From an uncultured Gemmataceae bacterium (GTDB lineage Bacteria; Planctomycetota; Planctomycetia; Gemmatales; Gemmataceae): a DNA stretch of 64,000 bases. A program made the position numbers and the translations under genes. The notes below the pieces were generated by a model. It was not told where the DNA came from. It did not search any database and saw only the letters and a list, made by a program, of their open reading frames with translations. Of this stretch, positions 1 through 64,000 are shown piece after piece. The stretch's first letter is position 1, and each line of letters begins with the position of its first letter. The stretch lies in contig CAVVPN010000012.1 of assembly GCA_963750165.1 (NCBI GenBank), positions 544,001-608,000 of the forward strand, in the 5' to 3' direction.

Positions 1-2
1 TC

Positions 3-638
3 GTCGGCTGCGAGGAAGTCCTGGAACTCGTGCTGGACGCGCCGCTCACGCCCGAGGAAGTGCGACACACCCTGTCCCGCCAGACGCCGCCCGGCCTGAC
101 CATCCTGACCGCTAAAACGATCGACTACAAACTCACCGGACAGGCGCGGAGCGTTTGCTATCGGGTGCCGCTGCCCTCGGAGCCCGTCTCTTGTCCGAGC
201 CCGAGCGCCAGCGAGGGGCCTGCTGTGCCCCGCGCTGGCGCTCGGGCTCCGACCAGCGCGCGTGACTTGTCGCGACGCATCGAGGAATTGCTGCAAGCCA
301 CGGAATGCTGGGTCGAGCGCAGCCGCCCCGCCCGCCGGCGCCTGGACGTGCGACCGCTGCTCCGCGCCCTGCGCCTGAGCCCCGATCATCTGGAGATGGA
401 ATTGTGGATGACGCCAACCGGCGCCGCTCGGCCGGAGGAGGTGCTGGGCCTGCTGGGCCTGGGCCCTCTGCTGGAGGCTGGCGCAGTGCTGGAGCGCACC
501 CGCCTGGAATTACACGACGAAACACACGAAACCGGCCCCGTGCCCCAATCGCAGGAACTCCGGGACAAACCCACCCGGGAGGGCCCGGCGCAGCGCCCGA
601 CGGCGCTGCTCCCGGGCCCCCTGTCGTTTGACGCCTGA
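3..638 (+). CDS. Radical SAM-linked protein (DUF2344/TIGR03936-like), 5'-truncated by window edge
   Basis: Frame open from base 3 (VGCEEVLELVLDAPL...); PPGLTIL, RRLDVRPLL and GAARPEEVLGLLGL motifs; this family commonly lies upstream of rne/rng. Confidence 0.75.
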   Translation, partial: VGCEEVLELVLDAPLTPEEVRHTLSRQTPPGLTILTAKTIDYKLTGQARSVCYRVPLPSEPVSCPSPSASEGPAVPRAGARAPTSARDLSRRIEELLQATECWVERSRPARRRLDVRPLLRALRLSPDHLEMELWMTPTGAARPEEVLGLLGLGPLLEAGAVLERTRLELHDETHETGPVPQSQELRDKPTREGPAQRPTALLPGPLSFDA

Positions 639-688
639 GGGCCCTCACCGCACCCGGCCGGCTTCCTCCGGCGGGAAGGAAGGAACTC

Positions 689-3146
<2,458 letters not shown>

Positions 3147-3157
3147 AAACAGAGAGA

Positions 3158-3244
3158 AACCGCCAGGACGCCACGGACGCCAAGAAGACAAAATCAAAAT
3201 AATTTGGATTTTGTCTTCTTGGCGTCCGTGGCGTCCTGGCGGTT
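3158..3244. repeat. Long intergenic palindrome built on 9-bp GGACGCCA(A/C)-type units
   Basis: AACCGCCAGGACGCCACGGACGCCAAGAAGACAAAATC ... GATTTTGTCTTCTTGGCGTCCGTGGCGTCCTGGCGGTT. Confidence 0.9.
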
Positions 3245-3251
3245 CTCACAA

Positions 3252-3350
3252 GGAGGCGCCGAACAACAACTTCCAAGAGTAGGACGGCTCTCCAGAGCCG
3301 TCGGGACGGCTCTGGAGAGCCGTCCTACGAAGTTGTTGTTCGGCGCCTCC
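3252..3350. repeat. Palindrome containing an inverted GTAG-type REP pair (REPIN-like, 3279-3328)
   Basis: GGAGGCGCCGAACAACAACTTC..GTAGGACGGCTCTCCAGAGCCGTC-GG-GACGGCTCTGGAGAGCCGTCCTAC-GAAGTTGTTGTTCGGCGCCTCC. Confidence 0.85.
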
Positions 3351-3356
3351 AAGGAT

Positions 3357-4379
3357 ATGCACACCATGACGACCACTGAGGACTGGGGCTTCGAGGAACT
3401 GCGGGCCGAGGCCGAGGCGGTGCGTCAGCGCCTCAATCACTTCCGCAAAGCGCTGGGCCGATTCTTCGTCAACAAGCAGGAATTGATCGACCTGATGCTG
3501 GTCGCGGCCATCGCCCAGGAACCGCTGCTGCTGGTCGGACCGCCCGGCACCGCCAAGTCCGACCTCGTGCTCAAGTTCAAGGACGCGCTGGGATTGGGGG
3601 AGGGCGATTACTTTGAATACATGCTCACGCGCTTCACCGAGCCGTCGGAGATCATCGGGCCCATTGATATTAGTTTGCTGCGCGAGGGCCGCTACATCCG
3701 CCGCGAACAGGGCAAACTACCGACTGCGCGGCTGGCGTTCCTCGATGAGATTTTCAAGTCGAACTCGGCGATTCTGAACATCCTGCTGACGATCATTAAC
3801 GAGCGGAAGTTCTACCAGGACGGCGTACCGCAGCCGGTGCGCCTGCGTGTGCTGTTCGCGGCGACCAACGAGGTGCCCGAGCAGGGCGAGTTGGCGGCGC
3901 TCAAGGACCGCTTCGTGCTCAAGGCCGAGAGCCGGTCGGTGCAGGAGGAGTTCTTCACGGAACTGATCGACGCGGGGCTGCAAGCGGAGGTGTACCGCAG
4001 CCTGAATCAGCGACCCTGGGTCGAGGATCACGCCACGCTCGACGACATTCTCAAGGCGAACCGCTATTTGACGTACCTGTTCAGCAAGAAGAAAGCGGGC
4101 GGCCGCGGCGACGAGCAGAACGACCGGCAAACGTTCTTCCCGGCGGAGGTGTTCCGCGAGTTCCAGCGGCTCGTCAAGACGTTGGTGCGCGAGGACCGTA
4201 TCTTCGTCAGCGACCGCAAACTGGTCAAGTTGTACAAGCTGTTTCGCATCCGTAGCTGGCTGTTCACTGGCGGCACCGTGACGCGCGACGACCTGCGGCT
4301 GTTGACGTATCTGGGGGAGACGCACCAGGAGATGGCGCTGCTGCGCGACAAGGTGCCGCTGCTGCTGGGGGATGCGTGA
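3357..4379 (+). CDS. MoxR/RavA-like AAA+ ATPase
   Basis: Walker A GPPGTAKS, FEYMLTRFTEPSEIIGP, Walker B FLDEIFKSNSAILN, DRF arginine finger; start moved to ATG 3357 (or 3366), past the palindromes. Confidence 0.88.
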   Translation: MHTMTTTEDWGFEELRAEAEAVRQRLNHFRKALGRFFVNKQELIDLMLVAAIAQEPLLLVGPPGTAKSDLVLKFKDALGLGEGDYFEYMLTRFTEPSEIIGPIDISLLREGRYIRREQGKLPTARLAFLDEIFKSNSAILNILLTIINERKFYQDGVPQPVRLRVLFAATNEVPEQGELAALKDRFVLKAESRSVQEEFFTELIDAGLQAEVYRSLNQRPWVEDHATLDDILKANRYLTYLFSKKKAGGRGDEQNDRQTFFPAEVFREFQRLVKTLVREDRIFVSDRKLVKLYKLFRIRSWLFTGGTVTRDDLRLLTYLGETHQEMALLRDKVPLLLGDA

Positions 4380-4526
4380 ACCGTGAGAACTTCCGTCCCC
4401 GGCAAGAGTTTGAGCAATTCGTCGGTGACTTGCTTCAAGCCGCCTGTGCCAGAACTTGCAGCAGGCCAACCATGAAGGCTCTTTCTGGGTGGATTGGCCG
4501 CGAACAGATGTGCGTCTGGTCGGTTC

Positions 4527-5435
4527 TCACGCCACCGCCTGGTTCGGCAGCGCCGCGCTGAGCGGCTTGAACGCCTTGAGCACCAGGACGCGGCCGAGCA
4601 CACGCTCAAGGATCGGCAGCGGCACCCAGCGCCACAGGTGCGGCACCTCAGCGCGGCGCAGCTGGCGCTTGTGAACGCGCTGCTCCACGAAGCGCCCGAA
4701 CAACCGCCGCAACTGGCGGCGTGAGAAGCGCTCGCCCGACCCGGGAGTGGACTGCCGGCCGCCCAGCCACTGCTCCCAGAAGAACAGCGTGCGCCGCCAG
4801 AAAACCACGTCGTAGCGGGCCGGCGTCACCGCCAGCACCTTGCCGCCCGGCTTCAGCACCCGGTATACCTCGTCCACGACCGCCGGCACGTTATTCACCG
4901 CTTCCAGCAGCGCACTGATGCACACCACGTCGATGCTCGCCGGCTCCAGCGGCAGGCAATAGGGGGCGGCGTGCAGAAAGCGGCCCGGCAGGCCGCGCAG
5001 CTCGAAGTTGCGGCGCACCAGCGCCAGCTGGGCGCTGCTGGGGCTGCACACCACCACGGCGGCGCCGTGGCGGGCGTACTGCACCCAGTCGGTGCCGAGG
5101 CCGTGGCCCAGGCCCAGGAGCGTTTCGCCGGTGTGCTTGGAGAATTCGAGCAGGCGGGGGATCCAGCGACCGCGGCGAGCGTGGCGCTGAGCTTCGACGT
5201 GCAGATACCATTGCAGCGTGAACGGTTCGGGCTCTTCTTCGCGGTGCCGGTCGGCCGGCGGGTTGAGCACTTCCAGGGCGAACAGGTGTTCCGCCAGGTC
5301 AGCGGGGCTCAGGGAGTGGAGTTGATCGTGCGTCAGGGCTGGGGCAGGCGGTCGCGGCCACCCGGACGGTTCGCCCAGCACCGACCGCGCGGGACCCTGC
5401 CAGAGACGCAGTTTACTGGGGTAGGAACTGTCCAT
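4527..5435 (-). CDS. Class I SAM-dependent methyltransferase
   Basis: LLGLGHGLGTD motif I, LPLEPASIDVV, EVYRVLKPGG. Confidence 0.8.
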   Translation of the reverse strand: MDSSYPSKLRLWQGPARSVLGEPSGWPRPPAPALTHDQLHSLSPADLAEHLFALEVLNPPADRHREEEPEPFTLQWYLHVEAQRHARRGRWIPRLLEFSKHTGETLLGLGHGLGTDWVQYARHGAAVVVCSPSSAQLALVRRNFELRGLPGRFLHAAPYCLPLEPASIDVVCISALLEAVNNVPAVVDEVYRVLKPGGKVLAVTPARYDVVFWRRTLFFWEQWLGGRQSTPGSGERFSRRQLRRLFGRFVEQRVHKRQLRRAEVPHLWRWVPLPILERVLGRVLVLKAFKPLSAALPNQAVA

Positions 5436-5677
5436 GTTACCTCTTCCCGACGGGGCGCCCGGCCGACTCCTTCGGCCGCCCGTTTGAGGGACGCCAGGGG
5501 TGCGGAATAGCCCATTTCCCGATGGGGGTCAAGTTCAGTTTGGTCCCGGCGCGCGTTCCCGCGCCAAAATCCCCCGGCCTCCCCTTTCTTTTCCCTTGGC
5601 CGCTGCTCCCCGCCCCGACATAATGAAAGAGAGTATGTTCGAGCAGACACCGACGTGCTGATTGTGAGCCGACCATC

Positions 5678-6754
5678 GTGACCTTGCCGCTTGTGACCGA
5701 ACCGTTGCCCGGCGTCCTGAACGTGTCCCGTGACCGCCTGCACACCTGGCTGGGGGAGCACGGGCAGCCCCCGCTGCGCGCCCGCCAGGTGCGCCGCTGG
5801 CTCCTTGCCGCGGGCGCCGAGTCGTTCGAGCAGATGACCGATCTGCCGAAGGGCCTGCGCGAGCAACTGGCCGCCGCCTTCGCGCCGCTGGAAACGGCCG
5901 TCGCCTGCCATCAGGAGTCGGCCGACCACACGCACAAGCTGCTGCTGCGCCTGCGCGACGGCTGCCTGGTTGAGTGCGTGTTGATCCAGGAGGACAGCCG
6001 CCGCACCGCCTGCGTCAGCACCCAGGTCGGCTGCGGCATGGGCTGCGCCTTCTGCGCCAGCGGTATCGGCGGTGTTGAACGGAACCTGACCGCCGGCGAG
6101 ATCGTCGAACAGTTGGTGCGGCTGCGCAACCTGCCCGACCCGCTGGGCCAGTCCGCCCGGCTGACGCACATGGTCGTGATGGGCATGGGCGAGCCACTGG
6201 CCAACCTGGACAACCTCCTCGCGGCGCTGGAGGTGGCGACGAGCAAGGACGGCCTTGGCATCGGCGCCCGCCACGTCACCATTTCGACCGTGGGGCTGCC
6301 GGCGAAGATTCGGCAGCTGGCGGAGCTGGGCCGGCAGTACCATCTGGCGGTGTCGCTGCACGCCGCCAACGACGCGCTGCGGGCGCGGATCGTCCAGACG
6401 CACGCCAAAAACGGCCTGGCGGCGATCCTGGAGGCGGCGGACGCTTTCCAGGAAAAGACGGGCCGGCAGGTGACGTTCGAGTACGTGCTGCTGCGCGACG
6501 TGAACGACACGGTGAGCCACGGCCGCGAACTGGCCCGGTTGCTGGCGGGGCGGCAGGCACACGTCAACGTGATTCCGTTCAACGACGTGGAGGGCCTGTC
6601 CTATCGGCGGCCGACGCCCGAGGCGCTGGCGGCGTTCCTGGCGCCGCTGCGGCAGAGCGGCGTCAGCGTCAAGGTGCGCAAGCGCAAGGGCTCGGAGATC
6701 GACGCGGCGTGCGGCCAGTTGCGGCGCCGGCAGTCATTAGTCAATAGTCATTAG
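5678..6754 (+). CDS. rlmN: Dual-specificity RNA methyltransferase RlmN (radical SAM)
   Basis: STQVGCGMGCAFCASG (CxxxCxxC), MGMGEP, LAVSLHA, TFEYVLL, IDAACGQL. Confidence 0.96.
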   Translation: MTLPLVTEPLPGVLNVSRDRLHTWLGEHGQPPLRARQVRRWLLAAGAESFEQMTDLPKGLREQLAAAFAPLETAVACHQESADHTHKLLLRLRDGCLVECVLIQEDSRRTACVSTQVGCGMGCAFCASGIGGVERNLTAGEIVEQLVRLRNLPDPLGQSARLTHMVVMGMGEPLANLDNLLAALEVATSKDGLGIGARHVTISTVGLPAKIRQLAELGRQYHLAVSLHAANDALRARIVQTHAKNGLAAILEAADAFQEKTGRQVTFEYVLLRDVNDTVSHGRELARLLAGRQAHVNVIPFNDVEGLSYRRPTPEALAAFLAPLRQSGVSVKVRKRKGSEIDAACGQLRRRQSLVNSH

Positions 6755-6842
6755 TCAATAGTCATTAGTCATTAGTTACCAGAATCGCGGCCAGGGACAG
6801 AAACCCAGATGACTAATGACTATTGACTATTGACTAATGACT
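6732..6842. repeat. Inverted arrays of heptamer AGTCA(T/A)T (about 6 + 5 copies)
   Basis: AGTCATT AGTCAAT... at 6732-6778 and the reverse-complement array at 6809-6842. Confidence 0.9.
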
Positions 6843-6882
6843 GCCGGCGCCGACCGAAACCCTCCGCGGCGGCGCTGGTTTA

Positions 6883-7581
6883 ATGGATACGGAGGCGGCC
6901 ACCATCCCGGCACCCGAGGCAGCCGTGTCAACGACCGGCGAGACCAGCCAGCAACTGGCCCTCCGCGACCCAGACATCCGCCGGATGCTACGGGTTCGGG
7001 ACGACGACGCGACCGCCTTCACCGAACTGGTCGAGCTGTACCAGCACCGGTTGGTGACGGTGATGCACCACCTGGTCGGCAACAAGGAAGAGGCTGAGGA
7101 TCTCGCCCAGGAAGTGTTCTTGCGCGTCTACCGGGTGCGCAAGAAGTATCGACCGCGGGCCAAATTTTCTACCTGGCTGTTTACCATCGCCAACAACCTG
7201 GCGCTCAACGCCCTGCGGACTCGCCAGCGCAAGCCGGTTGTGCCGCTCGACGTGCGCGACTCCGGGCCGCTTGGCCCACGCCCCGCTGAGCAGCTGGTGC
7301 GCGACCGCAGCGACCAGCCGGGCGCGCGCATCCAGCAGCAGGAGCTGGCGGTCGTCATCCAGCAGGCTCTGGAGGGCCTCAACGAACGGCAGCGCGCTGC
7401 GGTCGTGCTCAACAAGTTCGAGGACATGAACTACGCCGAGATCGCCGAGGTCATGGGCCTGACCACCAAGGCCGTCAAGTCGCTGCTGAGCCGGGCCCGT
7501 GAAAACCTCCGCCTCGCCCTCAAGGATTATGTCTACATGGACGGCCAACCCATCCCCAGTGCGCCCGACGAGGGGCCGTGA
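6883..7581 (+). CDS. ECF sigma-70 factor
   Basis: AEDLAQEVFLRVY, FSTWLFTIANN (region 2); YAEIAEVMGLTTKAVKSLLSRAR (region 4). Confidence 0.93.
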   Translation: MDTEAATIPAPEAAVSTTGETSQQLALRDPDIRRMLRVRDDDATAFTELVELYQHRLVTVMHHLVGNKEEAEDLAQEVFLRVYRVRKKYRPRAKFSTWLFTIANNLALNALRTRQRKPVVPLDVRDSGPLGPRPAEQLVRDRSDQPGARIQQQELAVVIQQALEGLNERQRAAVVLNKFEDMNYAEIAEVMGLTTKAVKSLLSRARENLRLALKDYVYMDGQPIPSAPDEGP

Positions 7582-7590
7582 CCCTTTTCC

Positions 7591-7645
7591 GTAGTGCAGG
7601 CGGCCCGCCTGCACAGACAGCGTGCAGGCGGGCCGCCTGCACCAC
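7591..7645. repeat. GTAG/GTGG-type inverted REP pair
   Basis: GTAGTGCAGGCGGCCCGCCTGCAC-agacagc-GTGCAGGCGGGCCGCCTGCACCAC. Confidence 0.85.
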
Positions 7646-7654
7646 GGGGGCTCC

Positions 7655-8176
7655 ATGCCGCACCTGAGTGACAACGACCGACAGAACCTGGTGGCCTACC
7701 TCGACGGCGAACTCGACGCGGCGACAGCGCACGCGCTGGAGTCGAAGCTGAGCCTCAACCCGCTGGCCCGCGCCGAGGCCGAGGCGTTGCGTCGCACCTG
7801 GGAACTGCTCGACTACCTGCCGCGGCCCGAGCCCTCCACCGACTTCACCAATCGCACGCTGTCGAAGCTGTCAGTGCAGCCGATCACCGGCAAGCAAACG
7901 CTGCTGGTCCGGCCCCGGCGGCGCTGGCTGGCGGCGCTGGCCTGGGCGGCCGCGGTACTGCTCGCCGCGGCCGGCGGCTACGGCGGCGCCGAGCTGCTCT
8001 GGCCGCCGCGGCCCGCCCCCACCGTCGCCGAGGAGGGGACCGCCGACGTGGACGAAACCCTGGCCCGCCACCTCGGCGTCATCGAGAATCGAGCCCTGTT
8101 CGAGGCCGCCGAGAACCTGGACTTCCTGCGGGCCCTCGACCAACCGGACCTGTTCGGCGACGACGCCGACTCGTGA
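7655..8176 (+). CDS. Membrane-bound anti-sigma factor
   Basis: LVAYLDGELD N-terminus, single TM (WLAALAWAAAVLLAAAGGYG), directly after the ECF sigma. Confidence 0.82.
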   Translation: MPHLSDNDRQNLVAYLDGELDAATAHALESKLSLNPLARAEAEALRRTWELLDYLPRPEPSTDFTNRTLSKLSVQPITGKQTLLVRPRRRWLAALAWAAAVLLAAAGGYGGAELLWPPRPAPTVAEEGTADVDETLARHLGVIENRALFEAAENLDFLRALDQPDLFGDDADS

Positions 8177-8188
8177 GGGAGACCGCCC

Positions 8189-9832
8189 GTGCCCGACCGC
8201 CGACTGCTCCTGTTGCCGTTGCTCGCCGTGGTGCCGCTGCTGCCGCTGTTCGGCGCCGACGAGGCCGAGCAGCGCCGCGCCCTGGACAAGATGCGCACCG
8301 CCAACCCCGCGCAGTTCGCCCGGCTCCGTCAGGAAGCGCGTGCCTTCCTGGCCCTGCCGGCCATCCGCCGCGAACGCCTGCTCAAGCTCGAACGCGACCT
8401 GCACGAGCAGCCCTCGTCCGTGCAGAAGCACCTGTTCGAGGTGATGCAGCGCTACGCCGACTGGCTGGAACAGCTGCCCGAGGACCAGCGCCAGGAGGTG
8501 CTGAAAACGCGGGACCAGAAGCAGCGTTTGGAACTGATCCGCCGGTTGCGCGAACAGCAGTGGCTGCGGTCGCAGCCGAAGCGGGTGCAGGTGCAGGCGG
8601 AGCAGTTGCGCCGGGCAAAGCCGCTGGCGGCGCTGACGCGCATTCTGGGGCAGTTCGCGGCGCCGCGCAACGTGGCACCGCTGACGGGCCTGGCGGCGCT
8701 GCTGGCACCGCGGCTGGAACCAACCGCCGACTTCCTCGCGCGCGTCAAGCGCGAGGAGCAACGCCGCCGTCAGGACTGGCGGATCGCCGCCCGCCACTGG
8801 GGCGACCTGGTTGAGCACCCGCCCAAGGAGGGCCTGCCCAACCGCCCCGGCCACTTCGGCAAGGACGTGGAGGAGTACGTCACCCGCTATCTGCGCTACC
8901 TGGTTTCGCGGGAGGAGTGGGCGCGGCTGGAGGCGGCGGCGGGCCAGTGGCCGGAGTACCCGTATCTGCTCGTGGAACTGGCGGATCGCTACCCGCCGGC
9001 GCTGCCGGGGCCGCGCGGCATCGACACTGCCGCGAAACTGCCGAAGGCGGTCAAGGATCGGCTGGCGACAGGGTTCTTCCCCAAAAAGCTCGTCAAGGGG
9101 ATCGACACGGTGCTGCACAACCGCTTCAAGGCGGCGGAGGGCTCGAACAAGTGGCCGAAGTTCGGCACCGCGGTGGCGGAGTTCGCGGCGCTGAAGAACA
9201 TCACCCTGCCCGGCGAACTGTGGCCGACCAAGCCGCGCGACCTGTCGCCGAAGATGCAGACGTTCGTCAAGGAGACGCTGCCACCATTGCTGACGCGCGA
9301 CGAGGCCCGCGACCTGAAGGACGCCGAGGGCAGCTGGCCGACTTACCCGGTGAAGATTCAGCAGCTGGCGACCAAGTACCACCTGCGGCCGCCGTGGCAG
9401 ACGTTGCCGGGGCCTCGCGAGCGCTGGGACGCCTACCGCGTCCGCCGGCAGGCAGCGCTGGACGGCCTGCCCGAGCTGCCGCGGCCGACGTTGCGCGACT
9501 TCGCCCTGCTGGAACTGACGCCACAGGAGCGGGCCGCACTGAACCTGTCGGTGCATGACCCGGCCAGCTGGCATCGGCTAACCGCCCGCTACTTCCAGGA
9601 GAAGCCCGGCGAGTTGCGGCGACTGCGGCTGGTGGACGCGCAGCACTTCCTCAAGCACGTGCCGCGCGGCCGCTACGCGCCTGGCGGCAAGCAAGCAATT
9701 CCCCCTACCCACCCTGTCCCGCGAACCAGTTTCCCACGGCGACGCACCCGCCGGCCCTCGGCACTTGCCAGAAAAATTGTCAGAAACTGGTCGATTCCCC
9801 TTGAGGCGCCTGCGCGGCGTCCTATAAATTGA
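8189..9832 (+). CDS. Exported helical hypothetical protein of the ECF/anti-sigma locus (DUF3106-like N-terminal region possible); 3' end uncertain
   Basis: Signal peptide RRLLLLPLLAVVPLL; LPEDQRQEV-type helical repeats; repeated L..A.G.WP.(Y/F) units; 12-nt gap from anti-sigma. Confidence 0.65.
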   Translation: MPDRRLLLLPLLAVVPLLPLFGADEAEQRRALDKMRTANPAQFARLRQEARAFLALPAIRRERLLKLERDLHEQPSSVQKHLFEVMQRYADWLEQLPEDQRQEVLKTRDQKQRLELIRRLREQQWLRSQPKRVQVQAEQLRRAKPLAALTRILGQFAAPRNVAPLTGLAALLAPRLEPTADFLARVKREEQRRRQDWRIAARHWGDLVEHPPKEGLPNRPGHFGKDVEEYVTRYLRYLVSREEWARLEAAAGQWPEYPYLLVELADRYPPALPGPRGIDTAAKLPKAVKDRLATGFFPKKLVKGIDTVLHNRFKAAEGSNKWPKFGTAVAEFAALKNITLPGELWPTKPRDLSPKMQTFVKETLPPLLTRDEARDLKDAEGSWPTYPVKIQQLATKYHLRPPWQTLPGPRERWDAYRVRRQAALDGLPELPRPTLRDFALLELTPQERAALNLSVHDPASWHRLTARYFQEKPGELRRLRLVDAQHFLKHVPRGRYAPGGKQAIPPTHPVPRTSFPRRRTRRPSALARKIVRNWSIPLEAPARRPIN

Positions 9833-9850
9833 ATTAACCGATTATCAATT
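9801..9850 (+). promoter_or_regulatory. Putative sigma70 promoter with downstream palindromic operator (LacI-like core)
   Basis: TTGAGG-16nt-TATAAA; AATTGAATTAACCGATTATCAATT imperfect palindrome; AT-rich island upstream of DUF1559 gene. Confidence 0.45.
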
Positions 9851-9918
9851 GTTTATGCGTTGATTGATCGGCCCCACCGCCCCGTTGTTTTCCTCTCCTT
9901 TTCCCTCCGGAGGCCGGA

Positions 9919-10815
9919 ATGGTCGGTTTCACTCTCCCGCGGAAGCGCCAGGGCTTTACGCTGATCGAATTGTTGGTGGTGATCGCGATTATCGCCATCC
10001 TGATCGGGCTGCTCCTGCCCGCCGTGCAAAAGGTCCGCGAGGCCGCCGCCCGCACGCAGTGCCAGAACAACCTCAAGCAGATCGGCGTCGGCATGCACAA
10101 CTATCACAACGTCTACAAGAAGTTGCCGCAGGGCTGGGCCGTCAGCCCGATCAACGCCCCCAGTCCGGGTTGGGGCTGGGGCTCCATCATCCTGCCCTTC
10201 ATCGAACAGGAGAACCTGTACAACCTGCTGGGGGTGGACCCCACCGGCAACACGGCCATGCCGGCGGCCGCCGCCAACGTCGCCCTCACCACGTCGCTGT
10301 CCGTGTACCTCTGTCCGTCAGACCCCGCCGGCCAGCAGCAGGTCAACAACGCGCTGAACAGTTATGGCTTCAGCAACTACGTGTGCAACCGCGAGGTGCT
10401 CGGCCCGAACTCGTCCACGCAACCGGCGAACCTGGCCGTGCAGAACATCCGCGACGGCTCCAGCAACACCCTGTTGATCGGCGAACGCAACGGTACGAAC
10501 AACATCGCCGCCGTCTGGCCGGGCCACGCCCCTCAGACCACGGCGAGCTTCGAGGGCCGCCCCGGCTCGGGCATCAACGTCCTGAACCCCGGCGGCCCGA
10601 CCGGCACGGGCAACGCCCAGCGCCTGGAATACTCCAGCATGCACAGCGGCGGCGTCAACGTCCTGTTCGCCGACGGCTCGATCCATTTCATGCCGAACAG
10701 CACCCCGGCGGACCCGAGCGACGTCTGGACGAACTTCCCGGCGAATTTCAGCAATTTCACGCTGCAAAACCTGACGCACCCGAACGACGGCTACCCCGTC
10801 TACGTGGACTTTTGA
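9919..10815 (+). CDS. DUF1559 prepilin-type N-terminal cleavage / H-X9-DG protein
   Basis: [61 protein letters not shown]. Confidence 0.95.
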   Translation: MVGFTLPRKRQGFTLIELLVVIAIIAILIGLLLPAVQKVREAAARTQCQNNLKQIGVGMHNYHNVYKKLPQGWAVSPINAPSPGWGWGSIILPFIEQENLYNLLGVDPTGNTAMPAAAANVALTTSLSVYLCPSDPAGQQQVNNALNSYGFSNYVCNREVLGPNSSTQPANLAVQNIRDGSSNTLLIGERNGTNNIAAVWPGHAPQTTASFEGRPGSGINVLNPGGPTGTGNAQRLEYSSMHSGGVNVLFADGSIHFMPNSTPADPSDVWTNFPANFSNFTLQNLTHPNDGYPVYVDF

Positions 10816-10864
10816 CCCCACGGCCCCCGGGTGCGGCGGCGCACGCCCATCCGGGGCCCGCTCG

Positions 10865-11329
10865 ATGATCGCGAGGCACGGCTTTATGCATTGGACCCGA
10901 TTTTGGCGGCCCGGGGCGCTGGCCCTGGGGCTGGCGTTCGCCCTGGGTTTGTTGGCCGGCTGTGGCGGCGCGGATGGCGACCGGATTCCCGTGCAAGGCA
11001 CCGTCACCTTCGACGGCCAGCCGGTGGACGGCGGTTCCATCGCGTTCCTGCCCGAGAACAGTGATGCGAAGGCCGTCAAGGTGGGTGGCCCGATTGAGAA
11101 CGGCAAGTATGAGTTGAAGGGTGCAAAGGCCCCCGCCCCGGGCAAGCACCGCGTCGAGATTTTCTGGCACAAGAAGACCGGCAAGCAGATCGTGTCGCCC
11201 AACGACCCGCCCAACAAGGTGGACGAGACAAAGCAGGTCATCCCGGCGCAGTACAACACGAAAACCACCCTGACCGCGAACGTGGAGCCCGGGCACACCA
11301 CCTTCGATTTCGACCTCAAAAAGAAGTAA
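10865..11329 (+). CDS. Small lipoprotein partner of DUF1559 (carboxypeptidase-regulatory-like Ig fold)
   Basis: Lipobox LLAGC; VQGTVTFDGQPV..G.I.F.P; IPAQYN..TTL; start may be 10886. Confidence 0.85.
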   Translation: MIARHGFMHWTRFWRPGALALGLAFALGLLAGCGGADGDRIPVQGTVTFDGQPVDGGSIAFLPENSDAKAVKVGGPIENGKYELKGAKAPAPGKHRVEIFWHKKTGKQIVSPNDPPNKVDETKQVIPAQYNTKTTLTANVEPGHTTFDFDLKKK

Positions 11330-11345
11330 TTCGCGTAACTCCTCG

Positions 11346-11397
11346 AAACGCCAGGGGCCTCACGCGGTTCGGAAACCGCATGAGGCCCCTGGCGTTT
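11346..11397. terminator. Long hairpin between convergent genes, probable bidirectional terminator
   Basis: AAACGCCAGGGGCCTCA...TGAGGCCCCTGGCGTTT. Confidence 0.7.
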
Positions 11398-11416
11398 TCG
11401 GTAGTCGGGGGGAGGG

Positions 11417-12103
11417 TCACCCGGCGGCAATCGCCAGCTGCCCCTGCTTGCGAGACCAGCGGCGGCGCAGCACCACGCCAGCACCGAGGCCCGCCGCGAG
11501 CAGGCTGCCCAGCAGCAGCGTGTCCGGCTCGGGCACGGCGCTGGTGGTGGTGATGGTCGCGCTGGAGTTGGCGATCATGCTGTCCAGCACCGTGTGGTCG
11601 CCCAGCACGTTGTTGTCGAATCCCGAGTGCGCCTCCGCCGTCAGCGTCAGCGTCGAGCCCGCCGACACCCCGGTGAAGGTGAACGTTCCCAGCAGCACCG
11701 CCCCCGCGGTCGTGCCGGTCGTCGGCGCGAACACCGACGCGCTGAACACCTGCTGCTCGCTCAGGCTGGCCGTGCCCATCGGGTCTGGCTGGATCACCAC
11801 GCTCGTCTGGGCCGTGTCGAACGCCGAGTTCGGCGTGATCGCCGCCTGGTTCGCCACCGTCGCCACCGTCGGGTCGTAGCTCAGGGCCACGCCGCCCGCC
11901 GACAGCCCGACGGATGTCAGTCCCGTGCTGCCGTTCGTCTGCGCCAGGTAGACCTGGACGTTCACCGTCGCGCCTTGCGCGACCGTGAAACTGTTTGTGA
12001 ACGTGCTGGTGTTGGGATCGTAGAACGTGAAGGCGTAGTCGGCGGCGGCACGGCCTGGCAGGAGGGCCAGCACCGCGGCCACGATTGCGGAGCGAATGCG
12101 CAT
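11417..12103 (-). CDS. PEP-CTERM sorting-domain protein with a single cohesin-like domain
   Basis: Signal peptide MRIRSAIVAAVLALLPGRAAA; C-terminal AVPEP + TM + RRRWSRK; body VAQGATVNVQVYL..GGVALSYDPTVATV..VLLGTFTFTG resembles cohesin; GAGGA SD. Confidence 0.85.
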   Translation of the reverse strand: MRIRSAIVAAVLALLPGRAAADYAFTFYDPNTSTFTNSFTVAQGATVNVQVYLAQTNGSTGLTSVGLSAGGVALSYDPTVATVANQAAITPNSAFDTAQTSVVIQPDPMGTASLSEQQVFSASVFAPTTGTTAGAVLLGTFTFTGVSAGSTLTLTAEAHSGFDNNVLGDHTVLDSMIANSSATITTTSAVPEPDTLLLGSLLAAGLGAGVVLRRRWSRKQGQLAIAAG

Positions 12104-12197
12104 CGGAGGTGTCCTCAGAGAGTAATGGCGTATCCTGGTCAAGGAACCCGCCCCGGGACACTAACGCCCGGGGCGGAGCTCACGAAGCACGCGCAGC

Positions 12198-15100
12198 TCA
12201 CGCGGGCATCTGCGTGAACAGGCGGTTAATCAGCTGGGTCTGCTCAAGCGTGTTGCCCACGTCGATGTTGCCGTCCTCGTTGTAGTCCAGATACCACTGG
12301 TACGAGTTCAGCGTCGCCGCCGCCCCCGTCGGGTTGGTTACCGCCGTCAGGCCGCTCGTCGGCGCCATGTACGTGAACGTGTTGCCGTTCACCGACAGGA
12401 TCACGAACGAGCCGTTGTACCCCGCCGGCAGACCCACGATATTCACGATCTCGCCCATCAGGAAACCACTCGGCCCGTTGGTCGTGATCGTCACCGTGTT
12501 GTTCGACTCGCTCGCCGCCAGGATCCCCGCCGTCATCCCACTGGTTTCCTGGGTCACGCCGTTCACCGTGCGGAAGTTCGTCGTGTCCACACCATCCACC
12601 TGCCGCCGCCCCTCCGTGTCGCCGAACAGCCGCCAGAACTCGTCCACCTGGTTGACACCGTTGCCGTTGAGGTTGCCGGTCCCGCTTGTCGTGCTGCCGC
12701 TCATGCCGTTTTTGGCACCGTCCAGCAGCACCGCACTATTGCTGGCGGCGCTGATGTCGGCCACCTTCGTGTTCAGGAAGTAGTTGCCGTCCACCAGCCC
12801 GACCGTCAGCGTGTTGCCGAACTGGTCCAGGTACGGCGTGATGAAGTTGAACGTGTGCGTCGCGTCGGCGTTGAAGGTGACGAACAGTTGCGTCGCCCCG
12901 CTGTCCGGCACCGGGCCGCTGGCCCCCTCCGTGGTCGCCCCGGTGCCCGGGTCGCTGACGTTGATGCTCAGCGGGTTGCCCGACGCATCCTTGAGCACGA
13001 AGTCGCTCGCCAGATCGACGATGTTCACCGGCGTGCTGAACGTCAGCGTCAGCTCCGCCACCTGCGAGTGCTGGTTGGAACTGTCGTCGTTCACCGCCAC
13101 CGTCAACTGCGGCGCCCAGTCGTTCGGCCCGCCGATGCTGTTCAGCGGCTGCCCCGCGAACGCCGTGCTGTTCGGGCTCCCCAGGAAGAACATGCCGCTG
13201 CTCGGCGTGCCGGTGACCACGCTGCCCAGCCAGTCGGCGCCGCTGCTGCCGGTGTTCTGGGCGATGCGGCCCACGTAGTTCGCCACCCAGGTGCCGGTGT
13301 TCACCACGTTCGAGCCCGCCAGCGTCGTGCCGGTCGCCCCCGTCGGCTTGAAGGTGATCGCCGCGTACGCGTGGCTGGTGCTGGCGCTGTCCAGGATGCC
13401 CACCGAGTCCAGCACGTTCCAGCCGTTGTACGCCGATGTCTGGTTGCTCGGGTTGCCAGTGTTGGCCGGATCAATGTTCGTCGTCGTCGTCGGCGCCGTC
13501 GGCGTCTGAATGAGCAGGAAGCTCTCCGCCCCCGTCAGGAGGATGTCGGTGGCCAGCTGGCCGCTCGGCCGGGTGCTGCCGGTATGCACGCCAGTGACCG
13601 TGCCGAACTTGCTCGTGTTACCGCTGCCGAACCCGGCCCCCGTACCGCTGTTGTCCAGCTGGTTGCCACCGGCCACCTCGTAACCGCCGCTGCTGTACTT
13701 CTCGCTCTTCTGCAGCAGCGCCAGGTAGCCGTTGCTGCCGGTCGTGAAACCGCTCAGGTTGAAGATGTCGGCCAGCACACCCGCAGCCGGCGTGCTGCCC
13801 GAGACCCCGTTGATGCCCGTCAGGTACACGCCCGTCGGGATGGTGTAGCTGGGCACCGTCGAGAAGACCTCAATGTACTGGCTGGGGTTGGTCGTGTTGC
13901 CCTTGAGCGTGTCGATCTCACTCAGGAACAGGCCGACCACGGTGATGCTCGTGGAGCGGACATCCGTCAGCGAACCGCCGTAGCCGCTGTTGCCGTTGTC
14001 GGTGGTGCTCACCGTCAGCGTCGCCGTGCCGAAGAAGCCGGGGCCCGGCGTGTACACCAGGCTGCTGAGCGTGGTCGTGATGTCGCTCGGGCTGCCGGTG
14101 ATGACCAGCGGCTGCGTGCCGCCGCCGCTGACCATGGCCTGGCCGCTGGCCGCTGCCGTCAGCGTGCCCACCGGGCCGCTCGAGGTGCCCGCCGGCGAAC
14201 CGGTCAGGGTCAGCGTCGTCGTCTCGGGGGAGCCGCTCGCGGTGTAGTCGCTGTCAGTCACGATGATGGCGTCGCCAGTGGCCGACGAGAAGGCCACGGT
14301 GTTGGGCGTAACCGTCTGCAGGCCGGCGTGGGCCGCCGGGTTGAACAGCGCCTCCGGGATGACCGCCGGCACCGGCAGGCTGGCGTAGGGCGGCTGGTTG
14401 GGCTGCACCACGATGTTGAGGTTGCCATCCACGCCGGTCACGAACACGGGGTTGCTGCCGGTGCCCTGCGGCGCCGGCGTCAGCGTGATGGCGCCGTTGT
14501 CGTCGTAAACCGCGGTCGTGGTCGTGGTGTTGTTGCTGTCGGTGTAGGACTGCAGGATGTACAGCGGGATGCTACCGCTGGCCGAGCCATTGACCGCGAA
14601 GGTGATCTGCAGCACTGCCCCGACCTGGCCGCCGCTGACCGCCGCCTCGTTGGCGGTGAACTCGCTGGTGCGCAGCACGCCGTTGGTGTTATCCACGTTG
14701 GTGGTCAGGCTGAAGCCCGTCAGCAGGCTGCCGACGGTGACGTTGGTGACCTGCAGCAGCAGCGGGTTGAACTTGATGGCGTTATCGACGGCGGCGATGT
14801 CGAAGGGGACCGGGCCGTTGCTGAAGTTGATGGGGATGGTAACGGTGCCGCCGGCCGTGGCCGTGGTGTTGGCCGGGAAGCCCTCGGTGCCGCTGTGGCC
14901 GACGACGCTGAAGTAGTTGTCCACGTTGGTGACGAAGGGGCTGACGGTGCTGCCGCTCAGGGGCAGGGTGCTGGGGTTCTGCGGCGCCGGCCCGAGCGTC
15001 AGGGCGCTGGTGGCGTTGTAGACGGCGGTGGTGGTGCTGGTGTTGTTGGCGTCGGTGTAGCTGGCGGCCAGCTTGAGCGGCGAGGGGCCGAGTGGGGCGC

Positions 15101-18100
15101 TGCTGTTGACGGTGAAGTCGAGGAGCAGGACATCGCCGTCGGTGGGGTTGGGAGCCTGCGCCGGGTTGGCGGTGAACTCGCTGACGCGGATGACGCCGTG
15201 GACGGCATCCACGTTGGTGGTGACGCTGAAGCCCGGCAGCAGTGAGCCGGCGCGGATGTTGGAGACCGTGAATTTGCTGGGGTCGTACTCGATGACCGAG
15301 TCGATGGCATCGATCTCGGTGCTGGGATCGGCACCGGAGACGTTGAAGCGTTCCTGAACGGTAACGGTCTGGCCGTCGCCACCGGTGGCGGCGGCGAGGT
15401 AGAGCCGGGGGTCGGGGCCGAGCGGGCCGGTGATGGTGAAGCCGGTGGGCGGTTGGGGAATGACGCTGGGGAAGGAGCCGACGGCGGCCTTATCGACATC
15501 GGCGGCGTCGAGGCCGGTGACGCCCAGGGTGCCACTGGCGGTGACGCTGCCGATGATCCAGGGATCGAGATCCTTGAAGACGCTGAAGCCGGTGCCCTGA
15601 CCGACGCTGACCCGGTCGATGAGGGAGGCGTCCAGGCCGGTGTAGGTGTGGGAGCCATCGATATCGCCCTGGTAGGCGTTGACATCGATGGCGTCATCGC
15701 CCTGGGCCGCGGTGCCGTTGAGGACGACGCTCTGAGTGGCGAGCAGGGCCTTGTCGGTGTAGGGGGCGTTCTGGGGCACGGTGGCGGTGAGGGTGAGCAG
15801 GGTGCCGGTGCCGCCGCTGGGGTTCCAGTGGCCGCCGCCGCTGCCGCCGATGATGGTGAAGGTGATCAGCATGTGGTGGGCGTCGATGCTGGTGAAGCTG
15901 ATCGGGTTGAGGACGAGGTTGCCGTTGGTGGCGGCGTCGGTCGAGAGGGTGGCCGCCGTCACGCTGAGGAGGGTCGGGTCATAGGTCAGGGTGAAGGAGA
16001 GGGACTGGACGGCGGAGGTGATGCCGCTCAGGGTGATGGGCAGTCCGGTGCTGGAGTTGGGGATGTTGACGGTCTGGCCGGGCCCGCGGGCGACGAAAGC
16101 GGCGGTGACCACCGGGGTGACGAGCGGGCTGGCGACGGTGAGGGGCTGGCTGTAATTGCTGGCGAGGGTGGCCCCGCCGACGGCCTTGACGGAGTTGGTG
16201 ACGGCGACGGTGTAGTTGCCGGGAGCCAGTTCGCCCGCGGTGGCGACGAAAGTGGCGACGTTGGGATGGGTGGCGTCGATGAGCAGCGAGCCCTTGACGC
16301 TGCCGCCCGGGCCGGTCAGGGTGATGTTCGGCGCCACGGCGGTGGCGCCGGGGCTGTAGAACAGCTGGGTGGTGTTGGGATCGACGGGGCCGTCGAAGAC
16401 CAGCTGGACGTAGTTGCCCGCGAGAGTCGCCGAGTCTACCTGGAAGGTGGCGGTGACCACCTGGCTGACCGTGCCCGAGCCGCTGGCGGCGAAGTTCCCC
16501 TGCTGGGCGAAGTTGGCGGAGATGGGGTGCGTGCCGACGGTCAGCACGGCGGCGCTGCTGAGGGTGATGGTGGCGTTGCCGCTGGCGTCCAGGGTGCCGG
16601 TGGCGCCGCTGATGGCGACGCCGTTGTCCGACAGGGACACCGTGTCGCCGGCGACCGAGCCGCTGGCGGGCGCGACGTGGACCAGGAACGACACCGGCTG
16701 CACCGTGCTGCCGAAGTTGAGCGACGGGTTCGGGCCGTTGTCGGTGATGGTCGTGGTCGTCGAGACGGTTGAGCCGGTTGAGACGGTCAGCACAACGTCA
16801 TGGCCGCTGGTGCCGCCCGCGTAAGAGATGCTGAACGTCGTGCCGCCAACCGTGATGGTGCTTCCCTGGGAGAAGGTACCGGTGATGGCCGACCCGCCAT
16901 TATTGACAAGGATGTCAAAAGTGGTGCCTGGGGCTGGTGTAAAACCGCTGCCGAGCGAAAGGTCGAGGGAAGAACCCGCCAAGTTGACGGCGCCGGTGGC
17001 CGTCACCTGGTCGTAGCCGGTTCCCGCGGTCGTCCCGTTCAGCAGCACATTGAGCGTGCCACCCGAGCCGAACGACAGGTTGCCGACGGTCAAGGAGCCG
17101 GTGCTCGCGGCCGTCGTATCGCCGGCAATCAAGGCGCCGGTGACGGCGACCGGGGCTGAGATCGTGCCCGTGCCTCCCAGAGTTGCGGCGGCCGCGACGG
17201 AGGTGGAGCTGGTAATGCTGCCGTCCACCAGGAGCCGACCCGCGCTGACCGTGGTTGCCCCGGTGTAGGTGTCAACCCCGGTCAGAATCGTGGTGCCGGT
17301 GCCTGCCTGAATAACTTGCCCCGGAGAGCCGCCGAAGACCTGGGGACCGAAGTTCACGGTGGCCCCGGCGACAAATTCACCAACGCCGCCGTTGACGCCC
17401 GCCCCGTAGTAATTGTTGGGGCCGACAACCGTGGTGCTCGGGGTGTAACCGAGCGGGAAGAGGTTGAACGTGTCCGAACTGACGGGGTAATGACCCGTCG
17501 ATGACACGGGCGTGTTGATGACGGTGTACGTAAAGCTCGGACCGGTGGCCGAATAGGTGTAGTGGGTCACCTGCAAGATCGGGGCCACGGTCCAGGTCGC
17601 CTGGTTGCCCAGGGAATCTGTAAAGGAGGTGTTGGTGACCACCAGGACGTCGCCGACGGCGTAACCGCCGCCGTTGACGATGGCCGCGTCCGGTGACAGG
17701 TTGCTGCTCGCATTGTCCGGCACGGAGGTTTGCAGCGCCTGCCAGGACAGGATGGCCCCGCTGCCGCCCGACCCGTCCACCGGGGCGACGTAGAACAGCG
17801 TGGCCGGGTTCCATTTCGTGTAGCTGCCCGCGGTCGTGACGTTGACGGCCAGGATCGCGCCCGAGCCATCGACCGCGGTCACGGTGAGGGTGGCCGCCGT
17901 TCCGACCGGGGTGATCCCGGCCGGCGCGCTCAAGGTCAACACGTCGCCGATGTGGTAGCCGCTGCCGCCGGTTCCGCTCACGAGCGTGGCGGTGCCGATG
18001 CCGGTCGCGAAGTTGATCGGATACGATGTGGCACTGGGGTTAAGGGGATCGTTCATGGTCAGATTGAACAGCGGGTTCCCGGTGCCGCTGCCGCCGGTGA

Positions 18101-21100
18101 CCGGGCACGGGACGGTGGGCAGAACGCTATACCAGTTCGCGGAATCCGCCGCGTCGCCCTGGAAGCCGTTGTTGGTCGCATCGGACGCGACAAAGCCCGT
18201 CACGACGCCACCGCTCGTCGTCACCGTACCGAGCAGCGGAGCGCCACCCGCCGCCGTCACCCCGCCCAGGGCCACCACGGTCGCGCCGTTGGTGTAACCC
18301 GATCCGCCCGCGGCGATCGTGTTGGGGTCGATCGCGCTGGTCCATTCATTCCAGCTGTCGAAGGACGAGCCGGTGGCCGTCACCGTGGCGTTCTGCGACA
18401 AGGTGATGGAACTGGCGTTGATGGCGGTGATGACGGCGCCCGCCGGGATGCCCGGGCCGTCGACGGCGTAGCCGACGGCGTAGGGGGTGCCGGCGGGGGA
18501 GGTGTCCACCACGTTCAGGATCATGTTGCTACCGGCAGTGGTATCGCCCGTGAGGGGGGCGTACAGTTCGTGCTGCGAGGTCATTTCGTAGGCCGTCGTC
18601 ACCTCGTGGCCCAGGCCGCTGCCGTACCCGCTTGGGGCACCGTTCTGGTCCGACGTGTCGAGCGCCGTCGGCTGGGTCAAGGCCGGACTGAGCATGTTCG
18701 ACTCGATCGGCAGTTGGGCGCCCGTCGAGGTGGTGAGCGTCTGATTGAGCTGGGCGGTCATCGACTCACTGGAGACAGTCAGGGAGGCGCCGGTCAGTGT
18801 GGCCAACTGGTAAGTGCCGGCTCCCCCCGTGGTGCCCGTCAACTGCGCCGTGATCGCCGTGCCGATCGGGATGCCCGTGCCGCTAATCGTGTCGCCGACG
18901 ACGATGGGAGATCCCGTCGGGCTGGACACGGTGAGCACATTGGCCGAGATGCTGCCCGTGATCGACGTGGTCGTCTGGGCCGAAAATGTATCGGTGATCG
19001 TTGAGGATTGGCTCAAAGTGTACGTGCCGATGCCGCCGGTGGGGCCGGTGAGCTGCCCCGTGATGGTCCCTAACGAGTCGCCGCTGCTGTCGAACACCGT
19101 TTGTCCGACGGTCAGATTGAAGCCGTAAGCGTACGGGGCGTCGGTGCCGCTGACGAACGAGTCCACCGTCAGCGTCGTTCCCGAGACGGAACCCGAGAAG
19201 ATCGGGTCAAGCAAAGTCTGGTCGCCGGTTTCGACGGGGGAATAGGGTTGGTACGTGCCGGGCATGTACACTGCGACGCCGGTGATGGCGCCGCTGCCGG
19301 TGCCGCCGTTCACCTGCGTAATGATGAGTTGCGCCGGCATCACGTTCGGGTTGGCATAATTTTCAGGGTTGGGGGTGAGGCTGCCATTAATGCCGATCGA
19401 AAAGGTTCCCAGACCCTGGGCGACCGTCAGAATCTTGCCGACGTCGGCCTGGGTGTAAGGAACCGCGCCAGGCTCGGTGGCCGCGTTGCCGCCGCCGGAC
19501 ACGATCTGGACGCCGCCAATGCCGCTGGCTTGCAGATTGGCCAGGGCGGGGAGCACCAGGCTGGTTCCCGACGCGGTCGGGGCGATGCTCAGGGTGAACG
19601 TGTTGTGAACGGTATCGACCGAGGTGATGAAGGTTCCCGTCGGGCTGGTTCCAACGCCGGGGCCGCCGTTGCCATTGACATCGGCAGGGAATGTGGCGAT
19701 CCCGGTCCCCTCGACGACCTGGCCGATCGAGATGCCGTAACCCGCGATCGTGCCGGAGCTCAGCGTGACCTTGTTGCTGCCGGCCGTGTACGTGACCGGG
19801 ATCGTGGGAGCCGTGGGGGATGTGTTCTGGGTCGATTCATTGGTCGTCAGGTAGAACAGGGCGCCGGAGCCGACGGTGTTTCCGACGGCCTGGACGGCAA
19901 TCGGATCGAACGGGGCGAGGACCGGGATTTGTCCAGGACGGTCGCTGCCAGTGGCACCCCAGTGATATTGGTACAGTTGGCCGGCCGAGTTCACATAGTC
20001 ATGCATGTTGATCGAGGAGTCGGCCACCTGCACTCCGTTGACGGACTGCACCATGTCGTGTCCCGGATTGGCGCCGGTCGTTACCGGCGCCGAGCCGCCG
20101 GGATTGCCGCCGGTCAAGTTCTGGATGACGTTCGGCACGGTCATCGTGTCGGTGCGGTCGAAGACGAGGTTGCCGCTGCCGATGGTGACGACACCCGTTC
20201 CGAGGGTGCCCGTGGTGCCGCCGTTGCCGACCTGCAGGACGCCGCTGTAGACGGACGTCGGACCGGCATAGGTGTTGGCCGCCGTGAGGATCGTTGTCCC
20301 GCTGCCGCTGTTGGCCAGGCCGCCGGTCTCGGTAAATGTCAACGCGGCACCGGTTGCGACCGCCGTGGCGGCCGTGGTGAGCGTGATGCTGGTGGCGCTG
20401 GCGATCGTGGATATTTTATCCCCTGCCGGGATGCCGGCGCCGGCGACCACCATGCCCGGGGCCAGCAGTGCGGTGCTGGCGAGGCCGTTGACCGTGGTAC
20501 TGCTCGTGGGCCCCCCCGTCAACCTGAAAGTCAATGTGCTCGTTCTGGTGCTCGTGGCGGCCGTGGTGAGCGTGATGCTGGTGCCGCTGGCGATCGTGGC
20601 AATCGTATCCCCCGCCGGGATACCAGTGCCACTGACCAACATGCCCGTGGCCAGCTGTGCGGTGCTGGCGAGGCCGCTGACCGTGGTGCTATGATTCGTC
20701 AGGCTCCCGGACAACGAGATTGCGGTGTTCCCGGTCAACGAGACGGTGCCGATGCCGCTGCCGCTGAAGTCGGTCCCCTGGGTCACCGTGTTGCTGCGGT
20801 CGATGGCGAAAACGCCGGGGGTGGTGAGGATGCCGAAAGCGCCGGCGCTGTTATCGACGATCGTGCTGCTTGTGCTCAGCGATCCGGTGGTGCCGCCGTT
20901 GCCCAGCTGCAGCGTGCCGCCGCCGATCAACGTCGTGCCAGTGTACGTGTTGGCGTTCGTCAGGACCAGGGTCCCGGCGCCCAGTTTGGTGAGCCCGCCC
21001 GTGCCCTGCGTCAGCGCGTCGCTGATCGTGAAGGTGTTGTTCGGGTCGTTGATATCGAAGCCGGCCGTCGTGTTGGGGGTAATCGAATACGGGTGTGAGC

Positions 21101-24100
21101 CGATGAACCCGCCGCTAGCGGACATCAGGCTGGTACCGGTGATCTGCAGCGTGCCGCCGTTGAAGACGATCGAACTGGGGGTGCCGCTAGTGGCACCGAG
21201 GTTTGCATCCGCTCCGACGCTCAGTTCGCCGGCCGTGATCGTGTCGGCGCCGGTGTTCGCGTTGGTCCCCGAGAGGATCAAATTTGACGTGCCGTTCTCG
21301 GTAACGCCCGTCACGCCGGCGGAGAGGTTGGAGCTGATGATGGTCGTGCCGATGCCCGTACCATTGTTGGTGATGGCGCCGCTGATGTTGAGCGCGCCCG
21401 TGAAGATGAGGTTGCCGTTGCCGGCGACGTTGATCGTCAGGTTATTGTTGCCGGTCACGTTGCCGCTGAAGGTCGCGGTGGCGTCGGTCGGCCGACCGAT
21501 GACGACGGCCTGGGTGGTGCCGATGGTCAGGCCGCCCACGCCGGAGAGATTGGTATTGGTGGCCAGTTGGATGGGGTTCGAGAATTGCAGGAAGCTGGTG
21601 GAGATGAGCAAGGCGGCGGGGACGCTGCCGGTGGTATTGCCCAGCGTGACCACATTGGTGTTGGCGCCGAGTGCTCCCGAGACCTGAGCGGCATCGACGG
21701 TGCCGCCCTGGATGTTCAGGCCGCTCGTGAAGGTGTTGGGGCCGGCAAGCACGAGCGGTGAGGCGGTGAGGGACCCGGTATTTTGGTAGACGCCGGTCAC
21801 GTGCGTTGTGATGATGTTGCTGATCGTGGTGAGGCCGCTGCTGGTGCCGATGTTGGTGATCGTACCCGTATTGCTGATGTTGTTCGGGCTTTGCGGCGGC
21901 CCGGCGTGAACGTCGCTGGGGGGAGGGAAGCCGATCCAGATCGACCCGGCGGAGGAAGAGTTGTTGAGGACCAGGTTGCCCGCCCCCGTGATCGACCCAC
22001 TGGCAACGATACGGGCCGTCGAACTTGTGCCCGTGGCGGCGATGGTCAAAGCATTGCCGTTCAGGGTGATCGCGCCGCTGAAGTAGGCGTCGTCAGAGCC
22101 GCCGTCGTTGCCGAGCGTCAGCGCGCCGGCGCTCCCCACATTGATCGGGTTGGCGACCGCAAACGTGCCCGCTTCCAAGCTGGCCGAAGTCGTGGTGGCG
22201 GTGCCGAGTTGAATCGCGGTGTTCGTGTTCCCAGCCGCTCCGGTGGTGCCCGAGTTGCTGACGCCCGCGATGAAGGTGCCGGCCTGGATGGTCAGGCCGC
22301 CGGTGAACGAGTTCGCGCCCGAGAGGGTCAGCTTGCCAGTCCCCAGTTTCTCCACGGCCAAACTTCCACCATTGCTGGGGTCGGCAATCACCGAGGCATA
22401 GGTGGCCGTGTTCGTGCCCGTCACGTCCAGGCCAAGGGTCGCTGTGCCGGCGCCATCGCTGAACGTCGCATGACTGAGGAGAGTGTCAACGTCGGCGGAG
22501 GTAAATTGCCCGGTGCCGCCGAATTGAACGGCCAGGGTGGCGCCATCGTTGACGGTGATTCTGCCTGAACCTGAAGTGTTGTATCCGGGCAGTGAAGCTG
22601 TCCTGGTCGCTTCCAGTGTGCCGTTTATCACATTGGTTGGACCGGTGTAGGTGTTGGTCCCGGTCAGGATCGTGGTGCCGGTGCCCAACTGAATCACGGA
22701 CCCCGGAGTGCCGCCGAAGACCTGAGGACCGAAGTTCACGGTGGCCCCGGCGGCGAATTCCGCGACGCCGCCGTTGACGCCCGCCCCGTTATACGTGTAG
22801 GGGCCGACGATGGTGGTGGCCGGGGTGTAACCCAGCGGGAAGAGGTTGAACGTGTCCGAACTGAGGGGGAAATCACCCGTCGATGACACGGGCGTGTTGA
22901 TGAGGTTGTACGTGAAGCTCGAACCGCTGGCCGAGTAGGTGTAATGGGTCACCTGCAAGATGGGCGCCACGGTCCAGGTCGCCTGGTTCCCCTGGGAGTC
23001 CGTCCAGGAAGAAGTGCTGCTCACGACGAGGACGTCGCCGACGGCGTACCCGCCGCCATTGACGACGGCCGCGTCAGGCGAAAGGGCGCTGCTCGCATTG
23101 TCCGGCACGGAGGTTTGCAGCGCCTGCCAGGACAGGATGGCCCCGCTGCCGCCCGACCCGTCCACCGGGGCGACGTAGAACAGCGTGGCCGGGTTCCATT
23201 TCGTGTAGCTGCCCGCGGTCTGGACGTTGACGGCCAGGATCGCGCCCGAGCCATCGACCGCGGTCACGGTGAGGGTGGCCGCCGTTCCGACCGGGGTGAT
23301 CCCGGCCGGCGCGCTCAAGGTCAACACGTCGCCGAGGGCGTAGCCGCTGCCGCCGTGTCCGCTCACGACCGTGGCGATGCCGATGCCGGTCGGCACGCTT
23401 TGGCTATTGGTAAGGACATCGTTCATGGTCAGATTGAACAGAGGGTTGCCGGTTCCGCTGCCGCCGGTGACGGGGCACGGCACGGTGGGCAGGACGCTAT
23501 ACCAGTTGGCGGCATCCGAGGCGTCGCCCTGGAAGCCGTTGTTGAGCGCATTGGACGCGGTAAAGCCCGTAACCACGCCACCGGTGGTCGTCACCGTACC
23601 GAGCAGCGGAGTGCCGGCCGCCGCCGTCACGCCGCCCAGGGCCACCACGGTCGCGCCGTTGGTGTAACCCGAGCCGCCCACGGCGATCGTGTTGGGGTCA
23701 ATCGCGCTCGTCCATTCATTCCAACTGTCGAAGGACGAGCCGGTGGCCGTAACCGTGGCGGCTTGCGACAGGGTGATCGAACTGCCACTGACGGCCGTGA
23801 TGACGGCGCCCGCCGGGATGCCCGGGCCATCGACGGCGAAGCCGACCGCGAAGGGGGTCATCGCGACGGAGGTGTCCACCGCGTTATTGATGACTTTGCT
23901 ACCGGCAGTGGTATCGCCCGTGAAGGGGGCGTAATACTCGTGGGCCGACGTCATTTCGTAGGCCGTCGTCACTTCATGACCGAGTGCGCTTCCGTAACCG
24001 TCCGGGCCGCCGCTCTGGTCCGAATTATCGACCGCCGTGGGCTGGGTCAGCGCCGGACTGATCATGTTCGACTCGATCGGAAGCTGAGCGCCCGTCGAGG

Positions 24101-27100
24101 TGGTCAGCGTCTGATTGAACTGAGCGGTCATCGACTCGTCCGCGACCGTCAGTGGCGAAACACCGGCCAGCGTGGCCAACTGATAAGTGCCGGCCCCACC
24201 CGGGGTGCCCGATAGCTGAGCCGTGATGGCCGTGCCGACCGTGACGCCCGGAGCGTAGAACACGTCGCCGACGACGAGAGGAGATCCTGCCAGCGATCCG
24301 GCGTCCACGGTGAGCACGTTTGCCGAGATGCTGCCCTTGAAGCCCGTAATCGTCTGGGCGTAAAGCTGTTGGTCGGGGATCGAATAGTTCATCGTCTCGC
24401 TGGCGATGGTTAGGGTCGCACTGATGGGGAAGCTGAAGGTGCCGTCGCCGTTGTCGGTTCCCGAATCGGTGATGGTGGTTCCAGCAGGGATCCCCGTACC
24501 CGTGATCGTGTCGCCAGGCGCAAGGTTGTTCGCATCCGCGGCGGAAACGGTGAGCGTGTTGCCGCTGATCGAACCGGTGAACGACGGCAACGCCGTGCTC
24601 AAGGTGTACGTACCGGTGCCGTCAGGGTTGACGCTATTCAGTGCCGTGATGGTCGCGTATGCGGGGATGTCCGTCCCAGGCAGGCCGACAATGCCGTTCG
24701 TATTGGTTTGCACCACCTGTCCGACGGCGAGAGGTCTGGCGGCGGCAGACACCGCGTCGGTGCCGGTGATGAACGAACTCACCGTGAGCGTGTTGCCCGA
24801 GACGGAACCGGTGAAGACCTGGGCGGCGTAGGTCTGGTCGCCGGGAAGCACCGGCGAGTAGGCCTGGTACGTGCCGGGCGAGAGCAGTTCGACGCCGGTG
24901 ATCTGACCGTTTGCCACCGACGTAATCATGAGCTGCGCCGGCGTCACGTTGGGGTTGGCGTAGTTCTCGGAGTTGGGGGTGAGGCTGCCGGCAGGGGTGA
25001 GGCCGTCGTCGTCGTAAGGATTGGTGCCAATCGAGAAGGTCCCCTGGCCCTGGGCGACCGTCAGGATCTTGCCGACATCGGCCGAGGTGTAATTAACCGC
25101 GCCGGGCGCACCGGACGCGCTGCCGCCGCCGGACACGATCTGCACACCGCCGATGCCGTTGGCCTGCAAGTTGGCCAGGGCGGGCAGTAACAGGCTCGTT
25201 CCCGACGCGCTCGGGGCGATGTTCAGGGTGAACGTATTGTGAACGGTATCGACCGAGGTGATGAAGGTTCCCGTCGGATTGGCTCCAGCGCCGGGGCCGC
25301 CGCCGCCGTTGGCGTCCGCGGGGACCGTCAAGATGCCAGCCCCTTCGACGACCTGGCCGATGGAGATGCCGTAACCCGCTATCGTGCCCGAGGTAAGGGT
25401 GACCGTGTTGCTGCCGGCCGTGTAACTGACCGGGAGCGTGGCGGCCGTGGGGGACGTGAACTGGGTCGATTCGTTCGTGGTCAGGTAGAACAGGGCACCG
25501 GAGCCAACGGTGTTGCCGACGGCCTGGACGGCAATCGGATTGAACGGGGCGATAACCGGAATTTGTCCCGGACGGTCGCTGCCCGTGGCGCCCCAGTGGT
25601 AGGCGTAGACCTGGCCGTTGGCGTCCGCCACGTCATGCATGTTGATCGCCGTGTCGGCCACCTGCTTTCCGGTGGTGGGGTCGGTCTGCACCATGTCATG
25701 GCCGGGATTGGCCACGGTCGTCGCCGGCGCCGAGCCGCCGGCCGTGGCGCCGGTCACATTCTGGATGACGTTCGACACAGTCAGTAGGTCGGAGCGGTCG
25801 AAGACCAGATTGCCGTTGCCCATGTTGACGACACCCGTTCCGAAGCTGCCGCTGGTTCCGCCGTTGCCCACCTGCAGGACGCCGTTGTAGACGGACGTCG
25901 GTCCGGAATAGGTGTTGTTCGCCGTGAGGATCGTCGTGCCGCTGCCGCTGTTCGCCAGGCCGCCGGTCTCGGTGAACGTCAACGAGACCCCCGTTCCGTC
26001 CGCCGTGGCGGGCGCGAGGAGCTCGAAGGAGGTGGCGTCATCGATCGAGGCGATCACGTCCCCGTCCGGGATGCCGGGACCGGAGACCGGCATGCCCGTG
26101 GCCAGCAGTGTGGTATCGACGTTGCTGACCGTGGTGCTGCCGTTCGCGGTGTCGCCCGCCAACGAGAGGGTGCCGAAGCCGCTGCTGCTGAAATCGGTCC
26201 CCTGGGTGACCGTGTTGCTGCGGTTGATGACGAACGTGCTGGGGATGGTGAGATTGGGGGTGCCGCCGTTGAAGTCGTAAACGTAGGTGCTGTTATCGAC
26301 GATGGTGCTGCTCGGGCTGAGCGATCCGGTGGTGCCGTCGTTGCCGAGCTGCAACACGCCGGCGTTGATCAGCGTGGGGCGCGTGTACGTGTTGGCGTTC
26401 GTCAGAACCAGGGTCCCTTCGCCAAGCTTCTCGAGTCCAACATTGCCCGTCAATGCATCGCTGATGGTAAAGGTGTTGGTCGAGTCGTTGATATCGAAGC
26501 CGGCCGTCGCGCCCGAATTGATCGAGTACGGGTGCGAGCCGATGTTCCCACCGCTTGCGGAAGTCACGTTGGCGCCGGTGATTTGCAGGGCGCCGCCGCC
26601 GAAGACGATCGAGCTGGGAGTGCCGGTGGTGCTGCCGAGGTTCGCGTCCGTTCCGACGCTCAGTTCGCCGGCCGTGATGGTGTCGGCGCCGGTGTTCGCG
26701 TTGGTCCCGGAGAGGACCAGGTTCGACGTGCCGTTCTCGGTGATGCCCGTCACGGTGGCGGGGAGGTTGGAGCTGATGATGGCCTCGCCACCGCCCGTAC
26801 CGTCGTTGGCGATCGTACCGCTGATATTCAGCGGACCCGAGAAGATGACGTTGCCGTTGCCGCCGACGGCGATCGTGAGGTCGTTGCTGCCGCTTACGGT
26901 GCCAGTGAAAGTCGCGGTGGCGTCTGTCGGCCGACCAATTGCGACGTCCTGGGTGCTGCCGATGGTCAGACCGCCGACGCCGGAGAGATTGGCATTGCTG
27001 GCCAGATGGATATTGTTCGTGACGGTCAAGAAACTAGTGGAGATCAACAGGGCGGCGGGTACATTGCCCGTGGTACTCCCCAGTGTGATCGTTCCGGTGC

Positions 27101-28529
27101 TGAGTGCCGCCGAGGTCTGAGCGGCATCGACGGTGCCGCCCAGGACGATCAGGCCAGAATGGGTGCCGTCGGTCAGGAACGTGTTAGTGCCGGCAAGCAC
27201 GAGAGGCGAGCCGTTGGCGGTGGCGTTTTCGTAGACGCCGGTTACGTTCGTGAGGATGTTGTTGCTGATGGTGGCGAGGCCGGTACTGGTGCCAACATTG
27301 GTGATCGTACCCGTATTGTTGATGTTGTTTGGTGCGGGGGGCGGCCCGGAGTGGTTGCCGGGGGGCGGGAAGCCAAGCAAGATCGTCCCGGCGGGGGTCA
27401 TCCCGCTGGCGGAAGCCATGGAGGAGTTGTTGAGGACCAGGTTGCCGGTCCCCGTGATCGACCCACTAACAATGACACCGGGCGAGTTGCCGCTCGTGTC
27501 GTCAGCCGTGCCCGTCGCGGAGATGGTCAAAGCATCGCCGTGCAAGATGACCGATCCGCTGAAGTAGGCGTCGTCAGAGCCGCCGTCGTTGCCGAGCGTC
27601 AGCGTGCCGTTGCTCCCCACATTGATCGGGTTGGCGACCGTGAACGTGCCCGCCTCCAAGCTGGCCGAAGTCGTGGTGGCGGTGCCGAGTTGAATCGCGG
27701 TGTTCGTGTTCCCAGCCGCTCCGGTGGTGCCCGAGGTGTCGCCGCCCGCGATGAAGGTGCCGGCCTGGATGGTCAGGCCGCCGGTGAAGGAGTTGGCGCC
27801 CGAAAGGGTCAGCGTCCCGCCGTCGAGATCCACGGCCGTTGCGCTGTTGGCTGATCCGTCCTGGATGACACCGCTGAAGGAACCGCCGGCCGTGACGGTC
27901 AACATGGCGGTCGTAGAGCTAGCAGTATTTTCCACGGTGCCGGCGCCGTTGAGGCTGGCAATGGAGACATTGTTCCCGGCAAGGTCCAGTGTGGCCCCGG
28001 AGGCGACGGTGACGGGCTCCCCGGCAGGCACAGCACCGGCACTGCCGACTTGCAGGGTGCCCCCCTGAACGAACAGGCCGCCGTTGAAGGAGTTTGTGCC
28101 CGTGATAGTGGCGGTGGCCGCGTCGGTGATCGAAATCGAAGCGGTCGCGGGGGCGGCTACGCTTGTCAACGCTGCGCCGGTCGTCTGGAAGCTAAGCTGC
28201 GTAATGCTTGCCCCACTGCCGCTCGGGCCGGTGGCCGTTGTTGTGCCCACACCAGTCCAGCCCGTTGGCACGCTCGAAAAGGTGTTGTTGTCGGTGATCG
28301 TGTAGTGGTTACTGGCGCCAGTGGTGTAGGCGACCGTGATGGTGGGGGCGCCGGCGTCCGCCAGCAGCAGGGCATTGCCAGTGAGGCTGAGCGCTCCGGT
28401 CAACACTTCGCGAACTTCCAGCTGCTCTGCCCAGGGCCGCGCATTGCGGAACGGACGGCGCTTGGCCTTGTCCGATTTGCTGCGGGTCCACAACTTGAGC
28501 AGGTTCCTGGTCCACGAGATATTCGACAT
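12198..28529 (-). CDS. Giant (5443 aa) secreted mosaic protein: LEPRxLL-type leader, autotransporter-associated beta-strand repeats, internal duplication, Ig-like, cohesin-like x3, dockerin-like x2, cadherin-like and lamin-tail-like modules
   Basis: Uninterrupted ORF; AAGGAAGG SD before ATG 28529; basic leader + EQLEVREVL; many GLTKLGAGTLVLTNANTYTG.T.I.GGTLQ.G repeats; YDP/FNP-type cohesin motifs; GDIDG and DYNEDGNID Ca-loops; no C-terminal beta-barrel. Confidence 0.92.
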   Translation of the reverse strand: MSNISWTRNLLKLWTRSKSDKAKRRPFRNARPWAEQLEVREVLTGALSLTGNALLLADAGAPTITVAYTTGASNHYTITDNNTFSSVPTGWTGVGTTTATGPSGSGASITQLSFQTTGAALTSVAAPATASISITDAATATITGTNSFNGGLFVQGGTLQVGSAGAVPAGEPVTVASGATLDLAGNNVSIASLNGAGTVENTASSTTAMLTVTAGGSFSGVIQDGSANSATAVDLDGGTLTLSGANSFTGGLTIQAGTFIAGGDTSGTTGAAGNTNTAIQLGTATTTSASLEAGTFTVANPINVGSNGTLTLGNDGGSDDAYFSGSVILHGDALTISATGTADDTSGNSPGVIVSGSITGTGNLVLNNSSMASASGMTPAGTILLGFPPPGNHSGPPPAPNNINNTGTITNVGTSTGLATISNNILTNVTGVYENATANGSPLVLAGTNTFLTDGTHSGLIVLGGTVDAAQTSAALSTGTITLGSTTGNVPAALLISTSFLTVTNNIHLASNANLSGVGGLTIGSTQDVAIGRPTDATATFTGTVSGSNDLTIAVGGNGNVIFSGPLNISGTIANDGTGGGEAIISSNLPATVTGITENGTSNLVLSGTNANTGADTITAGELSVGTDANLGSTTGTPSSIVFGGGALQITGANVTSASGGNIGSHPYSINSGATAGFDINDSTNTFTISDALTGNVGLEKLGEGTLVLTNANTYTRPTLINAGVLQLGNDGTTGSLSPSSTIVDNSTYVYDFNGGTPNLTIPSTFVINRSNTVTQGTDFSSSGFGTLSLAGDTANGSTTVSNVDTTLLATGMPVSGPGIPDGDVIASIDDATSFELLAPATADGTGVSLTFTETGGLANSGSGTTILTANNTYSGPTSVYNGVLQVGNGGTSGSFGTGVVNMGNGNLVFDRSDLLTVSNVIQNVTGATAGGSAPATTVANPGHDMVQTDPTTGKQVADTAINMHDVADANGQVYAYHWGATGSDRPGQIPVIAPFNPIAVQAVGNTVGSGALFYLTTNESTQFTSPTAATLPVSYTAGSNTVTLTSGTIAGYGISIGQVVEGAGILTVPADANGGGGPGAGANPTGTFITSVDTVHNTFTLNIAPSASGTSLLLPALANLQANGIGGVQIVSGGGSASGAPGAVNYTSADVGKILTVAQGQGTFSIGTNPYDDDGLTPAGSLTPNSENYANPNVTPAQLMITSVANGQITGVELLSPGTYQAYSPVLPGDQTYAAQVFTGSVSGNTLTVSSFITGTDAVSAAARPLAVGQVVQTNTNGIVGLPGTDIPAYATITALNSVNPDGTGTYTLSTALPSFTGSISGNTLTVSAADANNLAPGDTITGTGIPAGTTITDSGTDNGDGTFSFPISATLTIASETMNYSIPDQQLYAQTITGFKGSISANVLTVDAGSLAGSPLVVGDVFYAPGVTVGTAITAQLSGTPGGAGTYQLATLAGVSPLTVADESMTAQFNQTLTTSTGAQLPIESNMISPALTQPTAVDNSDQSGGPDGYGSALGHEVTTAYEMTSAHEYYAPFTGDTTAGSKVINNAVDTSVAMTPFAVGFAVDGPGIPAGAVITAVSGSSITLSQAATVTATGSSFDSWNEWTSAIDPNTIAVGGSGYTNGATVVALGGVTAAAGTPLLGTVTTTGGVVTGFTASNALNNGFQGDASDAANWYSVLPTVPCPVTGGSGTGNPLFNLTMNDVLTNSQSVPTGIGIATVVSGHGGSGYALGDVLTLSAPAGITPVGTAATLTVTAVDGSGAILAVNVQTAGSYTKWNPATLFYVAPVDGSGGSGAILSWQALQTSVPDNASSALSPDAAVVNGGGYAVGDVLVVSSTSSWTDSQGNQATWTVAPILQVTHYTYSASGSSFTYNLINTPVSSTGDFPLSSDTFNLFPLGYTPATTIVGPYTYNGAGVNGGVAEFAAGATVNFGPQVFGGTPGSVIQLGTGTTILTGTNTYTGPTNVINGTLEATRTASLPGYNTSGSGRITVNDGATLAVQFGGTGQFTSADVDTLLSHATFSDGAGTATLGLDVTGTNTATYASVIADPSNGGSLAVEKLGTGKLTLSGANSFTGGLTIQAGTFIAGVSNSGTTGAAGNTNTAIQLGTATTTSASLEAGTFAVANPINVGSAGALTLGNDGGSDDAYFSGAITLNGNALTIAATGTSSTARIVASGSITGAGNLVLNNSSSAGSIWIGFPPPSDVHAGPPQSPNNISNTGTITNIGTSSGLTTISNIITTHVTGVYQNTGSLTASPLVLAGPNTFTSGLNIQGGTVDAAQVSGALGANTNVVTLGNTTGSVPAALLISTSFLQFSNPIQLATNTNLSGVGGLTIGTTQAVVIGRPTDATATFSGNVTGNNNLTINVAGNGNLIFTGALNISGAITNNGTGIGTTIISSNLSAGVTGVTENGTSNLILSGTNANTGADTITAGELSVGADANLGATSGTPSSIVFNGGTLQITGTSLMSASGGFIGSHPYSITPNTTAGFDINDPNNTFTISDALTQGTGGLTKLGAGTLVLTNANTYTGTTLIGGGTLQLGNGGTTGSLSTSSTIVDNSAGAFGILTTPGVFAIDRSNTVTQGTDFSGSGIGTVSLTGNTAISLSGSLTNHSTTVSGLASTAQLATGMLVSGTGIPAGDTIATIASGTSITLTTAATSTRTSTLTFRLTGGPTSSTTVNGLASTALLAPGMVVAGAGIPAGDKISTIASATSITLTTAATAVATGAALTFTETGGLANSGSGTTILTAANTYAGPTSVYSGVLQVGNGGTTGTLGTGVVTIGSGNLVFDRTDTMTVPNVIQNLTGGNPGGSAPVTTGANPGHDMVQSVNGVQVADSSINMHDYVNSAGQLYQYHWGATGSDRPGQIPVLAPFDPIAVQAVGNTVGSGALFYLTTNESTQNTSPTAPTIPVTYTAGSNKVTLSSGTIAGYGISIGQVVEGTGIATFPADVNGNGGPGVGTSPTGTFITSVDTVHNTFTLSIAPTASGTSLVLPALANLQASGIGGVQIVSGGGNAATEPGAVPYTQADVGKILTVAQGLGTFSIGINGSLTPNPENYANPNVMPAQLIITQVNGGTGSGAITGVAVYMPGTYQPYSPVETGDQTLLDPIFSGSVSGTTLTVDSFVSGTDAPYAYGFNLTVGQTVFDSSGDSLGTITGQLTGPTGGIGTYTLSQSSTITDTFSAQTTTSITGSISANVLTVSSPTGSPIVVGDTISGTGIPIGTAITAQLTGTTGGAGTYQLATLTGASLTVSSESMTAQLNQTLTTSTGAQLPIESNMLSPALTQPTALDTSDQNGAPSGYGSGLGHEVTTAYEMTSQHELYAPLTGDTTAGSNMILNVVDTSPAGTPYAVGYAVDGPGIPAGAVITAINASSITLSQNATVTATGSSFDSWNEWTSAIDPNTIAAGGSGYTNGATVVALGGVTAAGGAPLLGTVTTSGGVVTGFVASDATNNGFQGDAADSANWYSVLPTVPCPVTGGSGTGNPLFNLTMNDPLNPSATSYPINFATGIGTATLVSGTGGSGYHIGDVLTLSAPAGITPVGTAATLTVTAVDGSGAILAVNVTTAGSYTKWNPATLFYVAPVDGSGGSGAILSWQALQTSVPDNASSNLSPDAAIVNGGGYAVGDVLVVTNTSFTDSLGNQATWTVAPILQVTHYTYSATGPSFTYTVINTPVSSTGHYPVSSDTFNLFPLGYTPSTTVVGPNNYYGAGVNGGVGEFVAGATVNFGPQVFGGSPGQVIQAGTGTTILTGVDTYTGATTVSAGRLLVDGSITSSTSVAAAATLGGTGTISAPVAVTGALIAGDTTAASTGSLTVGNLSFGSGGTLNVLLNGTTAGTGYDQVTATGAVNLAGSSLDLSLGSGFTPAPGTTFDILVNNGGSAITGTFSQGSTITVGGTTFSISYAGGTSGHDVVLTVSTGSTVSTTTTITDNGPNPSLNFGSTVQPVSFLVHVAPASGSVAGDTVSLSDNGVAISGATGTLDASGNATITLSSAAVLTVGTHPISANFAQQGNFAASGSGTVSQVVTATFQVDSATLAGNYVQLVFDGPVDPNTTQLFYSPGATAVAPNITLTGPGGSVKGSLLIDATHPNVATFVATAGELAPGNYTVAVTNSVKAVGGATLASNYSQPLTVASPLVTPVVTAAFVARGPGQTVNIPNSSTGLPITLSGITSAVQSLSFTLTYDPTLLSVTAATLSTDAATNGNLVLNPISFTSIDAHHMLITFTIIGGSGGGHWNPSGGTGTLLTLTATVPQNAPYTDKALLATQSVVLNGTAAQGDDAIDVNAYQGDIDGSHTYTGLDASLIDRVSVGQGTGFSVFKDLDPWIIGSVTASGTLGVTGLDAADVDKAAVGSFPSVIPQPPTGFTITGPLGPDPRLYLAAATGGDGQTVTVQERFNVSGADPSTEIDAIDSVIEYDPSKFTVSNIRAGSLLPGFSVTTNVDAVHGVIRVSEFTANPAQAPNPTDGDVLLLDFTVNSSAPLGPSPLKLAASYTDANNTSTTTAVYNATSALTLGPAPQNPSTLPLSGSTVSPFVTNVDNYFSVVGHSGTEGFPANTTATAGGTVTIPINFSNGPVPFDIAAVDNAIKFNPLLLQVTNVTVGSLLTGFSLTTNVDNTNGVLRTSEFTANEAAVSGGQVGAVLQITFAVNGSASGSIPLYILQSYTDSNNTTTTTAVYDDNGAITLTPAPQGTGSNPVFVTGVDGNLNIVVQPNQPPYASLPVPAVIPEALFNPAAHAGLQTVTPNTVAFSSATGDAIIVTDSDYTASGSPETTTLTLTGSPAGTSSGPVGTLTAAASGQAMVSGGGTQPLVITGSPSDITTTLSSLVYTPGPGFFGTATLTVSTTDNGNSGYGGSLTDVRSTSITVVGLFLSEIDTLKGNTTNPSQYIEVFSTVPSYTIPTGVYLTGINGVSGSTPAAGVLADIFNLSGFTTGSNGYLALLQKSEKYSSGGYEVAGGNQLDNSGTGAGFGSGNTSKFGTVTGVHTGSTRPSGQLATDILLTGAESFLLIQTPTAPTTTTNIDPANTGNPSNQTSAYNGWNVLDSVGILDSASTSHAYAAITFKPTGATGTTLAGSNVVNTGTWVANYVGRIAQNTGSSGADWLGSVVTGTPSSGMFFLGSPNSTAFAGQPLNSIGGPNDWAPQLTVAVNDDSSNQHSQVAELTLTFSTPVNIVDLASDFVLKDASGNPLSINVSDPGTGATTEGASGPVPDSGATQLFVTFNADATHTFNFITPYLDQFGNTLTVGLVDGNYFLNTKVADISAASNSAVLLDGAKNGMSGSTTSGTGNLNGNGVNQVDEFWRLFGDTEGRRQVDGVDTTNFRTVNGVTQETSGMTAGILAASESNNTVTITTNGPSGFLMGEIVNIVGLPAGYNGSFVILSVNGNTFTYMAPTSGLTAVTNPTGAAATLNSYQWYLDYNEDGNIDVGNTLEQTQLINRLFTQMPA
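17255..27815 (-). repeat. Intragenic tandem duplication, two ~5.1-5.2 kb copies (~27815-22640 and ~22340-17255)
   Basis: Both begin LTLSGANSFTGGLTIQAGTFIAG and end GATVNFGPQVFGG.PG.VIQ.GTGTTILTG; long near-identical DNA, e.g. ~23090-23325 vs ~17705-17945. Confidence 0.93.
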
Positions 28530-28694
28530 TGGTGCATCCTTCCTTGCAGAGAGTGTTGCGGAACTTGACACGAGAAGGTTCAGAGGCTTCCGATAAACAC
28601 GCAGTAACGGCAAAGAGCACTACAAGCGCTCCCCACTGCACGGACGCGAATCAAAGGCGAAATGTTGCGACAACGGGCAGGTGCTTTCAGCGCA

Positions 28695-28843
28695 TCATAT
28701 TTTGGTGCCCACGACGGTGAGCAGCAGGTTGTTCGGACTGAAATTGGCCAGGACTTCACGGATTTCGGGTTGTTCGAGCCTCAGCCGTTTGGGACGGCGT
28801 CCCGGGCCTGGGTCGGCCTATTCTTGCCAAAACAGCGCGACAT
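28695..28843 (-). pseudogene. Remnant 5' end of a second LEPRxLL-type gene
   Basis: Minus-strand reading RRPKRLRLEQPEIREVLANFSPNNLLLTVVGTKI* resembles the giant's RRPF..EQLEVREVLT; nearest ATG (28843) is out of frame. Confidence 0.55.
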
Positions 28844-29736
28844 CTTTCTGTACATCAAGCACTGCCTTGGGATTCGCGAACTCGACCGACCTTCGGGGGA
28901 GAAGAGTCGGACCATGTGACCCGTGATCAACATCTATGCAGTCAGGCGCATTCCTTCGCACTGTGCTAATGAGGCAGGGTCAACCATGACGGCCTGCGCG
29001 AATGAGGATGGGGAGAAAGTAGCTCCTGCGGAGTGAACGCGGTGGGCGATACCTTCACACGGGCGCAGCGTGAACCGGAATAAGAAATCACAACACAAAT
29101 AATGTGTGAAATTGATTTTATATCCGAGTTGTGTTTAGATTTCAGGTGGATGAGTTAAACCTACCAAGAAATCCCTCCCGAATCGTCTGGCCCTCACAGT
29201 GGGGCGGAGGGTGGGGTAGGGCCTCACACGTTCCAACAATAGGAAGACAACGAGCAACGCTCGTTGGTTGCCCGCCTCGCAGCGGCGGAGGAAGCCTCCA
29301 CGATACCTTCGCGCTTCTCCGCCAGGCAATGGTGGGGAAGAGCGAAAGCTCGACGCAATGTTTGGAACAGCTACTCGCACCCGCCAGCGGTCGAAGCGGG
29401 ATCGTGCAACCGAGTGATGCCCACGCGAGTTCTCTAGAAGGTTTAACGCAGTTCAGCGCCGCGTCGGTCAGTCGATTCCCGAAACGGGCGGCCCCCGGCT
29501 CGGTCGCGATCGTCGCAAGATGATTGGCCATCAATATCTTGCGCCTTGGGTCGTTCATCGAGTATTTTTTAATTTATTCTGTTGGCAGAAAGCCACGCCC
29601 AGGCCGGCGGCAACGCGTGCGTCCGGGCATCCATTGGTTTGCACCATCTGTCCGCGGTGGTGGTAATTGTTCACCACAGTAGTGGAAGCGGCGCAACGCC
29701 GCTTCCACGCACGCCGGTCCGCTTCCAGGTGCCGCG

Positions 29737-31227
29737 TCACGCCGCAAATTTACGTCGCGGTCTCAATAGGGCCGGAGGGGCACGATCCAGTGCGCAGGGC
29801 GCCAGGCTTTCGGGCTGGGCGGCCAGGTCCACGGTGGGGTCGATCAATTCCTGATAAGGTCGAGCGTTGAGGGAGGCCACCACACGGGCGTTAACAACCG
29901 GGCGGACACCCGTACGCGCCTGCTCCAGGTCCGCAACATGATGGGCAAACTGGAGTATCATGTCGGGGCGACGGCTCATCTCGCGCACCTGGCGGGGGTT
30001 CAGGTATTCGCGGGGATCGATCTCCCGCCGCGCTCCCGTCCGGGGATCGGTCAGGGACATCGCGAACGTCTTGATATCCTTGTGCCGCAGCATCATATGC
30101 CACGCGAACCGGTGCCCCTGCTCCGTCCAGGAGACGTTGCCGGGGTACAGCCAGTGGCGCAACGGCGCCAGCAGCTGAACGGCAAGGTAAAGGTGGAGCA
30201 GGACCAGGGCCGTGGTCTGGCGAACGGAGGCCGGGCGTCGAGCGTGGGCCGGGGTGTCAGGGGCCGCTTGCGGGAACCACCTGCGCGGCCAGCCTGGGCT
30301 GCGGAAAAGCGTTAGCGTTGCCAGGCTCAGCCAGGGGAAGACGCCGATGTGGAACAGGTAGTTGTTGAGCAGGTGGAAAACCAGCGCGACGGCTGCTGCC
30401 GGCCAGAACGTGCGTCGCCCCCAAAGGAGGAAGCCGACCGACAGATCGAACAGCGTGCTGCCGTAGGTCATCAGCGTGAGCCCGCCCGGCATTTCCAGCA
30501 AGGGCGGGACCAGGCGCCAATGGGCCCGGGCCCGCAGCCACAAGTGCAGCGGTTCCTCGCGCACCAGCCAGTCGTGATTCAGCTTGGCAATGCCGGCGAA
30601 GAAGTAGACAAGAGTTACCTGAGTCCGCAGCAAGAGGATGCTCCAGCGTGGCACCGTCCCGTCATAACAAGGTTGGACCGGTGATGTTGGAGGTCCGGTC
30701 TCTTGGCGGTGACGCCACGCGTCCAGGGACCAGGCACTTTGGGCCGGGGCAATGGCCAACAGGAAGCTCAGGAGGCAGATGAGGTAGTTGTGGTTGAGGT
30801 AACACGTTTTATCCAGCAGAAACACGTAGGTGAAGCCCAGGAAGAACCCCCACGCGGCCAGCCGATAAAAGAGGCCCACGGCCATCAGCGTGGCCAGTAG
30901 TCCGAGCACACCGAAGTGCCAGTACATGCCGTCTCCGGGCCAGGGCCGGACAAACGGGAACAGGAAGTACGTGAAATGAAACGTCGGCTCGACGTAGTAG
31001 CTGGTGATCCAACCGTTGGTCCAGTACTGCCCAACATTCCCGAGCATGAGCAGCCCGAAGCAGATGCGAAAGACCGCCAGGGAGGCGCCATCCACGGGGG
31101 CCAGGAACCCGTCCCGCCACCGGTCCGCAAAAGTAGAGAGCACCCCCGTGTACGCCCTGGGCGCCGTCAGGGTGGTCTGGGCGCCGTTGTTGCCCTTGCC
31201 GTCCTCGTCGAGAACCTGCTTGGCCAT
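29737..31227 (-). CDS. HTTM domain / vitamin K-dependent gamma-carboxylase-like membrane protein
   Basis: SLAVFRICFG, YLNHNYL, YFFAGIAKLNHDW, GHRFAWHMMLR, ASLNARPYQ.LIDPTVDL; a probable 1-nt indel near 29795 would give ...AHWIVPLRPY* ending 29763; start could be 31287. Confidence 0.9.
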   Translation of the reverse strand: MAKQVLDEDGKGNNGAQTTLTAPRAYTGVLSTFADRWRDGFLAPVDGASLAVFRICFGLLMLGNVGQYWTNGWITSYYVEPTFHFTYFLFPFVRPWPGDGMYWHFGVLGLLATLMAVGLFYRLAAWGFFLGFTYVFLLDKTCYLNHNYLICLLSFLLAIAPAQSAWSLDAWRHRQETGPPTSPVQPCYDGTVPRWSILLLRTQVTLVYFFAGIAKLNHDWLVREEPLHLWLRARAHWRLVPPLLEMPGGLTLMTYGSTLFDLSVGFLLWGRRTFWPAAAVALVFHLLNNYLFHIGVFPWLSLATLTLFRSPGWPRRWFPQAAPDTPAHARRPASVRQTTALVLLHLYLAVQLLAPLRHWLYPGNVSWTEQGHRFAWHMMLRHKDIKTFAMSLTDPRTGARREIDPREYLNPRQVREMSRRPDMILQFAHHVADLEQARTGVRPVVNARVVASLNARPYQELIDPTVDLAAQPESLAPCALDRAPPALLRPRRKFAA

Positions 31228-31303
31228 CTCACGAACCCAGGTAAGGGATCTCAGTCCGGTATCTGTTTGGCCAAATTGCTGGCCCATCCGGTAATGGCGA
31301 GAG

Positions 31304-32992
31304 TCAGAACGGATCCACTCCGGCCACGACCTTCCCGGCGATCACCGTGGTCTCGACGGCAATGTCACGCATCCTCTCGGCATCGACTTTGGTCGGATCG
31401 TTGGCGAGAATCAGGAAATCGGCCTGTTTTCCTTTTTCCAGCGATCCGCGATTCGCTTCCTCAAAGGAGGCGAAGGCGCCGCCGCGGGTCCAGGCGGTGA
31501 GGGCCTGCTCCGCCGTGGTCCGCAGCTTGGCGCCATAAACCTTGCCGTTGGTTTCGCAGCGGCGCGTAACCATGCTCTGCATCCGCAGCAGCGGGTCGGC
31601 CGGACTTACAGGGGAGTCGGAATTACCGGCGATCGGGATGCCCATGTCGATCATCAGCCGGTCGGCGTGCATCCAGTTCCAGCGGGCTTCGCCGTAGGCT
31701 TCCATGGTCTCGCCGTGCTCGAGGATGTAGGAGTGCGGGGCCACGACCAGCCCGAGCTTTTTGATCCGCTTGAGGATCTCTTCCGTGACCACGCTGCAAT
31801 GCTCGATGCGGTGGCGATGATCGGCGCGGGGATGCTGGGCCAGGGCGTTTTCGAAGGCGGTGAGCACCATGTCGATTTCGCGGTCGCCGTTGGCGTGGAC
31901 GCATGCCTGCAAACCGGCTTTGTGGATCTTGAGCACCAGGTCGTCCAGGCGTGCCTGCGACCGGGCGGGCCGGATGCCGAAATAGTCTTTCTTGTTGGCG
32001 TAGGGGGCCGAGAGCCAGCAGGTTTGCCCCGACAGCGAGGCGCCGTGGAAAAATTTGATCGGGCCGAACTTGACCCGCCTGTTCTTCGGAGCCATCTTTT
32101 GACGCCGGACGGCCTCCTCGATCTCACGCTCGCGCAGCATGATGTAAAGATGCATCGGCACCTGGTCGCTGCTGGCGATCGACAGCAGTTCCGCCGTGCG
32201 CACGGAAGTCCCGGCCACGTGAATGCTGGTGATGCCCTTCTTGAAGTACTCCTTGAAGCGTAGGCGATATCCTTCCATCACTTCCGATTGAGGCGGCTCG
32301 GGAGCCTTGGGGAGGTTGCGCGTGACGCGTGACGCGGCGGATTCCTTGAGAACGCCGGTCAACTCTCCCTTGGCATCGCGCTCGAATTCGCCACCGGCCG
32401 GATCCTTCGCGTCCTTGTCGAGCTTGGCAAGGTCAAGCGCGTAGCTGTTGCAAGCCCGCAGATGCCCGCTCGAATGCGAGATGATCACCGGGTGCTCGGT
32501 GCTGACGCGGTCGAGATCCTTTCGCGTGGGATGCCGGCCGAGAAGCGTGTCGCGGTAGCGTGAGCCCACCACAGTTTGTCCTTTCGGTGTCTTGGCCGCC
32601 TTTTTCTTGAGCGCCTCCACCAGGTCGTCGATCGTTTTTTTGTTGAAGAGATCGACGGACGCCCACAGTTTATCTTGAGCGTACGCCGGCGAGGGATGGC
32701 AGTGGGCATCAATGAATCCCGGCGTTACCGTCTTGCCTTTCAGATCGACAACGCGGGTTTTCTCGCCGATGTGGGGCTTGACGTCGTCATCCGAGCCGAC
32801 CGCGAGGAGCTTCCCGTCGGCGACGGCAAGCGCCGTCGCCCTTGAGTTCTTCGCACCCACGGTGAGCACGTTGGCATTGCGCACAACCAGCTCCGCCGGC
32901 TGGGCGCACACCGAGGGCACACCCCACGATAATGCCAGGGCAAAAATGCCGGCCCCAAGAGCGCAACGCCGACAGTCCTTGAAATGTCTCAT
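31304..32992 (-). CDS. Secreted amidohydrolase (Amidohydro_3, YtcJ-like)
   Basis: PGFIDAHCH, HANGDRE, RHRIEHCS, GSLEKGKQADF; N-terminal signal peptide. Confidence 0.9.
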   Translation of the reverse strand: MRHFKDCRRCALGAGIFALALSWGVPSVCAQPAELVVRNANVLTVGAKNSRATALAVADGKLLAVGSDDDVKPHIGEKTRVVDLKGKTVTPGFIDAHCHPSPAYAQDKLWASVDLFNKKTIDDLVEALKKKAAKTPKGQTVVGSRYRDTLLGRHPTRKDLDRVSTEHPVIISHSSGHLRACNSYALDLAKLDKDAKDPAGGEFERDAKGELTGVLKESAASRVTRNLPKAPEPPQSEVMEGYRLRFKEYFKKGITSIHVAGTSVRTAELLSIASSDQVPMHLYIMLREREIEEAVRRQKMAPKNRRVKFGPIKFFHGASLSGQTCWLSAPYANKKDYFGIRPARSQARLDDLVLKIHKAGLQACVHANGDREIDMVLTAFENALAQHPRADHRHRIEHCSVVTEEILKRIKKLGLVVAPHSYILEHGETMEAYGEARWNWMHADRLMIDMGIPIAGNSDSPVSPADPLLRMQSMVTRRCETNGKVYGAKLRTTAEQALTAWTRGGAFASFEEANRGSLEKGKQADFLILANDPTKVDAERMRDIAVETTVIAGKVVAGVDPF

Positions 32993-33129
32993 ACCAGATC
33001 TCCTCATCAGGCGTTAGCGCGGGTTTCCTGTGCTGGTCTCCGTGTTACGGCTGCGGATGATTTGGCTGCGAACGGCCGCAAACCGGATCTCGATCGGTGT
33101 GCTGCATCATATCGCGCAGCGGCGCCTTC

Positions 33130-34149
33130 TCACTTTGCCGCTTCGGCGCCGAGCACGACGATGCCGAAGGTCGCCCCGCCCTTGCCGTCGGGCACGTCGC
33201 ATGGCAGCAGGAACTGGTGCGTCATGGGGTCGATGGTGATCGTTTTCGCGCCGGGAGTCGTTTTGATGGTCTGGATTGTTTCGAATTTTCCGGTCGCCGT
33301 TTCCTTGACCACGCTCGCCGTGCCATCGCCGTTGGAGCTTATGGCGAGTCGGAGGGAGGGTTCAAACGCCACGCCGTCCACGTCCTTGCCGATGGGGGTC
33401 GTGCCCAGGACGGCGCCGGTCTTCGCATCGAGGATGACCATTTGTTGATTGCCGCAGCCCGCGAAGAGGCGCATACGCTCGGTGTCAATCGCCAGTCCCG
33501 TCGGGGCTTGGCCCGGCCCGAGCGGCCAGCGGGCCAGCAGTTTGTTGGTCATGCTGTCGATCTGCACGACTTCGTTCCTGTCCTGGACACAGACGAATAG
33601 ATGCCCGGCGCCGTCGGCAACGCCGGATTCGAGGCGGCCTTTCACCGAAATCGTGACCGTGTTGGAGAGCGCAGCCGGATCGATGACGGTGATATCGCCG
33701 CCGTGGTCGTTGGCGAAAACGTGCTTGCTGGCGGGATCGTACACGATGCAGTCGGGCATGCCGCCGGTCTTCACCGTGTTGGTGATTTTCAGCGTCCTGA
33801 GGTCAAAAACGTTGACGCAGCGGTCCTTCCCGGCGCTGATAAAGCCCAGGTTCTGCTCGGGCGCCAGGGCCACGCCGTGTATGCGATTGCCGCCGGCGTT
33901 GGCAATGGTGCCAACGAGAACGCCGTTGTCGAGATCGACGACCTGCACAGTGGTGGAGCGCGGAACGTATAGCCGACGGGCCTCTGCATCGACGCAGAGG
34001 TAGTCCCATTTGCCTTGGCCGCCGAGCGGGATCGTTTTGAGGACCTTCAGCCGGGGCGTATTGTCGCCGCCGAAATACCAGTAGACGGCGGCCACTGCGG
34101 TGGCCAGGCCCAGAACGAGCAAAACAGCGAACATTCGGCGGCGCGTCAC
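33130..34149 (-). CDS. YncE/YVTN-like beta-propeller protein, N-terminally anchored or exported
   Basis: WDYLCVDAEARRLYV, HGVALAPE, PDCIVYDP, PTGLAID, DGVAFEP repeats. Confidence 0.85.
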   Translation of the reverse strand: MTRRRMFAVLLVLGLATAVAAVYWYFGGDNTPRLKVLKTIPLGGQGKWDYLCVDAEARRLYVPRSTTVQVVDLDNGVLVGTIANAGGNRIHGVALAPEQNLGFISAGKDRCVNVFDLRTLKITNTVKTGGMPDCIVYDPASKHVFANDHGGDITVIDPAALSNTVTISVKGRLESGVADGAGHLFVCVQDRNEVVQIDSMTNKLLARWPLGPGQAPTGLAIDTERMRLFAGCGNQQMVILDAKTGAVLGTTPIGKDVDGVAFEPSLRLAISSNGDGTASVVKETATGKFETIQTIKTTPGAKTITIDPMTHQFLLPCDVPDGKGGATFGIVVLGAEAAK

Positions 34150-34224
34150 GCATTCTCCTTTGCTGGTTCCAGTTGCCGAAAACTCCCCCTTGGCTTAAGG
34201 CACGCGGCAGGATTTTTCATCCTT

Positions 34225-35265
34225 TCAATCGTCGTCGTTGAGGGGGGAGTTGTCGGGGGAGTCCTGGTTGCCGTTTTGATTGATGACTCCGATGGCATAC
34301 CGAATGTCATCAGCGGTGCTGTTGCTGAAAAAATCGACATGTCCGTCCAGGTAAACGAAGAGGACGCCGCCGGTGTGCATGCTGCTGAAGCAACCGGCAG
34401 TGGTGAAGGCCTCAGTTGCGTTGGCGCAGGTACCAATCGTCTGGCAGTTGTAGTTGAACGGAGCACCGGTGGTTCCCAGCGCCCCCATCATGAAATTTTG
34501 GGACCAGTTGCTGCCCATCGCCCAGGTGCCGTATTCGTTATTTTGTTGCGGGTAGAAAGCGGGATTCGTGATGAGGCGGACGCGCTCGCCGACGGCGACC
34601 ACGTTGCTGGTGCCCGAAATGACTTGCGTCAGCCGCACCGTCGAGTTCTGGTAGAAGGCGCCGTCCCTACGAAAGCCGGTACCATTAAAAGTGCCCCAAT
34701 TATTGAAGCCGCCGGAATACACATATTTACCGTCGTCACAATTGTAAATAGACTCGGCGCCGCCCCACAAGGACGCCGGGTTGCTAAGACTGCCGGAGGA
34801 CACTGCGGCATAACTGATGGCGTACCTGTTGAAAATGTTGCCACCGGACGTCGTACGGTAGGTGAGGTCGTCGGTACTGGCGGGGCAGCGAAAAATGGAT
34901 GGTTGGGCTTGCGCAGCGGCCAGGTAATTCCCTTGGGACCAGTTGGGGGCTTGCACAAGGGAGATGGATTGAAAAAGATTATCTTGCTCAATGTAAGGGA
35001 GAATGAAGTAGGACCAGTAGGTCGCGTTGGACGGTTGGCCTGTGCCGTAACGGGCTACGCCGGGCGGGAGGCATTTGTAAGCTGTGTGGTAAGTTTGCAG
35101 GGCGAGACCGATCTGCTTCAGATTATTCCCGCATTGGGTTTGGGCGGCGGCAGCGCGTACTTTTTGCACGGCCGGGAGTAGCAGGCCAATCAGGACCGCA
35201 ATGATCGCGATCACCACCAGCAACTCCACGAGAGTGAAGCCGCGGCGTCGGGGTTGATGGGTCAT
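34225..35265 (-). CDS. DUF1559 prepilin-type / H-X9-DG protein
   Basis: [58 protein letters not shown]. Confidence 0.94.
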   Translation of the reverse strand: MTHQPRRRGFTLVELLVVIAIIAVLIGLLLPAVQKVRAAAAQTQCGNNLKQIGLALQTYHTAYKCLPPGVARYGTGQPSNATYWSYFILPYIEQDNLFQSISLVQAPNWSQGNYLAAAQAQPSIFRCPASTDDLTYRTTSGGNIFNRYAISYAAVSSGSLSNPASLWGGAESIYNCDDGKYVYSGGFNNWGTFNGTGFRRDGAFYQNSTVRLTQVISGTSNVVAVGERVRLITNPAFYPQQNNEYGTWAMGSNWSQNFMMGALGTTGAPFNYNCQTIGTCANATEAFTTAGCFSSMHTGGVLFVYLDGHVDFFSNSTADDIRYAIGVINQNGNQDSPDNSPLNDDD

Positions 35266-35582
35266 AATGACCTTCTCCTCGAAAAAAGTCCAAGCCGTGA
35301 GGCACATTTCAGAAGAGGGGAATTATACTTTGATAATACAGATACGTCTGAAATTTACAAACGAAAACCCGAGTAGATTTGATGAAAATCCTGCGTAGCG
35401 ATCGACCGCTGCCGCGTCGGACCAAGCGTCGCGGCCAAATCGCCATCCAGGTGGATCGTACGCACCCGGCGAAACACGTTGGAGGTGTCCTGCTCGCCGA
35501 AATAATGGCGGTCTGATCGCTGGAAATGGGTTCCGGAATTCGGCCCTCCCCATCGCGGGGTTCCCCGCGTGAAAGGAGGGCG

Positions 35583-36170
35583 GTAACCGTTCACCCTTCC
35601 GGGAGTAACCTGGGGCAGAGTTGGCCGGAGTGATGGGCGCAGAGCGCGTCGTGCAGGTAATCCGGCACATTTTTGGCTTGCAACCTTGGCGTTCGGACCA
35701 CGGTCAAGATCCGCTCCACGAAGTGATAACCCGCCTGGCTCCAACTGCCAAAACTGCGCTTCCGCCACAACACCGCCCGCCGCAACAAGCGCTCTACATG
35801 ATTGTTCGTCGGCTCCACTCCGTCCGTGGTTACGAACGTCCACAGCGCAGCCTCCAACGCCAGCACGTTCTCGCAAAACCGCGCCACGGGGAGGTCTTCG
35901 CCGAGGAGCGCACCGTCGAGCAACTCATAGTTCAGGCGCTGCTCGACGGGGGCCAACTTTGCTTGCAGTTGTGCCAGCGTGACCTGGGCCTCCTGGACCG
36001 CATGCCACGCGGCATAGACCTTTTTGACCAGCTTTTGCCCCTGTCGCCCACGTCCGCACTCGGGCCGCCGCGGTCGATGATTTTTTGGAAGTCGCGCTTC
36101 ACATGTGCCCAACAGCTTTGCCGACGCGCGGCCGGCACCTGGGCGTACACGCCGGGGCCAGCGCGCATAA
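35583..36170 (-). mobile_element. IS66-family remnant (3' part of TnpC plus right end), frameshifted
   Basis: RRQSCWAHVKRDF and GVEPTNNHVERLLRRAVLWRKRSFGS in different frames; terminal GTAACCGTTCAC at 35583. Confidence 0.88.
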
Positions 36171-36419
36171 TTGGGTAATTTGGATAACTTGCGCCATTGT
36201 CCACGGGTTGCTATTCTGGCTGTGCCGGGCGCCGGCCGGTAGTGAGCCGACGTTGGCTTGCCGCGGCCGGTGCCTTCGGCTTTTAGAAGGGCTGTTCAGA
36301 GAGGAAGAAAAATGCGCGAGATTTGCCGCTGTTTATGAACGGGTGAGGCGGCAGTTGAAGCCTATGCGTTGATGGAGGAGCAGGAAGGAAGGCGGCTGCG
36401 GCCTTCGAGGAATTGAACG

Positions 36420-36695
36420 ATGACTCAAGAACAACAAGGCCATTGGCTGGAACGGAAAATCGCGGCCCTTGATGCCCTCTATCACAAATTCGGTCGCGAT
36501 GGTTTCAGGGACCAGCAGCTTGCAGATGTCCAACTACTGCTGTCGGTCAAGGAGCTGCAATTCCGGGATGCAGCAAAGGGTCGCGATCTCAGTGAAGTGC
36601 AGAAAGCTGCAAATCGTCAGCTAGCGGGGATTATTCATCAGCGGTTCCAGGAGGAGGCTCTCGCTTCTTCAAGATACGTTGTGGGTAGGTTTTGA
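36420..36695 (+). CDS. Small hypothetical protein
   Basis: 91-aa ORF with GAGGA SD and helical, non-shadow composition; no family recognised. Confidence 0.4.
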   Translation: MTQEQQGHWLERKIAALDALYHKFGRDGFRDQQLADVQLLLSVKELQFRDAAKGRDLSEVQKAANRQLAGIIHQRFQEEALASSRYVVGRF

Positions 36696-36762
36696 ACCCT
36701 GGCGGAGGATTGGCGGCGCACCGCCCCCTACCCCCAACTCTTTTTTCAGCTTGGCCGATCGC

Positions 36763-36975
36763 TTATCCTCCCGCTGGCAGGGCCGCCGCGCTCAGGACCG
36801 CGGCGCAGACCTGGCGGTAGTAGTCCAGGTACGGCCAGGAGTTTGACAGGCGCACCACCACCCGCCGGCAACTGACCACCACCTCGGCCGACACCTTGAT
36901 CAGCAGCAACCGCCAGGTCGCCGGCTGCCCTTCCCCCAAGCCCAGCCGTTCGCAGACCGCGTACATCCACGGCAT
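36763..36975 (-). mobile_element. IS1380-like transposase C-terminal fragment
   Basis: QPATWRLLLIKVSAEVVVSCRRVVVRLSNSWPY resembles the IS1380 C-terminus. Confidence 0.7.
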
Positions 36976-37170
36976 GCCGAACCCCGTCGAGGCATTGGCG
37001 CGGGCGTTCAACTCTCGATCTGCCAGCGATGGCTCCCCGGTGTCCGGCGTGTAGCCGAGGCGGTTGAGCAGTTCGTCCGGCTTCAAATCGAGCAGCGGAT
37101 TGTGCTGCGCGGTCCAAGTGCCCTGGCGCGCCAGCACATTTTGGAGTGTAGAGAGTTCCAGGGGAGTCAT
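36976..37170 (-). pseudogene. Truncated N-terminus (propeptide) of a probable papain-like C1 peptidase
   Basis: WTAQHNPLLDL.PDE..NRLGYTP..GEPSLADRE; follows an I42 inhibitor; fused in frame to the IS fragment. Confidence 0.5.
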
Positions 37171-37204
37171 TCGGCGGCCCTTTCTCGGCTGAGGTTTGGG
37201 GTGG

Positions 37205-37534
37205 TCCTGACGTCGCCACCAGCGTGAAGTGACGGCGTTCGATGGCCGAGCCCGCGCCCAGCCACTCGCGCACCAAGAGCAGAGACAACCGAGCCTGCCC
37301 CTTGCCTCGAACCAACAGGCGGAAGACGCGCTCGCCGCCACCGCCCACCTGAGCGTTTGGCGCGGCGTGCCAGTCGCTGCTGAGAACCTCAATGACAGCC
37401 GGCTCAGACACTTCCAGGTTCCAGCGATACCCGGTCGCAGGGGTTTCCTGCAGCCGGAGGACCACTTCCTGGCCTACCTTCACGGTTCGGGTCGCGCCGT
37501 CGTCAACGTCCGTAAGGATCAGTGGTTGGTCCAT
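37205..37534 (-). CDS. Chagasin-family cysteine peptidase inhibitor (I42); natural stop apparently lost
   Basis: VKVGQEVVLRLQETPATGYRW, VGGGG, VREW loops; domain ends near FTLVAT but the frame reads through to 36746. Confidence 0.75.
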
Positions 37535-37659
37535 TCCGGCACCCCAATGTTCCGCAGATATTGGGCGCATGAACTCATGCTCATTGTCTCTCACCCGGTC
37601 TGCTAGATCAAGGAGAGCCGACTGCTCTTGAACGAATTCACTTTAATCTGCCCGTTGCC

Positions 37660-37796
37660 CGCCGCCAGAGTCGCTCTGTCCTCGCTGTGGAGTCGCCGGG
37701 CCAGCACGTCCGGGCTAAATTCGGGGGTGTACGTTCCCATGTTACGTTCTATACACGGCCACTCAAGTGATGCGTAGAAGGTGTGACGGAGTTGTA
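37660..37796 (-). mobile_element. Probable left end and first codons of a truncated IS701-like element
   Basis: MGTYTPEFSPDVLAR from ATG 37740 resembles (from memory) Gemmataceae IS701 transposase N-termini; end abuts TTAG. Confidence 0.4.
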
Positions 37797-37802
37797 TTAG
37801 AA

Positions 37803-39190
37803 CTGGACTTTTGCAAAGTTGGTTTCTCGATGCCGTAGCTGTTGAATCTTGTACACTATCCTGGGCAAAATCGCTCGGCGGTGTTGTGGAGTCTGCCATG
37901 GCTGGCATTGTTGAATTCCCCCAGGTGGTTCAGGAAGCGCTGCGCGTCTACGGCGATCTGTTGCCTAACGAACCGCAACGGCGCCACTTCGCTGAATACC
38001 TCACCGGCTTGTTCGTCGCTGAGCGCAAGACCGTCTGTGGCATCAACCGTGAATTCGCTCAGACCACCGACCAATCCTGCCTCAACCGCTTCCTCACCGA
38101 CGCCACCTGGGACGTGCAACAACTCAACCAACGCCGTCTCGACTCCTTGCAACAGGAACCCTCGACCCGCTATTGTGAGCACGGCATCATCCCCATCGAC
38201 AACACCTTGATCGACCACCACGGTGAGTACATTCAGGATGCCGGCTGGTTCTGGGACCACGCCGAGGAGCGCTACAAGATCGCTCACGATTACCTGATCG
38301 TGAATTACGTCTGCACTAATGGCAAGCATTACCCCCTGGACTTCCGCCGCTTTCAGAAGGCCGACCTGTGTGATTGCCTGGAGGTGCCGTTCAAGGATCA
38401 CACCGTCTTGTGCCAGGAACTCATCGACTGGGTCTGCGCCCAAAGCATCCCGGGCACCTTCGCCTTCGACAGCTACTTCACCAATGCCCCGATCCTGAAC
38501 CACATCCACGGTAAGCAGTTAGCGAACGGCCAACCCCGTGGCTACGTCGGCTCGCTCAAGTTCAACCGCAAGTTAGAATACCAGGGGCGGTTGGTCAAGG
38601 CGGACGCCCTGGCAGCTACCATCGCCCCGGAGGTGCGCAAGCCGTTGCGGGAAGGCGACCGCCGGCAGTGGTACTTCACCTGCACGTTGCGCCTGCCGGA
38701 CGTGCAGCACAAAGTCCGCATCGTGATCATTTGGAACCAGCGGGACGATACCAGCCCACGGATCATCCTGGTGACCAACCGGACGCAGTGGGAGGTCAGT
38801 CGGGTGGTGCGGGGTTACCGGCATCGCTGGACGGGCACCGAGACCTTTCATCGGGATGGCAAGCAACAGTTGGGCATGGGGGACTGTCAGTTGCGTGACA
38901 GCGAGGGCCAGACCCGGCACGTGCACCTCGTCATGCTGGCGTACAGTCTCCTGATGAAACAATTGCGGCAGAGCCATGCGTATGAATGGGCCTTCGAGAA
39001 GCTGACGACCATCGGCCAAGCCTGTCGAGCGATCGGGCGGGAAACCCTGCGCAAAACACTGACCTGGGCCATGGACCATGCCACGAAATTCCAGTGGAGT
39101 ACCGAGCGGATTGTGGCTCATCTGGGCCTCATGTAAGAACGATCATAGGTTTCACAAAAATCAAAGGTTTCCAACTTTGCAAAAGTCCAG
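37803..39190 (+). mobile_element. Intact IS701-like insertion sequence (1388 bp)
   Basis: Perfect 20-bp IR CTGGACTTTTGCAAAGTTGG (37803-37822 / 39171-39190); direct repeat TTAGAA at 37797-37802 and 39191-39196. Confidence 0.92.
37898..39136 (+). CDS. DDE transposase (IS701 family)
   Basis: YLTGL..AERKT, DQSCLNRFLT, IDNT, FDSYF, YRHRW..ETFHRDGKQQLG...CQLR. Confidence 0.9.
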   Translation: MAGIVEFPQVVQEALRVYGDLLPNEPQRRHFAEYLTGLFVAERKTVCGINREFAQTTDQSCLNRFLTDATWDVQQLNQRRLDSLQQEPSTRYCEHGIIPIDNTLIDHHGEYIQDAGWFWDHAEERYKIAHDYLIVNYVCTNGKHYPLDFRRFQKADLCDCLEVPFKDHTVLCQELIDWVCAQSIPGTFAFDSYFTNAPILNHIHGKQLANGQPRGYVGSLKFNRKLEYQGRLVKADALAATIAPEVRKPLREGDRRQWYFTCTLRLPDVQHKVRIVIIWNQRDDTSPRIILVTNRTQWEVSRVVRGYRHRWTGTETFHRDGKQQLGMGDCQLRDSEGQTRHVHLVMLAYSLLMKQLRQSHAYEWAFEKLTTIGQACRAIGRETLRKTLTWAMDHATKFQWSTERIVAHLGLM

Positions 39191-39384
39191 TTAGAAGCAA
39201 TCGGAAGGATGTCTGCCTCCAAGCGTATGCCCTGCAGTTGGCTGTGGCAACGGTCCGACGTGAATCTTGCGTGCTTCGTCCCGCCCCACCTATGCGAGCA
39301 CCGCACTTCCGCTAAACTGCTTCGGACACATCGACGAATGCGGCCACGGAAAGGCCGATGGTATGCTCGGCCTGGTGTGTGCTG

Positions 39385-39625
39385 GAACGTGCAGGCGTCG
39401 CCACGCTGATCCTGGCCTCGGGCCAGCCGACCGGCGGCACTCCTCGACCGTCAGTTCCGTGCCGCCGCGGTCGGGCAAGCCCCACCCGATGCTGGACCTG
39501 GGCGGCACGCCGGACGCCGCCGTCGTTGACTGGCTCAAGGCAACCGCCGTATCAGTGCTGAACATCGCCGGGCCGCGCGCGAGCGGCGCCCCGGGCGTCC
39601 ACGCAAGGCGGCGCCGTTCATGCGT
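39385..39625 (+). pseudogene. Fragment of putative molybdenum-carrier (SLOG) family gene
   Basis: ATLILASGQPTGGT, then after a frameshift GKPHPMLDL..VVDWL...VLNIAGPRASGAPG. Confidence 0.65.
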
Positions 39626-39814
39626 GCCGAATACACCCGTGATCGATAGCAGTTCCGGCTGATTGCTTCCCTGTCCAGCCGCCGGACAAACGGCACACAC
39701 CGGGCTACACCTTCTACACCCGACTACACCCGCTGTCAGGGTTTTCGAGGGGCAACTGGTGTAGTGGAAAATGTAACAACCTGGAAATTCCAGGGGTTTC
39801 GGGTGTTTCCTGCT

Positions 39815-39852
39815 TTAGAAATCCGCTGCTCTATCCCCTGAGCTACTGCCCC
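39815..39852 (-). pseudogene. 5' half of tRNA-Arg(TCT); att-site scar
   Basis: GGGGCAGTAGCTCAGGGGATAGAGCAGCGGA-TTTCTAA; similarity stops exactly at the end of the anticodon loop; no T-arm. Confidence 0.85.
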
Positions 39853-39985
39853 ATGTAATGTTCTGTGTGGAACTTGCGTCGCGTCCCGAGTTTCTCTTTC
39901 CGACCTTCGGGTACGGTTCGGGTACACTTCGCGACGCTGATCCGTCTCAGTACCGCATCCGCCCATTGTATGCGGGAGTCCGGTC

Positions 39986-40300
39986 GTGGCAAAGAAACGC
40001 CACCGCCTCGGCGAGCACCCCGCTGGTGCCGCGAAGCCCCAGCAGAGCAAGAAAACTGACCTTTGGAATGCGCCGCCGGAGATCGACGCCGCGTTCCGAA
40101 AACTGTTCGAACCCCAGGCACAGCCGGCCGAGCGGAACGCCGAGTTCGTCGCGACGTACTTGCAGGCGTTCATCTCCTGGTGCAAGGAGAACCGGGCGCC
40201 GAAGACGACCGCCCGTTACTTCGACTTCCTCGATGCTTTCGAGCGGCGCTACCACGGCCTCACCGTCAGCCGCCTTACCACCGCCCACGTCACCGAACGG
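39986..40300 (+). pseudogene. Tyrosine integrase N-terminal/core-binding remnant
   Basis: RHRLG..., V..YLQAFISWCKENRAPKTTARY.DFL..F....GLTVSRLTTAHV; no catalytic domain; adjacent to tRNA half. Confidence 0.65.
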
Positions 40301-40488
40301 TCCCCCAGAAGTGCGAGGGGGGTCTGTGAGACGAGACGAGATGCAAGCCCTCCCTGGCACTATTTCCATTTTATCACTCAGGCCGCATTCGGGGAACGGC
40401 AGCAAACAGCGCCACGTTGAAGAGCCGTTGTCTTTCGCGTTCCGGCGCTCACAATGAAGGGAGCAACATCACCATCCCGGGCGCCATC

Positions 40489-41676
40489 ATGACCATGCAG
40501 ATCGGTTATTGCACGAACGTCCACGCCGGCCCCGACCTGGAACAAACCGGCCAGAACCTGGAGCGCTACGCCCTGGCGGTCAAGCGGCGGTTCAGTCAGG
40601 ACGCACCGATGGGCGTTGGCCTGTGGTTGGCGGCGTCGGCCGCACACCAGCTTCAGCGCGAACGCCGCGTGGCAGACTTCGCGGCCTGGTTGACAGAGGT
40701 CGGCCTGGTGCCGTTCACGTTCAACGGCTTCCCCTACGGCGACTTTCACCAGACCGTCGTCAAGCATCAGGTGTATCTGCCGACCTGGTGGGAATCGGCC
40801 CGGCTGGAGTACACGCAGGCACTCATCCGCATTCAGCACGGCCTGCTGCCGCGCGGCCTGGAGGGCAGCATCTCGACGCTGCCGGTCGCCTGGGGCCAGC
40901 CGGCGCCGACGCGCGAACAGCTGGCCCAGGCCGGCGCCGCTCTGCGGCAGGTCGCCCGTCAGCTGGCGGCGCTGGAGGCGGACACCGGCCGCCTGATCCG
41001 CCTGGCCATCGAGCCCGAGCCCGGCTGCGTCTTGCAGTACAGCTGCGATGTGGTGCGCTTCTTCGAGGAGCACCTGTGGCCCGGCCCGGACGAGGCCGCG
41101 GTGCGCCGCTACCTGGGCGTCTGCCATGACGTGTGCCACGCCGCGGTGATGTTCGAGGATCAAGAGGAAGTGCTGCGCCGCTACCACGCGGCGGGTATTG
41201 CGGTGCCGAAGGTGCAAATCTCGTCTGCAGTGGCGCTGCCGCTGGACGAACTGGACGCGGCGGAGCGGCCGGCGGCGCTGGCGCAGCTGGCGGGCTTCCA
41301 CGAGGAGCGTTATCTGCATCAGACAATGGTGCGGCCGCGGCCGGACGCGCCACCGGTCTTCCACGAGGACCTGCACCTGGCTCTGGCCGCAGCCCGCGAC
41401 CGCCCGCTGACCGGCGAGTGGCGCGTCCACTTCCATGTGCCGGTGTACCTGCAGCGCTTCGGCCGGTTGCGGGCATTGCAACCGCCGATCCTGGACTGCG
41501 TGCGTCTCAACGCGGAACTCGGCCTGACGCGGCACCTGGAAGTGGAGACGTACGCCTGGACGGTGCTGCCGCCGGAGTTGCGGCAGCCCGACCTGGCGGC
41601 CGGCATCGCGGAAGAGATGGCGTGGCTGGAGCAGTGGTGTCTGCCGGTGCGCCGCGATTCAGGGCAGAGGAGTTGA
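40489..41676 (+). CDS. eboE: Metabolite traffic protein EboE (xylose isomerase-like TIM barrel)
   Basis: YCTNVHAG, NGFPYGDFH..VVK..VY.P.W, EPEPGC, KVQISSA, EWRVHFHVP, HLEVETYAW. Confidence 0.92.
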   Translation: MTMQIGYCTNVHAGPDLEQTGQNLERYALAVKRRFSQDAPMGVGLWLAASAAHQLQRERRVADFAAWLTEVGLVPFTFNGFPYGDFHQTVVKHQVYLPTWWESARLEYTQALIRIQHGLLPRGLEGSISTLPVAWGQPAPTREQLAQAGAALRQVARQLAALEADTGRLIRLAIEPEPGCVLQYSCDVVRFFEEHLWPGPDEAAVRRYLGVCHDVCHAAVMFEDQEEVLRRYHAAGIAVPKVQISSAVALPLDELDAAERPAALAQLAGFHEERYLHQTMVRPRPDAPPVFHEDLHLALAAARDRPLTGEWRVHFHVPVYLQRFGRLRALQPPILDCVRLNAELGLTRHLEVETYAWTVLPPELRQPDLAAGIAEEMAWLEQWCLPVRRDSGQRS

Positions 41677-41714
41677 CTCCGACTACGGCGGAACCGGACG
41701 GACTGCTTGCTTCC

Positions 41715-42653
41715 CTACAGCTTGCGCGGCGGCTGCACCAGCACCGGCACGGTCGCGCTGCGCACCACCTTGTCGGCGACGCTGCCGAGGAACATCCGCG
41801 CCAGGCCGTGGCGGGCGTGCGTCCGCAGGGCGACGAAATCGACCGGCGCCACCGCCTGCCGCAGGATGGCCGTTGCCGGCTGATTCTCCAGGACGACCCG
41901 GGTGTGGACGGTCAGCCCGCGCGCCCGCATCGGCCCGGCCATCTTGTTCAGGTACGCCAGCGCCTGCTTGCACAGCGCCTCCTGGGCGATCTCGATCTGG
42001 TCGATCAGCGCGTTGGCCACGCGCTCCATCGTCGCGTCATCGACCTGATAGGGCATCGGCATCACCGGCTTGACAGTCTGCAAGAGCGTGTACTCCGCCT
42101 GGCTCAGCATCCCCAGGTTGATGGCCGGCTCCAGCACTTCCTCGGCCAGCACCGAGCCGTCCAGCGGGATCAGCAGGTGCCGTGGCAGCGGGTCGCGAGT
42201 CCAGTCCACCTTCTCGGCGGTCGGCCGCATCACCAGCACGGGGGCCGGCGCGTCACGCAGCAGGTCATCGGTAACGCTGCCAATCCAGAACCGGCTCAGC
42301 GGACTGCGGCCGTGCGTCGTCATCACGATCAGGTCCGTCGCGCTGTCCCGGGCCAGCTGCCGCAGCTGGTCGTCCACCGACCCCTCCAGCGCGTGGACGG
42401 TGATCGGGGTCGGCGTCAGCTGCCGCAGCCGCTCCGCCATCCTGTGCAGGTATTCGGTCTGCCGTTGCCGCAGGTAGCGTTCGACCGCATCGTCGGGGAA
42501 CAGGTAGCCCTCGACGAAAATGCTACCCAGCGGGGCGAACACATTAACGAGTTGCAACCGGGCGTCACAGCGGCGGGCGATGTGCGCGGCCACCGGCAGG
42601 GCGTGCTCGCCGAACGCGGAACCGTCCAGAGGCACCATCACGGAGCGGTACAT
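41715..42653 (-). CDS. Universal stress protein (tandem USP domains)
   Basis: VPLDGS / IPLDGS; DLIVMTTHGR..GSVTD; FLGSVADKVVR...PVLV. Confidence 0.93.
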   Translation of the reverse strand: MYRSVMVPLDGSAFGEHALPVAAHIARRCDARLQLVNVFAPLGSIFVEGYLFPDDAVERYLRQRQTEYLHRMAERLRQLTPTPITVHALEGSVDDQLRQLARDSATDLIVMTTHGRSPLSRFWIGSVTDDLLRDAPAPVLVMRPTAEKVDWTRDPLPRHLLIPLDGSVLAEEVLEPAINLGMLSQAEYTLLQTVKPVMPMPYQVDDATMERVANALIDQIEIAQEALCKQALAYLNKMAGPMRARGLTVHTRVVLENQPATAILRQAVAPVDFVALRTHARHGLARMFLGSVADKVVRSATVPVLVQPPRKL

Positions 42654-42946
42654 GGCTTGCTCCTTTCCTCGATCCGGGAGAGGATTTGTCGCGCTAGAAT
42701 AGAAAGCAAAGCCTGTGCCTGTTCCACAAATCGTTTAACACAAGCTGGTTGCTGAACTGCTGCCGGCTCCAGTGATGTGCGATTCCGGGACAGTTTCTCC
42801 GGACTTGCTCCGGTTCCGCACAGCAGGGCAGCCGCCGCTTGCACAAACGCCACAACCGGCAACCTCGGGCTGCGAAAACCAGCGGGCCCAGCACGACGAC
42901 AGATTGCTTCTGGAGTTCCCGGCCGCCGGCCTTTATCCTGGCATTT

Positions 42947-43891
42947 ATGCTTCCCACTGACGAACTGCCGCTGAACCGCCTGCACCAGGGCGATTGCCTG
43001 CATTTGTTGCCGCGTGTACCGAACGGGACCATCGACCTGGCCTTCGCGGACCCGCCCTTCAACATCGGCTACGAATACGATGTCTACGACGACCGCCGCG
43101 ACGCTCCGCATTACCTGGACTGGTGCCGCAAATGGGGCACGGAGGTTGTGCGCGTCCTCAAGCCCACGGGCACCTTCTGGCTGGCCATCGGCGACGAGTA
43201 CGCGGCCGAGCTGAAATTGCTCTTCCAGAATCTGGGCCTGACCTGTCGCAACTGGGTGATCTGGTACTACACCTTCGGCGTCCACTGCTCGAAGAAATTC
43301 AGCCGCTCGCACGCCCACCTGTTCTACTTTGTCAAGGACGCCCGGCACTTCACTTTCAACGCGGACGCCGTGCGCGTGCCGTCAGCCCGGCAACTGGTCT
43401 ACGCCGACGCCCGCGCTGACGCCCGCGGTCGGGTGCCGGACGACACCTGGATTCTGCGGCCGCAGGATCTGCGCGACGGCTTCGACCCATTGGAAGACAC
43501 GTGGTATGTGCCGCGCGTGTGCGGCACCTTCAAGGAGCGGGCCGGCTGGCACGGCTGTCAGATGCCGGAGCAGTTGCTCGGCCGCATCATCCGGGCGTGC
43601 TCGAACCCGGGCGAGACGGTGCTGGACCCGTTCGGCGGCAGCGGCACCACGTTGACGGTGGCGAAGAAGCTGGGCCGGCACTGGCTGGGCTTCGAGTTGT
43701 CGCCCGAGTATGCGCGGCAGACGGAGGCCCGGCTGGAGGCGGCCGCGGTCGGCCAACCGCTGGTGGGCGCGGAGGAGCCGCGGACCAGCGCCCCGGCGAC
43801 CGCTGACGGCAAGGTGCGGCCGCAGGACGCGGCCGGGGTTGCAAGCGGCCGGCGGCGCCGTAAAAAGGGCCAGGAAAACGGGCTCTACTGA
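42947..43891 (+). CDS. Orphan N6A/N4C DNA methyltransferase (beta class)
   Basis: DPPFN catalytic motif precedes [13 protein letters not shown] motif; no adjacent endonuclease. Confidence 0.92.
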
Positions 43892-43920
43892 CCACCCTTT
43901 CCCGAGCAAGGATTTCTCTC

Positions 43921-44736
43921 ATGTCCCACGGCGCCGACAAGCACATGGAGCACGCCGAGCACGCCCAGCACGCAGCCCACAGCCCCTTCGACCGCGGCGT
44001 GGCCATGTCGATCGCCATCATGGCGGCGGCGCTGGCGGGCGTGACGCTGCTCAGCCACCGCGGCCACACCGAGGTGCTGCGCCTGGCCAACGAGGCCAAC
44101 ATCTATCACACCAAGAAGTCCGACCAGTACAGCTTTTACCAGGCCAAGAACATCCGCAGTTACGAGTTCCAGTCCTTCCTGATGCTGTCCAAGATGCTCG
44201 CCAAGGACAGGGACGTGGACCTGAAGTTCGTGGCCCAGGCTCAAAAAATCTGGATCAAGCAGGTCAACAAGTATGAGGGTGATGTGTCGAAAGGCAAAGA
44301 CGAGAAGCCTTACTGGACGCTGATGGACCTGTACCTGCAGGGCAAGGAGAAGGACCGGCCGAAGCGCTTCGACGCGAAGCATAGCGAGTTGACCGCCATG
44401 CTGCAGGAGGCGAAGGACCTGGAGGACAAGGCGAACACCTTCGAGCACGCCAGCCACGAGCTGCACGAGCACGTGAACTGGATCGACTATGGCCATCTGG
44501 CGCTGGAGCTGGGGATCGTGTTCGCGTCCATCGGCGTGCTGACCAGGTCGCGGCCGTTCTGGTTCACGGGCATTGCAGTGGGCGTGCTCGGCCTGGGCCT
44601 GGCGGGTTACGGTTGGGTCGGTGAGCTGTCGATGAAGCCGCTGCCCGCCGCGCACGCCACCCCCGCCGACGGCGACCATTCGGGCGACGGCCACAAGGAG
44701 AGCGGCAAGAAGGACAGCAAATCCTCCGGCCATTGA
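43921..44736 (+). CDS. DUF4337-like membrane protein
   Basis: VAMSIAIMAAALA TM, SDQYSFYQAKNIR, ELGIVFASIGVLT + final TM. Confidence 0.8.
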   Translation: MSHGADKHMEHAEHAQHAAHSPFDRGVAMSIAIMAAALAGVTLLSHRGHTEVLRLANEANIYHTKKSDQYSFYQAKNIRSYEFQSFLMLSKMLAKDRDVDLKFVAQAQKIWIKQVNKYEGDVSKGKDEKPYWTLMDLYLQGKEKDRPKRFDAKHSELTAMLQEAKDLEDKANTFEHASHELHEHVNWIDYGHLALELGIVFASIGVLTRSRPFWFTGIAVGVLGLGLAGYGWVGELSMKPLPAAHATPADGDHSGDGHKESGKKDSKSSGH

Positions 44737-44739
44737 ATG

Positions 44740-44962
44740 CGGTGTCACTTGCGACGGGTAAACTCTTCGGCGTCGCCGTAATCAGCGAACCCCGGGGCCT
44801 GCCAGTAGGGTCGCAACAACTCTCGATCTCGGTGCCGAGCAGCTCCTTGACGGCCGCGTGCGTTCGGCACTCCGGCCACGGTTTGGTCGCGGGTGTCACA
44901 TCGTCAACAGCGAACGTGACGCCTGATTGGTGCGCGGTGTTCTGCACGGATTTCCCCCTCAT
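44740..44962 (-). pseudogene. Possible truncated 5' remnant (DUF4419-like N-terminus)
   Basis: GVTFAVDDVTPA....ECRTHAAVKELLG.EIESC; degenerates on reaching the convergent gene. Confidence 0.3.
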
Positions 44963-45102
44963 CGTAAGCAGTGGCGTTTCCAGGTCTTCTCCGACCCGTC
45001 CCACAAACCAGACACCATTACTACACCGGAGGTTCCCGGCGTCAAGGGCTCAGCAGGTAGCCCTGGGTCACCTCGCCCGTGTTGAGCGGTTGGGCGGTTG
45101 GC

Positions 45103-45149
45103 AAATTCTATAGAATTTCCTTGCCATCCCTGAGCGCGGCGGTTACAAT
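45103..45149 (+). promoter_or_regulatory. Sigma70-like promoter with adjacent perfect 16-bp palindromic operator
   Basis: AAATTCTATAGAATTT (45103-45118); TTGCCA (45121-26) -17 nt- TACAAT (45144-49). Confidence 0.7.
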
Positions 45150-45203
45150 CTCCTTCATCTACACCAACCCCGCCGCGCCCACCTGCCCGCCGGAGTATTC
45201 GCC

Positions 45204-45926
45204 TTGTCCGTCCCGCGTTCGACCAAACCGCCGAAGGCCCACCACGGCCTACGCCGCCAGGCCATCGTGCAATCGCTGCTCACCGACGTGTTCCAGGGCG
45301 ACCTGCGCCCCGGCCAGCGCCTGGTGACGCAGGACCTGGCCGAGCGCTTCGGCGTCAGCCACACCCCCATCCGCGAGGCCCTGATCGCGCTGGCTGGCGT
45401 TGGCATCCTCGATCTGCTACCCAACCGCGGCGCCGTGGTGCGCCGCGTCACCGCCCGCGACGTGCGCGAGGTCTGCCAGGTGCGCCGGGCCCTGGAATGC
45501 GAGGCCACACGCAACGCCTGCGGCCGCATCCTCAAGGGCGATCTCGACGAGTTGGCCGCCCACCTGAAGCGGCTGATGGCGGTCACGCAGCCGGCGAAGG
45601 GCTGCTTCCTCGACGAGGCCCGTGCCGTGGACACACGCCTGCACGACCTGATCGCCGCCAACTGCGGCAATACCTTTTTGGCGAATGAACTGGGCCGGCT
45701 GAAAATGTTGTTCCGGGCCTTTCGGGATGTCTCGTATGTGCGACACGAGGCGCGCAACGACTTTCGCAGGCTGGCGGAGGAGGCGGGCGAGCACCTGGCG
45801 ATTGTCGAGGCGCTGCTGGCGGGCGACCGCCGGGCCGCGGCGCGGGCGATGGCCCGTCACATTCAGTCCGGCGTGACCTACTGGACGCGCTCGCTGCCGG
45901 ACGCGGCCACGGAGAGCCAGCCATGA
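45204..45926 (+). CDS. GntR-family regulator (FCD C-terminal domain)
   Basis: LRPGQRLVTQDLAERFGVSHTPIREAL; VRRALE; EHLAIVEAL..GD...A..AMARHI. Confidence 0.93.
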   Translation: MSVPRSTKPPKAHHGLRRQAIVQSLLTDVFQGDLRPGQRLVTQDLAERFGVSHTPIREALIALAGVGILDLLPNRGAVVRRVTARDVREVCQVRRALECEATRNACGRILKGDLDELAAHLKRLMAVTQPAKGCFLDEARAVDTRLHDLIAANCGNTFLANELGRLKMLFRAFRDVSYVRHEARNDFRRLAEEAGEHLAIVEALLAGDRRAAARAMARHIQSGVTYWTRSLPDAATESQP

Positions 45927-48417
45927 CGTATCGCTGTGTCCTCGTCCTGATCGTCATCGCCTTCGGGGCCGGTGCCGCCCGCGCCGACGGCACGGTCGAT
46001 TTCAACCGCGACATTCTGCCCATTCTGTCGGACAAATGCTTCGCCTGCCACGGCCCCGACGCCAAGGTCCGCAAGGCCGGCTTCCGCCTCGACCGCAAGG
46101 AGGGCGCCTTCAAGGCGCTGCGCGACGGCAGCCACGCCATTGTGCCAGGCAAGCGCGACGCCAGCGAGTTGGTCCGCCGCATCACCAGCAAAGACAGGAC
46201 CGAGGTGATGCCGCCGCCCAAGGCCAACCGCCAGCTAACGCCCCGGCAGATCCAGCTCCTGACGCGTTGGGTGGACGAGGGGGCGGTCTGGGGCAAGCAC
46301 TGGGCGCATGTGTCCCCGAAGCGGCCCGAGTTGCCGGCGGTCAAGAACAAGGCGTGGCCGCGCAACGGCATCGACTATTTCGTGCTGGCCCGGCTGGAGC
46401 GCGAGGGTTTGCGGCCGTCCGCCGAGGCGACCCACGAGCAACTCATCCGTCGCGTCACGCTCGACCTGACCGGTCTGCCGCCGACGCTCGCGGAGATTGA
46501 CGCCTTCCTGGCGGATAAATCGCCCAACGCCTACGAGCGCGTCGTGGATCGGCTGCTGAAGTCGCCGCACTACGGCGAGCGCATGGCGTGGGACTGGCTG
46601 GACGCGGCCCGCTATGCCGACTCCAACGGCTATCAGGGCGACCCCGACCGAACCATGTGGCCGTGGCGCGACTGGGTGGTCAAGGCGCTCAACCAGAACA
46701 TGCCCTTCGACCGCTTCACCATCTATCAGATTGCCGGCGACCTGATCCCCAACGCGACGCTGGAGCAGAAGATCGCGACCGGCTTCAACCGCAACCACAT
46801 GCACAACGGCGAGGGCGGCCGCATCGCCGAGGAGACGCGCGTTGAGAACGTGTTTGATCGGGTGGAGACGACGGCGACCGTCTGGCTCGGCGCGACCATC
46901 GGCTGTGCTCGTTGCCACGACCACCGCTTCGACCCGTTCACGCAGAAAGAGTATTACCAGCTTTACGACTTCTTCAACCAGACGAGCGAGGACGGCGGCA
47001 TCCGTGGCGGTCAGGTGCCGCCCGTGCTGGAGGTGGCGACACCGCAGGACCGCGCCCGCCTGGCCGAGCTGCGGCAAAAGGCCAACGCCGTCGGCGCCGA
47101 GGTGGCGGCCCTGGAAAAGACGCTGTTCCCGCGGCCCGACGGCAAGGGCGTCGCGGAGTCCGTCAAGGTGAAGGGACTGCCGAGTAAGATCGTTGGCGAG
47201 TTGAAGAAGGCGCCCGCGAGTCGCGGGCTCAACAGTCTGCGCGACCTCATCAAGCAGTTCGAGAAGGCCGAGCCGGCGTATGGTAAAGCGCTGACGAAAC
47301 TGTGGGCGGCTGTCGCGGAGCGCGAGCGGACCAATGCGACGCTGCCGCGCGTCATGGTGATGGATCAGATGAAGACGCCGCGCACCACGTATGTGCTGGT
47401 CCGCGGGGCGTACGACAAACACGACGTGAAGGTGACCGCGGGTGTGCCGGCGAGTCTGCCCCCGCTGCGCGAACGCGCCACGCAACCGCCTGGGGCTGGC
47501 CTACTGGCTGGTCGATCCCGCCAACCCGTTGACGGCGCGCGTCACGGTCAACCGCTACTGGCAGACGTTCTTCGGCGCCGGCCTCGTGCGCACGGTGGTG
47601 GACTTCGGCGTGCAGGGCGAGCGGCCGTCGCACCCCGAGCTGCTCGACTGGCTGGCGACCGAGTTCGTCCGCACCGGCTGGGACGTGAAGAAGTTGCACA
47701 AGCTCATCGTCACCAGCGCCACCTATCGGCAGTCGTCGAAGGTGACGCCGGCGCTGCGCGAGCGCGACCCGGACAACCGCCTGCTGGCGCGGGGCACGCT
47801 TCCGCCTGCCGGCGTGGATGATCCGCGACCAGGCACTGGCGTTGTCCGGCCTGCTGGTCGAGAAGGTCGGCGGCCCGCCGGTGCGGCCGTACCAGCCCGC
47901 GGGCGTCTGGGAGGAGGCCACCTTCGGACAGAAAGTCTACAAACAGGACAAAGGCGAGTCCCTGTATCGCCGCAGCATTTACGTGTTCTGGCGGCGCATC
48001 GTTGGCCCGACGATGTTCTTCGACAATGCCATGCGGCAGTACTGCGACCCGCGGGTGCGGCGCAGCAATACCCCCCTGCACGCCCTGGTGATTCTCAACG
48101 ACCCCACGTACACCGAGGCGGCCCGTGCCCAGGCTCAGCGCCTGCTGGAACGCGACAAGCTCGCGACCGATGAGCGCCTGGCCCTGGCGTGGCGCACGGC
48201 GACCGCCCGGACGCCGACCGACCGGGAGCGGTTGCTGCTGCGCCAGGCATATGACAGGATTCGCGCTGACTACGCCGCCGACCGCAACGCGGCGTTGAAG
48301 GTGCTGGGCGTCGGCGAGTCGCTGCGCAACCAGAAGCTCGACCCGGTCGAGCACGCCACGCTGACCGCGGTGTGTCACCTGCTATACAACCTGGACGAAG
48401 CCCTCACGAGGCAGTGA
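45923..48417 (+). CDS. Planctomycete cytochrome c + DUF1549 + DUF1553 (PSD1) protein; two apparent frameshifts (~47468, ~47795)
   Basis: [59 protein letters not shown] spread across three ORFs. Confidence 0.9.
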
Positions 48418-48420
48418 CTC

Positions 48421-49884
48421 ATGGACCCGATCCTGGCACGACAGGCACACCTGACCCGACGGCAGTTCTTCGGCCGTTCGGCACTGGGGCTCGGCACCGC
48501 AGCGCTGGCGACGCTGCTGCAGCGCGACGGCACCGCAGCAGCCCAGACGCCGGCGCGGATCGGTGGTTTGGCGGGGGTGCCGCACTTCGCGGCGAAGGCC
48601 AAGCGCGTCATCTACCTGTTTCAGAACGGCGCCCCGACACACGTCGATCTCTTCGACTACAAGCCGGGCATGGAGCGCTGGCGCGGCCGCGAAATCCCGC
48701 CGGAAATCCGCGGCAACCGCCGCCTGTCCACCATGACCAGCGGCCAGGGCTCCAAGCCGGTGTTGCCGCCGATCACGCGCTTCGCCCGTCACGGCCAGAG
48801 CGGCGCCTGGGTCTGCGACTTCTTGCCGCACATGGCGTCCATCGCGGACGAGCTGTGTTTCGTCAAGTCGATGCACACCGAGGCGGTCAACCACGCGCCG
48901 GCGATCACGTTCCTGCTGACGGGCTCGGAACAGGCGGGCCGGCCGAGCATGGGCGCCTGGCTGACCTATGGCCTCGGTAGCGACACGCAGGAGTTGCCGG
49001 CGTTCGTAGTGATGACCTCACGCGACCGTGAGGCGTCGTGTGGCCAGATTTTCTACGATTTTTACTGGGGCAGCGGCTTTCTGCCGTCGCGCTTCCAGGG
49101 TGTGCAGTTCCGCGGCAGCGGCGACCCAGTGCTGTACCTGTCGAACCCGGCGGGCGTCAGCCGCGAGGTCCGCCGCGCCCAGCTCGACGGCATCGCCCGG
49201 TTGAACCAGGAGACGCTGCGCGAGTTCGGCGACCCGGAGATCGCGACGCGCATCACCCAGTACGAGATGGCGTACCGCATGCAGGCGAGCGTGCCGGAGT
49301 TGACCGATTTCCGCGACGAGCCGGCGCGTGTGCTGGAGCGCTACGGCCCGGACGTGCGGCGGCAAGGTTCGTTCGCGTACAACTGCCTGATGGCGCGGCG
49401 GCTGGCGGAGCGCGGCGTGCGCTTCATCCAGGTAATGCACGCCGGCTGGGACCAGCACCGCAATCTGAACACACAACTGCGTATCCAGTGCCGCGACACC
49501 GACGCGCCTTCGGTGGCGCTGGTAAAGGACCTGAAGGAGCGCGGCCTGCTCGACGAGACGCTGGTGATCTGGGGGGGTGAGTTCGGCCGCACGCCGTTCC
49601 TGCAGGGCCGGATCGAGGAGACGAGCGTGTGGGGCCGCGACCATCACCCCTACGGCTTCACGGTCTGGCTGGCCGGCGGCGGCGTCAAGGGGGGCACGAC
49701 CTACGGCGCCACCGATGAGTTCGCTCACAACGCGCTGGTGAACCCGGTGCATGTGCATGATTTGCAGGCGACGATTCTGCATCTGCTGGGCATCGACCAT
49801 CGGCGGCTGACGTTCCGCTTCCAGGGTCGCGACTTCCGGCTGACTGACGTGCATGGCGGCGTGGTGGAAGGCATTCTCGGTTGA
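48421..49884 (+). CDS. DUF1501 protein (Tat-like signal)
   Basis: TRRQFF, KAKRVIYLF..G.P.H.D.FDYKP, WDQH, GEFGRTP, GRDHHP. Confidence 0.94.
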   Translation: MDPILARQAHLTRRQFFGRSALGLGTAALATLLQRDGTAAAQTPARIGGLAGVPHFAAKAKRVIYLFQNGAPTHVDLFDYKPGMERWRGREIPPEIRGNRRLSTMTSGQGSKPVLPPITRFARHGQSGAWVCDFLPHMASIADELCFVKSMHTEAVNHAPAITFLLTGSEQAGRPSMGAWLTYGLGSDTQELPAFVVMTSRDREASCGQIFYDFYWGSGFLPSRFQGVQFRGSGDPVLYLSNPAGVSREVRRAQLDGIARLNQETLREFGDPEIATRITQYEMAYRMQASVPELTDFRDEPARVLERYGPDVRRQGSFAYNCLMARRLAERGVRFIQVMHAGWDQHRNLNTQLRIQCRDTDAPSVALVKDLKERGLLDETLVIWGGEFGRTPFLQGRIEETSVWGRDHHPYGFTVWLAGGGVKGGTTYGATDEFAHNALVNPVHVHDLQATILHLLGIDHRRLTFRFQGRDFRLTDVHGGVVEGILG

Positions 49885-49939
49885 AATAATATTTTCCACA
49901 TCCAGTTGCGGGAAAAAGTGCGGCGAGGGAGGGCGACGC

Positions 49940-50200
49940 GTGCCGAAAGCCCAGCGACAACTTCACCCATCGATTGAGGCGCTCGTCCGCAAACAACTGG
50001 AGGGCGATGAGATCGTTTACGGTTGGAGCGAGGTTACCCCGGGAGAGATCAGGGTGCAACTCATCAGTGAGAACTTGCACCGAATCTGTGCTCCCATTGC
50101 CAAGAAATTCGGTCGCGGCGCCGGATGTGGGCGAACGTTGGAGTTCAAATTGCTAGACGGCGAGTGGGTGTTTCAAGGTGTAGGCGGTTGGATCTCGTAG
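49940..50200 (+). CDS. Small hypothetical protein, lower GC
   Basis: GTG start after GGGAGGG; 86 aa; no family recognised. Confidence 0.5.
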   Translation: MPKAQRQLHPSIEALVRKQLEGDEIVYGWSEVTPGEIRVQLISENLHRICAPIAKKFGRGAGCGRTLEFKLLDGEWVFQGVGGWIS

Positions 50201-50293
50201 CCGCCAGTTCATGGTGGTGATCGATCATGCATGGTTCCAAGTCTCACTCAGTGGTTACGGCTGCTGAACTTGGTGGTTAGAAGGGCAGCAACG

Positions 50294-53200
50294 ATGATGA
50301 AACCCAGGGTTACCGTATTCTTCCTGATCCTCGACCTGGCGCTGGCCGGCGCCGGGACGGCGAACGCCCAGGAAAAACTGGAGTACAACCGCCACATCCG
50401 GCCGATTTTGGCGGAGAACTGCTTCGCCTGCCACGGTCCCGACAGCGCCAGCCGCAAGGCCGGCCTGCGCCTTGACCGTCGCGACGACGCCATCAAGGCC
50501 GGCGTCCTCGTGCCCGGCAAGGCCGACGACAGCGACATCGTCGCGCGCATCAATCAGAAGAATCCGAACAAGCGGATGCCGCCGCCCAAATCGCACAAGA
50601 CGCTGACGCAGGCGCAAAAGGACACGCTGCGGCGCTGGATCGCCGCGGGGGCCGAGTATCAGCCGCACTGGTCGCTGCTCGCCGTCAAGCGGCCGCCGCT
50701 GCCGCAGGTCAAGAACGCCGCCTGGGTGCGCAACCCCATTGACCGCTTCATCCTCGCGGAGCTGGACAAGCACGGCCTCAAGCCCGCCCCCGAGGCCGAC
50801 CGCCGTACCCTCGCCCGCCGCCTCAGCCTCGACCTCACAGGACTGCCGCCCGAGCCCGCCGATGTGGAAGCGTTCGTCAACGACAAATCGACGAACGCTT
50901 ATGAGAAGCTGGTCGATAAGTTCCTGGCGTCGCCGCACTGGGGCGAGCACCGCGGCCGCTACTGGCTGGACGTGGCCCGCTACGGCGACACGCACGGCAT
51001 CCACTTCGACAACTACCGCGAGAACTGGGCCTTCCGCGACTGGGTTATCCGCGCCTTCAACGCGAACATGCCGTTCGATCAGTTCACGATCGAGCAGCTG
51101 GCCGGCGACCTGCTGCCGAAGCGCACGATCGACCAGCAAATCGGCTCCGGTTTCAACCGCTGCAACATCACCACCAACGAGGGCGGCGTCATCCCGGAGG
51201 AGTATCTGGTTCTGTACACACGCGACCGCACCGAGACGACAGCCCAGGTGTGGATGGGCATGACCGCCGGCTGCGCCGTGTGCCACGACCACAAGTTCGA
51301 CCCGCTCAGCCAGCGCGAGTTCTACCGCCTGGCGGCGTTCTTCAACAACACGACGCAGGGGGCGATGGACGGCAACATCAAGGACACGCCGCCGGTCATC
51401 ATCGTGCCGCGCATGGAGGACCGCGGCCGCTGGGACACGCTCGTCAAGGAGGTCGGCGACATGAAGGCGAAGACGGACGCCCGCAAGCAGGCAGCACGAT
51501 CCGCGTTTGCGAAGTGGTTGAAGGAGGCGAAGGCGGACGCCGTGACGGTGGCCGCACTGCAAGACCAGCTGCGCTTCCACGCGGCGCTGAGCGAGGGCAG
51601 CGGCGAGCAGGTGACGCTCGTCGAGGACGGCAAGCCGCGCACAGCGAAGCTCGCCAGGGTGCCAACCTGGGTGGCGGGCCATGTCGCCGCGAAGGCGTTC
51701 AAGCCGGGCGGCGGAGCCGTGGTCGCGTCCAGGGCGGCCGGCGACTTCGAGAAGGATCAGCCGTTCACGGTGTCCGTGTGGGTCAAGCCGACGAAGAATA
51801 ACCTGACCGGCGCCGTCGTCGCCCGCATGGACGAGACCAACAAATTCCGCGGCTGGGACCTGTTCCTGGAGGGCGGCCGGCCGACGGCGCACCTGGTGTC
51901 CGCGTGGCAGGACGACGCCATCAAGGTGAACAGCAAGACGTTCCTGAAGCCGAATCAGTGGCACCATGTCACGCTGAGCTACGACGGCTCCGGCAAGGCG
52001 TCGGGCGTGCGGCTCTACGCGGACGGCAAGCCGCTGGAGACGACCGTCTTCGTGGACCGGCTGAGCGGCAGCATCCGCACCGACAAGCCGCTGCAAATCG
52101 GTCGGCGCTTCCCCGCCAGCTCACCGCTGACGGACATTCACGTGCAGGACCTGCGCGTCTACAGCCGCCCGCTGACGGGGCCGGAAGCGGCGCTGATCGC
52201 CCGCACCACGCGCGCCGCCTTGCTGGTGGCGAAGGCCGCCGACAAACGCAGCCCCGCTGAACAGAATGAGCTGTTCGACTGGTTCCTGACCGCGATGGAC
52301 AAGGAATACGGCCGACTGGCGGCGCAACTGGGGGCGCTGGTGCAGGAGCAGACCGCCATCAAATCGCGCGGCACCGTGGCCCATGTGATGCAGGAGCGGA
52401 CCACGCCGCCGGAAGCGTTCGTGCTCTTCCGCGGCGACTACGACAAGCGCCGCGAAAAAGTGACGCCGGCCACACCGGAAGCGCTGCCGCCGATGTCGGC
52501 CGAGCTGCCGCGCAATCGCCTCGGCCTGGCGCAGTGGCTGCTGCGGCCGGAGCACCCGTTGACGGCGCGTGTCACCGTCAACCGCTTCTGGCAGGAGGTC
52601 TTTGGCACCGGCCTGGTGCGCACGACCGGCGACTTCGGCGTCACCGGTGAGCTGCCGTCGCACCCGGAGCTGCTCGACTGGTTGGCGGTGGAGTTCCGTG
52701 AAAAGCACTGGGACGTGAAGCAATTCTTCAAGCTGATCGTCACGTCCGCGGCCTACCGTCAGGCCGCGACAGTCAGCAAGGAGGCGCTGCACAAGGATCC
52801 GCACAACCGGCTGCTGTCGCGCGGCCCGCGCTATCGCCTGGACGCGGAGATGATCCGCGATTACGCCCTGGCGGCGAGCCGCCTCTTGGTGCGCAAGCTC
52901 GGCGGCCCGAGCGTCAAGCCGTACCAGCCGGAGGGCGTCTGGGAGGCGGTCGCCATGAACGTCAGCAACACCAGCATCTACCGGCGCGACCGCGGCGAGA
53001 ACCTGTATCGCCGCAGCATGTACACGTTCTGGAAGCGCGGCGCCCCGCCGGCGTCGATGGAGATTTTCAACGCCCCGACGCGCGAGTTCTGCACCGTGCG
53101 CCGCGAACGCACCAACACGCCACTGCAGGCGCTGGTGACGCTCAATGACGTGCAGTTCGTCGAGGCGGCCCGGCACCTGGCGACCGCGGCACTGAAGCAG

Positions 53201-53461
53201 GGCGGCGACAGGTTTGAGGGCCGCGCCGACTTCATGGCCCGACGGCTGCTGGCGCGGCCGTTCAGCGCCGCCGAGTTGAAGGTGCTGCGCGAGGTCTTCG
53301 CCGACCTGCACGGCTTCTACAAGTCGCACCCGAATGACGCCCGGCAACTGCTCACCGTCGGCGAATCGGTGGCGGACACGACGCTGGACCCGCCGACGCT
53401 GGCGGCGTGGACGATGCTGGCCAACCAGCTGATGAACCTGGACGAGGTGTTGAACAAGTAA
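50294..53461 (+). CDS. Planctomycete cytochrome c + DUF1549 + LamG/ConA-like + DUF1553 protein
   Basis: CFACHG, CAVCHDH, PFTVSVWVKP..QWHHVTLSYDGS LamG insert, [21 protein letters not shown]. Confidence 0.94.
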   Translation: MMKPRVTVFFLILDLALAGAGTANAQEKLEYNRHIRPILAENCFACHGPDSASRKAGLRLDRRDDAIKAGVLVPGKADDSDIVARINQKNPNKRMPPPKSHKTLTQAQKDTLRRWIAAGAEYQPHWSLLAVKRPPLPQVKNAAWVRNPIDRFILAELDKHGLKPAPEADRRTLARRLSLDLTGLPPEPADVEAFVNDKSTNAYEKLVDKFLASPHWGEHRGRYWLDVARYGDTHGIHFDNYRENWAFRDWVIRAFNANMPFDQFTIEQLAGDLLPKRTIDQQIGSGFNRCNITTNEGGVIPEEYLVLYTRDRTETTAQVWMGMTAGCAVCHDHKFDPLSQREFYRLAAFFNNTTQGAMDGNIKDTPPVIIVPRMEDRGRWDTLVKEVGDMKAKTDARKQAARSAFAKWLKEAKADAVTVAALQDQLRFHAALSEGSGEQVTLVEDGKPRTAKLARVPTWVAGHVAAKAFKPGGGAVVASRAAGDFEKDQPFTVSVWVKPTKNNLTGAVVARMDETNKFRGWDLFLEGGRPTAHLVSAWQDDAIKVNSKTFLKPNQWHHVTLSYDGSGKASGVRLYADGKPLETTVFVDRLSGSIRTDKPLQIGRRFPASSPLTDIHVQDLRVYSRPLTGPEAALIARTTRAALLVAKAADKRSPAEQNELFDWFLTAMDKEYGRLAAQLGALVQEQTAIKSRGTVAHVMQERTTPPEAFVLFRGDYDKRREKVTPATPEALPPMSAELPRNRLGLAQWLLRPEHPLTARVTVNRFWQEVFGTGLVRTTGDFGVTGELPSHPELLDWLAVEFREKHWDVKQFFKLIVTSAAYRQAATVSKEALHKDPHNRLLSRGPRYRLDAEMIRDYALAASRLLVRKLGGPSVKPYQPEGVWEAVAMNVSNTSIYRRDRGENLYRRSMYTFWKRGAPPASMEIFNAPTREFCTVRRERTNTPLQALVTLNDVQFVEAARHLATAALKQGGDRFEGRADFMARRLLARPFSAAELKVLREVFADLHGFYKSHPNDARQLLTVGESVADTTLDPPTLAAWTMLANQLMNLDEVLNK

Positions 53462-53469
53462 CAAATCCA

Positions 53470-53531
53470 GCGAGCGGGGTCGCGTCAGCGCCCCGTGCAT
53501 GTTCACGGGGCGCTGACGCGACCCCGCTCGC
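53470..53531. repeat. Intergenic palindrome (GCGAGCGG..CGTCAGC family)
   Basis: GCGAGCGGGGTCGCGTCAGCGCCCCGTG-catgtt-CACGGGGCGCTGACGCGACCCCGCTCGC; related to 60447-60531. Confidence 0.88.
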
Positions 53532-53549
53532 CGGCGCAAGGAGCCACCC

Positions 53550-55013
53550 ATGACCCCGTTCCAAGAATACCTCCGCTTCGAGTCGCGCCGCCAGTTCCTG
53601 GCCCAGGGCGTCAACGTCGTCGGCGCCGCGGCGCTGGCCACGCTGCTCGGCCAGGACCGCGCCGCCGCCCAGCAGTCTCCGCAAGCGCAGGAGTCGCCCC
53701 GCAGCCTGACGCACTTCGCGCCGAAGGCGAAGCACGTGATTTACCTGCACATGGTCGGCGGACCGCCGCAGATGGACCTTTACGACTACAAGCCCGTCAT
53801 GCGCGACTGGTACGACCGCGACCTGCCGGACTCGATCCGCAACAATCAGCGGCTCACGACCATGACCAGCCGCCAGGCCCGCTTCCCCGTGGCGCCGTCG
53901 AAGTACAAGTTCACGCGGCACGGCCGCAGCGGTATGTGGGTTTGCGAACTGCTGCCGTACACCAGCCGCATGGTCGATGACATGTGCTTCATCCGCTCGA
54001 TGCACACCGAGGCGATCAACCACGAGCCGGCGATCACGATGCTGCAAACCGGCAGCCAGATCACCGGCCGGCCGTGCCTGGGGGCGTGGGCGTCGTATGG
54101 CCTGGGCTCGCTGAATCACAACCTGCCGACGTTCGTGGTGATGGTGGCGCGGCCGAGCAACACCGAACAGGTGCAGGCGATCGCGGCGCGGCTGTGGCAG
54201 TCCGGCTTCCTGGCGGGCGAGCACGCCGGCTGCGCCTTCCGCAGCAGCGGCGACCCGATCCTGTACATCAACAACCCGCCCGGCGTGCCGATGGACGTGC
54301 GCCGCACCACCCTCAACGGCCTGCGCCGGCTCAACGAAATGAATTTCCAGCGCGTCGGCGACCCGGAGACGCACACGCGGATTCAGCAATACGAGTTGGC
54401 GTTTCGCATGCAGCAGAGCGTGCCGGAGCTGGTGAACCTGGCCAACGAGCCGGCCTCGACGTTCGCGCTGTACGGCGACTCGGCGCGGACGCCGGGCACG
54501 TTCGGTCACACGGCCCTGCTGGCGCGGCGGCTGGTGGAGCGCGGCGTGCGCTTCGTGCAGGTTTACCACAACAACTGGGACACGCACGGCAACGTCGCCG
54601 GCCGGCTGCCGAGCCAGTGCCGCGACGTGGATCAACCGTGCTGGGGCCTGATCCAGGATTTGAAGCGTAAGGGGCTGTTCGACGAGACGCTCATCATCTG
54701 GGGCGGCGAGTTCGGCCGGACGATCTACTCACAGGGCGGCCTGACGCCGCAGAACTATGGCCGCGACCATCATCCGCGCTGCTTCACGATGTGGATGGCC
54801 GGCGGCGGCGCGGCCCGCGGCCAGATTTACGGCGAGACGGACGACTTCAGCTACAACATCGTGCGCGACCCGGTGCACGTCCGCGACTTCCACGCGACGG
54901 TGCTGAAGCTGCTCGGCTTTGATCACCAGCGCTTCAGCTACCGCCATCAGGGGCTCGATTACCGCCTGACTGGCGTCGAGCCGGCGCATGTGATTGAGGA
55001 ATTGCTGGCTTAA
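53550..55013 (+). CDS. DUF1501 protein (Tat-like signal)
   Basis: SRRQFL, KAKHVIYL, WDTH, GEFGRT, GRDHHP. Confidence 0.94.
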   Translation: MTPFQEYLRFESRRQFLAQGVNVVGAAALATLLGQDRAAAQQSPQAQESPRSLTHFAPKAKHVIYLHMVGGPPQMDLYDYKPVMRDWYDRDLPDSIRNNQRLTTMTSRQARFPVAPSKYKFTRHGRSGMWVCELLPYTSRMVDDMCFIRSMHTEAINHEPAITMLQTGSQITGRPCLGAWASYGLGSLNHNLPTFVVMVARPSNTEQVQAIAARLWQSGFLAGEHAGCAFRSSGDPILYINNPPGVPMDVRRTTLNGLRRLNEMNFQRVGDPETHTRIQQYELAFRMQQSVPELVNLANEPASTFALYGDSARTPGTFGHTALLARRLVERGVRFVQVYHNNWDTHGNVAGRLPSQCRDVDQPCWGLIQDLKRKGLFDETLIIWGGEFGRTIYSQGGLTPQNYGRDHHPRCFTMWMAGGGAARGQIYGETDDFSYNIVRDPVHVRDFHATVLKLLGFDHQRFSYRHQGLDYRLTGVEPAHVIEELLA

Positions 55014-55019
55014 CACAAC

Positions 55020-55061
55020 GGCCGCGCGTCCCGATTCGTTGACGGGGGCACGCGGCCTTTT
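55020..55061 (+). terminator. Rho-independent terminator
   Basis: GGCCGCGCGTCCC...GGGCACGCGGCC followed by TTTT. Confidence 0.6.
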
Positions 55062-55064
55062 CCC

Positions 55065-55697
55065 TTACCCTGGGGCGGTTTCTGGCGACGGGGGAGCGGA
55101 CGGTACGCGGTGTTTCAGTTCTCGGCACAGTTTGTCGAACGAGGGGGAATGGTTCCGGCAAAGAGCCAGGTCCATTGCAGCGGTGAAGCGCGGCTGGTCA
55201 ACCCGTTCGCTGTACTTTCGGGGCAGCAGGCTTTTGATCCAACCCTTGCCTTTGCCCTCCTCCTCGGGATTCACCGGGACCACGAGGTCGGCGGGAAGAT
55301 CGTTCTTCCCCGCCAGGGAGGCGGCGGCGGCCGCGAACCACGTCTCGAACATGGGGTGGGGTAGAACGCAGGCGATGTCTGCATCCGCCCGGGATTCCCG
55401 AGCCCATTGCAACAGTCGGGGGGCAAGTTCTCTGGGACAGGCGCCCTCCGAGTCGATGAAAATCAGCACCAGTTTGTGAAAGTCATCTGGAGGGCGTAAA
55501 TCCAGTTTGATCCTGGCGGCGTCCACGGCCGCCTTGAGCCCGGGTTCCTTCAACAAGGTTCCCTGGTGGTGTCGGAACGGACGCAGCACGTCGAGGCTGT
55601 CGCCGCCCAGCAGTTCGTACCAGAGCCGTTCGAGCAGCACCCGGATGGACTGGTCCTCGCCGTGGCCCTCCACGATGACCGCCACACGCAGGGGCAT
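55065..55697 (-). CDS. DUF4276-family (TOPRIM-like) protein
   Basis: VIVEGHGE, IFIDSEG.CP, FETWF.A, YSERVDQP, SPSFDKL; 2 nt from ATPase stop. Confidence 0.82.
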   Translation of the reverse strand: MPLRVAVIVEGHGEDQSIRVLLERLWYELLGGDSLDVLRPFRHHQGTLLKEPGLKAAVDAARIKLDLRPPDDFHKLVLIFIDSEGACPRELAPRLLQWARESRADADIACVLPHPMFETWFAAAAASLAGKNDLPADLVVPVNPEEEGKGKGWIKSLLPRKYSERVDQPRFTAAMDLALCRNHSPSFDKLCRELKHRVPSAPPSPETAPG

Positions 55698-55699
55698 GG

Positions 55700-57073
55700 T
55701 TAGTTCCCCCCTCCCGAGGGAAGCACTTCTGCTTGCCGTTGTAAATCGGCTTCGTCGAGGTCAAGTTGGCCCATGCGCTGCAAATCGGCCAGAGTGTAAA
55801 GTTCCTTGCGAAGAATTTCCCGGCTGGCGGGATCCACGGGGGCGATTTGCGTCTGGCCGTTGCGCATTCGCACGACGAGCACCTGACCGGGTTCCACCTG
55901 GCGATCCGCCAGCAGATCGCCGCTGTGGGTAGTTAACAACACCTGCGTCTGCCCCGTTGCCTCCTCCAATGCATCAACCAGAGCCTGAGTGGCGGCAGGG
56001 TGGAGGGAAGTCTCTGGTTCTTCAATGCCAACGACAATCGGCCCGACCGGCAAGTGAATCTGGAAGACGGCCATCAGCGCCGCCAGGGATCGTAATGTCC
56101 CGTCTGACATGCTAGCTGCGTCGAACCCCAGGGATAAGGTTGCTGGTCCCGACGGCCGCAACTGAAAGCGGACGGTGTTGTACTCCCCATACTGCACTGC
56201 GTCAAATTGATCGACATCTTCCACAATGGTCACGAGATAATCTCGGATACGTGTGATGGCATCCGGACTGATTTCTTTCAACCCCTCGATCACACTCGCG
56301 AGGTTGCTCCCGTCTCGTTCCAAAAGCACCCCTGGGGCAGGCTTTTGAAGCCGGCGGATGGCTTCCGGATAAAAGTTGTAGAAGCCCATTTCCCGGAGCC
56401 CTTCTCCCAAGGAGATGAATGGCTGGGTGCCGATTACACCGAGTAAGGGCCGGTCAGGACGGTAAGTGGTAAAGAACTCCTGGGCGAGCGGGCTCTGGAT
56501 CGGTTCCTTGACGCCCTCTCTTGATCGCCAGCGAGAGATCAAACCGTCTCGCACCTCAAAGCCAATCCCGGCCTGAGTATCCAGTCCTTGAATCTCCAAC
56601 ATCTCTTTATGGATAATTGGGATGTTATATTGATCTCGTGCCAATTCCAAATAATATCTAGCAAGCAAGGCGTCGTCCGCCAAATCCATCTGTGCTCTTT
56701 TTCCAGGTAATTCCGCTGTATGAAGGTGGCTTCCGTTCCCCCGGCGATCGAAGGGTTCGCGTAGGAAACCCACTTCAATTTCAAAAATGATCTGGGGAGA
56801 CGCCGGACTGCGGCAAGCCACGGACGCCCAACCTCCTCGGCGCTTGAACGCATCAGAAACGCTGTATTCCATCGAGTCACGCAGGAACGCCAGCGCATCG
56901 AGGAAGTTGCTTTTTCCCGAGCCGTTTCGGCCCACCAAGATCGTCATTGGCTGGAGCCGCACGTCGCACAAGGCAATGCTCTTGTACCCCTGAATGCGGA
57001 CGCGGCGCAGGAACGGCGGTTTCGTCCGCTCCGCCAGCCAGTGGCCGTTCTGTGATTCTTCCGCAGTCGCCAT
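55700..57073 (-). CDS. AAA_21 / ABC-type ATPase
   Basis: GRNGSGKSNFLDAL, MSDGTLR, IEEPETSLHP, LTTHS. Confidence 0.9.
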   Translation of the reverse strand: MATAEESQNGHWLAERTKPPFLRRVRIQGYKSIALCDVRLQPMTILVGRNGSGKSNFLDALAFLRDSMEYSVSDAFKRRGGWASVACRSPASPQIIFEIEVGFLREPFDRRGNGSHLHTAELPGKRAQMDLADDALLARYYLELARDQYNIPIIHKEMLEIQGLDTQAGIGFEVRDGLISRWRSREGVKEPIQSPLAQEFFTTYRPDRPLLGVIGTQPFISLGEGLREMGFYNFYPEAIRRLQKPAPGVLLERDGSNLASVIEGLKEISPDAITRIRDYLVTIVEDVDQFDAVQYGEYNTVRFQLRPSGPATLSLGFDAASMSDGTLRSLAALMAVFQIHLPVGPIVVGIEEPETSLHPAATQALVDALEEATGQTQVLLTTHSGDLLADRQVEPGQVLVVRMRNGQTQIAPVDPASREILRKELYTLADLQRMGQLDLDEADLQRQAEVLPSGGGN

Positions 57074-57099
57074 GAGAACCTCATTCACACAATGCCCGA

Positions 57100-57853
57100 T
57101 CACGACGGCCGCCCGCCCCACATCTCCTCATCCGCGAACGGGTGAATCGGCCGATCCGCCTTCGGCTTCGGCCGCGCCTTCAGAATCGCCTCCGCCAGCA
57201 TCAGGTCGGCCCTGGTCGTGATCTTGATGTTGGAGCCGTCCCCCTCGACGACCGCCACGGGATGGCCGGCCGCCTCGACGAGCTGGGCGTCGTCGGTGAT
57301 CGCCTGCCCCACCTTGCTGCGGTTCGCGTACGCCGCCTCCAGCCAGTCGCGGCGGAACACCTGCGGCGTCTGCGCCAGCCACAGCCCTTGCCGCGGCACC
57401 GTCGCCTGCACGCGCTGTTGGCCGTCCACGCGCTTGAGCGTCTCGGCCACCGGCGCCGCCAGCAGCGCCGCCCACCTCCTGCGCCCTGGCGAACACCGCG
57501 TCGATCATGGCGTCGGTGACGCACGGCCGCACCGCGTCATGCACGGCGACGAACTCCACCTCCGGCTTGAGCAGCGCCAATGCGTTGGCGACCGACTCGA
57601 AGCGCTCGCGGCCGCCGTCGGCGATCTGCACATTCATGAACGCGATGTTGGCGATGTAGCGGCGGCGGAAGAGTTCCTGGTCGTCCGGGCTCACGACGAT
57701 CAGGCACTGGCACACGTCCTTGCGGTTGACGAAGTGCTCGACGGTGCGCAGCCAGACGGCGCGGCCGTCGAGGTTGGTGAACGGCTTCTTTTCCTTGTCG
57801 CGAAAGCGCGAGGATTTTCCCGCCGCCGGCAGGATGACCGCGAACGAACTCAT
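57100..57853 (-). CDS. ispD: 2-C-methyl-D-erythritol 4-phosphate cytidylyltransferase; apparent frameshift ~57470
   Basis: ILPAAGKSSRF, GG.ERFESV, AVHDAVRP, then in next frame AQTPQVF, TDDAQLVE, NIKITT. Confidence 0.93.
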
Positions 57854-57907
57854 GGCGACCCCCAGGACAATGGCCCCGGCACGGAACGTCCGCCGCGCCG
57901 TTGTCAC

Positions 57908-58231
57908 TTATCCTACCGCGCCCGCCACCCGCGCCGCCAGGGTGCGCTGCGCCGCGGCGCCGGCGTCCAGCCACGCCCGCAGCGCTTCCTCCGCCGCTGC
58001 CAGCGCCGCGTCGGCGTCCGCGACCTGTAGTTCCGCCTCGTCCACGCGGGCGGCAAGCCGTCCCTCGGCGACGCACGCCGGGGGCGACGGCGGGACTGCG
58101 GTCGGCGGCGCGGCTTCGAGCGCCTGCAGCCGGTGGTCGGCCTGCTCCAGAGCGTCGGCCAGAGACTGCTGCACCTGATCGAGCACGTCGCCCCAGGTGG
58201 GCGGCAACACGGGTTCACGGGCCGCGGCCAT
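57908..58231 (-). CDS. Small Ala-rich coiled-coil hypothetical protein
   Basis: ATG after GGGAGGG; helical composition; co-oriented with ispD. Confidence 0.6.
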   Translation of the reverse strand: MAAAREPVLPPTWGDVLDQVQQSLADALEQADHRLQALEAAPPTAVPPSPPACVAEGRLAARVDEAELQVADADAALAAAEEALRAWLDAGAAAQRTLAARVAGAVG

Positions 58232-58405
58232 GCTTCCCTCCCTTCTGCCATCGTTGTGCGGTTGCGCGGAACGCGCAACCGTCCAGCACCGCCCGCGGCG
58301 GCCTGGCGTTCTCGACATACCGCAACCACCACGCTTTTTCCAGCGCATCTGGGTGTGCTGGCGGAAGAAGGAGGGCAAGAAAGGAGCGCGTAGGAAAAAA
58401 AGTTC

Positions 58406-58461
58406 CCGGTTTAGCCGCGACGCGCAGTGGAGCGCTCCCCTTCGGGTCGCGGCTAAACCGG
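58406..58461. repeat. Intergenic palindrome (GTTTAGCCGCGAC family)
   Basis: CCGGTTTAGCCGCGAC...GTCGCGGCTAAACCGG. Confidence 0.85.
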
Positions 58462-58534
58462 TTCCAGCAGGGCGGCACACGCAACCGCCCTGTTGCTGGC
58501 TCCGAAAAGCGCAGCGTTTCCAGAATGTCCTGGA

Positions 58535-60325
58535 TCACTTCTTCTGCGACTTCTGCCAGGCGCGCCAGGCCTTGGCGGCAGCGGTGCGCTCGGCGCGGGT
58601 GGCGTCGTCCTCCGGCCCGAAGTCCTGGCTGGTGATCTGCGTCAGCGCCCGGTGGGCGGCGTGCGCGACCGGCGGCTCAGCGTCCTCCAGCAGGTTAATC
58701 AGCTCGGTAATGTACCGGGTCTGTTTTTTCATGCCGGCGGCCAGGGCGGCGGCCCGCCGCAGTTCCACCTGGTCCGACTTCAGAGCCGCGCTCACCTCCA
58801 CGGGCGGTTCGGCACTCAGGCGCTCCGTCAGCACGGCGCGGGCCCGCGTCTTGGCCGCGCCCTTCAACGCCGGGATGGCGCTGGCCAGCGCCGCGTTGTA
58901 GCCGGGGCCCTTCGCCGCCTTGAACTTGTCCAGCACCGCCCCCTGTTTGGACGCCGGCGCGGCGGTCAGTTCCTCGCCCAACTGCTTGGCGCTCGGCCCC
59001 GTCTTCGACGGCGGGTCGGTGTTCTTCTTGGGGCCCTTGTTCTCGTTCTTGTTGACGAGGTTCGGCAGGTCCGGGATGACCAGCCGCGGCTCCTCCACCA
59101 CCTTGGGCTGCGTCACCTTGACCTTGGCGGTCAGGTCCGCGGCCAGGTTGACGCGCTTCAGGAACAGCAGCGCGAAACAGGTATCGCAGCTGCCCTGGGC
59201 GAAATCGCCACGCCACGCGCCGTCGGGGTACTGGACGGACAGCAACAGCTCGGCCCCCCAACCGAACCAGTCCTTGGTGCCGATGTGCTTGCCCTCCAGG
59301 TTGTACGCCACCGCCATCCGCTCCAGGCTCCACAAGGCGTAGTAAATGCGGCCGCTTTTCGCCTGCGCCGCCGCCTTGGCCCTGTCGCCAATGGGGTTGC
59401 CGATGGTCGAGGCGACCGCCCCCAGGCCCGCGCGCACGCGCTCGTCCTTGGCCAGGTCCACCTTGGCCCGGCTGGGGTCGCTGGCGTGGCCCAGCGCCAG
59501 GCCCAGCAGGCCGGCGCAGGTCATCGCCAGACTGGGCGAGGTGTCTGCCGTCTTGGGGGCGTTCTTGTTCTTCTCAAATTCGTAGCTCCAGCCACCGGTC
59601 TCGAACTGAAAATTGCGGAAGCGCTGTTCGGTGAGCAACAATTGCCGCTCGACCGGCATGCCGTAGCGACGGCCAACCCACAGAGCCATCATGGAGAACT
59701 GGGTGTTGGAGTTGTCGCCGGAGGTGTTCTTGTCCCCCTGCAAGGGGGCGCGCACGAACGGCATCAACTCCCGCTGCATGTAAGGCGTCAGCTGGGTCCA
59801 GTGGCGGGGGGTGCGGTCCTTGGGCAGTTTCGGGTTGAGCTTGCCCGGCGTCGCCACCTTGAGGTGCGCATCCAGGCGCTCGGTGTCCGTCCCTGCCACG
59901 CTGGAGGTGTAATCCCAGCCGCCCCAGGCGTTCTGGGCACGCATCAGGCGGAACGTCATGGATTCGATGAGCGGCAGGTCGATCTCATCGCCCAGGCGGT
60001 CCAGAAAGAAAATGCACAGGGACAGGGAGTAGTTTTGGGACAGCTGGACCATTTCTTTGCGGACGGCGGCCGCGGCCTTCTGAATGGACGGGTCGGTTGG
60101 GGCGACGCCGCATTCCAGGAGCGTCCAGCCGGCCAGGGCTGTGGCGCCGATCTGGGCGTGCTGCCAGGTGCCGTCCTCACGCTGCTGGGAGCGCAAATAC
60201 GTCAGCCCCTTGCGGACGGCTGCGGCAATGTCCGCTTCTTTCGGCGCCTGGGCATCCCCAGGGCTGGGCCACGACAACAACACGAGAGCGGAAAGCACCA
60301 GGCCAAACCACGCGGCTCGGTTCAT
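58535..60325 (-). CDS. Exported prenyltransferase/squalene-oxidase-repeat (alpha/alpha barrel) protein with C-terminal HEAT-like domain
   Basis: Signal peptide; YLRSQQREDGTW, QNAWGGWDY, DNSNTQF, GGWSY, QYPDGAW, DTCFALLFL; C-terminal HEAT motif. Confidence 0.8.
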   Translation of the reverse strand: MNRAAWFGLVLSALVLLSWPSPGDAQAPKEADIAAAVRKGLTYLRSQQREDGTWQHAQIGATALAGWTLLECGVAPTDPSIQKAAAAVRKEMVQLSQNYSLSLCIFFLDRLGDEIDLPLIESMTFRLMRAQNAWGGWDYTSSVAGTDTERLDAHLKVATPGKLNPKLPKDRTPRHWTQLTPYMQRELMPFVRAPLQGDKNTSGDNSNTQFSMMALWVGRRYGMPVERQLLLTEQRFRNFQFETGGWSYEFEKNKNAPKTADTSPSLAMTCAGLLGLALGHASDPSRAKVDLAKDERVRAGLGAVASTIGNPIGDRAKAAAQAKSGRIYYALWSLERMAVAYNLEGKHIGTKDWFGWGAELLLSVQYPDGAWRGDFAQGSCDTCFALLFLKRVNLAADLTAKVKVTQPKVVEEPRLVIPDLPNLVNKNENKGPKKNTDPPSKTGPSAKQLGEELTAAPASKQGAVLDKFKAAKGPGYNAALASAIPALKGAAKTRARAVLTERLSAEPPVEVSAALKSDQVELRRAAALAAGMKKQTRYITELINLLEDAEPPVAHAAHRALTQITSQDFGPEDDATRAERTAAAKAWRAWQKSQKK

Positions 60326-60446
60326 TGGCAAGTCCTCCGGCAAGGCGAATCCTCACAGGCAAAACATAGTCAGGATACCCATCCCCCGGAACTTCCGCCA
60401 GAGAAATGCGAAAAAATGACCACGAACGGGTGCTCCACTCGATGTT

Positions 60447-60531
60447 GGCGAGCGGCGCGGCGTCAGCCCGCCGGTACTGCGGAGTGTCAAGGACTTCGCA
60501 GTATCGGCGGGCTGACGCCGCGCCGCTCGCC
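60447..60531. repeat. Intergenic palindrome (GCGAGCGG..CGTCAGC family)
   Basis: GGCGAGCGGCGCGGCGTCAGCCCGCCG...CGGCGGGCTGACGCCGCGCCGCTCGCC. Confidence 0.88.
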
Positions 60532-60650
60532 GGCAACTGCCAAAATCGAGTGGAACACCCCACGAACCACGACGCTGGCAATGCACACGGCCCCCAGGAA
60601 GTGTTCCCAGGGGCCGTGAAACAGTACCGAGCAACGGAGTGGAAGCCGAC

Positions 60651-61517
60651 TTACTCGAGCCAGTTGGAGGGCGGCGGCACGGTGGACTTCGGGCTGTTGA
60701 CCACCGACCACGTTTGCTGGCTCACCGAGGAGCTGACGCCGCGGACACTGCCGTCACCCATGGTGACGTTGGCGGCACCGGAGCTAAACGCCTGCAACAT
60801 GTTGGTGACGCAGCCGACGCCGATACTGCTCGATTGCGGCAGCGGGACCAGGATGCTGGGGGAAAGGGCACCACCGGAGACCACGGAAATGTACGCCGCG
60901 TTGGAACTCTGGTAGCAGGTGATCGTGCCAGTCACCGTGCCGGGGCTGGCCGGGAGCGCGAAGGCGGACAGGCTGCTCCAGGCGCGATAGGTGGTGTTGC
61001 AATAGGCGAAGCCGGTGCCGAACATCACGGTGTTGCTGGTGCCGGCCGGCGCGAAGCCAGCGGGCAGGCGCTGGAACGAGCCGTTGTTGAACAGCTGGGC
61101 GTTGCCGGCGAAGCTGGTGATGCCGATGTTGGCGCTGGTCAGGCCGGTGCCCGGGGCGGTGAAGTCCTGCGGCGAGATGTAGGTCGGAACCACCGAGGCG
61201 AGCAGGCCCTGGTTGTAGACGTTTTCCTGCTCAACGAACGGCAACAGGTGATAGAAGATGCTGACGCTCTTGCCGTTGAGCGGGATGCCGCTCGTCGGCG
61301 TGCCGTTGTACGGCAGCTTGGTGCCGTAGGTGCCGGCGAAGTTGTGGGTCGCCTTGCCCAGCTGGGTCAGGAAGTTGATTGTCTGGGTCCGGGCCGCAGC
61401 TTCACGGACCTTCTGGACGGCTGGTAAGAGCAACCCGATGAGGATGGCGATGATCGCAATCACCACCAGCAGTTCGATCAGCGTGAACGCGGATCGGTTC
61501 TGCCTGCGCAGAGTCAT
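60651..61517 (-). CDS. DUF1559 prepilin-type protein, divergent
   Basis: [40 protein letters not shown]-terminal [16 protein letters not shown] lacks the His of H-X9-DG. Confidence 0.92.
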
Positions 61518-62457
61518 GAGATACCCTTTCTGAGAGGAGCAACGAAGATACAAGCGGGACCGCACCCGCAAACCATCTCGAATGTAGGAGCGAACGGGAC
61601 CGCACCCGTTAGAAGGTCTCAATCACGAAGCACATCAGGAACACCGCAACCGTCCGAGAACCCTGCACCCAGTAAGAATGGCGAGCCAATGGGCGAGCTG
61701 TAAGGGTTCGGCAACGGTTCGGAGCATGCACACTCAAGGTACCACGGACCCCTGTGGAATTTGGGGAAGACTGAATTGAAAGTAAGGCGGTTCACCCAAC
61801 ATGTCAAGCAAAAAAGAGAAAAAACGGTGGAGTTTTTCGTGCAGGTTGCTCAAGTCTTTGTGAAAATTCAGGATGAGGCTCGCGATTGTGACCATCCGGT
61901 AAGGGTTTTTCACCCAGTTGCTGTGCAAAATTCAGCGGGGTCAGGCGGGTGAATTTTCATTTTTGGGGTCGGCGCGGGCTCCTGAGTCGGGGCCGTTTGG
62001 CCCTGCTCTGGGACAGAGACGCCCTTGCCACCCCTGTTTCCCCGAGTTTTCACTGCGGCACCAGCGGAACGACGGCCGCGCCGAGTCGTGGTGCAGGCGT
62101 CTCGCCTCCGGAACTATCCCGGCGAGCGCGGGCGCCAGCCAGCGCCAACCGGTGCAGCAAGGGCGCCGCTTCTCGACGTGTGAAAAAGTTGGCCCCCTTG
62201 GCCTCCTTGGCCCCCTTGCTCGGTCAGGCGGCGACAGCCGAGGACTGGCCGTGCCAGCCGATCCGAACCGCACCACCGCGCAAACCGTTAAAGTCCGCCC
62301 CAGCGCCGGCCGATACGGATGTAAAGAAAGAACGCTGGAGGCGGGACGCGGCGCGACCCCCCACCTCGCGGCGTGGGCGGCCCAGGCGTGGCCGGTTCGC
62401 GGATCGGAATTTCTGGCGGCGCCGCCGCCGGGCGGCTCCAGGAAGGGAGAGGGGGCG

Positions 62458-63036
62458 ATGCGAAACGCGCGATGCTGGTGGCTGCTCGTCGGCGCCCTGC
62501 TGGCGCCGGCCGTGGGCGGTGGTTGTTTCCCGAACCCGTTCTCGATGGGCCTCGGCACACCCATCCCGATCCAGCCCTGGGTGGCCGAGTGGGCCGAGGA
62601 GCGCCTCGGCAACGCCGGCCGAATCGATAACAACACGGTAATCATGCCGGCAATCCCGGCCGGTTATCGGCCGCTGTGCGAGGATCCGCCCGATCGCGCC
62701 TCCATCCTGCGGGCCATGCCGCGGGTGGCGCGCGGCGTGCCGTACTTCTACGAGGAGTTCCGCGACGACTACGAGTTCACGGTCGAGCGCATGGTCGATC
62801 ACATCGATCCGCCGCGCTTCTACCCGCTGGTCGGCCCGGCCCAGCTGCACCACTGCCACTACAAGTGCGTCGTCTACTTCACCGAGACAAAAATGTCGGG
62901 CTACCCGTTCCCGTTCCAGGTCAAGCGGCGCCGCTCCGAGACGGTGTACATTGATCGCGACCATCTGCACGTTGTCGCCTGCACGCCTGAATCACAACAG
63001 GCCGTCACCCGCGACATGACGCAGTATCGACCCTGA
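62458..63036 (+). CDS. Conserved planctomycete hypothetical lipoprotein
   Basis: GGAGAGGGGG SD; signal ending GGGC; IDPPRFYPLVGPAQLHHCHYKC.VYF; VYIDRDHLH. Confidence 0.78.
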   Translation: MRNARCWWLLVGALLAPAVGGGCFPNPFSMGLGTPIPIQPWVAEWAEERLGNAGRIDNNTVIMPAIPAGYRPLCEDPPDRASILRAMPRVARGVPYFYEEFRDDYEFTVERMVDHIDPPRFYPLVGPAQLHHCHYKCVVYFTETKMSGYPFPFQVKRRRSETVYIDRDHLHVVACTPESQQAVTRDMTQYRP

Positions 63037-63140
63037 GGAGTCATTAGTCATTAGTCATTAGTCATTAGTTCACCGGGATAGGGCGCCAGGCGTTTCGCCT
63101 ACCGCTCGAACCCTGAGAACCAATGTCTAATGACTCCTCA
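63034..63140. repeat. AGTCATT heptamer array with inverted partner
   Basis: TGAGG(AGTCATT)x4 ... CTAATGACTCCTCA; same unit as 6732-6842. Confidence 0.85.
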
Positions 63141-63160
63141 GAGGTAAGGAGGAAGAAGCC

Positions 63161-64000
63161 ATGCGCAAGACACTCCGACGCGCCGCCTGGGCGCTCGCGG
63201 TTGGCGCCGGTCTGGGGGCGACGGGACTGGCGGCGGCACAAGCGCCCGAGCGGGAGCTGGTCGGGATGTCGCCGATTCAGGCCGCCACGCCGCGGGCCCG
63301 GGAAATCCGGGTTGAACTGGCCTGGTTGGCCGACCCGCTGACGTTCCCGCACTACTTGAAGGCGCGGGTGACCGGCTCGGGTCTGGAGGTGCGCGGCTAC
63401 CTGCCGACCGCCGCGGTGCGCGACCGGGCGCTGGCCGTGGCCCGCCACCACAGCCCCCTGCCCGTGATCGACCATCTCAAGGTTCACCCGAACATTCCGC
63501 CCCGGTTCGTCTTACCCGACCCGAACCTGGCCGAGACCGTGCAGACCGCCCTGGAGGGCGTGCTGCCGGCAGGAGCCACCGTGAGCGTGCGATGCCTGGC
63601 CCCGGGGTGCGTTGCGCTCGTCGGCTCGGTTGGGTCGCCGGAGGAGCAACTCGCGGTTTGCCGGGCGCTGCGGCGCGTGGACGGCTGCGCCAGTGTCACC
63701 TGTCAGCTCCAGGCCGCGGCGTTCGCCGCACCGGCGCCGGCCCCGGCTCCGGTCGCGATGAACCAGTTGCAGATTCGGCCCCAGCAGGTGACCGCCCAGT
63801 ACACACCGTTGCCCGTGCCGATACAGACGCCGTCGCCTCCCGCCGCGGCGGTCAGGCGGCCGACCGGGGTTGAGAAGACAATGCCCTACACGTTGCCGTC
63901 GCCGCCGCCCATGATATCGATGGACGTGCCGGTGCCGCCGGTGCCGCCCGTGGTTCAGGCCGTGCCAACCATGCCGCCGCCGGCCAAGCAGACAGCGCCG
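63161..64000 (+). CDS. Exported BON-domain-like protein with Pro-rich region, runs off window
   Basis: Manual translation MRKTLRRAAWALAVGAGLG...VELAWLADPLTFP...LEVRGYLPTAAVRDRAL.VAR; AAGGAGG SD; absent from the ORF track because there is no stop. Confidence 0.75.
   Translation, partial: MRKTLRRAAWALAVGAGLGATGLAAAQAPERELVGMSPIQAATPRAREIRVELAWLADPLTFPHYLKARVTGSGLEVRGYLPTAAVRDRALAVARHHSPLPVIDHLKVHPNIPPRFVLPDPNLAETVQTALEGVLPAGATVSVRCLAPGCVALVGSVGSPEEQLAVCRALRRVDGCASVTCQLQAAAFAAPAPAPAPVAMNQLQIRPQQVTAQYTPLPVPIQTPSPPAAAVRRPTGVEKTMPYTLPSPPPMISMDVPVPPVPPVVQAVPTMPPPAKQTAP

Follow-up and report, generated by a model that had tools for sequence, protein, structure and literature searches.

An anchoring scaffoldin other than the SLH type is described, in the available text of PMC11557425, as a cohesin module combined with a cell-envelope targeting motif. 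ScaE of Ruminococcus flavefaciens carries a single cohesin and a C-terminal sorting tag, and the partners in its system bind through a dyad of X module and dockerin (PMC12484212, available part). In the complex cellulosomes of Acetivibrio and Clostridium, polyvalent adaptors combine several cohesins with a dockerin (PMC11557425, same text). For Planctomycetes, a non-cellulosomal cohesin-dockerin machine, the 'Planctosome' of freshwater Phycisphaerae, was proposed in the available part of PMC6461901; the anchor suggested there, likewise hypothetical, has 2210 aa and bears a lamin-tail domain, and the main text of that paper mentions neither 'PEP-CTERM' nor 'exosortase'. In another diderm, Chlorobium chlorochromatii, the neighbouring genes Cag_2037 and Cag_2038 carry complementary cohesin and dockerin modules and are co-expressed, and their interaction was modelled; the cohesin there forms the N-terminus of an RTX-type cargo, the dockerin lies on the large partner, and a small PEP-CTERM anchor is not described in the part of the preprint that was available (bioRxiv 10.64898/2026.03.19.712371). 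In the searchable literature, from which subscription journals were mostly missing and supplements were absent, no paper combining a cohesin with PEP-CTERM was found, and cohesin, dockerin and exosortase occurred together only in unconnected passages on ANME archaea (PMC5244752, available part).

The locus described here lies in a window (the whole 64,000-nt stretch that was analysed, C12:544001-608000) of a genome of 9.6 Mb and 93% completeness, referred to below as G000. A giant gene is followed there by a small one, and the small protein resembles ScaE in joining a single predicted cohesin-fold domain to a C-terminal sorting tag. The tail of the giant has the layout of an X-module-dockerin dyad, through which binding is putative. 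Unlike in the ScaE system, the host is a diderm, PEP-CTERM/exosortase stands in place of LPXTG/sortase, the cohesin sequence falls outside PF00963, and no glycoside hydrolase was found as cargo in the window's giant. The giant itself fits the polyvalent adaptor of the complex cellulosomes; unlike in those, no SLH or CBM3 was detected, the passenger is a PATR-rich region of 3900 aa, and the dockerin is split by an insert. Substrates of the PEP-CTERM/exosortase system are reportedly built of a signal peptide, PEP, a TM helix and a basic cluster (Haft et al.). The tail of the small protein shares this anatomy and exosortase genes are present in the same genome, but, unlike the usual substrates, the small protein is predicted to have a fold for protein docking and is accompanied by a conserved partner gene. 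The pair is real and conserved, and apparently undescribed in the searchable literature. What would be new is an exosortase-tagged form of cohesin-dockerin anchoring, the anchoring principle itself being known.

Gene arrangement and features of the giant protein

The giant gene (12198..28529, minus strand) encoded a secreted-type protein of 5443 aa rich in T, G, A and S when read from the ATG at 28529, which was preceded by AAGGAAGGA; the alternative TTG start given by the ORF finder extended it to 5471 aa. The small gene (11417..12103, minus strand) encoded 228 aa, comprising a signal peptide, a cohesin-fold domain and a PEP-CTERM tail. This anatomy agreed with that given in an earlier note on the same DNA, and the same-strand gap that the note reported was exactly 94 nt (12104..12197, minus strand). 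A G+C-rich hairpin (z -2.1) was present in the spacer and GAGGA preceded the start codon of the small gene; no terminator-like site or U-run was found in the 94 nt. With such a spacer, co-transcription of the two genes is plausible. Two genes lay upstream of the giant in the same orientation, one resembling HTTM/vitamin K-dependent gamma-carboxylase (29737-31287) and one for an amidohydrolase (31304-33007).

The N-terminus of the giant was basic and was followed at residues 35-43 by EQLEVREVL (28401..28427, minus strand), which we take, by eye, to be LEPRxLL-like. The leaders of four sister giants read LEQLEGREC, VEPLEDRVV, LECLEARTL and LEQLETREV. No model of Pfam or NCBIfam matched the first 60-100 aa of the giant, so that the LEPRxLL-type leader of the earlier note stands as a likeness by eye and not as a model match. 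PATR repeats occupied the N-terminal 3900 aa, in which residues ~239-1966 were repeated at ~2066-3760 (17252..27813, minus strand; 77-86% DNA identity in a DNA search). No catalytic Pfam domain was found in this giant. The highest 19-residue hydropathy value, 1.63, lay within internal beta-rich segments, and neither a C-terminal TM helix or sorting tag nor a barrel family was found by hydropathy and family scans, in agreement with the earlier view of an anchorless protein. A type V autotransporter was considered on account of the PATR repeats and rejected, as the giant had no barrel and its C-terminus was an X-dockerin.

Three Pfam cohesins overlooked by the earlier note were found at residues 4140-4710 (PF00963, all above cut-off, minus strand), at 15675..16112 (E 4.9e-9), 14895..15416 (E 1.8e-13) and 14400..14897 (E 8.9e-11). 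They surrounded a degenerate dockerin-like segment (15414..15677, minus strand) with a GDIDG loop and a degenerate second loop; this segment had no Pfam match, and paralogs 34% identical to it matched Dockerin_1 below the cut-off. In the whole genome, 41 PF00963 matches were located in large ORFs, 38 of them above the cut-off. By its domain layout, the giant itself looks like a three-cohesin adaptor.

X-dockerin tail of the giant

The last 305 residues of the giant comprised an Ig-like module and a dockerin divided by an 82-aa insert. The Ig-like X module (12627..13115, minus strand) lay directly before the dockerin and carried QHS in place of the family motif QRS. In the first loop-helix half of the dockerin (12552..12629, minus strand), loop position 5 was R where the family has D; the second half (12201..12305, minus strand) read DYNEDGNID, with a 3-residue insertion in its loop before E12, and F was changed to L in helix 2. 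The family consensus was GDxDGDGxVDxxD ... DFDGDGxIDxxD, a duplicated motif of Ca loop and helix. As some Ca ligands depart from this consensus, the activity of the window copy is less certain than that of the family. Pfam Dockerin_1 (PF00404) was matched at E<=1 by 26 of the 31 tail family members (best 1e-10), including relatives lacking the insert, and the best PDB sequence matches of the family were dockerins; the window's own split dockerin did not match PF00404.

In the tail model, pLDDT was 77-95 in the dockerin halves and 45-65 in the insert. The modelled halves came together and could be superposed on 2ozn_B (Z 6.7, rmsd 1.8 over 54), the modest Z being due to the small size of a dockerin module, and on 2y3n_D (rmsd 1.9 over 49). 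The tail model was also matched to the XDoc of CipA, 5g5d_B (Z 5.0, rmsd 2.2 over 62), and the modelled X module to the Ig-like domain of SbsC (Z 8.3, rmsd 2.5 over 93). The split tail is predicted to fold as a dockerin, and because both the Ig-like module and the dockerin halves match solved folds, the conserved C-terminal module can be read as an X-dockerin dyad. The dockerin-like module first noticed here was thus borne out by the PF00404 matches of the tail family and by the model superposition, with the insert and the X module as additions.

The insert (12306..12551, minus strand) was E1-FCCH-like by language-model features (0.93, a lead only), and it resembled both small modules repeated in other giants and phage E1-FCCH-like clusters. 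At one other locus, L001, such an insert-like module was placed inside the X module instead of the dockerin.

Predicted cohesin fold of the small protein

The small ORF ran from its ATG at 12103, after GAGGA, to 11417 and consisted of a signal-like N-terminus, a domain of ~165 aa, and VPEP followed by a hydrophobic stretch and RRRW; both the signal peptide and the PEP-TM-basic tail were judged from sequence and hydropathy. The tail with its VPEP, hydrophobic helix and RRR was located at 11456..11536 (minus strand). The window copy scored just below the PEP-CTERM cut-offs (PF07589, 18.2 vs 20.7 bits; TIGR02595, 15.3 vs 16), and 17 of 24 homologs matched PF07589 at E<=1. As for exosortase, PF09721 had six matches in the genome, two of which were pieces of one gene, giving five loci.

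The cohesin assignment concerned residues 22-186 (11546..12040, minus strand) and was model-based. By sequence, no family member matched PF00963 at E<=1 (0/24 and 0/31), which places the domain in a cohesin-fold family outside PF00963; no cohesin turned up when the PDB was searched by sequence with the profile of the small domain, and HHalign against the Pfam cohesins of the genome gave a weak match (26%, E 7e-4). The AlphaFold2 model built from 24 sequences was a beta-sandwich with a pLDDT of 88.3, whose best Foldseek matches were cohesins (E 2.6e-7). In a VIA comparison with 48,161 chains, cohesins filled the top 18 rows (Z 10.8-14.0), with a best rmsd of 2.5 over 135, and pilin and CBM-like folds came next at Z<=10.7. 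The ScaE cohesin 2zf9 was among the fold matches. A nine-stranded beta-sandwich cohesin fold is predicted for the domain, and the fold on which the earlier note had staked its proposal was recovered in both structure searches. Read with its model, the small protein corresponds to the definition of a non-SLH anchoring scaffoldin, i.e., a cohesin module and a cell-envelope targeting motif. A complex prediction of the small domain with the split tail, folded without the X module, scored 0.01 against a mark of 0.32, with controls not folded, and so speaks neither for nor against binding.

At E<=0.001, the small-protein family comprised 1382 cluster representatives (50% identity). The best 150 of these were all stand-alone proteins of <=290 aa (median 222 aa), 132 of which had PEP within the last 75 residues. 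Among named records, the one closest to the small gene came from a Gemmataceae MAG, and others with the family included Pirellulaceae and Pirellulales MAGs.

Conservation of the gene order

After repeats of the same locus were merged, 41 non-redundant loci with the small gene were obtained from other genomes or contigs; L035, which lies inside a long ORF resembling a protease, had been left out before this count. Two of the 41, at contig edges (L059 and L108), were excluded, leaving 39 that could be tested. A tail gene lay directly upstream on the same strand in 35 of the 39, a count in which related genomes are not independent, and the pairing noticed in the window is thus conserved. At the paired loci, the tail stop was 80-344 nt before the domain start. 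The exceptions were L006, L016 (a weak member), L047 and L050. Among the loci outside the training of profiles A2/A3, some of them close kin of training loci, a tail was upstream in 19 of 21. At two loci, L106 and L107, the partners carried two tandem X-dockerin modules.

None of 30 control PEP-CTERM loci from the tail-rich genomes G656 and G024, for most of which ~600-800 nt of preceding sequence was covered, had a tail upstream. In the genome of the window, a terminal dockerin preceded four of the 22 detected PEP-CTERM genes, three belonging to the small-gene family and the fourth to a second class, and none of the remaining 18. Among PEP-only matches, one of 15 had an upstream tail, and this one was a remote family member. 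The small PEP-CTERM genes of the second class were found behind a different dockerin type (C3:555319-556038, i.e., L165, and L093 and L095); their products appeared cohesin-like by eye, with an Atlas lead of 0.82.

In the order survey, a tail was present in 18 of the 20 genomes with the small gene and in 53 of the 247 without it, with related genomes again not independent. Fifty-three of the 71 tail-bearing genomes had no small-family match at E<=1e-4. In the phylum-wide sample, profile A2 matched two of 400 other genomes at E<=1e-5, one of them with the pair (L036) and the other being the protease-like L035. A follow-up for an anchor partner confirmed none in G024, G025, G054, G072 or G089; a candidate of G024 (L176), flanked on either side by tail genes of the opposite strand, had no significant profile match. 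Intact orphan small genes with no tail beside them were present in G560 (L050; one contig, 99% complete) and G557 (L047; 98%), and neither the tail profile nor Pfam Dockerin_1 matched anywhere in these two genomes. Such orphan anchors may be relics, may have another ligand or may capture the proteins of other cells. Gene order of this kind indicates shared function of the neighbours rather than contact between their products.

Number of tails per putative anchor gene and cassette copies

Two genomes that were initially scored negative for the small gene were later found to contain remote members of the family. Three tandem members were located right behind one of the 63 tails of G001 (HHalign 95%, E 2.5e-8), and G656, with 33 tails, had one remote member detected, again behind a tail. 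Because tails outnumber anchors (33:1 and 63:3), a shared dock is suggested. In 15 chosen genomes, seven of which had been picked for the small gene, nine of 20 terminal tails were followed by a PEP-CTERM gene, eight of these being of this family. The two-gene system of the earlier note held in its conserved pairing, but the relation between anchor and tail looks one-to-many.

The C-terminal part of the window's giant was a cassette of 4.56 kb (residues 3923-5443; 12197..16761, minus strand) with four other copies in the genome, at C12:112703-117256, C3:2973507-2978067, C3:761444-765995 and C11:1214281-1218845, of 93-98% DNA identity. All five shared one starting point within an Ig domain and were borne by giants with unrelated N-termini, a pattern suggestive of gene conversion or of recent copying of the cassette. 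An assembly artefact was rejected, since the copies differ by 2-7% and their flanks differ. The small gene was present behind three of the five copies and absent behind two, and one duplication in this genome spanned both the cassette and the small gene, ending 3 nt past the small-gene stop. One cassette-bearing giant (C11:1199530-1218844) was in three abutting ORFs, probably through assembly frameshifts or as a decaying gene.

Other giants shared only the first cohesin-dockerin-cohesin block and had no family gene behind them, which suggests the terminal X-dockerin as the partner. As judged from gene neighbourhoods, it is the terminal X-dockerin, rather than the internal dockerin-like segment, that tracks the small gene. 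The block-bearing giants lacking a terminal X-dockerin were at C3:1896122-1902253, C3:2456541-2462207, C3:3104057-3116056 and C11:29599-36510, and all four ended in a tail with DEFWRRYG, resembling the DEFWRLFG that leads into the terminal dockerin.

A DUF1559 pilin-leader gene and a small lipoprotein-like gene were located just downstream of three of the five cassettes (9919-11329 in the window, C3:2971203-2972478 and C11:1218969-1220427) and at L001 (10794-13256). With 48 DUF1559-like ORFs in the genome, this adjacency is possibly not due to chance.

Proposed mechanism and alternative explanations

We propose, with a probability of about 0.7, that the small protein is an exosortase-sorted anchoring scaffoldin that binds the X-dockerin of the giant and of other tail-bearing exoproteins and holds them at the cell surface or within the matrix. 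In this scheme, the small protein would be exported by Sec and processed by exosortase, by which the anchor would become attached to the surface or the matrix, and the giant would be exported by a leader-linked route. The cohesin-fold domain of the anchor would then capture X-dockerin tails in a Ca-dependent manner. The giant would be cargo, and its own cohesins would possibly recruit further dockerin proteins as a second tier. The exosortase-anchored single-cohesin adaptor put forward in the earlier note is thus supported by the predicted fold and the gene order, although not as a strictly two-gene arrangement.

PEP-CTERM proteins may ultimately be attached, bound to EPS or released (PMC12188702, available text). 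It is accordingly conceivable, albeit unlikely, that the pair binds with no lasting tether and that the small protein, released or linked to EPS, cross-links tails in the matrix or escorts the tail during export; the gene-order and fold data would fit this equally. However, one cohesin with one sorting tail is the layout of an anchoring scaffoldin (PMC11557425, available text), and a monovalent protein is unable to cross-link unless it is fixed to something. The many internal cohesins of the genome, i.e., the 41 PF00963 matches, raise another explanation, in which the terminal dockerin mainly binds the cohesins of its own or other giants in a self-assembling mesh that the small protein only nucleates or that could dispense with it. 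The two cassette copies with no small gene behind them would agree with such a mesh, but these could be served in trans, and across lineages tail and small gene go together. Moreover, an NCBIfam scan found no cohesin family in the complete 1458-aa partner at L003, which shows only the terminal dockerin motif. We consider a mesh improbable.

The least probable explanation, in our judgement, is that the beta-sandwich of the small protein, though cohesin-like, serves another purpose, such as glycan binding or adhesion, and that the small protein is co-transcribed with surface proteins without contacting them. Its missing Pfam cohesin match, the pilin and CBM-like folds that come after the cohesins at Z<=10.7, and the orphan genes of G557 and G560, where no dockerin was detectable, are in line with it. 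Against it stands the specificity of the neighbour, which is a dockerin-ended gene, with widely differing cargo, at 35 of 39 loci and at none of the 30 control PEP-CTERM loci.

Biological significance

Beyond the anchoring scaffoldin proposed above, the X-dockerin tail may be a general surface-display tag of Planctomycetota, a broader reading that we hold tentatively and at less than even odds. Dozens of tagged exoproteins would be served by one to three genes for exosortase-sorted cohesins in each genome, giants with extra cohesins would branch the assembly, and the cassette would be copied as a unit onto new cargo. If true, a Gram-negative phylum would possess a surface coat of several tiers that resembles a cellulosome but is non-cellulolytic, and a large PEP-CTERM family would have a defined job.

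For the anchoring scaffoldin itself, scaffoldin-type anchoring would be extended to diderm bacteria, and the two proteins would be a native Gram-negative cohesin-dockerin display pair. The retention of anchorless leader-bearing giants on the cell, which the earlier note hoped to explain, would be accounted for in some planctomycete giants; many giants of this genome have no terminal dockerin, and the explanation does not extend to them. Lastly, a PEP-CTERM family of 1382 clusters would gain a concrete role, in a system whose substrates mostly lack a known function.
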